DNA of 63,634 bases, filler included, from Folioceros fuciformis (lineage: Eukaryota), in assembly GCA_049999805.1 (NCBI GenBank). It is 9 parts of 9 records of this genome, joined end to end, with 100 filler letters (N's around TTAATTAATTAA, not from the genome) between each part and the next. Parts side by side here need not be neighbours in the genome. Positions count along the whole stretch, not along the records: positions 26,577 to 35,153 come from JBNGIO010006469.1; 8 more parts are not named here. The stretch is one strand, 5' to 3'. This document shows positions 1-63,634 of this stretch, in pieces (position 1 is the stretch's first letter; each line of letters begins with the position of its first letter). The position numbers and the translations under genes were made by a program. The notes beneath the pieces were generated by a model. It saw only the letters and a list, made by a program, of their open reading frames with translations, had not been told where the DNA came from and made no database searches.

Positions 1-64
1 TCACTTAAGCTAACCAAACGTGCCCTAAATATAATCAGCATATGTATACGAATACTCTTTAACA
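1..64 (-). repeat. 3' LTR (partial) of copia A
   Basis: Near-identical to 3561-3624, adjacent to the PPT. Confidence 0.9.
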
Positions 65-236
65 CTCCCACTTGCTGATAATGATTTAGGTGTACGTTCC
101 GATGCACGGTACAGCGCCGCTCAGTCCTCGTGAACGTTACTTCAACTACGTGTTACGTCCCAAAGACATCTGTACACAGTTGCGCTCCACGTTCTCCAGC
201 TGAGCATGATGAGTTCTGGTGGTGATNNNNNNNNNN

Positions 237-1948
237 GGCGTGTAGACAACTGTAAGCTGGCGTCCAATACCCTCAGTTAAACAATAGTCCTGAAACTCCT
301 TTGAGGTAAACTCTCCCCCGTTATCAGATCTTAGGGTTTTTAGTTGTTTTCCAGTCCACCTTTCAACATACTTGAGATATTCTTTAAAATAGCTGAAGCA
401 TTCACTCTTTTGCTTTAAGATATAGGTTGTTACAAACCTTGTCTTGTCATCTGTAAATGTCAGGAAATACTTGCCACCACCAATGGATTCTTGTGAGAGT
501 GGTCCACATAAGTCCGTATGAACAAGTTCCAGGACATCTGTAGCTCTGTGTGGTTCTTTGTTCTTAAAGGCTGCTTGATGCCGCTTTGAGAGAACACAAG
601 ACTCACATAAAGGAAGTGGCACCAGAGGACCTATCTGCCCATGCTGGTAAAGATCACTTACAGTTAATTTCTGTAATTTTGCTGAATGTGGGTGCCCTAA
701 TCGTAAATGCCATAGTTTTGACTTTTCTACTTGCTATGCAGATGCATGAGTAGCATCCTTGGTCAAATGAGAAAATAGTATACTTCTATCTGTATGTAGA
801 CGGAACAAGTCCTTCTTAGAAGACCCAAAGGCAAGTACTCTAGTATGATTAAAGGCATCTAATACTTGACATTCTGTTTGAGTAAAGAGAATGTCTAGGC
901 AAATATGGGCAGTAGCCCCTGTGTCTAAGTACCAATCTACGGTATACTTAACCTTTGTATTTGCTGACAAACAAGCAAGTGACAAGGATGAACTTGTGGC
1001 AAACACTGTTGTACCAACTGTGAGGGCAGAGGGGGTTGGTTGCTTCTTAACAACCATGTGAGTCTCACCACTGGTCGAACCCTCCTTGCGAGGTACACTA
1101 GCCTGCTTTTTCCTACACTCACGCTCCCAATGACCAGGTAATTTGCACCAGTTGCAAGTTCCTGTCCTTTTGGGTTTTCTCTGGCTGGTTCCACGTCCTT
1201 GTGAACCACCACCTCTCGAGGTACTGCCCCCACCCCTGTTATAGGGTCTTCCTCCTCCACGTCCTCTGTTGGATGTATAGAGGGCTTGCTGCTTACCAGC
1301 TCGTCTGTTGTAAGATTTGCTTGCTTCCTCTTGCAATAAGGTTCCCACTAACTCTGCAAAGCTAGTTTCTGGCAGGATTACACCTGCTGCCTTTGCAAGT
1401 TTCTCAGTCTGGAGTCTCGAGGCATTGAAGGAGGTCACAAAATGTGACCAAGAGTCTGGAAAGGATATGAGGAAGTAAAGTATTAGTGTATCATCTTTAA
1501 CAACCTCGTTTGAAGCACTTTCAAGTCTGGACACAAGTGTCCTAAAGTGTCCAAGGTGCTTTTCGATTGATTCTCCTTCTCTCATTTTACATAATTGTAA
1601 ATTTCTCAAAGCTGTCATTTGACTTGTTTGGTTGCTGCCTGCATACAGGTCTTGAAGTCTTATCCATATTTCTGCTGAGGTTGTACATCCTGAAGTCTGT
1701 CTTAACATCTCTGAGGTAAGACCACTCTTGATGAGGAACATAGCTGCCTCATCCTTTGCATCCCATGCATCAATTAACTTTTTCTCAGCAGCTGTAGGTA
1801 ACGTGGGAGGTGTGGGGGTCACTGGGGCCTTCTCTTCCCCAGTGACTACCTTCCACAACTTCCTATTTTGTAAGGCCCCTTTCATGCGGATTACCCATAT
1901 GTCGTAATCCTGACCTCCAAACTAATGGAAGATAGTGTATTGAATCAT
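237..1948 (-). pseudogene. copia A gag-protease-integrase, with in-frame stops
   Basis: UBN2-like gag, CCHC knuckle CNWCKLPGHWEREC, protease WYLDTGAT, integrase HTDLCGP...LRSDNGGEF. TAG stops near 1922 and at 734. Confidence 0.9.
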
Positions 1949-2309
1949 TGCTTAGGGTTTCGTTTCATATGTAGCTAGTGTGAATAGGGATATGGTTTTC
2001 ATTTTAGCTACTTGTCGCTTCGCTAGGGTTGTGTCTCTAGCTAAAGGTCATGTCCTTTCAACAGCTAGTTNNNNNNNNNNTAATTACTTAAATGTAATTG
2101 ATTTACACCTTCTTATTAATTTTGTCACAAACCTATCTTTCTCCTTGAACCCTTCCCCACCCAAGCTAGATGAGGTATCTACTGCAGATGCCATTTTACC
2201 CCTTTGGTATTTTTGGGTTAGCTACTCCCAAAATTACTAAGATTCGGTGATGGCTTTGCAAGGGTTAGAAGACTAAAGACTTCAAACATGTAATGCACAT
2301 GCAGCTCAG

Positions 2310-3053
2310 TTACAGTATGTTGACAGCATCAGGGAGTCTGTCAGCTACAGGTCTAGCTTCTGACTCTTGTTGTTGAATTCCGTTTCTGATTTTCTGATTT
2401 CTAATCTCCCACTTATTGTAAGCATATATAGAGCAGGATGGACAAGAATTAGGACTTCCAAACATATGTTTTTTACTTGTTTTCGTTGCATGCTTGCAGG
2501 CTACACCTCTGTGTACAGGGTTAGCAAGCAAAGATGGTTTTAACAAGGTAAGAAGCTTGAAATCCAAGTGACTTATCTGCTCTTGCAAATCTCTCAAGTC
2601 TACATTATTAGTAGATACCTTGTGCATGATACTGCTAAAGCGTGTGTCCACATGTTGCTGATGTGACTCAATCCTGTTCACTAACTGTGCAACACTGGCA
2701 GGTGGAGAGACATGCGTTGTTAGAAAACCTCTAGGGTTACCATTCCCATCAAAGGCTCTCTGAACGCGAACTTCTGGGAGATTGTTAGGATTGCGGGGTG
2801 GAAGGGCAATCACCAAGTGGCGCTGTTCAGGATAAATCACTTCAATCAAAGTATTGAAAGATTCCCTTACTTCAAGTGCAAGGACAGGCTGGTCTTGTAT
2901 TGTAGCAATCCATTCGGTCACATGTTGATGAAGCTAACCAGCAACTGCGTTCCTTGCAGCTTGTGCTCCTTGCCTCTTGCGGCGATTTTGAAGTTGTGGA
3001 ATCCGCTCAGCAGGGCGAGGCTGCCACTGGTACCCGACCAATTGATTGGCCAT
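2310..3053 (-). CDS. extra ORF between PBS and gag of copia A (basic N-terminus, coiled coil, Cys/His cluster), one in-frame TAG
   Basis: ATG at 3053 is in frame with the 203-aa track ORF, interrupted only by a TAG at 2934-2936. Confidence 0.6.
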
Positions 3054-3377
3054 TTGTGTTGTTAAATGTTCATTGTATTTATATAAATATGTCTAACAAT
3101 CTACCTGTAGATTAGGTAGTTGTCTTAGCGCATATCTCCTGAGATTGCTTTAAAAAGCAATCCAGGACAAATGCGCCAGGATCACTTCCTTAATTTGCCA
3201 GGAATTCTTGGATTTTTATATAAATAAACAACACAAAATATGTTCTTTAAAACTTTTGTTTTCTTATCAAGAAAACATTTTTCTAAATCAAAAGAATAAC
3301 AAAACTTTACGTAAATGCATTCGTTTTAAATGCATTCTGTAATATGCATCAAATAACATGAAGATTGCATATAACCT

Positions 3378-3389
3378 GCTCTGATACCA
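3378..3389 (-). promoter_or_regulatory. primer-binding site, tRNA-iMet
   Basis: TGGTATCAGAGC next to the LTR end. Confidence 0.95.
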
Positions 3390-3393
3390 TTTT

Positions 3394-3624
3394 TGATTAA
3401 ATGAATATGCAGATTAAATCAACATGTTGATCAATTACATCTGAAAATGTATATTAAAGAACATTGAATAATAATTTCTAAAAGTAAGTTTTTTTTAAAT
3501 AAACTCAAAAGACACGTCTAATAGGCGTAACCCTAACCAAGCGTTGTGACCTTATTAATCTCACTTAAGCTAACCAAACGTGCCCTAAATATAATTAGCA
3601 TATGTATGCGAATACTCTTTAACA
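3394..3624 (-). repeat. 5' LTR of copia A
   Basis: TGTTAAAG...TCA termini, adjacent PBS, match to 1-64. Confidence 0.9.
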
Positions 3625-3629
3625 CTACT

Positions 3630-4245
3630 CATGTCGTAAATTTCATCATTACCTCCTCTCCTATGAGTTTGTCTTCCATGTTGATCATTTTGCTCTCAAG
3701 CACCTGGTCAACAAGGCAGACCTATCAGGCCGAATAGCCCGCTAGATTTTGCTCCTACAGGAGTTCACATTCATTGTGGAAACAAGAGAAGGGCGCAGAC
3801 ATGTGAATGCTGATTTCCTATCAAGGCTGAAGATGGAGAAGGTGGTTCAGGACCAGGAAGATGATTTTCCGGATGAGGCATTTTCAGCAGAGCTAGTGGG
3901 GAAGGAGAGGGCCAAACCAAATGCTAGGCTGCCAAGAGATGAAGGTACGGCGCCGAATGAGAAGGGGAGAAGGGGAGTCCGAAATCCTTCTTACCAAGAG
4001 GTATCTGATTTTTTAGGCACGGGGGAGTTTCCAGCTGATCTCTCACGGCAGCAGCAACGGCTATTCCTCTATTTCACAAGGCTAGTCGTTAAGCACAAGG
4101 GCAGGCTGTATCACACAGGAGCTGATGGGGTGGAGCGTTTGTGGGTCAACCCTGACCAAGTGGAGCAGGTTATCAGCTCCTTGCATGAGGGAGAGGCTGG
4201 AGGCTATTATGCAGCCCATGTAACCTGCAGAACAATTCTCACGTG
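3630..4245 (+). pseudogene. Ty3/gypsy RNase H C-terminus to integrase N-terminus fragment
   Basis: DHFALKHLVNKADLSGRIAR*ILLLQEF...NADFLSRL, then an LHEGEAGG integrase-like stretch. Confidence 0.85.
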
Positions 4246-6739
4246 AGTGTGTTTGGTTTCTTGGATTGTTCCCTTTTTCTCTTTTTGTGTGTGTTTCTTC
4301 TTTTTCTTAGGGTTCTTTATTGTCTCTTCTCTTTCTAATATGTTTGACCTAAGTGCTTTTTTCCTTCTTCCATTGTTTCTATTGTGTTTCCTCTTAGAGT
4401 TTTATTTGTTTTGGTTTTTTTTTTTTTTCGAGCTATTCTTTCTCTCCTTCTTTTGAGGGTTTTATTGTTTGATTGTCGTAATCCTAATCTTTCTCTTAAT
4501 TTTCATCTTCATCTTCATGTTGTTCTTCTTCTTCATGGTGAATCTATTTCGTGCTTGATTGTTTGTTTTTGTTTTCATTTTGTTTTCTACTTTATATTTT
4601 GTTCTATGCTTTGAATTGATCTTATTGCTTTATCTTATTGTTTTATGTCTTTATCTTTATAGATCGATAATTGAACTTTTATGAACATCAAATTATTAAA
4701 CTCAAAAGGAGATCCCTTCAATAATTCAATTATGAGAGAAGTCTATAAATCAAATCTATTCTATTTCATGAAAAATGCAAGCCTCTAAGTCAGAAGCCCT
4801 GAAAGGGCATGCAAACATGCTACGTATGGATGACTTGAGACACTTGATCAATCTAAAGAAATAAGAAAAGGAATGCGCTTTACAATTACACAGCCCAAAA
4901 GAAAAAGGGCCTATGAACTCCTTAAGTCTGCATAAACTAATTAAGCTCAATAAAAAACAAAGAAAATCTAATATAAAAGCAAAGCTCAATAAAGAGCAAG
5001 CAAACTATATAATAAGAAACAACCTTAATAAAAATAATGTTAATGATCAAAGTCTTGATGACTTGATCAAGCTTAATAAAATGCAAGTAAGACGCGGTGC
5101 TCGACAATACCATAATGAACAAAAATAAGCAAATCCTGCTAAGGAACAAATATCCTTAGAGCGAGTCTTCAGACGTGGAAATAATAGAGCAGGAAGACGA
5201 AATGCACCCTACTCAGCATCCAAGGTTCGTAACTAGCCACTTTCCTATGTCATGTTAGGTGAATAAGTATGTAAGGCAACTTGTACATTGCATATTTTAT
5301 GCTACCTTGTGTGACACATTGTGGTATATCATGTTAGGTGCATAAGTACATAGCGCAGCTTGTACATTGCATATTTTATGCTGCCTTGCACTGTGTTGTG
5401 TTGTGTGCTTGCGGATGCACATACATGTGATTGACATGTTTGCACTTCAAAGTTCACTCTTGGATTTTATAATATATTCATGTTCTTGTCTCATAATGCA
5501 AGTTCAAGTTTGTGGCAATGCGGTTATGTGCATAAGCAAGCGCTCACCTTGACTTTGTTGCAACGGGTTATTGTGCTTCTTTTTCTTACAGGATAAAATC
5601 AAAGAAAATAATTATAACAAAATTGATCTAAATGAGAGTGTGGCACCACACAAAAAACAAAAGGAAAAGCCTTCTAGCATTTTACGGTGTTGCCGCGACA
5701 ATCGGCGTATGCGTGAAATCGTAAATGCAAAGAAAAGAAAAGAAAATGAAATGATATGGACTTCATTGATGAAGGGCACTGCGGTAGGAAGGCAAGATGC
5801 GATGCCGTCGACCTGCAACGTCATGATGTAATAGCAAGTCATGCAATTGAGGACTTCATTTCAAAATTTGGATCCATGCAAATTTAAAACTAAAACAATA
5901 TCTCATAAAATCCTATTCTTTTTTTTTTTTCTCTCTCTCATGGAAGAACTCATTTTTTTTCCTTCTATGAGTTCTTTTATCTAAAATATTTTTAATGTAA
6001 AATTAATCTTTATTTCTTTTAATCTTAAACTACTTTTTATTTATAAGTACTAAGAGTTTTCCAAATTTTTAAAATCATGCAAATTACTTCCAAAAATTAG
6101 TTGCCTAAAAATGGTCCAAACACACCACCGATTACGATTATTTGGATCCAATTGATAGAGTTTTCTCAATCTTCTACGTCTTTTTCTTTCGCTTAGCATC
6201 CCTCGAACATGTATGGGTTGTCATACTTGCATGAAATTGACATCATAATCAAAATTTATCATCCATGCTTGATAATATCAATACCATGTCAGGCACTACT
6301 CTCGTATGTTATGTGGCTATTCTCGGGAGATCACAAGACTAGTACTAGATTAGCTACTCATTTTGAGGGGTTGTTATTCAGCCCGATGCATGCTACGTTT
6401 GTTTATCTTCGAGTAGCATGCCATCACGAGGGACTGGTGCATGAGTTTAGGGTTGCCCTACATATATACCCTAAACCCCCTCTCTTTCTCTCTCTCTATA
6501 TATATATATATATATAGATCATGTGAAAGGTTTAAAAAAATACTTCAAAGTATTTAAAAAATAAATAAAAAATGAATGCCCTAAATGAATTTGAAACCCT
6601 AATTGATAGACATATCAAGTACATGACCATCACCATTATAAAATGAATTTGAAACCCTAATTGATAGACATACGAAGTAATGACCATGACCATTATAAAT
6701 TAACTATAAATTAGCCTGAGCATTCTTAGCTAATCTAGC
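4246..6739. repeat. AT-rich dispersed repeat (unclassified DNA transposon-like), present again in inverted orientation at 16170-17075
   Basis: About 4246-4590, 5710-5990 and 6515-6739 are reverse-complement matches of about 16172-16533, 16860-17075 and 16685-16845. Confidence 0.75.
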
Positions 6740-6847
6740 CAATTACGTCCAAGGAACATGTTTGTGGTAGTCTATGTTTATTGTGTACATGTCATACGTC
6801 ACATGCATTGTACAAGTCGCAGTCTCGCCACATAGACTGCTAGTTGT

Positions 6848-8498
6848 GCCTACACATTGACACCTGATGGAAGTTAATGCCTGCCACAGCCCGTGCGGTA
6901 CGGCTGTGCGAGGCCTTACCGCGCCATTTCGTTTGGCCCAACGACGTGGCCTTACCATTACCAGTTCTCATGCTCCGTCCCGTGAGTTGAACTCGGTCTT
7001 ATAGTGTGCAATTTTGCGATGGTAAACCATGCGTGCATGAACCATGTGCGAATCACGCGATAATAAACCATGCGCTTATCAACCTGTAGAGTTTCCCAGT
7101 TACGATGAACTTAATGTGTTGAGAGCGGAAGGAACGCTAATGGAACGCTGGCTTTGAGAGCGCGTTCATCTTTTGTCTTGCCGTTTCCTCTAGAAGAGTT
7201 CATTGCTTGTCTATCGTACCTCGATGGAAAGCTTACAACAAGACGGAAAAGCTGGTGTAAAGAACGCTCGGTTTCAATGAAAGGTGACAGAAATATGAGC
7301 AAAGGAAGCCTTTGAAAGGCATGCCATCTATTTCTCTACCCGCTTTGTCCAAATGAGTCAAATGCTTTCTTATCATACTTCAATGGAAAGCTTACAACAA
7401 GACGGACAAGCCGGTATGAAGCACGCTAGGTTACGATGAAAGAAGACAGAGATATGAGCGAAAGACGCCTTTGAAAGGCATGTCATCTTTTTGTCTACCC
7501 GCTTTCTCCAGATGAGTCAAATGCTTTCTTTATCAGTTTTCGATGGAAAGCGTACAACATGACGGACACGTCGGTGTGCAGCACGCCTGGTTTCGATCAA
7601 AGATGAAGGAGATATGAACCGAAGAATTTTTTGAAAGGCAGTTCATATTTTGTCTACCCGCTGTCTCCAGAGGAGTCAAATGCTCCCCTATCATACATCG
7701 ATGAAAAGCTTACAACGAGACGGACAAGCCGGTATGCAAGCTACTTGGCTTTGATCAAGGACAATAGAGCTACTACGGAAAGTTGCCTTTGAAACAATGG
7801 TCATAGTTTCCAAGTCACTACTTTTTTTTCTTCTTCCTTGGTTGGCACTTCATCAAACCCTCTTAACTGTTGCAAAATGTCTGAACCTTCTTTGCGCTCA
7901 TACCAGCTACAAAGTCCACCACTCTGTCCATTAAGATGTGAGCAACACGAATCATCCGCTGATGCCCATGTGCCCATTTCGAATGGCTCTGAGAGGAGCA
8001 CACCCACTCCAAATCTGCAGCTGAGAAGTGTCCAGGTTCAGGCAATTGCACCACGAATGGTGTATCCCGAGGCCGCTCCTCAAAATTTTTGCACTCGGTA
8101 TAATCCATGTACACTAAGCTCAATCAAAGCTGCCATTGACAAGTAAGATCATCGGCCTAATCTGAACCCCTTTGGTCAGCGTAAGCGGAAACTTTGAACA
8201 TAGCAAACTTGAATTTGGGCAAATGAACATTAGGGTTAATGGTGGGTGCCACGAAGCTGGGTATTGTAAGCCTAATGGGCGTATGGTTTACTATGGCGTG
8301 ATGCCCGCACCGCCACACCGCGCGGAATAGCCTGTTGGTGTCCACCACGGGTTCAGCTCACGGACGGAGGATGAGAACTGGTAAGGCCGCGTCGTTGGGC
8401 GAAACGGAATGGCTTTTGGCACCCGCCGTAAGGCCTGGCACAACCGTACGGCACGGGCTGTGGCAGGCATTAACTTCCATCGGTATCGATGTGTAGGC
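6848..8498. mobile_element. non-autonomous Mutator-like element (MULE)
   Basis: ~150-bp imperfect TIRs at 6848-6996 and 8346-8498. 9-bp TSD GCTAGTTGT (6839-6847) / GCTGGTTGT (8499-8507) with one mismatch. Confidence 0.75.
7130..7800. repeat. diverged tandem repeat, ~159-bp unit, ~4 copies
   Basis: An ATGGAAAGCTTACAAC-like anchor recurs at 7224, 7383, 7543 and 7701. Confidence 0.9.
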
Positions 8499-9240
8499 GC
8501 TGGTTGTGGCGTGTACATGTATAGCACCTTTGAAATTATGTAGTTCCCTCTGTGCTGGCTGCCCGTTCCGTCGCAATGCTGCCGTCCTTGATTTTTCCAC
8601 GGTCGTCATGACTACGCTGCACTTTCACTCGTGCGGGGGCGCGGTGGCGGTGAGACGTAGATTCTCTCTTTAGTGAAGGGTGGCGGCTGCTGTATCCTTT
8701 CGCAGCCACCTGTGTCATCAAGTGGACTGAGACAACACACTTTACTGCTGTGAGAGAAAGCGGCAAGCTGTCTACGAACGGGTGCGCGGCTGAGCCCAAT
8801 GCAAATTTCAGACGACACAGCCAGCCAAGCTGCCATGGGAGACTGTCACCTTCTTCTTCCTTGTCAGCCCAGAATTGCCGCACCCTTTCGTCTCTCCTTC
8901 TCTTCCTACGAAATCTTGCGGCACCAACTTCACAGGCTCGCATCACACTAACCTCCTCCTCGCAGCTTGTGCTTCTACAAATTGCCTCTTTCGGCAGCAG
9001 CTGGTTTCAATTTTCGGGGTCTGGGTAGCCTGGCCTGGCACTAATGCTTGCAGTTGCATTTGCACTCGTTTCCAGTTAGGACGTATTCAGAGTGTTTTGG
9101 GCGTGCGTGCCTCAGCCTCTGCCTGCTGGCAAGGGGGCAGTTTGTTTCTGGGAGGCTGCTCTTGCAGCTGGCTGTGACTATGGCTGTTGCTGTGAGCCCA
9201 ATCTGAAAGTGCTCGTTGTGGACTCGAATTGACGGGTGAG

Positions 9241-12200
9241 ATGTCTTCCATGAGGAGAGGCGTAGGCCACAAAGCCTCGGGTGCAGCAGTCTCTGTGTGT
9301 GGGGAAGGGGACGCGGTTGCGGCCGATGTTGAGGTCTCGGCCTCTCACTCTGATAGCTGCAGGCAGGCAGCATCTGCAGGCGGCGACGGTGAAGTGGTGT
9401 CAGTCGCGCCGCCGTTTTGTCATGCTGAGGTCTCGGACGAGCCTCCCGGCCCGGCTCCGCCTGCTGCTGCTTCCACCCGGCACTCTGGCGATCTCAGGTT
9501 CTCGGCTACGCCCTCGAACTTGGTGCCAAGAAGTGTTGGCGCGGCCATGCATGCCGATGCCGGGGCTGGGGCTGGTGGTGTAAGCGCGGCCCAGGGAGCG
9601 GATGGCAAATTTAGTCTGAAGCGAAGGAGGGATGACGCTAACCATGCGGAGAGGGATTGCTTGGGAGCCGCTCTCTTCCAGCAGCAAGGTTTGCAGCAGG
9701 GGGCGAGGAAGGAGAGCATTTCCGCCAAGCTTGTAACCAGCAGCAACGCGGGGGGAGGCATGGAGGACTATTATAAGAAGAAGCTGCAGGCGTTGCAAAA
9801 GAAGTTCCAGGTGGAGCTCAAGGTGAAGGACCGAATGCACGACATGACCGAGGCCTCGCTGCAGGGGGTGAGCAGCCAGCTGGAGAGCCTGCAGTCGGTG
9901 CATGCGGACGCCGTGGAGGAGCTGGCCTCCCTCAGCCGCCACCACCGGGACCTTCAGGCGCAGCTGGACTCACCCGCAGCCGTCGAGGAGCAGCAAGACA
10001 GGCTCGTCGCCCGGTTGCAGGCGGTGGTGGAGGAGCAGGAGCAGGCCCGGGGCTGCGCGGAGCGCAAGTGCCAGCAGCTCATCTGTGAGCTGCAAGGCAA
10101 GGACCGGGAGCTCAGCATGAAGCTCAAGGAGGTCCTGGCGGGGAAGAGCTTCAAGTGGAAGGACATGGTGGCCAAGGAGAAGAAGAAGCAGAAGAAGGCC
10201 ATCACGGCTCTGGAGAGCGAGTTGCAAAAGAGCAAGGCTCTGGCGATTGGTGCCAATTCCAAGCTCAAGGCCGCGCAGCAGAAGCTGGAGGAGACCGGGC
10301 AGGCGCTGGATGTGGCGCGGGCCGGGCTCAAGGCGGGGGCGAAGGCGGAGAAGCAGGTGAAGGCGTTGAAGCTTTCGCACGAGAAGGAAAGGGCGTCGCT
10401 CAAGGCGGCCAAGGAGGAGCTGCTGCTGCTCCGAAAGCAGATGCAAGCGTATGAGAAGAGCCAGGATGAGAGAGCTGCGGATTTGAAGAAGGAGCACGAT
10501 CAGGAGCTGGCTGGACTGCAAAAATTGCACAGCGACGAGTGTAATTCTCTCCGGGAGGAGCTGCAGAGCTCGAGAAGGATGCATGAGGTGACGCTGGCGT
10601 CATTTCTGCACACTAAGGAGGGGGAGTTCTTGAACCTGCGGCAGGAGAGTGGGCAGAGAGTTGCGTTGCTGGTCAAAGAACATGAGAAAGGCACGGCCGA
10701 GCTGCAGGCTGCGCACAGGGTGGAAGTGGAGGCGATGATGGGGCGCCTAAAGAAGGCGGAGGATAAGCTGCTCGAGACTCTGACTCTGCTGGCGGATAGG
10801 ACGCTGGCGGATGATGAAACGCAATCGAAGGTGAAGATGTATGAGACGCAGCTGGGGGTGCTGGGCAGAGAAATGCAGGAGGCGCAAAACTTGCAGAAGC
10901 GGAGCGATGAGCACGTGGCGGCTTTGCAGAAGCGGATTGTGACCCTTGAGAAGGACATTGAACGGCTGGAGGCCGTGCTGGATCAGAGGGATGAGATTTT
11001 GCGAAACCATGACAGGGTGGGAGTGCTGTGGCAGGCTGCGATTGAGGAAGCTCAGAATGCCATCGCCGAGGTCAGGGAGTCGGCGGCTAAGACGGGACCT
11101 TCAGTTCACATGCTTCACATTCGACTGTCTTCTCTGCAACGGGAGAATGAGGAGCTCAAGTCTCAGCTGGAATTCTCTGGCCCGCTGAAAGAGGTGCTGG
11201 CGTCAGTGACCAAGCAGAAGGAAGATTTAGAAGCTGCTCTAGAATCGGCTGTGACAAAGTGGAAGACGCTGGAGTGGACTGTGAGACGGCATGAGGAGGC
11301 CCTGGCGTCCACCGAGGAGAAGCTTCTATCCCTAGAGAACGAGAATGAAGACCTAAAAGCTCGGATGTCCCAAGAGACTCTCTCTGGCCATGAGCCGAAG
11401 GATGATTCTCCTGACCCTGAAGCAAGTCCTGCGTCCGTTACGGAGGACACTTCAATGGAGGTTCCGGACAGTGAAGATGAGGATGAAGAGTATTTTGTAG
11501 AGGTTAATTATGATTCGCACGCTACCTTGGAGTCCCCGGGAGGTGCTCAGTCAATCTCAGTAGCAGGGAGGGACGTCGCAGATATCAAATTGGTTGGGGA
11601 AGGATTCGATCCCTCCATCTCAGATGTTGGAGGAGTTTCAGCAGGCTCTGTTTGTTCTGTCTTAGAAATTGAAGTGGATGCATTAGGTTCCGTTCCTTCA
11701 ACCTCAGACAGTGGAGCGGTTGCTGCAGGTTCTGTTCCGTCCTCCGCAGATCTGGGAGCAGTTGCAGCTGGGTTTGTTACTTCTACCTCTGATATTGGTG
11801 TAGTTGCAACAAGCTCTGTTCCTTACGCCTCAGATTTGGGATCAGCTGCAGCTTGGTCTTTTCCTTCCACCTCAGATATTGTATCAGTTGCAGTTGTGTC
11901 TGTTCTTTCCACCTTAGATGCTGGAGTAGTTGCAGCAGGCTCTTCCCCTTCCACCACAGATATTGGAGCAGTTGTAGCAAACTCAGTTGCAGCAGGCTCG
12001 GTCCCTTCCTCCCCAGATATTGGAGTAGCTGCAGCGTGCTCTGTCCCTTCCAGCTCAGATATCGGATTAGTTGCAGCAGGCTCTGTCCCTTCTATCTCAC
12101 ATCTCGGAGAAGTTGCAGCAAGCACTGTCCCTTCCACCTCAGATATTGGAGTCGCTGCAGCTGGCTCTGTTCCTTCCATCTCACATCTCGGAGAAGTTGC

Positions 12201-13887
12201 AGCGAGCCCTGTCCCTGCCACCTCAGACATTGGAGTAGCTGCAGCTGGCTCTGTTCCTTCCATCTCAGATCTCGGAGAAGTTGCAGCAGGCCCTGTCCCT
12301 GCCACCTCAGATATTGGAGTAGCCGCAGCTAGCTCTGTGCCCTCGACACCGGAGACTGGAGTGAGTGCAGCAGTTTATGCTCATGCCATGGAGCCCCAGG
12401 TATGGTTGGACCCCAACTTTCATCCTGAAATCGAACCAGTGACAGCGGACATTCGAGATATCAGAGTTGCAGCAGGTTCTCTGCATTCTAGGGAAGTCCA
12501 GATATTGTCAGACCCGAGCTTAGATCCTCAAATCCCATCAGTGACAACGGAAGGAGCTCCAGCAGGGTTTGTACATTCTATGGAAGGCCAGGTAGCGTTA
12601 GACCCCAGCGAAGATCCTCAGATCGTACCAGTGACAACGGGCATTCAAGACATCAAAGCTGCAGCAGGTTCTCTGGAAGCCCAGGTATCATTAGATATCA
12701 ACGCAAATTCTCCCGTCTTGCCAGCTGCGGCGGCCATTCAAGATTGCAGAACTGTAGCAGGTGCTGTTCCTTCTATTGCGTCGAAGGTTTTACTACACGC
12801 CGACGCAGGTCCTGTGTCTGTACTCGTAACAGCAGAGATGCAAGACAGCGGAGGTGGAGCAGTTTCTGTTTCTGACAGCGAGGCTGGTCGTCTGTCAGAC
12901 TCCAGCAAAGGTCCTCAATTAGCATCGCTGCCTGTAACAGTGGACATTCCAGGAAATGGAAATCCAGTAGGTGCTGTTCTGTCTAATACGGGGCCCGCGT
13001 CTGCTCTAATTTCTGAGCGACTATTTTTGTCAACAGAGGGCAGTCCAGAAGGTGCATGGTTGAATCTGGAAACCGTGCAAACCATCATTAGCGACCATGA
13101 TGCGATTTTGACAGGTGAGGTTCTGTTCAGGGAATCGGAGCCTCCTAATGCCTCCCTTCCATCAGCACCCGAGTACAAATCAAGCGATACCCGACATGGT
13201 GCAATTGAGGTCCCACACGTTGCAGATGCAGAAATGCACTTGGAAAGCAGGGGTAGGGAATTGGAGCCCCCTGATAACTCCCTTCCATCAGCACCCGAGT
13301 ACACATCAAGCGAGACCCTACATGGTGCAAGTGAGGTCCCACATGTTGCAGATGCAGAAATGCACCTGGAAAGCAGGGGTAGGGAACTGGAGCCTCCAAA
13401 TACTTCCCTTCTTCCATCAGCACCCGAGTACACATTAAGCCAGACTGCATCAATCGTAGATGCAGGGATTGCACCTGATGCGCCTCAAATCGTTGATAGT
13501 GGTCAAGATTTGGGAGATACAGGTGCAATTGCAGCTCCCTGTGAGCTCCCGGCTGTGGACGGTGAGGTCATATCAATCTCAGCCCTTCAGGAACTCGCAG
13601 GATATTACACAGAAATGGAGAGCACGGATGCTGAGGATGCCGGGAAGAACACTGGAGCTCACCCCTCTAGTGAGCTGTGTCCAAAGACAGTAATGCACCA
13701 ACCAGGACCTCTTGATCCATATTCGGTCTGCAGTGACATTATCCCTTATCGGCCGGTCAGGATAGAATGTTCCATTCCTTGCCCACCCGCACCCAAGCTG
13801 AGTTTGAGAAGTCTGAAAAGAAAGGCAAGGCGCCTCATAACTGACGACAGTTCTCGATCAGCGAAGATGCTTGTTCTTCGGCAGTAG
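9241..13887 (+). CDS. intronless ~1550-aa protein of unknown function: long coiled coil plus acidic Ser/Ala/Val/Pro tandem repeats
   Basis: Uninterrupted 4.6-kb ORF (first ATG 9241). E/K/L/Q-rich heptad region ~9760-11370, 14-aa and 42-aa repeats, basic C-terminal RSLKRKARR. Confidence 0.8.
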   Translation: MSSMRRGVGHKASGAAVSVCGEGDAVAADVEVSASHSDSCRQAASAGGDGEVVSVAPPFCHAEVSDEPPGPAPPAAASTRHSGDLRFSATPSNLVPRSVGAAMHADAGAGAGGVSAAQGADGKFSLKRRRDDANHAERDCLGAALFQQQGLQQGARKESISAKLVTSSNAGGGMEDYYKKKLQALQKKFQVELKVKDRMHDMTEASLQGVSSQLESLQSVHADAVEELASLSRHHRDLQAQLDSPAAVEEQQDRLVARLQAVVEEQEQARGCAERKCQQLICELQGKDRELSMKLKEVLAGKSFKWKDMVAKEKKKQKKAITALESELQKSKALAIGANSKLKAAQQKLEETGQALDVARAGLKAGAKAEKQVKALKLSHEKERASLKAAKEELLLLRKQMQAYEKSQDERAADLKKEHDQELAGLQKLHSDECNSLREELQSSRRMHEVTLASFLHTKEGEFLNLRQESGQRVALLVKEHEKGTAELQAAHRVEVEAMMGRLKKAEDKLLETLTLLADRTLADDETQSKVKMYETQLGVLGREMQEAQNLQKRSDEHVAALQKRIVTLEKDIERLEAVLDQRDEILRNHDRVGVLWQAAIEEAQNAIAEVRESAAKTGPSVHMLHIRLSSLQRENEELKSQLEFSGPLKEVLASVTKQKEDLEAALESAVTKWKTLEWTVRRHEEALASTEEKLLSLENENEDLKARMSQETLSGHEPKDDSPDPEASPASVTEDTSMEVPDSEDEDEEYFVEVNYDSHATLESPGGAQSISVAGRDVADIKLVGEGFDPSISDVGGVSAGSVCSVLEIEVDALGSVPSTSDSGAVAAGSVPSSADLGAVAAGFVTSTSDIGVVATSSVPYASDLGSAAAWSFPSTSDIVSVAVVSVLSTLDAGVVAAGSSPSTTDIGAVVANSVAAGSVPSSPDIGVAAACSVPSSSDIGLVAAGSVPSISHLGEVAASTVPSTSDIGVAAAGSVPSISHLGEVAASPVPATSDIGVAAAGSVPSISDLGEVAAGPVPATSDIGVAAASSVPSTPETGVSAAVYAHAMEPQVWLDPNFHPEIEPVTADIRDIRVAAGSLHSREVQILSDPSLDPQIPSVTTEGAPAGFVHSMEGQVALDPSEDPQIVPVTTGIQDIKAAAGSLEAQVSLDINANSPVLPAAAAIQDCRTVAGAVPSIASKVLLHADAGPVSVLVTAEMQDSGGGAVSVSDSEAGRLSDSSKGPQLASLPVTVDIPGNGNPVGAVLSNTGPASALISERLFLSTEGSPEGAWLNLETVQTIISDHDAILTGEVLFRESEPPNASLPSAPEYKSSDTRHGAIEVPHVADAEMHLESRGRELEPPDNSLPSAPEYTSSETLHGASEVPHVADAEMHLESRGRELEPPNTSLLPSAPEYTLSQTASIVDAGIAPDAPQIVDSGQDLGDTGAIAAPCELPAVDGEVISISALQELAGYYTEMESTDAEDAGKNTGAHPSSELCPKTVMHQPGPLDPYSVCSDIIPYRPVRIECSIPCPPAPKLSLRSLKRKARRLITDDSSRSAKMLVLRQ
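11620..12360 (+). repeat. coding minisatellite, 42-bp (14-aa, VAAGSVPSTSDIG-like) unit, ~17 copies
   Basis: Visible in DNA and translation. Later copies alternate as an 84-bp dimer. Confidence 0.9.
13138..13435 (+). repeat. coding repeat, 126-bp (42-aa) unit, ~2.3 copies
   Basis: EPP...LPSAPEY...HVADAEMHLESRGREL starts at 13138, 13264 and 13390. Confidence 0.92.
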
Positions 13888-13889
13888 TC

Positions 13890-15432
13890 CTTATCCTCTA
13901 TGCGAAAGTAACGGGACACTTTCAGTTCGGCTTAGGAAAAACGGCGTGCGACCACAAGTCGGGCGTATTCGGGTGACGAACCATTTTTGTCCTAGTGCAC
14001 ATGACATTCAGGGCGAGTCGGCTGTTCATCAGAGATGATAATCTGTGAGCACCGCAAGAGACGGAACCTTTCCTGCACATCGTCAGACAGGTCTGAAGCG
14101 TTTCATGTCCCTCATTTGTTTCGCTTGTGTGATGCTGTGCGTGACTGACACCGAAGGCTGTTTGTAGGTGGAAGGAGTCGATCCTGATCATGATGAGGAG
14201 AAACAGGGCCAGTGATCCCGGAGAATGGTTCAGCAGAGCGGTTTCTGTAGATGCAGGTGAAGGTACATTTGGCAGTGCCGCGTTTGCTTCGCAGTTTTGG
14301 GTTTTGGGTTTAGGGTTTTGAGATGTAGACTGCATGCATCTCTTGTCAGTGGACCTGTGACATCCAGTTCAATCCGGGCCGGCATTCCACTTCTTGATTG
14401 TCAGGCACGTATACACTATAATACAGGCTCTCAGGTCCTGCGTCTGGTTTGAACGTTAGACTGGAAACTTGCAGGCCAGTTGCTGAGGTGGATGCTTCCA
14501 GCCCCTGCTGGTTTATGGCGCTGTACTCTTCATCTTTGATGCCTGAGCAGTTGCGATCACTTGTTCCAACGGTCCAGCAACTGAGCAAGTCTCAGAACAG
14601 CTTCATTGATTCTTGACAGCTTCATCGATTCTTGCGGAAGATATAAACACCATGCTGCATTTATTTCTCGCAGGCGCAGCCTCACTGTCCAATTACAGCT
14701 GTGCGTTAAGTGAGTAGTCCGCAAGTCACGTGACAGAGTGTGTCTGTTACCAGGACCGACGGACACTTGTCGTAATTTTATGCTTTGCACTCTACAGCGC
14801 GGGGGCCGGAGTGCCGGTTTCCTGATGTTGGTGGGATGTTGCTTGTGGATCCGGGTCCACTGCCGCGTGCAGGACCAGCCGCAAGATACCGCCACATCGG
14901 GGTGCCAACGACTGTGGATGCAGTCACATGCAGGCAGGCAGCCATGCAACTGCTTGCAAGTGGCTTGGACTTTCTCTCAACTCTTGGAGGATCGGAGAAG
15001 GCTCGTGATATCCGCTTCCCGAATCCCACTTCTGCTCCAGCCTTGAGGTGGGTGTCCAGGATGACGGCTGCCGACCTGCTCGCAATGCCCAATAGGTGAG
15101 GTGACACACTTACATCTGTGGTTCCGCACAAGCATATGGAGCTCCGCAGCTGCCATTTCTCGTGATAACAGGTCGGTCGGCAGGTCCGGGTACGGGCGGC
15201 TCGGCTTCAGCTGTCGATGCACTGGAATTTGACCTGCAGAAACTGGAGTGACTTCTGAAGTACCTGATCCTGACATTATTAATGCATCTGACGCCCGAAC
15301 GATCGTGAGCTGCAGACCACAGTGGCACACAGATTGATGTAACCTGGGCCGTTCCGATGATGATGAGCGATTCACGGGGCAATTTACGGCTACGAAATTC
15401 AGTTTCGGCATCGTCGTAATGGGGCAGGGCAA
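13890..15432 (-). pseudogene. degenerate Cys/His-rich ORF, possibly a DNA-transposon protein
   Basis: Track ORFs 14977-15432 and 14557-14949 share a frame separated by one stop. Coding-like reading continues in another frame with several stops. Confidence 0.3.
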
Positions 15433-16169
15433 GTCACGGGCTTCGAGCTGGTCCTTGGTTCTTACTTTTTGGTGATTTTTATAGCCAAGAAATCGACCTC
15501 AACAGGCCAATGCATTCGCCCAGGATTCAGCGCCCGCGCCCATTATTTAGGGGTCAAGGTTAAATAGGATTCATAACGACAGTTGTTTACGAGGACCCAT
15601 GCTGGTGCCACACAAGCTGCTTTGGCTTTGTTGCGGGCGTGCGAGCCTATCCTTCAAACTTTCTACTAGATATCTTGTGAACTGACATCTAATTATTATG
15701 GTAGGATCATAACCTCATGCACCTAATCATTTGCTGCAGCTTATGGTATGTTAGAGAAATTAAAAACTAATTTTTCCCTTTTAGTATAATTAAAGTGGTA
15801 ATTAAGAATAAGGATTGATCCTCATTACTTAATGTGTTATAGTACGCAGACCATCAACCCATAGGTAGGCAAGATAAACACAAAATATGTACCTTTGTAT
15901 GAAAAAAAAAAATCTCTTTGTTTTGATATTCATCTTCTTACATCACCATGCACAATGGAGGGAACCTAGAGATAGAAGCACCATGTACAATACATATACA
16001 TACTACAGTGTCGTAGACTGCAACGGTGCTATCTGCCAGTTCACAACCTTTTCAAGCCCTAACATACTAGTTTTGGATGCCATCTATCTTCAGTATAGAA
16101 TTTCCATTTCGTTTCCAAGTTTGACGGTGATTGGCTGATAGAACATCTGATGGCCCATACTATTAGGCT

Positions 16170-17167
16170 CCAGAAACAAAGTAAAAACAAAAACAAACAA
16201 TCAAGCACGAAATAGATTCACCATGAAGAACAAGAACAAGATGAAGATGAAGATGAAGATTAAGATTAAGACTAAGACTAAGACTAAGATTAGGATTACG
16301 ATAAAAAAACAATGAAACCCTCAAAAGAAGGAGAGAAAGAATAGCTCAAAAAGAAAGAAAAACCAAAACCAAAAAAACTCTAAGAGGAAACACGATAAAA
16401 ATAATGGAAGAAGGAAAAAAGCTCTTAGGTCAAACATATTAGAAAGAGAAGAGACAATAAAGAACACTAAGAAAAAGAAGAAAACACACACAACGATAGA
16501 AAAAAGGGAACAATCCAAGAAACCAAACACACTAATGTGACACACAAAATCGATAAAACACATTAGGAAAGAAAAGAGAAACGCAACCAAAGGAGAGAGA
16601 GAATACATTCAACAAAAACAAAAAGTGGAGAGGAGAGTGGACCAAAGGGGAAGAGAGTAAAAGTGAGAACATACCTCAACATACTAGCTTAGCCAAGAGT
16701 GCTAAAGCTAATTTATAATGGTCATGGTCATGTACTTCATATGTCTTATCAATTAGGGTTTCAAATTCAAGTAGGACATTCATTTTTTTATTTTTTTTTC
16801 AAATACTTTGAAGTATTTTTTTTTAACCTTTCATATGATCTATATCTTCCATAGAGAGAGCGAGAAAAAGAAAAGAATAGGATTTTATAAGATATTTTTT
16901 TAGTTTTAAATTTGTATGGATCTGAATTTTAAAATGAAGTCCTCATCTGCACGACTTGCTATTACATGATGACGTTGCAGGTCGACGGCATCGATCTTGC
17001 CTTCCTACCGCAATGACCTTCATCGATGAAGTCTATATCATTTAATTTTCTTTTCTTTGCATTTACGGTTTCACTTCTGCTCTCTTTCCCTTTGGTCCCC
17101 TCTCCTCTCCACTTTTTGTTTTTGTTGAATGTATTCTCTCTCTCCTAATCTTAATCTTCATCTTCAG
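16170..17167. repeat. rearranged inverted copy of the 4246-6739 repeat family
   Basis: Reverse-complement matches as above, plus a local inverted repeat at ~16590-16660 / ~17080-17147. Confidence 0.75.
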
Positions 17168-17476
17168 ATTCGGGTGTGCTAGAACTCGAGGAGGCTGAAC
17201 AAGGCCACCAAGAAGGATCATTTCCCCTTACCATTCATTGACAACATCCTGGATTTGGTAGCTAGCCGCATGATGTACTCCTTTTTGGATGGCTACTCCG
17301 GTTACAATCAGCTGTCCCTAAGGGAGAGTGATTGGCCATTGATAGCCTTCACAACTGATTGGGGAACATTTGCCTACAAGAGGAGTGCATTTGGGCTGAC
17401 AGGAGCACCGGGGTCCTTTATGCGCAGCATGTACAAGATCTTCAAGGATTTCCTCCACAAGTTCCTGGAGGTGTTC
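17168..17476 (+). pseudogene. Ty3/gypsy reverse transcriptase fragment
   Basis: LNKATKKDHFPLPFIDNIL...YSFLDGYSGYNQ...FGLTGAPGSF...FLEVF, cut by the LTR at 17477. Confidence 0.92.
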
Positions 17477-18796
17477 TGTGGACTCCACATACTGAATAGG
17501 TCCTTGGAAAATGGTAGGATTTCTCTTTTTGGGAATCTCTAAGTGCCCCTGTGGTGAAAGGGTTAAAAGATTAGGTTAGATTAGTAGCTAGATTAATGGT
17601 GAGGCGAGACACATCTTTGAAGGGTTGCTGGAATGATCTGAGAGAAGGGATGGAATGATTTGAGAGAGGAGGGAGAGTGTTGAGAGGCACTGACCATTTT
17701 GGTAGTCTTGAGAGGTTGGTCAATTTTGGTAAGGGCACTCAGTGGTGTCCATGGCACACAACCCCTATTAGGTCAAAACTAGGTTTGGGTCAAAGTTAGG
17801 GTTAGGTCAAAATTAGGGGCGGCTTAGGTTAGAGAGAGATTGCTGGGTGGTTGACTGAGGCTAACCCTAATAGATAGAGATGGAGGTTTGGGCCAAGGTA
17901 GTATAAGAGACTAGACCTGCCATTGAGGAGGGGGCTATCTACGGTGCGATTTCCCTAGACCTTGGGTGCAGAACTCCTGGCTTAGGGCGCTGAGCTGGTT
18001 GAGACTAAACCAAGGTTCTGATTTCCCTTGCCACTAGGGGAACGTGGGGGATCCCAAGACTGCCAAGATTCGTGTGGCCGGATCCGCAATGGCTGACCAC
18101 CTTGCATGCTGGCTGAGGTGAGGTTGCAGGGCCGTGAGCCAAGGAGGCTACCGAGCCTTAGGCCTCGCCTCTGCCTTGAAGGTTGTAAGAGGGAAGGTTG
18201 TTGTGTTCCAAATTGCAGGAGAGAAGGGTTGAGTTGCAAATTTTGTAAGTGAAAGTGTTGAAGTGAGGAGTTGAGCTGAAGTGAGGGGCTGAAGGGTGAA
18301 GTGAAGTGCTGAAGTGCTAAAGTGAAGGACTGAAGTGCTGAAGTGAAGGACTGAAATGCTGGGGTGAAGTGCTGAAGTGGTGGAATGAAGTGTTGAAGCT
18401 GGAGTGAGGAGCTAGCTGAAGTTGAGGTTCTCGTTCAACTGCAGAGGTAGCTAGCACTAGGTGTTGAGAGTTGGAGGCTAGACTTGGGGCTAGAGCCTCC
18501 TCTTAGCACTGAAGTAATTGATACTTGGAGCTGGAAACGAGGGCTGAAGACAATGCTGGAGTTCTCATTTTGTTGAGGCTGGGGTTGGTGTTGTGGTAGG
18601 AGCCAAAGACAGGACAGAGAATTCTGATCTATTGCTGTAGCACTTGGTATATGCTGATAGATAGGGTGAGATTAGGGAGATGTAGGTAACCTTGACATTA
18701 GTTCACTCCCTTGGGAGCGAATCATAAGACTGCAACGATAATAAGGGGAAGTGTGGCCCCTTGGTGGTTCTTGGGTGTGCAAGAAATCACTCCACA
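17477..18796 (+). repeat. 5' LTR of the gypsy element (1320 bp)
   Basis: Inverted termini TGTGGA/TCCACA, PBS 3 nt downstream, internal TGAAGTG microrepeats at ~18250-18430. Confidence 0.85.
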
Positions 18797-18799
18797 TTT

Positions 18800-18817
18800 T
18801 GGTGCCGTTGCCGGGGA
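18800..18817 (+). promoter_or_regulatory. primer-binding site, tRNA-Asp
   Basis: TGGTGCCGTTGCCGGGGA. Confidence 0.9.
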
Positions 18818-18894
18818 GTGACATTGCTGTCAAGGTTGCGAGAGGACTGACCTGGATAGGGGACTGTACAAAGGGAATGTGGCAGGGTTGATGG

Positions 18895-21800
18895 ATGCCC
18901 TGCATAGGAGCTGAAGATTTCAACTCTAGCTTTGAAGGGGGAGCTCAAGCTCAAGTAAGGAGGCAGCAGCAAGTATTGGAGCGTGAGCAAAGAGTAGTGA
19001 AGAGGGAGCTAAGGAGGGCACAGCCACGGCATACACTAGAGAGGAGGAGGAGAGGGGCAAGCAACCAGCAGATCTTGGGGGAATCAATCACGTTGGAACA
19101 AGACCCTCAACTTTCAGCTATTGGGGGGAGGCCTAATCCAGGGCAACCTCATCCAAGTCTGCTCCTTGGTCTTCATCCTAGACTGATGCAGGTGATTAGG
19201 AGTGCAGGGGCTGAAGGATTCAGCAACATCAGCCCAACTCCAGTTGTTGGAGCTGCTGGATCCGCAACTGCAGTGGTGAGTGCAGGCACCATGGCGGCCC
19301 CAGCTGTTGCAATGTCCACCAAGCAGTTGTACCCCTTGTATGGGGAGAAGAAGGGGTATGAGGACCCGGATGAATTTGTGGAGAGGTTTGAGCAGCTGAC
19401 CCTTGCTAACCAAGAATCAGCGGATGCACAGCGCATCCAATTGTTCTATGGTGTACTGCGTGGAGGGCCTGCCAAGTGGTACAGGAGAGAGTACCTCAAG
19501 GTTGGCACATTTCCAGCAACTTTTGATGTGTTGAAGAGGGCCTTTTGTGAGCGGTTCAGGGGGATAGACGTAGAGGGCTATGTGCTGTCCAAGCTAGAGG
19601 CCTTGAGGAGGAGGAGGAAGGAGACCTTGCAGGCCTATGTGGAGAGGTTCCACAGCCTGCGGGATCGCTGTGGACCTCATTCAGACTTACAAGCCATTAC
19701 GTGGTTCACTGGAGGCTTAGGATCGAGGATGGGGGGCCATGTGAAATTGTTCGCAGAAAAAGATGTGGACGGGGCTATAAGAGCAGCCCTCAATTATGAG
19801 GAGTCTCATCCGTGGGGCAAAGGGAGATCCAAGAAGGAGAAGGAGAGAGTGAGGGAGAAGGACAAGAAGAAGAACATGCCTAGGAAGGGGAAGAAGAAGA
19901 GGGAGTCATCTTCCTCGGATGAAGATTCCTCCGAGGAGAGCGATTCTTCAGAAGAATCAGCAGCAGAGACCTCTTCATCTTCAGCAGGGGATAGCCTAGA
20001 GGAGGAGTCCTAGGAGGATGAGGCTGTCAAGAAAAGACTGAAGAAGAAGGAGAAAGAGGTGGCTAGGCGGAAGAAGGAAGCAAGGAAGGCAAAGGATCTA
20101 CCCAAGGCCAAGCAAGAGGTGGCTAGTGCCAAGAGGGAGGTGGAGCAGGTCAAGAAAGAGGTTGAGGCTGCAGCCAAGAAAGTGGAGCAGCAGGAGTCCA
20201 AGATGGAGGAGATGATGAGCAAGTTTGAGAAGTTTCACCTCCATGTTGTCAAGGAACATGAGAGAAGGAGGGCTGCAACTAGTGGCAGGGCTAACTTGTT
20301 TTGCTCCATTTGTGGTGAGCAAGGCCACACCAAGACCCATTGTCAAGGGGCGAAGGTGCATTTGCTGGCTTGTGAAGGGGAAGAAGAGGAGTGGTCGGTG
20401 GAGGACTCCTACCAAATTCAGGAGTTTTCCCAAGGGCAGCAATATTCCAAGACAGCCCATCCTTCCATTCTTCGAAATCCTATGGGCACGGGAGGTCGTA
20501 GCAACCAGGTGGGGAGAGTTGCTGGTCAAGCAGCAGGGGTTGTCCAATGCTATAATTGTCGAGGATTTGGACACTATGCCAACAGCTGTCCATCAGCAAC
20601 TAGGCAGGCCAATGAAGACTACGATAGGTTGTGCCAGGACTGCAAACAGCAGGGGCACGTGGCGGGCAGCGTGCTTTGTCAGAACCCTAGGAAGAGCGTG
20701 AGGATTGCTCAGCCAGCGGTGACAAGGGTGTTGCAAGCAGCACCTCAAGGGGCTGCAACGGCCATGCACGTGGAGGATGCCCTCATGGCTGTTTGGGAGG
20801 AGGCCGAGGCCAAGGTGCTTAAGGGGCTAGAAGGGCTGGACAACACTAAGGAGGGTTATTATGGGGAGGCTGCAGCCATGGCGGTATGTACTCGCAGTGG
20901 GAAGAGAAGGGGAAGGCAGCGGGGTGCCAAGAAGAAGGGGAAGGAAGTGGAATCTGCTGTAGGATTGGAGGAGGAGAAGGGCACCCCAAATGTGGAGGAA
21001 TCATGTCGGGAGAAGGGAGACCAGGAAGGGCAGACTCCCAAGGAGGAAAAATCAAGGGCTGGAGAGGGAGCAGCCCCAGCAAAGGGGGGAAACCTGGAAT
21101 TTCCTCCAGATGTGAGGGAAGAGGTACTAGACATGATCCAGGAGGAGCTAGATAGGGCAGCAAAGGAGTCAGCACCCGTGGCTGCAAGTCTGCCACCTAG
21201 GGAGGTGGCAGCGATGACCAAAGGCACCAATGGGGCTGTCTAGAAGCCATTTGATTTGGCTGGAGCCATCATGGACCAGCAATTTGCTGTTACCTTTGGT
21301 CAGCTCCTGAAGGATAACCCTAAATATCGACAGCAGGTTCGGAAGGCATTGCAGGAGGGCCAACCCAAGAGAAGGAAGAGGCTACCTAAATCAGGGCCAA
21401 GGTTGTCGGCTCCCATGGTCAACATGGTGTCCATGGTGGACCAAGGACCGGCTGAACTGCAGGTGGAAATTGCAAGTTGTGTGATTAAGAGGGTGCCGCT
21501 GGATACAGGTTCAGGGGTGAATATTATGACGGAGGATACCACCAAGAAACTCAGATTGGAGATCGAGCACACAACCAAGGTCTTGAGGTTGGCCGATATG
21601 TCCAGAATGCAGCCAGTGGGGGAGCTGAGACGGGTAGCCACGACCATAGGGACCATTCCCTACCTTCTCGATTTTGTGGTCATTCAACACAAGGCACCAG
21701 GCTACGACATTTTGCTGGGCAGGACTTGGCTGTATGGATCGAGGTGCAGGCTATCATGGGGAAGGAAGGAGGTGGCTTTCAAACCACCTGAATGGAACCC

Positions 21801-22465
21801 CAAGACAAAGGAGGGTAGGATTTGTTTGAGCTGGAGCCGGGATGTCTACCTCAGTGAGACCCCAACGGACACGGAGGGGTACACGTCTGTGGGGGACACA
21901 ACTGATTTGGAGGAGGGGGAAGGGGAAGATAAATTCCCTTTTTCCCACATATCATGGACAGATGAAGAGGAGGACTACCGAAGGTATATTCCTTATACCC
22001 TGAATTGGGTCGAGTGTTTTGGGATCACCTTAGATTGCAACATGGTAGGGGCTGAAGCAGCAAACGTGGAAGGACAGGCTGCTAGAGTTGTTGAAGGGAA
22101 GGGCTAGGAAAAAGCCTCCCATGCCAAGAGGGGTGTGAAGGAAGGTGAGATGAGGGAAGGGGGCTGTGACCCAAGGTCTGAAGGGCCTGCTGGTGAGGAT
22201 ACAGAGGTCACTAGATTCACCTCCGAAGACCTATTCAGGGAATGGGGAATGAGGGAGGAAGATCCCCGAGAGCCGGAAGAAGGGTTTGGAGTCAGCTCTG
22301 CACCCGTGTAGCGTGAATGGGTGCAGGCTGATGAAATTAAGGATGTAGAGGTGTTGCCGGGCAAGGTGCTGAAGTTTTCCAAACAGCTGGATGCCAAATT
22401 GGAAGGGGGAATGAAGCAACTCCTGGCTGAGTTTATCGATGTGTTTGCCTTTGAGGTGACAAACA
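18895..22465 (+). pseudogene. gypsy gag-protease polyprotein with in-frame TAG stops
   Basis: Track ORFs starting at 18895, 20059 and 21256 are one frame. Retrotrans_gag-like core, zinc knuckles, protease PLDTGSGVNIM. Confidence 0.9.
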
Positions 22466-22560
22466 TGATGAAATAAGTCTAGATTTAGGGCACTATTCAT
22501 TAGGGCCTCTTAACTTTAATTATCTACCTAGGGTTATTTAGGTAGTTATTAGCTATAGTG

Positions 22561-22640
22561 GTTATAACCACTTACGGTTACAACCACTTACGGTTACAAC
22601 CACTTACGGCTACAACTACTTATGGTTACAACCACTTATA
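22561..22640 (+). repeat. 5 x 16-bp tandem repeat (GTTACAACCACTTACG) in LTR U3
   Basis: Read directly. Lies upstream of TATATAAA at ~22666. Confidence 0.92.
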
Positions 22641-22953
22641 GTTGTAACCGCCCAACTACCTAGCCTATATAAAGGCTTGTACTTTACTTCTTATATACAT
22701 TCAATTACATTCTAAGATTTGCATATAAGAGCAAGGCTAGATTTTCATCATGGTATCAGAGCATCTTGCTCTTCATTATGCAAGTGCAGCTTTAAGCATT
22801 TAAGGAGCGCATCTAGGAGACATCTTTTCCAATCTAGCACCTCGCTAGATGGATTGTGTCTCTTTTATAATTGCTGCTCTCTTATGTTTTCTTCTCATGC
22901 AAATATCTCTTTTCCCATAATGTTCATATGCACTAATTCTTCGTCTCCTCTTT

Positions 22954-23529
22954 ATGGATTTGATTTCTTTTAATAGGAGGAGGCCTAGAATTAGGAAAAG
23001 AAATTGCCCTGCAAGACAACAAGATCAAGTTAGGATTAAGAGCAATAGAAGTTCACAAATTATAGCAAGAGAGATAGATGAGATATCTTCTCGCATAGCT
23101 AACTTCATTGCATCTATTCTAATTTCTAAACCAGACCAAGGGAAGTTGATTAAGCTTGCTAGATGTGATTTGCTAGAAGTATTTAGCCCAATCCATGTTA
23201 AGGCCTTAGAATTAGCTATTCAACATATCCCTAATTTGAGAGCTGGTGCTAACGCTTCTAAATTCTTTTGTCTACAAGGCCAAAATATAGAAACTCACCA
23301 AATTCATGACCTAGATAGAGAATTATCTTCTCTAACAATTCAACATCTTGAATTCAAGAGAAAACTAACAAAACTTGGGGTAAGGGTGTCCAATCTCTCT
23401 AAATTCAAAGATGTGCAGGAGCTTTCTAGTAGGTCATCATCTCCTGATGCAGGTTACCGTGCAAGGGAGGAGTTTCGAGCTTGCAATAGAGAAGATGGAA
23501 AGCTGTACCGCCGAGGCTTAGTCCTCTAG
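22954..23529 (+). CDS. extra 191-aa ORF between PBS and gag of copia E
   Basis: Intact ATG ORF, Arg-rich N-terminus, heptad stretch IHDLDRELSSLTIQHLEFKRKLTKL. Confidence 0.6.
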   Translation: MDLISFNRRRPRIRKRNCPARQQDQVRIKSNRSSQIIAREIDEISSRIANFIASILISKPDQGKLIKLARCDLLEVFSPIHVKALELAIQHIPNLRAGANASKFFCLQGQNIETHQIHDLDRELSSLTIQHLEFKRKLTKLGVRVSNLSKFKDVQELSSRSSSPDAGYRAREEFRACNREDGKLYRRGLVL

Positions 23530-23539
23530 ATCACCTGCT

Positions 23540-24880
23540 ATGGCTGGAGTATCTAATATTGAAGAAGAATTTTCAGCGTCACCAAATACACCCATGATGG
23601 ATCCTTCTGGGAGTTCTAATCATACCTTGATTAATCATTATGGTAACAGCTTCAAAGAGAAGGATAGGTTCAATGGAAAGAATTATTATGTTTGGGCTAT
23701 ACGGATGAAAGGAGCCTTGCGACAACGAGATCTCTGGGACATAGTCGAAGGAAGACTTCCCAGACCCACTGAAAGATTTGAAGTACACCTTCGAACGTCC
23801 TGGGACGTCAAGGACGAGAAGGCACAAGACCTTATCATCAGTGGACTTTCGGAGCAGATGGTGATACAAGTTGGTCATGCAAAGACCTCCCACGACATGT
23901 GGACTCACCTTGCTCAACTCTACTCCTCCATGGATGTTATGAGTATTGTTGCCGCCTCCCGTAATTTCCGCAACCTTCAAATGAAGGAGTCCGATTCCAT
24001 TGAACGCCATATTAGTAATTTCCGACTAGCAAGATCTCAACTTGAGGCTGCAAGTGGCATTCCTGTCCATGAGTTGGAAGCATATGTTATCCTTCTATCA
24101 TCTTTACCGCCGTCTTATAGAGCTTTTGTTACAACTCAAAATGCTGTTCTCCGTAATGCAAGACGTGAGGCAGATGAGAATCCACAAGAAGAAATTAAGC
24201 TCAGCATCGCCGAGCTCATAGGAGCATTGATGCAAGAGGAATCAAGTCGGCGACACTCCAGAACCAATAAGCAACAGGTGATGTTCACTGGAAGGGGTAA
24301 TGGAAGAGGACGAGGCAGAGGCCGAGGTTCCACTTCATATCGACCCCAGACTTCCAATGACAACTCTTGAAGACGAGAGACTTCTTCTTCAACACCTGCT
24401 AAAGGTACCAAGAAGAAAGGCATCATTTGTAATTGGTGCAGAATACCAAACCACCTGGAGAAGGACTGTTACAAGAAGAAAAATGGTGAGCCTAGAAAAG
24501 AGGCTGCGCCTGGAGCTCATATAGCTGTGAAGAAGACATCTTCCACAACACCTTCGGCTCTAACTGTATGTTTGACTTCATCAAAGTCATCAAATCCAAA
24601 CTGGTACTTGGATAGTGGAGCCACTGCACACATCTGTAATAATAGACGTCTGTATCAATCTTATAATTCTGTTACAGGACATCAGAGTGTCTTATTAGGT
24701 GATGATCATAACCTTCCTATTTCTGGTATAGGTTCGATAAAACTCAGATGTTCTTTTGGTCAAATCCTTGTTCTTTCCAATGTTCTTCATGTACCAGCCA
24801 TGTGTAAGAATTTAGTGTCAGCTACTTGTTTATGCATAGAACATAACATACAAGTCATTTTAGATGCAGATAGTTGTCTT
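23540..24880 (+). pseudogene. copia E gag-protease
   Basis: FKEKDRFNG gag motif, CNWCRIPNHLEKDC knuckle, TGA at 24368-24370, truncated after the protease. Confidence 0.9.
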
Positions 24881-25146
24881 CTGTGGAGGCAAAACCCCGG
24901 GCACTGATTGCCGACAGGTTCCACCTTTAGTGGCCACACTTATCCCACTGTCGTTGAGACATTGGGTTTCGTTCCCACGAAGGAGCGATGGGGTTCCTTG
25001 CTGCTGTGGATGGAGGGTCGGACTTGATCGACTCGATGATGGATTCGAGGGCTCCCCTCCAGCTCTGATCAGGCGTAGGACAGGCCTCGCTGTCCGGCGG
25101 TCAGCTGCACCTCTCTCGGTGCCCACAAACTCACTCCAGTCACTAC
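24880..25146. repeat. dispersed ~270-bp repeat, also at ~45678-45942
   Basis: Direct high similarity between the two loci. Confidence 0.85.
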
Positions 25147-25566
25147 AACGACCCTAACCTCTCAGATCTGTGACTTCCCTCACTCACTTCACTCACTCTC
25201 TTACTCCAGCACCAACACCAACAACTACGAGCAACCAGCAACGACACCACTACCTTCTACACTTCCCTACGGACTCCTCCTACCCGGCANNNNNNNNNNN
25301 NNNNNNNNNNNNNNNNNNNNNNNNNNNNNNNNNNNNNNNNNNNNNNNNNNNNNNNNNNNNNNNNNNNNNNNNNNNNNNNNNNNNNNNNNGAACACACTCC
25401 CCTCTTGGGTATCTCCTCCCCACAACCTTACCAGACACCATGAGACATGGCCGGCCTACAACACTTGACCAAGCAAGGAACAAGAGTGGACAGGTTGAGA
25501 GAAAGACACACCCTTTACAATCAAGAGCTAGGGGCAAGCCCCTACACCCTGGTCATTACACCTTGT

Positions 25567-25740
25567 GATCCTACCAGACACTATACAACCGGCAACACGC
25601 TGCCCGCGATCCTACCAGACACTGTACAGTCGGCAACACGCTGCCCGCGATCCTACCAGACACTGTACAGCCGGCAACACACGGCTTGCGATCCTACCAG
25701 ACGTTGCACAGCCGGCAACACACTGCAGGTCCTAGACCAA
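25567..25740. repeat. ~41-bp tandem repeat, ~4 copies
   Basis: GATCCTACCAGACACTGTACAGCCGGCAACACGC recurs. Confidence 0.9.
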
Positions 25741-26476
25741 GCAGGGACAGACCACAAGAGCTCAAGAAGAGAGGACCTCCAAGAGCTCACAAAGAGATAG
25801 ACTGGCTCCCAAAAGTGAATGACTCCTTCTTCCTACAGGCTCACCTGATCTTATAGGAGCCTCTCTCTCTCTGACTTCACCTCTCTCTAACTTGAGAAAT
25901 ATTATTTTAATAGCCTATCCGGCTGTCACCAGCCACTTATTTAGACTTCTAGCACAACCTGCCACCAATGAGCTTCTGGCCCTACCACCACAAGGATCTA
26001 CCACCTCTTAGACTATCCACAGACTTCGGAGGATGTCCGATCTTCAAAGATCTGCGAACGCCGCCTCTTCCTTGCTGGATGGTCGCCCGCTAGTCTTCCC
26101 CTGCAACTGTTCACCCTTGGTGGCTGAGCCAGCCTCTAGGGGAGGAGCATGAGCAATGGGAAAGATAGAGAAGAGGTGGGATCAGCAGCCGGAACCTAGC
26201 CCGAAAACGGTAGCTTATTCAGCGGGATCAGCTCCCAGCCGAAATGGTTCCTCGGCCATGGAAGGCTGACCCTAGGGTGCTGGGGAAGGCCCTGAACTAA
26301 GAGGAAAAGAAAGCAGGTGAAACGGAGTTGAAATGGAATTTCTAGAATTAAATCCAGAAAAATAGGGAAGAAAATAGAAAAGGGGAAATTAGGAAAATAA
26401 AAAGAAAAGGAATACGGGGGTACGTATACGGTATACGTATCAATACGTATTAAATACGTATCTAAACCGTATAAAA

Positions 26477-26576
26477 NNNNNNNNNNNNNNNNNNNNNNNN
26501 NNNNNNNNNNNNNNNNNNNNTTAATTAATTAANNNNNNNNNNNNNNNNNNNNNNNNNNNNNNNNNNNNNNNNNNNN
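26477..26576. other. artificial contig linker (also 35154-35253, 41565-41664, 47567-47666, 51326-51425, 53834-53933, 55746-55845, 60662-60761)
   Basis: 44 N + TTAATTAATTAA (stops in all six frames) + 44 N, repeated identically. Confidence 0.97.
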
Positions 26577-27085
26577 CGCGAACCAAAGAATTCAGATTAA
26601 ATCAGCACTAGGCTACTCGAGGCTACATTTGTGATAGCTCGGATCTACATCTGGAGTCCATGCCTTATTTAGCCACTGAGTTGAGTTTTGGGGAAGAAAA
26701 CACCTGTCACCCCAGTCTTCGTGTCTAATCTGATTACTCCGAGGGCTGCTTCAACAGTCGTGGAGGAGGGGCCTACTTAACCCGCCCAAACCCTAAAGAC
26801 CATAAGAATGTGATTGGTCACAACCAACGTACCATCAAGATTGAGCTCCAAGAGCCCAAGACTCATAGCTTTCCCGAATGAAGCCAAGGCAAATGAATTT
26901 TCCAATCTCCCCATTCTCTTCCGTTTCTTGAAAAGGTAACCCCAAATACTTGTGAGGAGAGCGAGGTCAGACCCTTGTGATATGACTAATGCACTGAGGT
27001 AGCTCTCCCTCCATGTTGATGCATAAGATCTGAGTCTTCGCCAAGTTAACCTTGCACCCTAAGAGTTTACCAAAAAGTTCAACTT
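26577..27085 (-). pseudogene. L1-type LINE reverse transcriptase remnant, downstream part
   Basis: QVELFGKLLGCKVNLAKTQIL...KYLG, joins in frame with 34261 once copia B and one TSD copy are removed. Confidence 0.8.
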
Positions 27086-27318
27086 GGGAGTAACGAAAAG
27101 CGGATGCCCTAACTAGCCTGTTCCCCGGCGTCAAGTAGTGTTTAGGTCATAATATAAATATAAGTATACCCGAACGGTACTTTATCGAAACGTCAACCGT
27201 CAACCGCCATACCGGTTCACGGGACACGGCCTCATAAGCCCCTTACACACGAACACGATGTATCTTTAACCTTTATCTAAACCTTCCTATCTACGCTGTG
27301 TGCTACCGATCCTACGCT

Positions 27319-27498
27319 ATGGACTCTGCCAAGTCTCCACCGCGTGTGTGTAAAATCTGCAAGTCCAAGTGTTGCATCAAAAATCTTGCTCACGAGCACT
27401 TTAGAGCCGTAATTGTATCACTCAGGATTTCACTCACCCGATTTGGAAGTCTGGCAGACGCATTCTTGGCGGAAGCCGTCAATCATTACTACTCGTAG
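27319..27498 (+). CDS. small leader ORF-a of copia B (59 aa)
   Basis: MDSAKSPPRVCKICKSKCC...RAVIVSLRISLTRFGS, resembles the ORF at 35861-36022. Confidence 0.45.
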   Translation: MDSAKSPPRVCKICKSKCCIKNLAHEHFRAVIVSLRISLTRFGSLADAFLAEAVNHYYS

Positions 27499-27537
27499 TG
27501 TAAATGCGCTCCCTGCTAAGAGTTCGAATTAGTCCTG

Positions 27538-27720
27538 ATGGATCCCTACACTCGATTGAGTAGGCTGCAGCTTCTTGCACGTCTCGCACGTCCTGACCTG
27601 CCTTTTGCTTTGCACAGCGCAATTCAACACAATCAGTTCAATGTGTTACCTACTCAGAGTGCAATTAATTTACAGGGATCCAAGTCCGTAGCCGCGGCAG
27701 AAAAGAAGTTAGTTCAGTAG
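27538..27720 (+). CDS. small leader ORF-b of copia B (60 aa)
   Basis: ATG ORF between ORF-a and ORF-c. No recognisable domain. Confidence 0.3.
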   Translation: MDPYTRLSRLQLLARLARPDLPFALHSAIQHNQFNVLPTQSAINLQGSKSVAAAEKKLVQ

Positions 27721-27861
27721 CACCAGGTCATCTACACACATATCCCAGTGTCTTGCACACACTTGGATACAGGTGCAGATACCCTGGAGCCTCTGCACAC
27801 ACAGTCGTCAGTCTCTAATTTTGCACAAAGCATGTCAAAAACTAGGCTTTCTCTTTAAACA

Positions 27862-28563
27862 ATGCCTCGCAATAGCCGTTCTAAGCACACCTTCAATTCA
27901 CAAAGGCAATTAGCATCTCCTTTCAGCAACAGTGCAGAACAACAGTCGTTCTTCTCAAGCTTACCACAACAGACTACTCCTGGCCACACTCACCAAATAA
28001 GGTCCTCGTGCAACCTTTGTGGAAGAAGTGGTTACCAGCGCCCACCTGCTGGTTCAGCTGTAAGCACACCTGGATCGACGACTGTTCAAGCAGAAGTGTT
28101 CTCGAAGGTGATTCTTGATCGGCTTGCCGAGGAACGCCGTCACACGCACGCAACATTGTGCGACTTCAGGCGACTGCGTGAAACTCAAGTGGAGCACCTC
28201 CGCAGCAAGATTGACGACGTCAACTACAGATGTAGACATCTGTCAAAGGACCTGAACAAACTCTTCACACAGGTCGCGCACCTGGACAGAGTATCAAAGT
28301 CTCAAGAGACAACGGCAGTACCTGCCGAACCAGAAAGACTCACCTTCATCAACCTTCAGCAAATCTTGCCAAATTTCTCTTCGGATGTGCCAGAGAAATT
28401 ACCTGAAGGAAGAACCAAGGGTGAAGTCATATCTGAAGTTGCTGCACTCTTGACGCACATGTCAATCGAGGCAAAATCAAGGAAGATGGTATTTGAGTAT
28501 GTCGGATCATTGGGATCCGAGTCCAGCAGGAACACCACCTCGCAGGACTCCTGCCAGACCTGA
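27862..28563 (+). CDS. leader ORF-c of copia B (233 aa, CxxC + coiled coil)
   Basis: Intact ATG ORF upstream of gag, CNLC followed by a heptad region. Confidence 0.65.
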   Translation: MPRNSRSKHTFNSQRQLASPFSNSAEQQSFFSSLPQQTTPGHTHQIRSSCNLCGRSGYQRPPAGSAVSTPGSTTVQAEVFSKVILDRLAEERRHTHATLCDFRRLRETQVEHLRSKIDDVNYRCRHLSKDLNKLFTQVAHLDRVSKSQETTAVPAEPERLTFINLQQILPNFSSDVPEKLPEGRTKGEVISEVAALLTHMSIEAKSRKMVFEYVGSLGSESSRNTTSQDSCQT

Positions 28564-29038
28564 ATCATCGTCTTCAAGGACGAGACCTAGAGCGTCGCCT
28601 GCAAGGGTCAGACCTGAATCGTCGCCTCCAAGGTCGAGACCTGAAACATCGTCTGCAAGGATTGAATCTGAAGGGCTACGTCAACCGTTACTAGTCGAAG
28701 AGTCACCTGAAACGCCACAAGCACCCGTCCATCCATAGGACCCGTTTGGTGTCTTAGAATTAGAAGACTACATCTTCTCAGATTCTCCACAGACTCCTTC
28801 GTACACAGCAGACACACCAGCCTCAGCCTTGTTTGCTACTCAGCAAGACGAACAGCATCCAGGGTCTCCCCTTAGCAGTCCAGTGTCGTCACACAGGTCT
28901 TCCCCTAGCAGTCCAGCATCTTCACCCAGATCTTCTAGCAGGTCCTCAACCTCGTCAAGTTCCTTACATAGTGCTTCCTCTCTGTCACTTGGCCGTTTAT
29001 TTGACCTTAGTCAAACGCAATTCAGTCAGTATACCTTC

Positions 29039-32000
29039 ATGGGAACCAATCCTCCTGCAAATATCACTGTCAACAACTTTAAGTATGACTTTAAAGATAG
29101 AGATAGGTTCAACGGCCAACATTTCGATATCTGGATGATTAGAGTACGAACCATTCTCCAAGAGCAGGAACTCTGGGACCATGTTACAGGCGCAACTCCG
29201 ATGCCTGCAACACCTGCAGGAGGCGCAACGCCACAAAGTACTACAGACCAGCATGCCTGGAAACTTAAGGACCTTCGTGCACAAAATGTGATTCAGTCAG
29301 CACTGGACCTAAGCATGATGTCTCATGCTCGAGAGGCTACAAGTTCCAAGGCAATCTGGGACTCTCTCTGCCAAGTCCATCAAAAGAAGAGCGTGACGTC
29401 ACTGGTTCATGCCACACGCGACTTCTATAATCTGAGAATGCAGGATGGTGACACAGTTGAGAATCACGTCAGCCGGTTTCGGATGCTACGCACCAAACTT
29501 ATTACTGCTGGCACAACTGTGGACGAACTCCAAGCTGCAGTGGCTCTTCTCATGTCGCTCCCAGAGAAGTACAACAGTTTTGTAAGTACACAAAATCAGC
29601 ACATCACCACTGCCCAAGCAGCAGTGGCTGCAGGGACACCATCGACAATTACATTGTCAGATATCATTGGTGCTCTACTAAATGAGGAAGCTACTCACAT
29701 TCGGGGTCGAGGCTCCTCCTCTCACAATGCTGCACGAGCCATGTTTGCTTCTCAAGGTCGAGGACGCCGTACTCAAGGTGGCCCTCGCCCACATTACAAG
29801 CCCGGCGCCCCTCGAGCACCTTCCTGGCCTTCCTCGAAGTCAGGTACCTCAAAGAAGGGCCCGTGCACATGGTGTAGAATTCCTGGCCACTTAGAATCTG
29901 AATGCCGTAAGAAACAAAAGGGCGAACCAAAAAGAGAGGCTCCACCTTCAGCCCATGTATCCTCAAAGAAAAGCACGGGGGCCATACTCACTGTATGCAT
30001 GGTCTCTTCGTCACAAGACAGGCATGCCTGGTATCTAGATTTAGGTGCCACCACACATGTCTGTAATACACGCACAGCATTCACCATGTTTACACCTTCT
30101 CCTAAGGGGCAGTTCGTCCTTCTAGGTGATGACAGTGGGCTCTGCATTGAGGGCACGGGTACAGTGGTCCTCCATCCTATCCAAGGACAACAAATTACGT
30201 TGTTAGATGTTATTTATGTCCCACAGATGGCAAAGAATTTGGTGTCTCTTAGGCGTCTCTCACCTCCGCTGCTCACACTTGAGATGACCATAAAGGGCCT
30301 TGCACTGAGAGAAGCTGCTGCTCCACACAAATTGCTGGCTACCTGCACTCTTCATACTGATCTGTACAAGTTCAATTTGAAGAGCAACCCGGTGCAGCAT
30401 CTGAAGGCTTCCACAGCTAAGGCAGCAGTAGCCTCCTCGCCAAATGAAACACAACTATGGCACTGTCGACTAGGACATGTACATCTACAACGTCTTCAGT
30501 CCTTACCTGCCTCTTCCTTGTATCGGACACCTCTCCAGTTTAAGTCCGACAAATCACTGTTCTGCGAAGCCTGTATACAAGGGAAGCACCACAAGGCTCC
30601 TCATCCGAGTCAAGACTCTACCAGGGCCACTCACCTCCTTCAAGTTGTGCACACTGACCTTTGTGGTCCTATGTCAACACGTTCCCTTGGTGGTGCCCTG
30701 TATTTTATGCACCTGATTGACGACTAGAGTCGCTTCACTGTGACCTACTTCTTAAAGCATAAAAATGAAGCATTTTCTTGCTTCCTTCTGTACTTGGCGT
30801 ATGCTTAGCGTTTCACAGGTCAGAAACTCAAATGTCTAAGAAGTGACAACGGTGGTGAATTTACCTCCGGGGAGTTCAAGGAGTTCTGCTCACGGGAGGG
30901 CATCCTTCGGCAACTCACTGTTCCCTACGAACATGAGCAAAACCCCTTGCCTGAAAATAAGAATAAAGTCACTCAGGCTGCTGCAAAGTCCATGCTTTAT
31001 CTGGCTAGGCTTCCTTGCAGCTTTTGGGCCGAAGCAGTTGCAACAGCTGTTTATATCCAGAACAGGCTGCCCACTCGTGCCTTCAACGATGCCACCCCCT
31101 TTGAAAGATGGACTGGTGTTAAGCCTCGGGTGGATCATCTTCGGATATGGGGCTGCCCTGCGTATGTTCACACCCCTGATGAGATCAGGCGGAAAATGAA
31201 CTTTAAAGCTACGAAACATCTATTTATTGGCTACACTGATGGCATCAAGGGCTACAAGCTCTATGACCCATCACATCGCCGATTTTTACATGCAAGAAAC
31301 GTCATATTTGACGAACAATTTCTGTTGCAAGTTTCAGGAAAGCACAGGGACGTACCAGGCCTACAACGTCTAACGTCCTCTGAACAAGGTGCAACCGAAC
31401 TCTCAGCTCATGATGAACCTCTGGTTACCCCTCAGCATGCACCGGTGGTTCCAGTTCAACCTGCAGATGAGTTCCCAGACGACGAGCCTGACCTCACTGC
31501 AGACGACTCTCACTCCGAAGCTAGTGAACACTCGAATAATGACCAGCAGGAGACCTATGATGACATGGATGATGACACTCCACCATCCCCTCCTGCAGCC
31601 GAGGAAGAAGTTGAGGAACAATCTTCCAATCATGCTGAGGAACCAGTCGATGAGCCTCCAGCCCTCAGAAGGTCATCTAGAACCCACACAACTGATCCAA
31701 GTCAGTGGGTAAACAAGCCTTTAAGTTACGAATTAGACGAAGCTTACAGGCAGCAAAGCTCCAATCTCACATCGTGCGATATCTTACCTCACGAAAACAT
31801 CTCCCCCAGTACCTATGTTGCGCAAGCCTTGCTCGCAGCACAGGATCTTGGAGAGCCAGCCACCCTGAAGGAAGCTCTGTCCTCTCCCGAAGGCAAAAGC
31901 TGGCAAGCAGGCGTTGACTCGGAATACCAATCCCTCATTGACAACCAGACTTGGGAGCTGGTAGAACTCCCTCTTGGACGCAAGGCTCTCACAGGCAAAT

Positions 32001-33439
32001 GGGTGTTCAAGAAGAAACTTAACCCTGATGGTACTGTGGCCAGATACAAGGCAAGATATGTGGTGCATGGATACAAGCAAGTCGAAGGACTTGATTTCCA
32101 CGAGACCTTCTCACCTGTTGTACGGACGTCCTCTGTGAGGATGCTCTTTGCACTGGCTGCATAATGTAAGCTTGACATCCAGCAGATGGACGTCAAGACC
32201 GCCTTTCTACATGGTACAATAGATGGTACAATAGATGAAGAGATGTATATCACACAGCCAGAAGGTTACGTCAGTAAAAAGGAACCTCAAAAGGTATGCA
32301 AGCTCAAGAAAAGCCTGTACGGCCTGAAACAAGCACCGAGAGTGTGGTATAAGAAAATTCATGCCTATCTGATTCAGTCGGGGTTCACCCAGAGTGACGC
32401 TGACACGAATGTGTACATCCTTAGACAAGGGCAAACATTTGCAATTCTAGCATTATATGTTGATGATGCACTAATATTTGCCAACTCCCCTGTTATGATG
32501 AAGAGGGTCAAGTCCATCCTTACTGCTGAGTTCTCAATGACGGATTTGGGCCAACTTACCTTTTTCCTAGGCATACAAATTTGCATCAGTCCAGATAAGG
32601 GAACCATATTCTGCCATCAGGCCCATTACATACGGGAAATGCTAGATAGATTTAACATGGTGGACTGCAAGCCCGCCATCACTCCCATGGCGGTGGGAGA
32701 AAAGTTTTCTACTGAGCAAAGCCCAAAGTCAGATGCTGAGAAGCAAGAAATGCAGAAGAAGCCTTACAGTATGCTGACGGGATGCCTAATATGGATCAAT
32801 GGATGGACCAGACCTGATGTGTCCCCTGCTACTCGAATTTTCTCAAGGTTTCTTGCAAATCCTGGAAATGCCCACTGGACGGGAGTTAAAAGAGTCCTAC
32901 GTTATCTCAAGGGCACACAACATCTTGGAATCAGATACAAGTCACAGGGGAAGTTTCCTCTACTTATCTGTTACTCCGATTCTGACTGGGCCAGCGACAA
33001 GGAGTCCAGGCAATCTGTTACAGCCAACTGCACAATTCTGTCTGGAGGAGCGGTTAGCTGGACTTCAAAGAAACAGACGGTGGTGGCACTGTCCAGCACT
33101 GAGGCTGAATACACAGCCGCAACCTCAGCTGCTCAGGAGACAGTTTATAATAGACGCTTTATGGCGTCTGTGGGTTTTCCATAGCCTGGAGCCACGACCA
33201 TCTACTGCGATAATCAATCTGCTATAGCTTTATCAAGAAATCCAGTTCATCACTCCAGAACAAGACACATTGCAATCAAACAGCACTACATCAGAGAAAC
33301 GGTGGAATCAGGTGAGATAGATTTCATCTACGGGCCCACAGACCAGAATTTGGCTGACCTGTTCACGAAACCACTGCCTAAGGAGCGTCACACCACTCAT
33401 TGCGAAGGCTTGGGTCTTGTTGTCAAGACAGACCCTTGA
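29039..33439 (+). pseudogene. copia B gag-pol (GAG-PR-INT-RT-RH), single frame with ~4 stops
   Basis: CTWCRIPGHLESEC, WYLDLGAT, HTDLCGP, SDNGGEF, MDVKTAFL, YVDD, SDSDWA, TEAEY. Confidence 0.95.
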
Positions 33440-33770
33440 CCTGCGCACAACTGCACATGCACGCACTCACTCAAAGAAAAGGTTAGCACTTGTCACAATC
33501 AGTGGGGGCGGATGGGCGCACAACAGGGCAGCTATGTTTGCTTTCCTCTGTGTGCCACAGGCGTTACAAGTATGCGCTTGCCAACTCCGCCGCCACTTCA
33601 GCGCATCTCCAAAACAGGGCATACCTAAAGACAAGGTTACCTTCCTCATCACAACAAGCAGAATTCAAGATCATGGCAAGACCTGGACATGGCGACAGTT
33701 TGCGGAAACTCTCCTCATCAGGAGTCAATCCCTTGAGCTGTCGTAACTAAGCATGCAACAATCTCATCCT

Positions 33771-33941
33771 TTAGGGCAGCCTCTCCTCCCTGCCAAGCTC
33801 AAGATTGCCAGCCTTCTGGAGCATCGGACCATTCCCGGAAAATCTTCCTCGCTCCCAGGAGGCAATGCAGATCAGGAGTACAAGCAGGAGTAGCAAGAAA
33901 AAGCTGCCGTCCAAGTGAGAAATTCCGCCAACGCTCAGCAT
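33771..33941 (-). CDS. putative antisense membrane-peptide ORF in the 3' region of copia B
   Basis: Hydrophobic FFLLLLLVLLICIASW. Same position and orientation as 36374-36796 in copia C. Confidence 0.3.
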   Translation of the reverse strand: MLSVGGISHLDGSFFLLLLLVLLICIASWERGRFSGNGPMLQKAGNLELGREERLP

Positions 33942-34260
33942 AGTTGCAATTCGTTCTGTAGGCGAAGGGTATACGGAAGCTGAGAACTGGCGTGGATTGC
34001 GGCGCAAGCGAAGTTCACGATGGCAGGAATACAGTCTAAGTGGGGGTAACGAATAGCAGATGCCCTAACTAGCCTGTTCCCCGGCGTCAAGTAGTGTTTA
34101 GGTCATAATATAAATATAAGTATACCCGAACGGTACTTTATCGAAACATCAACTGTCAACCGCCATACCGGTTCACGGGACACGGCCTCATAGGCCCCTC
34201 ACACACGAACACGATGTATCTTTAACCTTTATCTAAACCTTCCTCTCTACGCTGTGGGAG

Positions 34261-34800
34261 AGCATGGCCTCCGGGGAAGTCTTTGTCGCATTGGAAAAAA
34301 CTAGCGTGTCATCAGCAAAATCTAAGATACGCAAATGCTTCCCATCTGGGGCATGAATGCCTTGAATATCGGGGTCTTGTCTAATTGCTCGAAGGAGAAA
34401 GTTAGCAACCATGATAAATCAAAAAGGGGCTAGGGGGCCTGAATGCCTTTAATATCGGGGTCTTGTTTAATTGTTCGAAGGAGAGAGAGTTAGTGATGAC
34501 GATAAATAGAAAAGGGGCTAGGGGGGGGGGGGCTGAATGCCTTTAATATCGGGGTCTTGTTTAATTGCTCGAAGGAGAAAGTTACTAACGATGATAAGTA
34601 GAAAAGCCACAAGACCGAGAGAAAGGAATCAAACGAATCAAGGAGATGTCAAACCCGTCTATAAAATCTCCATTGACAAAAACCGTGCGTCCACCACTGC
34701 TCTTTGCAAAGGATGACAATCCACTTGCAAAAGTTATTGCGAAATCTAAAAGTATAGAGATATCTCCATAGGAAGTGCCACGCTCCGGAATGTGACACCC
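34261..34800 (-). pseudogene. L1-type LINE reverse transcriptase remnant, upstream part
   Basis: GPLAPF.FIMVANFLLRAI...DIQGI...LDFADDTLVF. An ~87-bp segment is triplicated at ~34354-34600. Confidence 0.85.
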
Positions 34801-34820
34801 ACACAACACTAAATTTGAAG

Positions 34821-35018
34821 TCGTTCCACAAGAGAGAGTGTCTCCAACCTTGTTCCCAATGTAATGCAATCTTTGCATTAAGGCATCGTTCCACAAGAGA
34901 GAGTGTCTCCAACCTTGTTCCCAATGTAATGCAATCTTTGCATCAAGGCATCGTTCCACAAGAGAGAGTGTCTCCAACCTTGTTCCCAATGTAATGCAAT
35001 CTTTGCATCAATGCATCG
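34821..35018. repeat. 3 x 65-bp near-perfect tandem repeat
   Basis: Units start at 34821, 34886 and 34951. Confidence 0.95.
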
Positions 35019-35253
35019 CATGACTTGCTTCCTAGAGCTATGGACTTCAACTTACACTTGATGCCCTCACTTAGGATGTTTTCATTACTTTGCTAATTGA
35101 AGGGAAACCTCCTACGTAGAAGAAAACAAAGAAATGCTGCTCTCATCCTCTACNNNNNNNNNNNNNNNNNNNNNNNNNNNNNNNNNNNNNNNNNNNNTTA
35201 ATTAATTAANNNNNNNNNNNNNNNNNNNNNNNNNNNNNNNNNNNNNNNNNNNN

Positions 35254-35685
35254 TGGTTCAGGGACAAGCATTAAGCCGAAGGTTGGATCACAGCGCGAGA
35301 CATCTGGAATCGGTTCAGGATGATTAGCTATGTTATTGACTCTTACAAGTGTTGTGAGAGGGTCAGATTGTATGCTGATTTGAGATAGTTTTTTATTGAG
35401 TATGCCAATTTGTTTCTGAAGGGCAATCTGGTCTTTCTTATAGCTAATGCGTGCAAGGTTTGCTTGGTCTCTTAGGATACCCACACTAAACTTTAGGTTC
35501 CTAATGGTGATGTGATTGGGTGTGAATTGTGGCTGTGGCGATGGCTGCTAGCGGTTTGAGAAGGGGCGCTGGCCGGTGGAACAATGATGCTGAATGAAAC
35601 AATTTGGACAGGATTGCTGGAAAATAAATGGTTGAGGAGGTATATCACATCCTCTGCAGCATCTATGCTTGTTGTTCCGTGTCAT
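35254..35685 (-). CDS. leader ORF-c of copia C (CxxC...CxxC + coiled coil), continues at 41517-41452
   Basis: MTRNNKHRCCRGC...CPNC..HHC, one TAG at 35548-35550, then LQKQIGILNKKLSQI. Confidence 0.55.
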
Positions 35686-35696
35686 GGTGTAACCGC

Positions 35697-35849
35697 CTAG
35701 CGTCTATCCTTCTGTGCTCTTTGCCATTTGCTGAGTGCTTGCCAATACTGCTTCAGAAGGCTGATGTAATTGTTCTTCTCTTCTTCTGTCCAATGTGCAT
35801 TGATGGGAGGTGCGATCCATGTTGGATGCGATACCATAGCATGCTCCAT
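35697..35849 (-). CDS. leader ORF-b of copia C (50 aa, Myb/SANT-like motif)
   Basis: Manual translation MEHAMVSHPTWIAPPINAHWTEEEKNNYISLLKQYWQALSKWQRAQKDRR. Confidence 0.4.
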   Translation of the reverse strand: MEHAMVSHPTWIAPPINAHWTEEEKNNYISLLKQYWQALSKWQRAQKDRR

Positions 35850-35860
35850 GCTGCTGAAGT

Positions 35861-36022
35861 TCAAGAAAGTAATTTTCTAATAGTAGTCCCAAAAGATCTA
35901 ATCCTTGAGATGACTGTAATCACAGATCGCCTAGGGTTGGGGTTACTCTGCACATCAGATGTCGTAACTTTCCAAGTAGATGGTTCAGATCCCATACCAT
36001 AGGGGATCCTGATATTGTCCAT
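35861..36022 (-). CDS. leader ORF-a of copia C (53 aa)
   Basis: ATG 3 nt after the PBS, RSVITVISRIRSFGT. Confidence 0.45.
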   Translation of the reverse strand: MDNIRIPYGMGSEPSTWKVTTSDVQSNPNPRRSVITVISRIRSFGTTIRKLLS

Positions 36023-36373
36023 GGTGCTCTGATACCATAAAGTGGTATTCAGCAGCGATGCACCATCAACCGGGACCTGTACGAGAGCATGAGAGAGCGA
36101 GAGCAAGAAGGCACGAAAGATAACTTCCATAAGTGATCAAGAGACTATAAAAGAGTTTTTGTGTGTAACCGTTTTGTGACCTAAATATAAACCTTGTTCT
36201 ATAAACTTAAGTTGAATATCCGTTGAGTTAGAGTCTGGAAACCCTAACTGAATCCCATTACTCCCCCTCAGACCTAACTCAAAAAGGAATTATCCTGTTT
36301 AGAGCGGCCCGAGGCGTAGACGCTATCTCCACGAACAGCACTGTGAGACTGAACTGCTTAGCTCGTGAGCTCC

Positions 36374-36796
36374 ATGGCAGGTCCTTGCTTGCTATTCACT
36401 GCGCACCTGTTAGAGCTCGCAATCGCGATACTGCTAGCTTGTTGGATCCTGATGCCTGCTAAGCTTGAGGCGCGACACCACAAGGATAGCGGGAGACGCC
36501 ATGCAAAGGTTGCTGTGAGGAAAAGGCGCTTGCTGTTGGAGAGACCTGGAGTCGAAGTCCCGAGGAGAAGACAGAGGCCACTAGAACCTTCTTGCGCTTG
36601 CATCAGGGTCGCGAGAGAAGCTGAGCGGGCTGTCTTCATGGCAGCGTGCAGGCTGCCGCTTCCCGACGATCAAAACCACAGTCTGCAGCAGGGGTACTCA
36701 AGAAGCAAAAAAGGGGTGATGAGGGCAGCTGGTCCTGATTGTATTACCTTTATGCTTCATCCAGGACTGACAGCTGCTTGTGATATGTGTGTGTAG
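36374..36796 (+). CDS. putative antisense ORF (N-terminal TM + Arg-rich tail) in the 3' region of copia C
   Basis: 140-aa ATG ORF, LLELAIAILLACWILM followed by basic clusters. Confidence 0.4.
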   Translation: MAGPCLLFTAHLLELAIAILLACWILMPAKLEARHHKDSGRRHAKVAVRKRRLLLERPGVEVPRRRQRPLEPSCACIRVAREAERAVFMAACRLPLPDDQNHSLQQGYSRSKKGVMRAAGPDCITFMLHPGLTAACDMCV

Positions 36797-36914
36797 GCCT
36801 CGCTCCAGAGATAATCTTGTGCGTCACACACAGAGAGTGTGCCTTGCGAGGATGCCCAAACTCCGCTGTGGCGTCCTAGCTCAGCCGTTTCTGCTACTCT
36901 GCCATGAGCCCATG

Positions 36915-39900
36915 TTACTGTTGGTTGAGATAAGTCCTTGTACTTCTTAAGCCTAGGGAGCTTCTGTGTTGCTCATGTGTAGCTTTTGGGAGGCCCTTAG
37001 TCAGCAGGTCTGCAACGTTGTCTGCTGTATGAACATATTGCAATTTGATAACTCCTGTTTCCACTGCTTGGTGGATAAAATGAAATTGGATCTCGATATG
37101 CTTAGATCGAGCATGCAGGATGGGATTTGCAGTGAGGGCAATAGCTGATTGGTTATCGCATTGCATCAGTGTTGCATCTGGTTGCTGCCAATGTATGCCA
37201 TCAAGAAATTGCCTAACCCACATGATCTCGCATGCAGCTAGGGACAGTGCTCCGTATTCAGCCTCGGTTGAGGAGAGGCTAACTGTGGTCAATTTCTTCG
37301 ACTGCCAACTGATGGCTAAACCACAGAGGATCAAACAGTATGCAGCTATGGACTTACGTGAATCTACGTCACCTGCCCAATCCGCATCCAAGTAGGAGGT
37401 AAGGGTTGAACTTCCTGCTGCAGTATATTGAATAAAATAGTCCTAAGTGCCCTTGAGATAGCGTAGGACTCTCTTAACTGCGGTCCAGTGCTTCCTGCCA
37501 GGGTTAGCGAGGAAACGTGACACGACACCTATAGCTTGAGAGATGTCAGGGCACGTCCAACTAGCTAAGTATAACAAGCTACCTACAGCTTCTCTATAGG
37601 GAACTTGAGCCATTTCAGCACAATCTGCAGGGGTAGTTGGACAGTCTTCTATAGATAGCCTATCTCCAGCAACTATGGGTGTTGTGACTAGATGCAGATC
37701 TGTAAGGTTAAATTTAAGCAGCAGTTGTTTGATGAAGTGAGACTGATGGATTGTGACGCAGGTTCTATCTAGACTAAAATTGAATTGGATGCCGAGGGCA
37801 AATTTCATGGGACCCACATCTGTCATGTCCCACTCTTGGGACAGTTCATGCTTCATGTCCTTAAGAATTTGATCATCACTTGCGAAAAGGAAATTGTCGT
37901 CAACGTAAAGGGCAATGATGCATAACTGCGTTGTCCTCTTCAAGACATATACACTACAGTCCACCATAAGAGGTAAGAATCCAATTTGTCGCAGTTTGGT
38001 TGTTGCCCTTGTGTTCCAGATGCGAGCAGATTGCTTCAGGCCGTATATTGACTTCAGTAATTTGCATACCTTTGTAGGATCACGAATGTAGCCCTCGGGC
38101 TGATGCATAAATATAACCTCATCAAGAGGACCATTCAAGAAGGCAGTCTTGACGTCCATCTGATGGATGAGAAGCTTGTGCTTCACTGCATAGCATAAGA
38201 GTATCCTCATGGAAGTTGGTTTCACAACTGGACTGAAAGTTTCGTTGTAATCTAGACCATGCACCTGAGTGTAGCCTCGGGCTACCATACGTGCCTTAAA
38301 TCGAGCAACAGTGCCATCAGGGTGAAGTTTCAATTTGAACACCCATTTCGAAGTGATGCCACGCCTACCAGGAGGTAAGGTAACAAGCTCCCATGTTTTG
38401 TTGTCAATTAGGCTTGCATATTCTGAGTCAATAGCTTTCTTCCATTCTGCCTTGTAAGGCCCTGACAAAGCTTCCTTATATGTGAGAGGTGTTTCTGGAG
38501 GGTCAAGGATGGTTGCTGCTGCAGCATGTGCTAGGGCTGCTAAGTTTGTATGAGGTAAGGTCTGAACTAAGGTATCACCAGGTTCATAAGGTTTCTCTAA
38601 CCACTCATGTCTAGGGCAATGAGTTCTGGTTGATCTTCGTAGAGAAGGTATCTCCTGTTCTATTGCAGGAAACTGTTCGGGTTCGATGGGATATATAATA
38701 GCATCTCATGTATCTGGATCGTGTGCAGGAGGTTCTGCAGCTTGGAAATCATCCAGGCGCTGTATAGGGTCAGGTTCGACTTGTGCTATAGGAGGAGGTG
38801 GCTGAACAGAAGCTGGAGGTAGTTGCTATTGTGGAATTACAGGGGCAATGGCAAATTCAGGTAAGTCTGAAGGAAAAACAGAGATGTCTGTGCCTACCTC
38901 GTCATCTGTAGGGGTGTGTCCATGTATAGATTGTGCTGAGAGAGGCTTGTGTCTTGTGACAGATTCGTGATGAGAGGAAACTATAAAGCTCTCGTTGAAG
39001 CTCACACTTCTAGCCAAAGTAAGCTGTCTTGTTTGTGGATTATAGAGTTTGTAGCCTTTCGCTTGTTCTGAATAACCCACAAATACATGTTTAGTAGCCT
39101 TGTTGTCCATCTTACCCCTTTTGTCTGCTGGGATGTAGGCGTACGCTGCTGCACCAAAAATTCTGAGGTGTTCGATTCTTGGTTTGTGACCACACCATCG
39201 CTCGAAGGGAGTGTAACTGAATGAAGGCTTAATGGGAAGCCTGTTGTGTACATAATTCACGGCTGCTACAGCCTCAGCCCAATACCCTCGGGTAAGCCCA
39301 GCTGAGGAAAGGGTGGCTCGACAGCGTTCTTGCAACGTGCGATTGTACCTCTCTGCATAACTGTTCTGAGCTGGGTGGTATGGAACTGTAAGCTGGTGAA
39401 GTATACCTTTTTGTCTGCAGCATGACTGAAATTCATTGCTAAGGTATTCCAAAGCGTTATCACTTCTAAGTTTCTTCATTGTACGTCCAGTTTGGGTTTC
39501 TGCCATTTGTACATAGTCGACAAACTTTTCATAGGTTTGGTGACGGTGATGCAGAAAATACAGGCAGCAGTAGTGACTCCATTTGTCAAGGAACAGCAAG
39601 AAATATGTGGCGCCACCAAAGGAGGTAGTCGACATTGGCCCACAGATGTCTGAATGCACGACATCCAACAAACCTGCTGCTTTGGTGGGCTCTGGATCAT
39701 TGTATGGCTTCTGTGCCATTTTGCCAATCTGGCAATCTTCACAAAAAAGGTGATCCTGTACTTTGAAAGAGATTGGGTCTTTGTATAGTTTTGGGTTGCT
39801 GATTATCTGACGAATGTACGTGATGCTCGGGTGACACAATCTGCTGTGCCAAAGAAAGCTCTTGTCAACATCTGATTTTGCATCAACTACTAAACCACGA

Positions 39901-41266
39901 GGTTGTGCTACAGTAGTATCGAATTGATACAAGTCATTGTAAGTGATTCCTTCCCCAAGTATTTGAGAATGGTTGTTTGCTGATGTCACCACACAGCCTG
40001 CTGGTGAAAAACATATACGCAGATCATGGTCTGCTACAAGTTTCCTCACTGATAACAAGTTCTTCGTCATGCTAGGTACATGGAGAACGCCTAAGAGCAG
40101 AATTTCCTGTCCCCCATTGAGAGGAAACAGCACATCTCCATAGCCAGCAATAGCCAAACCACTATCATCGCCAAGTAAGACGAACTAGCTGGTTGGCGCC
40201 AACTTGTAAGTGACAAACTTGTCCTTCAATAGGCAGATGTGATGTGTGGCTTCTGAATCCAGGAACCACATGTTAGTAACAGCTTGTGTGAGGGATAAAC
40301 ATACCGCGAGAATGGTTGGCGGCTTGGCAGCTATCTGTGTGCCATTGGTCTGTCTGCGAGTCACTACATGTGACTCTGCACCGGGAGGTGCATCACGGCG
40401 AGGCTCTCCGGCTCGCTTCTTCCGGCATTCTGATTCGAAATGCCCTGGAATTTTGCACCAATGACATGTGCCTTTTTTCTTCAGACCAGGATTGAAGGAG
40501 GAGGGTGCTGTATATGGTCGTCCTCGTCCACGACCTCGCCCTCGACTACGTCCTCTGAAGGTGTAGAGGACTTGAGAGGTATATTGTTGACCTCGTCCAG
40601 TAGCAATTCTGCTGGACTCTTCTTCCAAAAGCGCACCAACCACTTGTGATAAGGTGACTTTCGCTCCTGCTTGATGTGTGAAGGATGTTTGCGTAGTTAC
40701 AAAAGCTCTGTAGCTTTGGGGCAGTGATGTAAGGAGGACAGTCACTGCTTGCTTCTCCGACAAGACCTCTCCACAGGATGATAGCTTGGCGCGCAAGGTC
40801 CCGAACCTGTGCTATCATTATCTTTCATTCGGAGACCATAAAGCTGTCTTGTAGCATTAATGAGAGACATGCCATCCTTGGCTGCAAACATGTCCTTAAA
40901 CAATGTCCAAATCTCCGCAGCAGTTTTCTGCCCTAAGGTATGTTGGATCATGTTTCTGTCAAGAGCAGCAATTAGGATGCAGCGTGCTCTTTTATCTTGC
41001 TTTGTCCATACTTCGATCTCTGCTGAAGTGCCTTTAGGTGTGGCTAATGCTGGATTTGTTATCTTGCCAAGCACTATGTCCAGAAGATCGTGTTCATCGA
41101 AGATGGACTCCATGCGAAGTTCCCAAATTGGGTAATCGGTTCCATTGAACCTGTCTTTGTCCTTTATGTCAACCTTAAAAGTGTTGTTAGTATTGTTTAT
41201 TACAGTGTTTGTGGCAGTGCCACCACCTCCTCCATTGCTACTTCCACCACCTCCACTACCAGACAT
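36915..41266 (-). pseudogene. copia C gag-pol with stops and one frameshift near 40800
   Basis: IKDKDRFNG, CHWCKIPGHFESEC, WFLDSEAT, HSDICGP, RSDNA, MDVKTAFL, YVDD, DADWAG. Confidence 0.95.
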
Positions 41267-41664
41267 GATTGGTTTGGGTGGCGTGTGTCTACGAGGTTCT
41301 CTAGGCAACCTGTGTGGAGGAGACCACATATACTAATGTACTAATCCCATGTGTGCGGGGTGGAAATTGGGGGCGTGATTTGCATAACTAGGAAATTCTG
41401 CTGAACTCCTCAACTTTCCTTCCCGGACTCTACCTAACAGTCTTAGGGTTGCTACAGAATTAATGGTTCAGGGTCCTGACCAAACATTCTAGCTATACAC
41501 CCTAAAATCTCTTCTGTTGGTTCAGGGACAAGCATTAAGCCGAAGGTTGGATCACAGCGCGAGANNNNNNNNNNNNNNNNNNNNNNNNNNNNNNNNNNNN
41601 NNNNNNNNTTAATTAATTAANNNNNNNNNNNNNNNNNNNNNNNNNNNNNNNNNNNNNNNNNNNN

Positions 41665-44642
41665 AGCAAGCTTCCATCCTTAGCTTGCTTCGTATAGAGG
41701 CAATGATCCTCATCGCTACGTTTGTAGCCTTGAGAAAGCATAAACGAGTGGAATTTGAAATACCACTCCCTAGGTGCCTGCATCAAACCATAAAGGCTTT
41801 TCTTTAACCTGCACACCAGACTCTCTTTGCCCTTCTCAATGAAACCCTCTGATTGCTGCATGTATACCTCTTCCTGGAGATCACCATGCAGAAATGCCAA
41901 CTTCACATCCATCTGAATAAGTTCCATGTCGTGTCTCGCAACCAGACCAAGGACTCATCGCAAGGTGGTCATTTTGACAACTGGCGAGAAAATCTCATCC
42001 AAGTCAATACCTTGCTGTTGCTTAAAACCCTTAGCAACCAATCGTGCCTTGTACTTGGGTTTGCCATAATGGGGCATGTCCTTCATCTTATACACCCATT
42101 TGCATGGCAACGCCTTCTTGCCCTTAGGCAACCGAACCAACTCCCAAGTTTGGTTCTTGTGGAGCGAATCCATCTGCAACTGCATCGCCTTCTCCCACTT
42201 GTCCTTGTCAGTCACTGACATGGTCTCTTGGTAACAAGAGGGCTCCCCACAATCCGTTAGCATGATATAATCAAGAGATGCAACATACCTGTCGGGAGGA
42301 TGTGAGATCCTTCCTGACCTACGAAGCATTGGCGCCTCGACCGGAGCTGGTTGCACTCTCTCCTCTTGTACAAGTGGAGGAACTTGTTCCTACACATCAC
42401 GACGTTCAACCTGTGCGGGACGGTCAAATCCATCTTCTTGAAAGACCACCCATCGCACTTCCACTGTTGGAGTAGGCTTCTTGTGCATCTTGGTCTCATT
42501 GAAGAACACGTCATTGTTGCGAACCATCCTCTTGGCCTCTGGATCCCACAGACGGTATCCCATCTCACCAGATTCACCATAGCCAAGAAAAATACATTTC
42601 TTGGACTTGGGAGTCAACTTGTCCCGAAATTCCTTCAGAACATGGTAGTACACCTCGCAGCCAAACACTCGTAGATGCTTGTATGACGGCTTCTTTCCAT
42701 ACCACATCTTCTTTGGAACCTGTTCATCCACAGCCCTATTAGGAGATCTGTTAATAAGATGCACCGCAGTAGCCACTGCTTCTGCCCAAAATCTATTAGG
42801 CAATCTAGAGTTTGACAACAAACAACGCATCCTCTTCTAGATGGTCCTGTTCATCCGTTCAGCCACACCATTCTGGGGAGGAGTATACGGCGTAGTCAAT
42901 TCTCTCTTGATTCCCTTAGAATCACAGAATGACTGGAAAGCCTTCGAGACATACTCTCCCCCATTGTCTGTCCTTAGACACTTCAGTCGGTGGCCAGACT
43001 GATTCTCCACAAGGGTGACGAATTTCCGAAACACTGTCAGAACATCATCCTTTTTCCTCAAAGGATAAACCCACACCTTGCGTGAGAAGTCATCAATGAA
43101 AGTGACAAAATAGGATGCACCGCCTAACAATACAGTGGGCATGGGTCCACAAACTTCACTGTGAACCAATTCAAGAGGTTTACTTTTGTGTTTACTTCTT
43201 GCTCCATGTGGTGATTTCGTCTGTTTCCCATACAAACAATGCTCACACATGGAGAAATCGGAGAAGTCAAAAGCAGGGACGTAACCAAAACGAGATAGTA
43301 TCTTCATTCCTTTTTGAGACATATGTCCTAACCGACTATGCCACAAGGAAACACTGGGCTGTTCCATTACACAGATCACATGATCCTTTATAGTGGTTAC
43401 CTGAAGTGAGTACAAAGTGCCACACTTCGATCCACGAGCTACCACAAGAGAACCTTTGGAGACCTTCGAAGAATTATCTCCAAACCAACAATGGTGGCCA
43501 GCGTCATCCAACTGCCCTGCGCTAATCATGCTTTTTGTCAACTTCGGAACATGCCTAACATCCTTCAATGTGAATGAAGATCCGTTGTCGAACTTCAATT
43601 GCACATCACCAACGCCTGCAATCTCGCACGCGTAGTTATTTCCAAGCCAAACACATCCATCCTTTCCTAGTAGCATCATAAGTGCTAAACCACTCCCTAT
43701 GCGGAGTAACTTGGAAAGATGCTCCAGGGTCAATTATCCAATTAGAGAATAAGTGACTCTCCACGGCTGTCAGTTGTGCAGAATCGAAGGAAGAAGAGAT
43801 AAGAACATCTCCATCGTCAACAGAGTTCACCTCATCATGCTTGATACTCGGACTTGCCTTGTTGTCGCTCTGCTTCTTCTCCTTTCCTTTGTCCTTCTTG
43901 AACTTCTCGCAGTCCTTCCTGATGTGACCTTTCTTGTGGCAATGGTAATACTCAACATTGTTACGACTACGAGATTTGCTACGGGAAGAACTTCGCTCCT
44001 TGTACTTCCCCTTTGAAGTGGACCTTCCTCTCACCATGAGGGCATTGGAACCTTTCGAAGGTTCCATATTCTTCCTGTTCACCTCCTCTATTAACAGGCT
44101 ACCTTCTACATTTACAACGGTAAGACCACTGGCAGGAGCGGAATTACTCAGAGCTGTACGAAAGATGTCCCAGCTCTCTGGTAATGTGACCAACAAAAAC
44201 ATAGCATTCACGGAATCTGGGAACGAGATACCTTGAGATGAGAGCTGGCTGAAAATGGTATTGAACTCGTTCAGATGATCGGACATCCTCGTCCCTTTCT
44301 TCGTCTTCAAGTCCACCAGCTATTTCAACCAGTACACCTAGAAGCCGCACTTTGCTTCTCATACAGGTCACACAACTTTTGCTATAGCTCGTATCTTGTG
44401 GTCTTGTCTTTCCCGTTGAAGTAGACCGACTTCGACAATGTTAGCATGATGGTAGACTTAGCAAGCTCATCTAGATCCTGCCACTCATCCTGAGTCATGC
44501 TAACAGGTTTCACTCCTAGCAACTTTATCGGCTTGATTTGCTTCTTCTGCACTAGAACATTATACACTTGTTCTTTCCAGAATAGGAAGTTAGTACCATC
44601 TAACTTCTCGATATTGAACATGACGTTTTCTAAGGACGTCAT
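41665..44642 (-). pseudogene. copia D gag-pol with stops and frameshifts
   Basis: Fragmented ORFs 44382-44642, 43636-44316, 42837-43733, 42390-42830, 41955-42356 and 41665-41927. Confidence 0.92.
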
Positions 44643-45483
44643 GATTCAAAAATCGATGCAAATCAACTAAAAGGCTAGTTAGAAAACAGTCGGAATGTAA
44701 TGTAGATTCTCAAAGTTACCCTCACAACTTGTTCCAAATCGGATGTCTACAACTTGGGCTTCGATCGCTCACAACTGGAATGTCTCCCATCGTCCGATCG
44801 AGATCCTGACTTCCGCGGTCAGGGTCAGTTCGGCGCCCACACCCTCGCTCTTGGCGTCTACGCTCTCAACGACCGCGATTCGTCCGCTTTCCGGCGTCTG
44901 TCTAGCGCGCTTGGCGCCCGGCTAGATCCTTGCCTCGCTGGTGCCCCGCTGGCGAATGGCTGCCGTCCAGGTGTCGCCCCGCTGACGCCCCGTTGGTGCT
45001 CGGGTGGCGCCTGGGTGGTGCCCCGCTGGCGCCCTAGCCGGCGCCGCACCCTAACCGGCGACCTAGCCGCCGCGGCGGCTATGCCCTAGCCGGCGGCCGG
45101 CTCCCTTGCTCCTCCTCAATGTCCATCTTCTTGCCTTGTGCCTCCGTTCGTAGTACCTACAATAGAACAACCATCTTGCTCCACACCCTAGCTCTGATAC
45201 CACTTGAAGGATCGCTAGAGCAACATGGTGAAGGAGAGGAGAGGAGGAGTCAAGGAGGAGAGGAGAAAAAGAGGTCACACTCTCACAAAAGGTCTCAATA
45301 GGCAAGAGAGAGCTCAAGGGGGTATTTATACCCTCTAGAAGAGCTCCCTAGGAAGCTTCACAAGAAGCGCACAGGAAGCTGCGCAAGAAGCTTCCTACAG
45401 ATTAGCTTAAGCTAATCTAAACTAATGATACTTAACTAGACACTAATCTTAGACTAAACACATTGGGCTTTAATAACCCTACA
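41665..45483 (-). mobile_element. Ty1/copia element D (Tork/Tnt1-like), cut at the contig end within RT
   Basis: LTR 45205-45483 (TGTAGG...TCA), iMet PBS 45191-45202, IEKLDGTNF gag, INT RTDNGGEY, RT start. Confidence 0.9.
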
Positions 45484-45677
45484 TAGAGAAGGCAAAGAAG
45501 AAGACTGCCACAATTATCTCACAGATCCCTGCAAGATCTTAGGCCAAAGATGGGAAATGAGATTTGATAACAGAAGAATTCAAAGACTTATTGAAATAGT
45601 TCGGTGCCAAGGGATACAATACAGCAAAGGCCAAGTGTCATTCCATGCTTTGCCTTGGTAGGATCACCGTCGTGACC

Positions 45678-45942
45678 TTCTATGGTGGCAAAACCCCAGG
45701 CATTGTTTGCCAACAGGTTCGTCCTTTAGCGGCCACACTTATCCCACTATCGTCAAGACATTGGGTTTCGTTCCCACGAAGGAGCGATGGGGTTCCTCAT
45801 TGCTATGGATGGAGGGTCGGACTCAGTCAACTTGATGACGGATTCAAGGGCTCCCCTCCAGCTCCGATCAGGCGTGGGACAGTCCTCACTATCCAGCGGT
45901 CGATTGCACCTCTCTCGGTGCCCACAAATTCACTCCAATCAC
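45678..45942. repeat. second copy of the 24880-25146 repeat
   Basis: Direct similarity. Confidence 0.85.
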
Positions 45943-46410
45943 GTATTAAATACATATCAAATATATAGGAGGGGGTGTGTGTGTGCGTATATGGACCGTA
46001 TACATACCTACAACCATTTAATACGGGTAAAGGGAGGGACGGGAAGCGCGATGGCAAAGGAGGGCGGCAGGCAAATAGAAACTGGGGGGGAATGGCTGCG
46101 GCGGCTGGCGGGCTGGATCGCCCTACCACGGGCGGTGGCGGGATTGATCTACAATGTCGCAGCGAGGGCAGGTAAGCACTCTTGCAGCGTCGCCGGTTGC
46201 AGGAGTTGGATCAGGGCTAGATTGGGGAGCGTAGAGGGGATCGACGGCACTGGCGGGGGGAGGGGGGGGAGCATTTCCCAACAGCGGTTGAATGGCGCCG
46301 CAACGGCGGTGAGATTGCTGGCGGACCATAATCTAGCGGCGCCCCGGGGCTGCAGAACAGGCCTCGATGGCCCAGAATCAGGATGGGGCTAGTAGCTGGG
46401 ATTGGATCAA

Positions 46411-46580
46411 GGAGATGGGGGGAAACGTCGCGCTGCACCAGGGTGCTACTACAGGATCATGGCTGCGGAGATGGGGGGAAACGTCGCGCTGCACCAGGGT
46501 GCTACTACAGGATCATGGCTGCGGAGATGGGGGGAAACGTCGCGCTACACCAGGGTGCTACTACAGGATCATGGCTGCGG
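46411..46580. repeat. 3 x 56-bp tandem repeat
   Basis: Units start at 46411, 46467 and 46523. Confidence 0.95.
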
Positions 46581-47229
46581 GCAAGCAGGGGGGACAGCAG
46601 CGGGAGTGCGCATGGTGATGGGAAATCAGCCTAGCAGTGCTAGCGCGCTGCCTACCTAGAGGTCTCGGGCTGTAGCGGGCTGGAAATCGGGCTGAGCTTG
46701 GAGTTGGGGATAGAGCAGGATCCAACGCTCTTTGGCTAACAGCGAGATGGGAAAAGTGGAGAGAATGCGAGGGGGGGGGGGGGAAGAAAAAAATAGGAAA
46801 CATAGCAAGCAGCTCTTCCAGCGCAATGGAAGAGACCTTGGCAGCTTGCAGGTTCCTCTGGTCTACTTTGCCAATAGAATCTGAAGCCCGTGCCCCGCCC
46901 TCCTGCCTACAGCTTGAATCCATGGAGAAAACAGGACGGGGAGATTGAGAAGGAATGGGGCAAAGAGGAAGCAAGGACAAGAGGAGAATGGAGGAGAAAG
47001 GAGGAAGGGAGGAAGAGAGGGAGGGAGAGGAATGGGGATGGGAGCAGCCCGCAGCCCGGCCCTAGCGAGGGTGAGCACTCATGGCCGTTTACTCCATTAT
47101 GCAACCCTGTCAGCTAGCCAGACCACCCAGACATATCCCATATTCCCGCTTCTAGGATCAAATAATTATTTAATTATTCCATTGTTTATTATTATTTAAT
47201 ATTAGTAAACAATGGAATCCGCACCCTCC

Positions 47230-47500
47230 GAGCTAAGTTATCCTCTGCAGGACATGATAGAACAGAATCAGCAGCTGCAACAGTTTTGCTGACTTCCCTA
47301 CGTGCCAGCTACCAGAGTTTTGTAAGCACACAAGCTTCATTAATGAGGAAAACACCCAGCTATACCTTATCCGAGCTTATTGGGGCTTTACTTGAAGAAG
47401 GATCCAACAGGGTGAGTTTGGGACGATCCTCCCATCACCCACAACAACATGTCTTATTTACCTCCTGAGGTAGAGGCAGGGGCCGTGGAGGATACATCTG
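47230..47500 (+). pseudogene. copia gag remnant of the dominant lineage
   Basis: SYQSFVSTQ...TLSELIGALLEE, followed by an RGRG stretch. Confidence 0.75.
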
Positions 47501-47842
47501 ACCAAACACGGAGGCAGGTGCTTGATTTCTGCCAGGAGCAATTTAAGCGATTGTCAACGGCTGGCTNNNNNNNNNNNNNNNNNNNNNNNNNNNNNNNNNN
47601 NNNNNNNNNNTTAATTAATTAANNNNNNNNNNNNNNNNNNNNNNNNNNNNNNNNNNNNNNNNNNNNTCAGGTGATTTAATCTCTCGATAGGCTTCATCCA
47701 CCCGCTGCTGCCCTGTGAGTTCGGCTGTGTAACAAACTGCTTACTGTTGTCGTCCACAGGGAAGGAGCTTGGCTGCAAAGTGGCCTTCAACACAAACTGG
47801 AAGCATCCGCTTCCAGCCCCCCCACAACCAGATAAGACTCGA

Positions 47843-50800
47843 TCACTGCTGGAAATATGCAGAGAAGTCTGTGAGCCCAAGTCCTTCCATATGGGCATAG
47901 TGCTTTTGCTTAGAGAGGCCCTTGGTCAAAATGTCGGCAGTGTTGTAATCTGTACTAACATGGCCAACTTTAATAACACCACGCTCAACCACATCGCGAA
48001 TGTAATGATGCTGAATTTCGATGTGCTTTGTACGAGCGTGAAATTTCGGGTTGGCCACTAACTCCAAGGCTGATTGATTGTCACAGAGCAACTGTGTCGG
48101 CTGGTGTTGCACTTGGTCAAGATCAGCAAGGAAACTCCTCTCCCACTCAGCTTCCTTGGAAGCCTCAGTCAACGATTTGTACTCGGCTTCGGTGGAGCTG
48201 AGTGCGATACTGGCCTGTTTCTTGCAACTCCAGTTCACAGCGGCTGAAGCGAGAAGGAAACAATAGGTAGACAAGCTGCGGCGTGAATCCTGATCAGAGG
48301 CCCAATCGGCATCCGTAAATCCGGTCAAAGTAAGTTGCGCCTTCCCACTTCGCTTGTAAACCAGTCCTGTGGTATGAGTGCCCTTGAGGTAGCGAAAAAT
48401 GCGTTTAACAGCTGTCCAGTGTGGGCGTCCAGGATTTTCAAGAAATTGAGAAGCTGTGCTCACAGAATACTGTATATCAGGTCTCGTCCAGTTCGCTATA
48501 AAGATGAGGCTACCCACAGCATGTCGGTAGGGCACATCACGCATGTCTTCGACTTCTACAGTAGTTGAGGGGCACTGAGCCCGGATGAGCTTAGCCCCAA
48601 CTGCAAAAGGAGTTGTTGCAGGACGAGCTTGATCCAGGTGAAACTTCCTCAGTATCTCACTGATGTATTTGTATTGATGAATAAACATAAGGCCTTCTGA
48701 CCGAACCCGTAATAACTGAATCCCAAGACAGAACTTCAACTCACCAATGTCTTTCATGTCAAATTGATTGCTTAGCTTGCTCTTGACATCTAACAGCAGC
48801 TGTTGGTCATTTGTGGCAAGGATAACGTCATCCACATACAAAGCTAGGATCACAACGGAGGAGCCAACAGTAAGCTTGTAGACATTAGTATCAGCTGTGC
48901 TCTGGACGAAGTTAATACTCAACAGGTAAACGTGCATGGTCAGGTACCAAACTCTCCCACTCTGTTTGAGGCCATAAATGCATTTCAGCAGCTTCAAAAC
49001 CTTATGTGGGTGTTCCTGATCCTCGTACCCTTCTGGCTGTTGCATATACAGCTCTTCGTCCAAGGCACCATAAAGGAAAGCGGTGCATACGTCCATCTGC
49101 TGCAGATCCAGGTCATGTTCAGTCGCATGTGCAAGAAGTATCCTTATTGACTGTGTGCGGACAACAAGGGAGAAGGTCTCCTGGTAGTCCAAACCCTCAA
49201 CCTGTGTAAACCCTCGGGCTACAAGACGAGCTTTGAAACGAGCCACTTGACCCTTAGCATTCAGCTTTATCTTAAAGACCCATTTGCAGGATATGGCTGT
49301 ACGGCCAGGAGGTAAGTCAGATAATACCCAAGTCTTGTTTTTAACCAAAGACTGATACTCGTCCTCCACAGCCACTTTCCATTCTTCTGACTCCGAGCCA
49401 TTGAAAGCTTCAAATAGGGAAGTAGGCTCATCTGGAACAGCAAAGTTGACTGCTAGGTTAGTCCTAAAGTCTACAGAATGGTAACGTGGCTCTGTCCATT
49501 CAAATGGTGTTGGACGATGGCGAGTAGACCGCCGCAGTTCAGGTTCACTATCAGGAGGAACAGCCTGTGCAGGCGCAACTTCAACAGAATCTTGGAGACA
49601 AGCGTCGGCAGCATCCTGTGGAGGATCAACAGGAACAGGAACATCATGACAGACTAGATGATCAGCTGGATCAGGCTGTAAGTCCTGATCAGCAGCGGGA
49701 GCCTCCACAGGTTGGAAGTCGTCGTCAGCTGAATCCACGGGTGGAATCTGAGGTGGTAAAGCAACAGGTTCCATGTCATCCAGAGGATATTCTGCTGTGT
49801 CATCAGCATAGTGTGGATCAGAGTCTCCAGAAGAAGCTACCACAGAGAATGTGTCTCTAGGTGCTGTGGGCTCAAGGAAGGTAACACTGCGAGCAAGCAC
49901 AATTGAGGTTGTCTCAGGATGATACAGCTTGTAAGCCTTCACTTGTTCGCTGTACCCCACAAAGATAAGAGCCTGTGCTCGAGCATCCAGCTTCTTCCTC
50001 TTCTCAGCAGGAATATGAGCATACGCCTTAGACCCAAAAATCCGCAGGTGAAGCAAACTGGGCCTCTTATGCCAGAACACTTCATATGGGGTTTTATGAG
50101 GGACTGAGCTTGTGAGAACTTTGTTCAGAATATAGGTTGCCGTCACATCGGCCTCGGCCCAATATCCCTGGGGTAAGCCTGCCCAAATAAGCATGCTCCT
50201 AGTCATACCTAACAAAGTCTGATTTTTCCTTTCTGATACACCGTTTTGTTGTGGTGTGTAGGGCACAGTCAATTGTCGAAGAATCCCATACTCTTGAAGC
50301 AATTCGTCAAAAGGTGAGTTTAAAAACTCCGACCCATTGTCTGTCCTTAGGATCTTGAGGGGCATGCCTGATTGTCTTTGAGCAGTCGAAAGCCACTCCT
50401 TGAAACAGCTGAAAGTATCACTCTTCAGATGCAAAGGGAAGGTCCACGTGTACCAACTGTAATCATCAGTCAAAGTGAAAAAGTAATGTGAACCTCCTAG
50501 AGACAGTGCATGGATTTTCCCTGATATATCAGCATGCACTAACTCGAGGACTTGAGTGGCTCTGTATGCAGGAGCATTAGGAAAAGGGGATTCCTTCTGT
50601 TTGGCCAAAATACAAGACTCACAAATTGGTAAGTCTTTAAAACACTTAGGAAGTGGCTCCCTGTGGCATTCCGTGACAGACATATCTATAAGCTTGGACC
50701 GGTTGACATGACCTAGTCTAGCGTGCCACAACACTGCCTCTTGCTTTGTACTGACTGAATGACTTGACGTGGACAGTGCAGAATGCTGGGAGACAGTAGC

Positions 50801-51325
50801 AAAGTTGCAGGTAATATTCAGCCTGTACAGATCATGGGCTAAGATGCCTTTGAAGACACATATGTCTGGATAGGACCTTCTGTAGAAGGAGCAATGATTA
50901 GCATCAGCACGCATACAAAAGGTACGTAGGCGTAACAACTGACTCATAGACATAAGGTTTTTAGCCATACTTGGAACAAACAGGACATCATCTAACTTGA
51001 GATCAGTGTTATCCTGCAGCCTAAAGATACAACTACCTCTGCCATCAATGCGCAGACTAGTTGTACTTTGCTCATCTCCGAGCAACACCTTGTCACGTAC
51101 ATGACCAAGGTCAAGGGTAGTAAACAACTCCCTGTCCTTGCAGATATGGGTGGTGGCGCCGGAGTCAAGGTACCAGCTGCCATCGTCATTACATGTACTG
51201 GAAAGGCAAACAGTAAGGATCTTAACTGGTGCCTTCGTGTCTCCAGAAGTTTTCTCCTTGACAGCAGAGTTGGCCCTCGGCTGCCGTTGGGGCTCACCTG
51301 CCTTCTTCTTACGGCATTCTCTTGC
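47843..51325 (-). CDS. Ty1/copia pol (end of gag, PR, INT, RT, RNase H), open frame, 5'-truncated by the contig end
   Basis: No stop from 51325 to 47843. WYLDSGAT, HADISG/RTDNG/SERKN, MDVCTAFL/YVDD, TDADWA/EAEY/CDNQ/ADILTK. Confidence 0.95.
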   Translation of the reverse strand, partial: ARECRKKKAGEPQRQPRANSAVKEKTSGDTKAPVKILTVCLSSTCNDDGSWYLDSGATTHICKDRELFTTLDLGHVRDKVLLGDEQSTTSLRIDGRGSCIFRLQDNTDLKLDDVLFVPSMAKNLMSMSQLLRLRTFCMRADANHCSFYRRSYPDICVFKGILAHDLYRLNITCNFATVSQHSALSTSSHSVSTKQEAVLWHARLGHVNRSKLIDMSVTECHREPLPKCFKDLPICESCILAKQKESPFPNAPAYRATQVLELVHADISGKIHALSLGGSHYFFTLTDDYSWYTWTFPLHLKSDTFSCFKEWLSTAQRQSGMPLKILRTDNGSEFLNSPFDELLQEYGILRQLTVPYTPQQNGVSERKNQTLLGMTRSMLIWAGLPQGYWAEADVTATYILNKVLTSSVPHKTPYEVFWHKRPSLLHLRIFGSKAYAHIPAEKRKKLDARAQALIFVGYSEQVKAYKLYHPETTSIVLARSVTFLEPTAPRDTFSVVASSGDSDPHYADDTAEYPLDDMEPVALPPQIPPVDSADDDFQPVEAPAADQDLQPDPADHLVCHDVPVPVDPPQDAADACLQDSVEVAPAQAVPPDSEPELRRSTRHRPTPFEWTEPRYHSVDFRTNLAVNFAVPDEPTSLFEAFNGSESEEWKVAVEDEYQSLVKNKTWVLSDLPPGRTAISCKWVFKIKLNAKGQVARFKARLVARGFTQVEGLDYQETFSLVVRTQSIRILLAHATEHDLDLQQMDVCTAFLYGALDEELYMQQPEGYEDQEHPHKVLKLLKCIYGLKQSGRVWYLTMHVYLLSINFVQSTADTNVYKLTVGSSVVILALYVDDVILATNDQQLLLDVKSKLSNQFDMKDIGELKFCLGIQLLRVRSEGLMFIHQYKYISEILRKFHLDQARPATTPFAVGAKLIRAQCPSTTVEVEDMRDVPYRHAVGSLIFIANWTRPDIQYSVSTASQFLENPGRPHWTAVKRIFRYLKGTHTTGLVYKRSGKAQLTLTGFTDADWASDQDSRRSLSTYCFLLASAAVNWSCKKQASIALSSTEAEYKSLTEASKEAEWERSFLADLDQVQHQPTQLLCDNQSALELVANPKFHARTKHIEIQHHYIRDVVERGVIKVGHVSTDYNTADILTKGLSKQKHYAHMEGLGLTDFSAYFQQ

Positions 51326-51450
51326 NNNNNNNNNNNNNNNNNNNNNNNNNNNNNNNNNNNNNNNNNNNNTTAATTAATTAANNNNNNNNNNNNNNNNNNN
51401 NNNNNNNNNNNNNNNNNNNNNNNNNGACGGTCCCAGCCGAGATTAACGCC

Positions 51451-51936
51451 TTGGCATATTCTCTTGTGGGCAGGACGGGGTTTCACAATCTGAATTGGTC
51501 CAGAGACAGAGAGCGTGCCGAACTGCTTCGGCCACTCTACCAACGAGATCACCAAATGAGGGATTACCTGTCTCGGGATCGACTCTTTAGAGATCAGAGG
51601 AAGGATAGGCGACAGAGGCAAGCTCGTGCAGCTAACACATCTGCCGCCCTGGGCTATACCTGCAGAGCGTCAAGAGCGGTGCGCCCTGAGGACCATACAC
51701 CCGCTTCCAGTGGAGACGCCCTTCGAGATTTCCACACCGACGTTGCTTCCAGTCGATTCAACGCTGCTCTTAAGGAAATTTGTATTACCATCGAATCCCT
51801 CCACACGAGAATTCTCGTCAATAATCTGCAAATTCTAGCAAGCTTTGACGCCATCAACGAGAAATTGACAACTAAGATCAAGGAATTCACTGATCACCTG
51901 CATAGATTGGAGATTGTTGCTCCCAACATCCAGTAG
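51451..51936 (+). CDS. extra ORF upstream of gag of copia F (probably 5'-truncated)
   Basis: Arg-rich N-terminal half and C-terminal heptads INEKLTTKIKEFTDHLHRL, located before gag at 52478. Confidence 0.5.
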   Translation: MAYSLVGRTGFHNLNWSRDRERAELLRPLYQRDHQMRDYLSRDRLFRDQRKDRRQRQARAANTSAALGYTCRASRAVRPEDHTPASSGDALRDFHTDVASSRFNAALKEICITIESLHTRILVNNLQILASFDAINEKLTTKIKEFTDHLHRLEIVAPNIQ

Positions 51937-52477
51937 ACTTCGGTGTTTCCCGATCTCCCATCTTCCGCTGCCTGAGAGCCGCGAGGTGTGAAGCGTTGCG
52001 TGTGCTTCCGCGACCCTTCCATCTTCGCCGACACCTGGCTGAGCGGGCGTCCATGCTGGCCGTTTCTAAGGTTTCAGACGTCGCGTCTCGTCAGGTAAGG
52101 CACCACTGTCGGTTGGTGGTGTCCCCAGCCAGCAGACACACACTTTTTTTTTTTTTTTTTTCAAGCCACACACGAAGAACCAGTCAACCCCTGTGTTTGC
52201 CAGGCCCTCCTTGTGTGCCCGGACAGATCCCTCCCTTGCGATCCATCTTGTTAGCGCACAGTCACAAGCACAATCAGTAAATAGAGCAGTGTTCTTCATA
52301 CCTTTGGCCCTTCTCTAGGTCATAACCTTCCAGAGGGGGCTCTTGCGTATGTCAGACACTTCTACATCTTCATAAGGCAGTGGTGATGGATACTCTGGCT
52401 CCGACCATATTGAACCCCCAGATTCTACTGTAGCTCGACTTGTAGAGCAACTGCAGGCGCTTACCTTAGTATCCATC

Positions 52478-53833
52478 ATGGGCACTAATATTCCACCACC
52501 GCCTCCTCCTCCTCCACCTCAGTTTTGGCACAGGTCTGCACCTGTCCCTACCTTCACTTCGGACATGAAGGAGAAAGATCGTTTTAATGGCACCAAGTAC
52601 CCGGTATGGAAGGTGCGCATGCGATCAGCCCTTGAAGCCCGAGGTGTGTGGGGAGTTGTGGATCAGTCTGTTCCTGAACCGGACCTCAACAGCACGCCTT
52701 CACCATCTCCTCTTGCTGTGGAGCGTTGGCTGTCTCTCAACTCTATCGCCCTTGCTTTTATTATAAATGGCCTTGATGAAGACCTTGTACCTACAGTGGA
52801 ATTCCATACACGCGCACATCAGGTTTGGGATCAGCTTGCTACTACATATCAAGTTAAAAATCTGATGTCTCTCTGCGCTGTAAGACAGGAATTTTACACG
52901 TTGAAGATGAGGGAGGGGGAGAAAATGGCCGCTCATATCACCAAGTTTCGTCAGCTCAGATCTCAACTCTTGAGTATGGGTACGAAAATGGATGAATTGG
53001 ACGCGGCAGCTCACCTCCTCACAACGTTGCCACCTTCGTACCAAGGCTTCATCACTACACAGAATACTCCATACTTGACTGCCTCAGCTGGCCGAACTTC
53101 AACCTACACAGTCGACATTCTTGTGGGCGCTCTGTTTCAGGAAGAACAAGCCAGGAGCCACTCATCTGGAGGTTCTCGTCTCAAGGGAGATAAGATCCTG
53201 TCTGCAAGACACACACCAAACAGGAACAAGAGTAAATCTCATAACAATCAGAAGTCTGACTCCAGCCCTTCTAACCCACCCAAAAGGGCAGGCACATGTA
53301 ATTGGTGTGGGATTGCCGGGCACTGGTCCCGTGAATGTAAAAAGAAGAAGGCTGGCGAGCCTCAGCGAACTTCTAAGAATTTGGCTAGTGTCGTTAAGGA
53401 AAAATCCAGTGATACCAAAAGCGTAGTTAAGATACTTACAGTCTGCTTGATTAGCTCTTGCCAAGATACAGAGAGCTGGTACCAGGATTCAGGTGCCACA
53501 GCTCATATCTGTCGGAACGAGAGTCAGTTCACCTCATTGACCCTATGTTGTGAGAACGATAAGGTTTTCCTTGGAGATGAATAGTTGGACAGCAGCCTGC
53601 AAGTCAAAGGACGAGGCATAGTTACTTTCAGATTGAAGGATGGTTCAGATCTCATTCTGGAACGCGTTTTGTACGTACCAGCCATGGCGAAGAATCTATT
53701 GTCCATGAGTCAGCTTCTGAAGCTGAGGACTATAGAGATGAGGGCCACTGGTGACACGTGCACCTTCTACAGGAAAATGACTCCCGACATTTGCATTTTC
53801 AAGGGTCTCCTTGATAATGACTTGTATTGCCTT
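52478..53833 (+). pseudogene. copia F gag-protease, one in-frame TAG, cut by the contig end
   Basis: MKEKDRFNG, CNWCGIAGHWSREC, WYQDSGAT, TAG at 53582-53584. Confidence 0.92.
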
Positions 53834-53959
53834 NNNNNNNNNNNNNNNNNNNNNNNNNNNNNNNNNNNNNNNNNNNNTTAATTAATTAANNNNNNNNNNN
53901 NNNNNNNNNNNNNNNNNNNNNNNNNNNNNNNNNGTAGATTGGAGTCGATCCTATTGACA

Positions 53960-53971
53960 TGGTATCAGAGC
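53960..53971 (+). promoter_or_regulatory. primer-binding site tRNA-iMet following an LTR end (...GACA)
   Basis: TGGTATCAGAGC. Confidence 0.85.
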
Positions 53972-54229
53972 CCGGTGCAGGCGGTGCAAGATCGGCGTAG
54001 GAGGTGCTGCAAGAGGCAGCAAGAGTGCACACCAGAAGCTAGAGCAGCTACGAGAAGTTGGAGCAGCTTGGAGGGAGATTGGCAGCAAGCGTCCCGGCAG
54101 TTAACTCTCATATCGGTGTGTGCAGGAAGTGAGGAGAAGGGCGACAAGGCCCTGTCAGCTTACTGGACTAGCTGTTGATCCCCAGAGCTCTGTGGAAGGG
54201 CTGACAAGTGGAGGCAACAGCTGCAATAG

Positions 54230-55745
54230 CCTCAGCAGCTGAATTTTGGTAAGACAAAGGTAAGCTCATTAGCAGTTGTGCACCGGCATCGGTCTCCGAC
54301 ATGGTTGAGCCAAGGGAGGCGAGCTGCCCTCACAATTGTCCGAACTTAGCAAGCGCCTACGATGTCCTCCATCGTCTTGATACAGAGTGCCTACGATGTC
54401 CTCCATCGTCTTGATACAGAGTGCCTACGATGTCCTCCATCATCAAGGTGGGAGTCATGCCTGACTTACCGTGGGTAGATACCAACATCAGGCTGGTAAC
54501 AAAGTTTTGGTAAGAGACTGGTAAGCTCATCAACAGTTGTGCAGCGGCATCGGTCTCCGACATAGTGGAGCCAAGAGAGGCGAGCTGCCCTCACAACTAT
54601 CTGAACTTTGAGGTATGAGCAGAGATCATATTTGTCTCCTTCATCCTTAAGGAGTTGAATTTCTGCCGTACACTGTACAAGGTTATAACATTGTATGTTT
54701 TTGACAGCTGGTCCCAGATGGAGGATGCATCTGAGAGAAATTCAATACTAGGCACAAGACTTGAATCCAAGCCGCTGATTAGAAGTGCCGCAGCTATCCC
54801 GTTCAAGTACTCCCATTTCTCAATGTCTACAGCGGAAGGTGGTGGAACTGCTGCGTGATTAGGCTTTGGAAGAGTGACGTCGATAAGCTTCCAAACGCCT
54901 CAACCAATAAGGATTGACTTCATCTGAACGCGCCACACAGGGTAGTGTTGATCGTTGAATCGGTCTCTCTCTCTAATGTGGTCGGTGAGGACAGGATTTG
55001 AGCTTGTAAGGGCGAAGGAGGAGGTGCTAGCCATGGCAGCAGGTGGGTTGTGGAAAGCGAGTTGAAGTGCTGTGTAAGCTGGTCCACAAGCTCCCAGTAA
55101 GTCGTGGTCATAAAATTAAAAGTAGTCAATATCCGAAAGAGTCGAGAGATCTAAGAGAAAATGGGTATCCCTCTCTTGTTGTGTGGGCAAGCGGGTGTGG
55201 TATCCCTACCAAGCACCCGCTCACATGTATCGTGGCCACATCAATCCCACGGTCGTTGTAGGCTTCCCGGAATCGCTCCCCTCTGAGCCTAGTCAGCTAC
55301 GTATATCGTTCCCCTACAATAGTCAACCCTCCCAATCACGTACCTACCAATCGTGCAACATGTTCAATCAATAGGTAGGCACCATTTCTTCACTTGGAAG
55401 GGCCCCAGTACCTCCCCCTATTGATTTCTACTTCCCTACACTCAATACCTTTTCCTCACAAGGCTCCCTACAACACCTTCCTCACGTCTAGTCAGTAGGT
55501 GGGCACCATGTTGAGTTATCGAGCTCTATATGAGCTAAACTCATGTGGTGTTAGTTATCCCAGTTGGGTTCATACTAGACTAGTTCTAGTTATTAGTGAA
55601 CTTAGGATAGTGTAGATTATCCCATATTGAACCTGGAAGTTGTGTAGCCCTAAATGTACTACTTAAATGGAGACCTCGAACCTCCATAGTAAGACAGTGG
55701 TGATGTGTATTGTTTTCATGGTTGTGATCACCAATACCACCCTCT
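54230..55745 (-). mobile_element. degenerate copia G (LTR part, PBS, gag remnant with internal duplications)
   Basis: RERDRFN-type gag remnant ~54360-55035. CA followed by TGGTGCCCACC at 55498-55510. 34-bp tandem at ~54355-54440. Confidence 0.7.
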
Positions 55746-56036
55746 NNNNNNNNNNNNNNNNNNNNNNNNNNNNNNNNNNNNNNNNNNNNTTAATTAATTA
55801 ANNNNNNNNNNNNNNNNNNNNNNNNNNNNNNNNNNNNNNNNNNNNGATAGCTAGCACGGCGGTGGTGGATGAGGATCGCCTGGCGCATTATTGGAGCGTG
55901 TGTACGAAAAGGGCAGTGGCGGATGAATGATTGAGTGGCGCATTATTGCAGGGTGTGTAAGAAAAGGGGAGGCCTGAGCTCGGGAGGAGAGCATTGGCGA
56001 GGTGGCTGTCTCCGGAGCACAGCAAAGGCGATAGCG

Positions 56037-56555
56037 ATGGCGATGGCGATGGCGAGGCTGGAGAAGCGGATCATGGCGGTGCTGCTGTTTCTGGCGCTGG
56101 CGATGGCGAGCGAAGCTGCGGTTACCAAGCACGTGGTGGGATTCTGGTTGCACTTCACGGACTCCACACCGGTGTTCGGATCGCTCGAGAGCGGGAACGC
56201 AGTGTCGAGCTTCGGCCAGGGCACCGTCTTTGACTACCCTATCACCGGCGGGGCCACCGTGGACAGCACGCTGTTGGGCAAGGCGCGGGGCTTGTTCGTG
56301 GCCAACTCCGACACCCTGGGCAGCCAGACCTTTCTGGAGGTGTTCACCGTCTCCTTCACCACGCTGAGCCAGTACTCCGGCAGCTCCCTCCAAATCGCCG
56401 GCCTCTGGGACAGCGCGGATTCGGTGCACGAGTTGCCTGTCACCGGCGGCACTGGCTACTTCCGCTCTGCGCGCGGCTACGCCTCGATCGAGCGGGTTGC
56501 CGAATCCGAAACGAGCTCTTACTTCGTTGTGATCACGCTCGATGTTGTCTCGTGA
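56037..56555 (+). CDS. dirigent-like protein (secreted)
   Basis: Signal peptide, FGQGTVFDYPITGG, LLGKARG, ELPVTGGTGYFRSARGYA dirigent motifs, intronless. Confidence 0.88.
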   Translation: MAMAMARLEKRIMAVLLFLALAMASEAAVTKHVVGFWLHFTDSTPVFGSLESGNAVSSFGQGTVFDYPITGGATVDSTLLGKARGLFVANSDTLGSQTFLEVFTVSFTTLSQYSGSSLQIAGLWDSADSVHELPVTGGTGYFRSARGYASIERVAESETSSYFVVITLDVVS

Positions 56556-57329
56556 TGCGCCTGCCTGCGTGCGGCTTTGTTGCAGAACGTAGCAAGGTCC
56601 GGCTTCGCTGTTGCCGTTGCTCACTGTCGTGTGTGAAGGGCAAAGTCGGCAATGGAGTTGTGTTTCTATAATACATTTTCTTCGTGCTGCTGCATTATAA
56701 TCAGGCTTTTCTTTTCTGGGTGGTTGGTGGATGCTTTGAATCTGTCTGTCTGAATCATGTGAGCGACTGGCGACTGGCGCGCGACTAGCGAGTAGAGGGG
56801 GACCGAACATGACCGCTGTCACGCTTGATTCCATCCTGGCTCGGATCACGCAGCCCTTGTCCGCCGGCAGCTCCGTTGCAAAAGGAGAGCGCCGACAACA
56901 CGCCGAAAGACTGGATTAGTGTTTGTCATCGGGTGGTGCATGCGACTGACGGTGTTTCGAGGAGTCCTCTCTGTAAGGAGGGACGAGAAATTCCATGATC
57001 CGATGGCATGGCAGGGACGTTGTGCAGTGCAGGCTTCCACGTGTCTATATGTCGCACTCCATGGAGAAATGCTGGCTGGCCCTCACACGGCCACTCGCAA
57101 ATGCACACGACAGGCTCCTGATTCGTCAACACCCTAACGAGGAGGGGGGCGCATATTAGAAAAGGCACGACCGTCACGGAAGAAAAAGGTTAAATCTGAG
57201 ACTTCCCCGTCGAGAAGTATGGCGATCATGCTCTGGAAGACTTACCGGTCCAGGAAGTGGCAGGTCATCCTGGACGCTTGGGTATGACTAGTGACTCGCA
57301 GGTAACCCCGGCCCTGTGCATCATCCGAC

Positions 57330-57640
57330 TCGTAAGCATGCCACTGCAAACAGGTTCCTCGCACATGCATGCATCTCCCATGAATCTTGCTCACTCGGCA
57401 AGAGCCATCACTCCCCATTTCCCAAGGCATCAACAACACGATCAACAAAATGGCTTCAGTTAGTACAGTCAGACCTATGTGGTCCATTCAACAGATCCCC
57501 ACCTGGCTACTCCTACTTCATGCTGCTTATCGACGACGTTAGTCGCTTCACGGTTATATACTTGCTTACTCAAAACCAGATCTCAAGCATTTACTTGCTT
57601 TAAGGAATACAAGACCTGGGCCGAGAAGCAAACAGGTGAC
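57330..57640 (+). pseudogene. copia integrase N-terminal remnant
   Basis: LQLVQSDLCGP...YFMLLIDDVSRFT...FKEYKTWAEKQTG. Confidence 0.8.
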
Positions 57641-58149
57641 AACCTCCTCAACGGAGGAACCACAAACAGATGGTGCTACGACCTGGTAAAATGCAATGCG
57701 GGGAAATGAGAAGTTGGGTCAGGAGCGTACCTCAGTGCATGGCTGAGGGCGTCGACAGGTCCATTGATCCTCATCTGATAATCTCGCGGGTGAGAAAACT
57801 CAAGAAGGAACCTCACGCAAATCATATTTAACAAGAAGGGGCAGGACCAACCTGGACTGAACTACCAACGAACAGGTTGACTAAAGCCTGGTTGACTTGT
57901 ACTTCGTTCTGGATAGGGTTCACCCCGCTTTTGCAATCAGGCTTAATGTCAGCTTCGCTACCCTGTGACCCTCGATGGCTAGGGATCACGGAGAACTCGA
58001 ACACACGAAAACTGAGATTGCAGCACCTGTCAGCTCATGTGAACGAAGCACAGAAAAGTGGTGGAAGGCTGCGATTGTGGACAAAATGACTTGAAAAGCA
58101 CTTACGGTTCTACATATTCCTTGCCCTTCCGTACAACGAGCATGTCCAC

Positions 58150-58843
58150 GGAATCCGATTCATTCTCAAATGCGCAACCCTGATGATGGAATCGCAATAC
58201 TGATGAAGCTAATGCCTGCTATACTCGCCTTCGGTGTTCTCCCTGATCATGATAACATCAACCTCATCATACTTCGTCCTGTTTAAGCCTGGAATACTCA
58301 AACATGGTCCCACATTTGCGTAGAGCCGTAGCTCCTTCCGCAGAGTAAGGTTGAGTGACTTGTGGCCCTTGTCATTGGGCCCTCCAACCCGATCCTATTC
58401 TTTCGCTCAGAGTCCATGCTCTCCATTGTCACAACGCTCCCGGTTCTAGGGTCCACCTTCGTCCCCACGTGATGCTCCTCCCATTCGACGGGGACATTAG
58501 CAGCCTTGAGATTCTGAACAGATGGACGCAGCCATCACTGAGACGAAGACAGGACACGCCTCTAAACCGCGTCTCCATACACCGTAGTTCCGTGTTCTCA
58601 CAGCCGCAATCACAGCAACAAACACACAGCTTGAACATCCACATTTCCCAAGCCGGAGAAGGCTGACCACAGGCATTGCGATACCTGCTTGACAGAAGAG
58701 GCAATCTCTGGTCCAAATCCATCTCCCGGGAAGCGGGTTGCAGTCAGCCCCCACGCCGAGGATGTTGAGAACAATCTCACAACTCTCATCATGTGGGCAG
58801 GTGCGGCTTTAGCGCATAAGCTGCGTAGGGGAGCAGCCGTCAT
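58150..58843 (-). pseudogene. IDH: mitochondrial NAD-dependent isocitrate dehydrogenase catalytic subunit pseudogene fragment
   Basis: TATRFPGDGFGPEIASSVKQV, a GT..AG intron, then [31 protein letters not shown] and [10 protein letters not shown], with frameshifts. Confidence 0.88.
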
Positions 58844-59945
58844 GCATCTTATGTTTAACACACTTTACGCCAGGCTACTGTATCCGTTGTTGCCGACGGC
58901 CAACAGGAGAAGGCGGGCGCGTAGCGTTGGGGACGGCGGGGCTGCATCCGGAGGGAGACGGGGGAGACATGGCGGTGGACGAGGTAGCGGGAGGCACAAG
59001 GAGTCCTGGGAGAGCACACGGACGAGAGATGATACGAGACGTTGCAGGAGGATGAGCAAGGCAGGCTGCGGCCGATGGACGTTTCGGAGCAGCAGCGAGA
59101 GCAACGGCGCCGCTGCACTCCATCGCCGCGCCGCATGTGCATCGGGTTATCATCCACTACCTCTGTGGTAGACGGCCGCGTAGGCGGACTTCGACCCAGC
59201 CGCATGGCCCTGGCCGTGAAGTGCGTGGAGCGGGACGTCTTTCGACCAGAACACGCTGAGGTATCTGAGGATGATTAGATGAGGAACGGCCCGGCAGAGC
59301 GGAGTGGCACTGAGAATTCGGGAGACGTCATCACCTCTGGCCACCGGGAACAGCTGCTGGTATTGTCTGCGCTCAGTTCCTGTCACCTCGGGGACATCAT
59401 GCACTCCGCAACAAGTGCCAGTAGGCCCACGTCCGATTTTCTGTTTTCTGTGGTCAGTCTGTCCGCCGACATGTTGGTGTGTGAAACAGCTGGAGCTGTG
59501 CGAGCGCACGGGCGGAACGTGCTCGGTGGCATAAGCATCGAATGGGTTTCCAAGCTCTCATCTTGGCGAACTGCGTGAGAACCTGTGTTCCTCGATGGTG
59601 ACGGGGAGTTGGGCATGGTGTTGCAGTGACATGCGGGAGCTAGTTTTCAAGCATGCACCCCCGCTGCCGGTTGTATCCAAGTCGGCAGTAGCCCGTCTGG
59701 TGAGCATGAAATTCCTGCAGAGAGCAGCGCAATCTCTCCCAAACCCTGTGGTAGGGAGAGATTCAGACAGATTGACAGCATCCACCGACTACCCACAAGG
59801 GAAGANNNNNNNNNNAAATGTATTATAGAAACACAACTGCATTGCCGCCTTTGCCCTTCACAGGCGACAGTGATCAACGGCAACAGCGAAGCCAAACGTT
59901 GCTACTTGCTACGTTCTGCAACAAGGCCGCACGCAGGCAGGCACA

Positions 59946-60467
59946 TCACGAGTGAATATCGAGCGTGATCTCAACGAAGTAAGACCTCGTTGACGATTGG
60001 GCAACCCGTTCGATCAAGGCGTATCCGCTCGCAAAGCGGAAGTCGCCAGTGCCGCCGATGACAGGCAACTCGTGCACCGAATCCGCGCTGTCCCAGAGGC
60101 CGGAGATTTGGAGGGAGCTGCCGGAGTACTGGCTCAGCGTGGTGAAGGACACAGTGAACTCCTCCAGAAAGGTCTGGCTGCCCGGGGTATTAGAGTTGGC
60201 CACGAACAAGCCCCGCGCCTTGCCCAGGAGGGTGCTGTCCACGGTGGCCCCGCCGGTGATAGGGTACTCAAAGACGGTACCCTGGCCGAAGTTCGACACT
60301 GTGTCCCCGCCCTCGAGGACCGATCCGAACACCGGCGTGGAGTCCGTGAAGTGCAACCAGAATCCCACCGCTTCCTTGGTCGCCGCAGCTTCACTCGCCA
60401 TCGCCAGCGCCAGAAACAGCAGCACCGCCAGGATTCGCCTCTCCAGCCTCGCCTTCGCCTTCGCCAT
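59946..60467 (-). CDS. dirigent-like protein, inverted paralogue
   Basis: Same motifs as 56037-56555 (ELPVIGGTGDFRFASGYA). Confidence 0.88.
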   Translation of the reverse strand: MAKAKARLERRILAVLLFLALAMASEAAATKEAVGFWLHFTDSTPVFGSVLEGGDTVSNFGQGTVFEYPITGGATVDSTLLGKARGLFVANSNTPGSQTFLEEFTVSFTTLSQYSGSSLQISGLWDSADSVHELPVIGGTGDFRFASGYALIERVAQSSTRSYFVEITLDIHS

Positions 60468-60761
60468 CGCTATCGCCTTTGCTGTGCTCCGGAGACAGAC
60501 ACCTCGCCAATGCTCTCCCCCTCCCGAGCTCAGGCCTCCCCTTTTCTTACACACGCTGCAATAATGCGCCACTCAATCATCCATCCGCCACCGCCCTTTT
60601 CGTACACACGCTCAAATAATGCGCCAGGCGATCCTCATCCACCACCGCCGTGCTAGCTATCNNNNNNNNNNNNNNNNNNNNNNNNNNNNNNNNNNNNNNN
60701 NNNNNTTAATTAATTAANNNNNNNNNNNNNNNNNNNNNNNNNNNNNNNNNNNNNNNNNNNN

Positions 60762-61271
60762 GGCAGGGTAAGCAGTGACAGGCTCCTGGTGCTTCCAGCC
60801 CTGTTGCTGTTGATGTTGCTGGTACTGGCCATAAGGGCTAGGACTGGCCTGGCCCCTCACCTGCCTCGTCTCCCCGGGCTTCACACTAATCGAGATCACA
60901 CCCTGAGACCTCCCCGACGGCCGCCGGAGCTGGTACGACATGTACTGCTCCTCCCCGTTCCTGTTCCCCTTGAGAATCTCCTTTAGCGGGATCTTGGCAG
61001 TCCCGATTATGGAACGACCAAAGGTCCCGTTGTGGTACACCACAATCGTAAGAAAGCCGGTGGAATCATCGTGAAACTTACTCTCCTCCACCGTGAGGAA
61101 GATTTTGTCGTTCCAGATGGGATTCCGACCTCCCTCCTTGCACGCTTTCGTGCTCTCCTTGTGGTAAGGGTTGATCCACGCCACGGCGTAAGGGTTCATC
61201 TTCCCCGTCCATTTCACTTGCTTCAACTCCTCTGCCGACAGGACGTCGAGGTCCATCGGCCTCTCCTCCAT
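60762..61271 (-). CDS. SRC2/BAP-like C2-domain protein, 3'-truncated by the contig end
   Basis: LDVLSAEELK...MNPYAVAWI...GGRNPIWND...IGTAKIPL...SYQLRRPSGRSQG, then a Q/P/Y-rich tail EPVTAYPA. Confidence 0.9.
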
Positions 61272-62578
61272 CGTAGCCAGCCTCTCCGACAGCGAACTGC
61301 TAGCCTCTGCACTTCTACTCCGGCGTCTGCTGCGAGTGCTTCAGAACTTCTCCTCCGGCGGCTGCTGCGAGCTCTTCACAACTTCTACTCCGGCGTCTGT
61401 ATCGAGCCCTTCAGAACAACTCAACTCGCCTCAGGTGCTTAAATGCTGCGAGTAGGTTGATTGCCTGATAAATTGCCTCAACGCCACATATATACATCGA
61501 TTGTTACGCGCAACGAGACAGCCTGTATTGACAGCTTTCAAGGGAGCAAGCATGCGAGGACACTCAGCTATTCACGAAATGCTCTTCTCCTTGCCATTGC
61601 GCGGGATCCTTCAGTCGGATTCAGCGCGTTAGCGAACCTTGCGAGGCAGCTTCCCGCACATGTCGCCTGTACACAACTTGCCGTTATGTACAGGCGACAC
61701 GCATCTTCCCTAAGCTGCGAAACTCCCGGGCTTTGAAGGCCAAATAAAAGTTTAAGAAAACGTCCAAATAATCTGAATTCTTTGTTAAAAATTGAGGCAT
61801 CTATATTTTATAAAAATCAAATGATTAAAAAAATTGTACGTGTTACGACGAGCTTCCCGCTCACGTTGCGTCATGCACGAGGTTTGACGAGAGAGGTAGC
61901 AGCTGCTGGCGGAGGCCCGTGTTAGACTATGTGTCCCTTTCGGATTTCGGCACGGGACGGAGGTGGGGGTCGGATTCCTACGCACAGTTCTTGTAGCTTG
62001 CTTCTTTCATCTACGATGCTTGGGTGTTTGATCTGAAACGTTTCCAGCGTCCATGTTTTCGATGACGAAGTCTTTGGAAGTTTGGGACACTTTAAATGGT
62101 AATGGATCTAAGTGATCTTGTAGGTTCCATGTGCTGACGTGAGGGCGCCATGGTGGTGATCAAGGAGGAGTTCCATTGTGTCGGGATGGGGATAAGGTTC
62201 ACGTCAGGGGTCTATTGGCGGATGCAAGAGATGATTCCGCGAATGCTTATAGAGTTGAGGAAGCCGGAGCTCCTTAAAGAAGCGAAGCCCACTGCACACG
62301 CAAAGTGAGGGATGCTGTGAGAGCACAGTAGCGATGAGGAGCAGTGACAAAAGAGGCACAACGGTTAAAAGGAGGCTGAGGCAGTGTAACAATGAGAGAG
62401 GTACAGCATGATCGAGGTGTGTCTTTGCACCCCTTAAATACTATGGAGCACGGTGCGCACTGTCCTGCAAATCCCGGAGCACGTCTATATGTGGTATCCT
62501 CCCTAAACTTCAGCTGGTGAATTGCACCATGATTGAGGGTGTCATCGGCTACTGGAAAATCTCCTCCAACACTCCCAC

Positions 62579-63634
62579 TCAGTGCAGATGATGAAGTGCG
62601 TGAGTGTCATTGCCCAAACATGCGTGACACCCGGTCAGTGGTTTGCCTCTTGTGAGGCGCAGGGCTGTCCTCAACGTGCCATGATGCTCTTTCCCAAGGC
62701 CCTTTGTGAGGATATCGGCTAACATGTTTTCGGTGCTGCAAAACGTCAGCTCCACCTCTGTCCCGAGGTGCTCCCAGATGAAGTGAAATCGGATGTCAAT
62801 ATGTTTGGCTCTCTTGTGATGTTCCGGATTTTTTGCCAAGGCAATACTGCTCTGGTTGTCGGTGTAGATGATTTTGGCCCCTTCTCTATCATAGCCCAAA
62901 CTTCCCAGCAAGTACCTAAGCCATATGGCTTCCTTGGTTGCCTCCGCAAGTGCCATGTACTCCGATTCTGTTGTGGAGGTGGCCACACATGGCTGCCTAG
63001 TGGATGACCAGCTCACGGACGAGCCTCCTAGCAGGAACACCATACCAGTGGTTGAGCGGCGGTCGTCCAAGCTCCCTCCATAGTCTGCATCACTGTAACC
63101 CTCTAGAGTTGTGGGTTGGGAATTTGCTTGCCTTCCACCAAGGCATAGGCTATACTCCTTGGTCCCTTGCAAGTAGCGAAGGATCCTCTTGACACAAGTC
63201 CAATGCTGCGTCCTGGGGTTTGCCGAGAACTTGGCCACTAGTCGTACTGCGTAAGCGATGTCATGTCTCATCTTTAGGGCGTACAAGAGTTTCCCCACCG
63301 CCTTTTCGTAGAGTGGCTTGAAGATGGTGTCTCCTTCAGCCTTGTTGCCCTCGGCCTTTTGCACCAGTCGTGTTCCCAACTCGAGTGGTGTTGTCACTGC
63401 CTTACAGTCTGCCATGTGAAGCTCCTCCAAAGTTTTCTTGATGTATGTGCTCTGGTCCAGCGACAACATCCTGTTTGGTTGATTGCGGGTGATCCTCACT
63501 CGTACTATGAAATCGGCTTCTCCAAGATCAGCCATCTCGAACGCTTGGCACAGCTCCCACTTAACCGAGTGCATCAAGGTAAGGGAATTGCTGATTATCA
63601 GTAGATCGTCAACGTATACGGCAATTTACACCTG
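62579..63634 (-). mobile_element. Ty1/copia RT C-terminus and RNase H. PPT at 62572-62580, 3' LTR starts at 62571 (TGTTGG, other end not resolved).
   Basis: YVDD near 63610, SDADYGG, TESEY, TDNQS, ADILTK. Confidence 0.92.

What the first reader, a model, noticed from the sequence alone, without database searches (positions are those of the whole stretch)
27319..28563. A 'complex' Ty1/copia lineage carrying a cassette of accessory ORFs between PBS and gag
Seen: five divergent copies of one lineage (shared KEKDRFNG-type gag start, CxWC...H....C knuckle followed by KK..GEP) have 0.8-1.7 kb before gag, containing sense ORFs. B has three in series (27319-27498, 27538-27720, 27862-28563) and C has three (36022-35861, 35849-35697, 35685 onward). 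A (3053-2310), E (22954-23529) and F (51451-51936) each have one large ORF. The large ORFs share a basic N-terminus and a coiled coil, and three have CxxC clusters. Known: canonical copia has only gag-pol, Sireviruses add a 3' env-like ORF, and 5' extra ORFs are typical of gypsy Ogre/Tat. Inference: a fast-evolving accessory gene set (anti-silencing, targeting or RNA handling). The unrelated copia D in the same window lacks it.
Basis: partly seen in the sequence, partly recalled or inferred. Interest (0 to 1): 0.82.

Follow-up and report, generated by a model that had tools for sequence, protein, structure and literature searches.

The report
Copia retrotransposons with extra upstream gene
A group of old, diverged copia-type jumping genes in this plant-like genome carries one extra, very fast-changing reading frame just in front of the usual capsid gene, which is unusual for this superfamily but not a whole cassette of new genes.

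Summary
The sequence features are real; the "cassette" reading is only partly supported. Five copies of one Ty1/copia lineage have gag only 31-39% identical. Each has one long sense ORF ("ORF0") between the primer-binding site and gag.

- Sizes: B 233 codons, E 191, A 247 with one in-frame stop, G/C 165 with one in-frame stop, F at least 169 (cut by a gap).
- Chance: these ORFs are longer than shuffles give (0/2000, 0/2000, 4/2000 for A, E, B).
- Start codons: the ATG lies 1-13 codons after the upstream stop in 4 of 4 testable copies.
- Homology: it is weak but frame-specific. E-G is reached by 0/2000 shuffles, and the ORF0/ORF0 frame scores best of 9 frame pairs in 4 of 4 pairs tested.
- Structure: B ORF0 has a confident 78-residue helix with heptad periodicity. 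A, E and F have Arg-rich N-termini.
- Databases: no Pfam family or database relative was found, but the lineage's gag is also nearly absent from those databases.
- Small ORFs: those in B and "C" are not conserved and lie in a structured leader.
- "C" is the leader of the element whose gag starts at 41266 (circularly collapsed contig).

Best reading: one conserved, rapidly evolving 5' accessory gene, probably an RNA-binding, self-associating protein. Expression and function are untested.

The parts
27085..27300 (+). Element B, 5' LTR (about 211-216 bp; exact ends ambiguous by a few bases)
   Evidence: Direct repeat 27085-27300 / 34041-34256, 96% identical. Flanks share GGGAG as a 5-bp target duplication. 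The two halves of the interrupted flanking ORF join in frame.
27301..27861 (+). Element B, structured leader with two small ORFs (27319-27498, 59 codons; 27538-27720, 60 codons)
   Evidence: RNA fold z-score -3.44; 0 of 100 shuffles fold as well. Two ATG ORFs of at least 55 codons occur in 2.6% of 3000 shuffles. No similarity to G's small ORFs. No Pfam hit. The 12-mer primer-binding motif of A, E and G is absent here.
27862..28563 (+). Element B, ORF0 (233 codons plus stop): disordered N-terminus, long amphipathic helix, short C-terminal helices
   Evidence: Longest sense ORF, reached by 4/2000 shuffles. The ATG is 1 codon after the upstream stop. AlphaFold2 helix 73-150 has block pLDDT of 92-97 for residues 81-140. 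Heptad moment 1.72 against 0.98 in shuffles, 0/500 reach it. No Pfam hit and 0 hits among 1.84 billion representatives.
28564..29038 (+). Element B, spacer between ORF0 and the conserved gag start. It has no ATG, is Ser/Pro/Arg-rich, holds 27/54-nt and 33-nt tandem repeats, and is open in the gag frame from 28454 except for one stop at 28736-28738.
   Evidence: 0 ATG against 5.7 expected, P 0.002. Tandem repeats at 28555-28661 and 28863-28935, with periods that are multiples of 3. Frames.
29039..33439 (+). Element B, gag-pol in one frame with four in-frame stops (ending at 30727, 30808, 32164, 33184)
   Evidence: ORF list. Pfam Retrotran_gag_2, Pol_BBD and gag_pre-integrs. The gag start MGTN is shared with F.
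34041..34256 (+). Element B, 3' LTR, preceded by a purine-rich tract
22751..22762 (+). Element E, primer-binding 12-mer directly after the LTR end
   Evidence: Exact match, one of 5 in the window against 0.34 expected. Sequence read.
22954..23529 (+). Element E, ORF0 (191 codons plus stop). Its stop lies 10 nt before the gag ATG at 23540.
   Evidence: 0/2000 shuffles reach the 202-codon open frame. Junction read. Homology to G ORF0: score 54 against 29 +/- 5, 0/2000 shuffles. AlphaFold2 confidence is low (mean pLDDT 38), mostly helices.
23540..24907 (+). Element E, gag and start of pol (truncated copy)
3378..3389 (-). Element A, primer-binding 12-mer after the 5' LTR
2310..3053 (-). Element A, ORF0 (247 codons with one in-frame stop at 2936-2934), with an Arg-rich N-terminus
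   Evidence: Translation. 207-codon open part reached by 0/2000 shuffles. Similarity to B ORF0, P 0.01. No Pfam hit. No database hit for the 207-residue part.
734..2194 (-). Element A, gag (ATG 2194; a 10-N gap at 2071-2080) and protease start
36026..36037 (-).
35254..35685 (-). Element G, ORF0 first part (ATG 35685; in-frame stop 35550-35548). It continues across the circular contig junction.
   Evidence: Identical 47-nt contig ends. Stitched reading.
41455..41517 (-). Element G, ORF0 last part (stop ending at 41455). The gag ATG lies 185 nt further on, at 41266.
36915..41266 (-). Element G, gag-pol (several breaks)
51427..51936 (+). Element F, ORF0 (at least 169 codons; 5' end lost in the gap), with an Arg-rich stretch
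   Evidence: The F leader has 4 ATG against 14.2 expected, P 0.0005.
52478..53584 (+). Element F, gag from its MGTN start

Best explanation
SHOWN
This Ty1/copia lineage carries one extra sense-strand gene, ORF0 (165-247 codons). It starts 0.2-0.56 kb after the primer-binding site and ends 10-540 nt before the conserved gag start. It is present in all five leaders that can be read. It has stayed open, or nearly open, while gag diverged to 31-39% identity. It retains weak similarity that is specific to its own reading frame.

INFERRED
- ORF0 encodes a fast-evolving accessory protein with three parts: an Arg-rich or disordered N-terminus, a long helix that is a coiled coil at least in B, and a variable C-terminus.
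- The protein most likely binds the element's own RNA and self-associates. That would make it a chaperone, packaging or RNA-handling helper, working like LINE-1 ORF1p or the caulimovirus virion-associated protein without being related to either.
- ORF0 would be the first long cistron of the genomic RNA. Gag-pol would then be reached by termination-reinitiation, leaky scanning or shunting, or from a spliced RNA.
- The small ORFs upstream of ORF0 are incidental upstream ORFs in a structured leader, not genes.
For: - ORF length beyond chance in A, E and B: 0/2000, 0/2000 and 4/2000 shuffles reach it. Antisense frames are short.
- The ATG lies 1-13 codons after the upstream in-frame stop in 4 of 4 copies with a 5' end. 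The product of the per-copy chances is about 1e-4.
- Ten ORF0 pairs gave shuffle P values of 0.001, 0.01, 0.017, 0.042, 0.13, 0.24, 0.36, 0.46, 0.49 and 0.83. Thirty control pairs had a minimum P of 0.04.
- In the 4 best pairs, the ORF0/ORF0 frame scores highest of all 9 frame combinations, 4 of 4 times.
- B ORF0 has an AlphaFold2 helix at residues 73-150 with pLDDT above 90 over about 60 residues. Its heptad periodicity is reached by 0/500 shuffles.
- Arg-rich N-terminal patches occur in A, E and F.
- In E the ORF0 stop is 10 nt before the gag ATG.
- B and F leaders are depleted of sense ATG: 11 against 23.6 expected (P 0.001) and 4 against 14.2 (P 0.0005). Gag-pol is not depleted.
- The B leader, including ORF0, is multi-copy in contigs of two organisms of one study. 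One contig of the second organism covers 28124-28754 at about 82% identity.
- Among the 12 of 100 indels shown, the only pair inside ORF0 (28373 and 28378) is net zero.
- ORF0s do not lie in tandem repeats, apart from B's last 8 nt.
Against: - No relative was found. There is no Pfam family for A, B, E, F or the G part. B gave 0 hits among 1.84 billion representatives. E and A gave 0 hits in the word-indexed search. The ESM Atlas gave no usable hit.
- These negatives are weak, because B's gag-protease found only 1 protein at 25% identity.
- phmmer among 784 window ORFs gives E-G only E 0.6, and nothing for the other pairs. BLASTP found no significant cross-copy leader hit. Homology therefore rests on shuffle statistics and frame controls.
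- Six of the 10 ORF0 pairs are not significant.
- E ORF0 folds with low confidence, mean pLDDT 38.
- Heptad periodicity is not significant in A, E or G.
- A and G have in-frame stops.
- Five to seven ATGs precede the ORF0 start in B and E, which argues against simple scanning to ORF0.
- ATG depletion is absent in A, E and G. In B's spacer it is partly explained by tandem repeats.
- There are no expression data.
- The codon-usage test was uninformative.
Confidence: 0.55

Rival explanations
1. ORF0 is not a separate gene. It is a detached or extended N-terminal part of Gag, made as an ORF0-Gag fusion by a +1 frameshift, or formerly in frame and since separated.
For: - The gag frame is +1 relative to ORF0 in A, B, E and F, 4 of 5 copies.
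- In B the gag frame is open from 28454, overlapping the ORF0 end, with a single stop at 28736-28738.
- That stretch holds tandem repeats whose periods (27, 54, 33 nt) are multiples of 3, as coding repeats often are.
- In E, ORF0 abuts gag.
Against: - G is in frame +2.
- In E the overlap that would allow a shift is only 8 nt.
- In F the gag frame is closed upstream of 52376, and another frame bridges the gap.
- Gag starts are conserved: MGTN in B and F, and short N-termini of about 40 residues before DRFNG in E and G.
- A's frame is uncertain because of the N gap at 2071-2080.
Confidence: 0.15
2. The leader is non-coding. The long ORFs are by-products of constraints on a structured RNA leader (packaging, dimerisation, primer binding) or of composition, and no protein is made.
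For: - The first 561 nt of B's leader fold better than 100 of 100 shuffles.
- No protein relatives or families were found.
- For E-G the matched off-frames also show marginal similarity (P 0.025 each), so DNA-level homology exists.
- There are many upstream ATGs.
Against: - Shuffles keep composition yet do not reach the ORF lengths.
- Only the sense strand and one frame per copy are open.
- The ORF0 frame scores best in 4 of 4 pairs.
- ATGs sit at the start of the open frames.
- B has a confident amphipathic 78-residue helix.
Confidence: 0.15
3. One reading: there is a cassette of three accessory genes (two small ORFs plus the large one) between the primer-binding site and gag.
For: - B and G both have two ORFs of 50-60 codons before ORF0.
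- In both, the first ATG follows the primer-binding region within a few bases.
- Two such ORFs occur in only 2.6% of shuffles in B.
Against: - There is no similarity between B's and G's small ORFs, 4 of 4 comparisons with P 0.29-0.54.
- A and E have only ORFs of up to 29 codons there.
- There is no Pfam hit.
- The region is a strongly folding RNA.
Confidence: 0.07
4. Each sub-lineage independently captured unrelated host or foreign sequence at the same place. The REXdb authors raise this for heterogeneous extra ORFs.
For: ORF0 proteins are mostly unalignable: 6 of 10 pairs are not significant. The REXdb main text reports extra ORFs falling into many unrelated groups (PMC6317226, passages read).
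Against: - The position, orientation and size are the same in 5 of 5 leaders.
- Similarity is frame-specific in 4 pairs that link A-B-E-G-F.
- No host-like relative was found in any search.
Confidence: 0.05

Closest known systems
Extra ORFs of plant LTR retrotransposons, class eORF-5'F of the REXdb survey (Neumann et al. 2019, PMC6317226; review by Vicient and Casacuberta 2020, PMC7264820)
   Same: It is a forward-strand ORF between the 5' LTR and the polyprotein, with no known domain. It is highly divergent between elements, as those authors describe for extra ORFs in general (passages read).
   Different: - That survey counted only ORFs of at least 250 codons; these are 165-247.
- Its main text names a lineage-typical extra ORF in Ty1/copia only for SIRE, and that one lies 3' of pol.
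- 5' ORFs are described there as typical of Ty3/gypsy Ogre, Tat and Athila.
- Here the ORF is shared by deeply diverged copia copies.
- The supplements, which may list 5' ORFs per copia clade, could not be seen.
Sirevirus/SIRE env-like ORF (ICTV Pseudoviridae profile, PMC8515867)
   Same: It is a third ORF in a Ty1/copia element that is heterogeneous in sequence.
   Different: The SIRE ORF lies downstream of pol. Here the extra ORF is upstream of gag, and the 0.6 kb between B's pol and its 3' LTR holds no large ORF.
LINE-1 ORF1p (recalled; not fetched)
   Same: It works-like only. ORF1p is an upstream cistron encoding a coiled-coil, nucleic-acid-binding helper of the element's own RNA, and the downstream ORF is translated unconventionally.
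   Different: There is no sequence or fold relation, and no RRM or C-terminal domain was detected. It belongs to a different class of element.
Caulimovirus virion-associated protein and the polycistronic pregenomic RNA with a structured, upstream-ORF-rich leader (recalled; not fetched)
   Same: It works-like only. A small coiled-coil and basic protein gene lies directly before the capsid gene, the ORFs are tightly abutting, and a long structured leader carries small ORFs.
   Different: No Pfam match to caulimovirus families. No transactivator gene is present. This is an LTR element with integrase.

Membership tests
Ty1/copia (Pseudoviridae) | Integrase lies before reverse transcriptase in pol | tested here: met
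   In copy H the order is Pol_BBD, gag_pre-integrs, rve, SH3_retrovirus, RVT_2. B shows the same N-terminal order.
Ty1/copia (Pseudoviridae) | Copia-type Gag (Retrotran_gag_2/UBN2) with a zinc knuckle | tested here: met
   PF14223 at E 2e-31 in B. The knuckle is present in A, E, B, F and G.
Ty1/copia (Pseudoviridae) | [quoted passage not shown] | tested here: met
   - B's LTRs are 96% identical and its flanks share GGGAG.
- The same 12-mer follows the LTR in A, E and G.
- That this 12-mer matches the tRNA-Met 3' end is recalled, not tested.
- B itself lacks the 12-mer.
REXdb eORF-5'F | Forward ORF upstream of the polyprotein, never part of the polyprotein in other elements | tested here: met
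   Sense ORF before gag in 5 of 5 leaders, in a frame other than gag's.
REXdb eORF-5'F | At least 250 codons | tested here: not met
   165-247 codons, and two of the five have an in-frame stop.
REXdb eORF-5'F | Not caused by tandem repeats | tested here: met
   No TRF array overlaps any ORF0, except the last 8 nt of B's.
REXdb clade (Lyco, Bryco, Gymco, Osser, Ale, Ivana and others) | Position of RT, RH and INT in the reference phylogeny | not testable with these tools
   No REXdb or TEsorter library is on hand. The only pointer is that the full 12-mer after the LTR in A, E and G speaks against the half-tRNA primer type that the survey reports for Osser and Bryco. This rests on recall of the tRNA sequence.
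Sirevirus/SIRE | Env-like ORF between pol and the 3' LTR | tested here: not met
   B has 0.6 kb there, and its longest open frame (141 codons, 33321-33746) mostly overlaps the pol end.
LINE-1 ORF1p-like or caulimovirus VAP-like proteins | Family domains (RRM/CTD; caulimovirus DNA-binding domain) | tested here: not met
   No Pfam hit at E up to 1 for these families. Foldseek against the PDB found nothing at E up to 0.001.

The most novel reading that the evidence does not exclude
This is a 'complex' copia lineage. ORF0 would encode an Arg-rich, oligomerising RNA-binding protein that the element needs in cis or in trans for export, translation control or packaging of its unspliced RNA. Gag-pol would be expressed from the same RNA by reinitiation or shunting through an ATG-poor, structured leader. 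That would be a retrotransposon counterpart of the accessory-gene and polycistronic strategies of complex retroviruses and plant pararetroviruses, maintained over the long divergence of the lineage.
Probability: 0.15. Interest if true: 0.7.

Novelty: new variant of a known kind. Interest (0 to 1): 0.45.

Why it matters
Ty1/copia elements are regarded as structurally uniform: gag-pol, plus a 3' env-like ORF in SIRE.

- A 5' gene kept by deeply diverged copia copies would add a lineage-defining feature for classification.
- It would give a tractable example of a fast-evolving retrotransposon accessory protein.
- It raises the question of how gag is translated behind a 165-247-codon upstream cistron in a plant.
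- Survey cut-offs of 250 codons may systematically miss such genes.

Tried and rejected
- Whole genome: none is held, so no family-wide copy collection and no dN/dS.
- Earlier notes of this scan: none by place, sequence or words.
- Codon-usage log-odds test: uninformative. Held-out gag-pol controls did not separate frames, and some of my training pieces were out of frame.
- BLASTP among 84 leader ORFs and phmmer among 784 window ORFs: no significant cross-copy ORF0 hit.
- Databases: Pfam, 1.84 billion representatives with B ORF0, word-indexed searches with E and A ORF0, ESM Atlas with B ORF0. All returned nothing.
- Metagenome scans with B ORF0 and with a B+E gag alignment: no relative. A five-sequence gag alignment was too divergent to search with.
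- Foldseek of the B ORF0 model against the PDB: no match at E up to 0.001.
- Homodimer prediction of B ORF0 residues 65-225: 'no answer'.
- Sequencing runs: no RNA holder was listed. The one run guessed to be RNA laid a single 41-nt piece.
- Variants: only 40 of 2203 substitutions and 12 of 100 indels were shown, so codon-position statistics were not possible.
- Small ORFs of B against those of G: no similarity.
- The Arg/Cys-rich ORF after a fifth primer-binding 12-mer (53960): not significantly like any ORF0. The best of 5 comparisons had P 0.049.
- Matching B's post-LTR sequence elsewhere in the window: only itself.
- No tRNA genes in the window.
- Literature searches for a copia 5' ORF found the general class but no described copia lineage. 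Two searches failed on term syntax.
Full report
SETTING

The window is a scaffold of short contigs joined by N runs, mostly pairs of 44 N. It is rich in retroelements. It also holds plant-type genes: a Dirigent domain at 55938-56552 and a C2 domain at 60765-61337. No whole genome is held, and this scan has no earlier notes on it.

THE LINEAGE

- The gag motif DRFNG occurs in E, B, F and G. The knuckle CxWCxxxGHxxxxC followed by KK..GEP/VP occurs in A, E, B, F and G.
- Pfam calls B's gag Retrotran_gag_2. Copy H shows integrase before RVT_2, the copia order.
- Gag identity among A, B, E, F and G is 31-39% in 10 of 10 pairs. The other copia, D, is at 21-32%. These are therefore old, separate sub-lineages, not recent copies.
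- Further fragments of the lineage are H (51373->47843; 5' end in a gap) and I (gag 55115->54597).

ELEMENT B

- B is complete at 27085-34256. Its LTRs are about 215 bp and 96% identical.
- It sits inside another ORF on the minus strand. The two halves of that ORF join in frame across the insertion, and both flanks share GGGAG.
- Gag-pol is one frame from 29039 to 33439 with four in-frame stops.
- At least one of these stops lies where nearly all other laid contigs differ from this copy. The window copy is therefore a decayed member of an abundant family.

WHAT 'C' IS

- Contig 35254-41564 begins and ends with the same 47 bases.
- It is therefore a circularly collapsed assembly of one element with one LTR.
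- They form the leader of the element whose gag ATG is at 41266.
- The third ORF runs from 35685 across the junction to 41455. It has 165 codons with one in-frame stop.

PRIMER-BINDING SITES AND DISTANCES

- The same 12-mer follows the LTR in A (3389-3378), E (22751-22762) and G. It also occurs in D (45202-45191) and at 53960. That is 5 exact matches against 0.34 expected.
- B has a different sequence there.
- The distance from LTR end or primer site to the gag ATG is 0.79 kb in E, 1.03 kb in G, 1.18 kb in A and 1.74 kb in B.
- In D it is 0.55 kb, with no sense ORF above 75 codons.

IS THE LARGE ORF MORE THAN CHANCE?

- The longest sense ORF of each leader was compared with 2000 composition-preserving shuffles: A 207 codons (0 reach it), E 202 (0), B 234 (4), F 169 (75; truncated by a gap). 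Antisense frames stay at or below 113 codons in these four.
- A's frame continues upstream to an ATG at 3053 through one stop, giving 247 codons.
- In 4 of 4 copies with a readable 5' end, the ATG lies 1-13 codons after the upstream in-frame stop. The product of the per-copy chances is about 1e-4.
- None of the ORF0s lies in a tandem repeat, apart from the last 8 nt of B's.

ARE THE ORF0s RELATED?

Standard searches say no. BLASTP among 84 leader ORFs gave no significant cross-copy leader match. phmmer among 784 window ORFs gave E-G at E 0.6 and nothing else.

Smith-Waterman scores against shuffles give a graded picture:

| Pair | Result |
|---|---|
| E-G | score 54 against 29 +/- 5; 0 of 2000 shuffles reach it; Gumbel P about 6e-4 |
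| A-B | P 0.01 |
| F-G | P 0.017 |
| B-E | P 0.042 |
| other six pairs | P 0.13-0.83 |

- Thirty control pairs against unrelated window ORFs had a minimum P of 0.04.
- The decisive control translated the same DNA in all 9 frame combinations. The ORF0/ORF0 combination scored highest in 4 of 4 pairs.
- For E-G the matched off-frames were marginal (P 0.025 each), as expected for collinear homologous DNA.
- The shared stretch lies in the central helical part. A, B and E share an IE[ST]H-type start and an HL[DE]-type end, with identical spacing in A and B. Downstream, E, G, F and B share a [VI]xN[LI] motif.
- I conclude that the ORF0s descend from one ancestral coding sequence that evolves much faster than gag.

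WHAT THE PROTEIN LOOKS LIKE

- B ORF0 folded alone gives a disordered first 70 residues. A single helix follows at 73-150, with block pLDDT of 92-97 for residues 81-140, and then three short helices.
- Its heptad hydrophobic moment is 1.72 against 0.98 in shuffles; 0 of 500 reach it.
- F is marginal (P 0.07). A, E and G are not significant.
- One of the 8 control ORFs also scored, but it lies in a 21-nt tandem repeat.
- E ORF0 folds with low confidence, mostly as helices.
- A, E and F have Arg-rich N-terminal patches; B and G are weaker.
- CxxC pairs occur in A (C-terminal), B (N-terminal) and G (N-terminal, two pairs). These are not equivalent positions.
- No Pfam family, solved-structure fold or Atlas look-alike was found. 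No database relative was found either.
- These blanks weigh little. The lineage's own gag-protease found just one protein, at 25% identity. Two metagenome scans found nothing.

THE SMALL ORFs

- B has two, of 59 and 60 codons. G has two, of 53 and 50 codons.
- In B, two such ORFs occur in 2.6% of shuffles.
- The B and G small ORFs show no similarity: 4 of 4 comparisons have P 0.29-0.54.
- A and E have only ORFs of up to 29 codons there.
- In B they lie in 561 nt that fold better than 100 of 100 shuffles (z -3.4).
- I read them as upstream ORFs of a structured leader, not as genes.

HOW GAG MIGHT BE REACHED (INFERENCE)

- The distance from the ORF0 stop to the conserved gag ATG is 10 nt in E, about 115 in A, 185 in G, 476 in B and about 540 in F.
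- Gag is in frame +1 relative to ORF0 in A, B, E and F, but +2 in G.
- The leaders of B and F are depleted of sense ATG: 11 against 23.6 expected (P 0.001), and 4 against 14.2 (P 0.0005).
- Those of A, E and G are not depleted, and gag-pol is ATG-rich.
- B's 475-nt spacer has no ATG (P 0.002). However, 179 nt of it are tandem repeats with periods of 27, 54 and 33 nt.
- That spacer is open in the gag frame from 28454, with an ATG at 28499 and one stop at 28736-28738. An N-terminally extended Gag that overlaps the ORF0 end is therefore an alternative for B.
- These facts fit reinitiation, leaky scanning or shunting. None of them proves any mechanism.

OTHER COPIES ELSEWHERE

- Contigs of two organisms from one study cover B's leader, including ORF0, at high summed depth: 60-280 in the leader against 200-750 in gag-pol in X1.
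- One contig of the second organism spans 28124-28754 at about 82% identity.
- Among the 12 indels shown, of 100 in total, the pair inside ORF0 is net zero. Those in pol are net multiples of 3. Those at 27754, 28800 and 33475 are not.
- This is suggestive, but far too few were shown to count.
- No run on record as RNA held the stretch.

LITERATURE

- The REXdb survey defines forward 5' extra ORFs as a class. It required at least 250 codons and found extra ORFs in 582 copia elements, falling into 45 unrelated groups. In its main text it names only the SIRE 3' ORF as typical of a copia lineage (PMC6317226; passages read).
- The review of additional ORFs treats mostly 3' ORFs (PMC7264820; part 1 of 3 read).
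- The ICTV profile lists one to three ORFs (gag, pol, env) for the family (PMC8515867; passages read).
- Five searches turned up no description of a copia lineage with a conserved 5' ORF.
- Supplements were closed, and they may hold per-clade lists that bear on this.

VERDICT

The interpretation needs trimming: there is one conserved, fast-evolving 5' ORF in an old copia lineage, not a three-gene cassette. This is a new variant of a known kind. Function and expression remain open.

Noticed in passing
35254-35300 and 41518-41564; N runs listed: The contig between two gaps starts and ends with the same 47 bases, so a repeated element was assembled as a circle. Most gaps are pairs of 44 N separated by 12 bases. 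Element order across gaps in this scaffold should not be trusted.
   Followed up: partly
26777-27084 and 34257-34418 (minus strand): B interrupts an ORF whose halves join in frame across the insertion. It reads like the YxDD region of a non-LTR reverse transcriptase. That motif is recalled; the two pieces of 59-61 residues gave no Pfam hit.
   Followed up: partly
18892-22107 (+): A Ty3/gypsy-type element lies here. It has Retrotrans_gag/Ty3_capsid, zinc knuckles and a weak aspartyl-protease match. Element E's LTR begins shortly after it, around 22475.
   Followed up: partly
53960-54178 (+): A fifth exact copy of the primer-binding 12-mer is followed by an open frame with an Arg/Cys-rich stretch. 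It is not significantly like any ORF0 (best of 5 comparisons P 0.049). It may be a further, broken leader.
   Followed up: partly
54597-55115 (minus strand): Another gag fragment of the same lineage (copy I, with a DRFND variant). The 630 nt upstream, up to the gap, hold no sense ORF above 56 codons.
   Followed up: no
9196-13887 (+): A 1563-codon open frame with no Pfam family. It has a long charged helical-looking first half and arrays of 42/84-nt and 126-nt tandem repeats.
   Followed up: no
55935-56555 (+) and 59946-60572 (-): Two closely similar Dirigent-domain genes in inverted orientation. The first was confirmed by Pfam; the second was judged by eye.
   Followed up: partly
7166-7807: A 159-bp tandem repeat of about 3.6-4 copies.
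   Followed up: no
22544-22665: A 16-bp tandem repeat (about 5 copies) inside element E's LTR, upstream of a TATA-like motif.
   Followed up: no
24878-25143 and 45677-45942: A 266-bp direct repeat, 87% identical. One copy lies at the point where element E breaks off.
   Followed up: no
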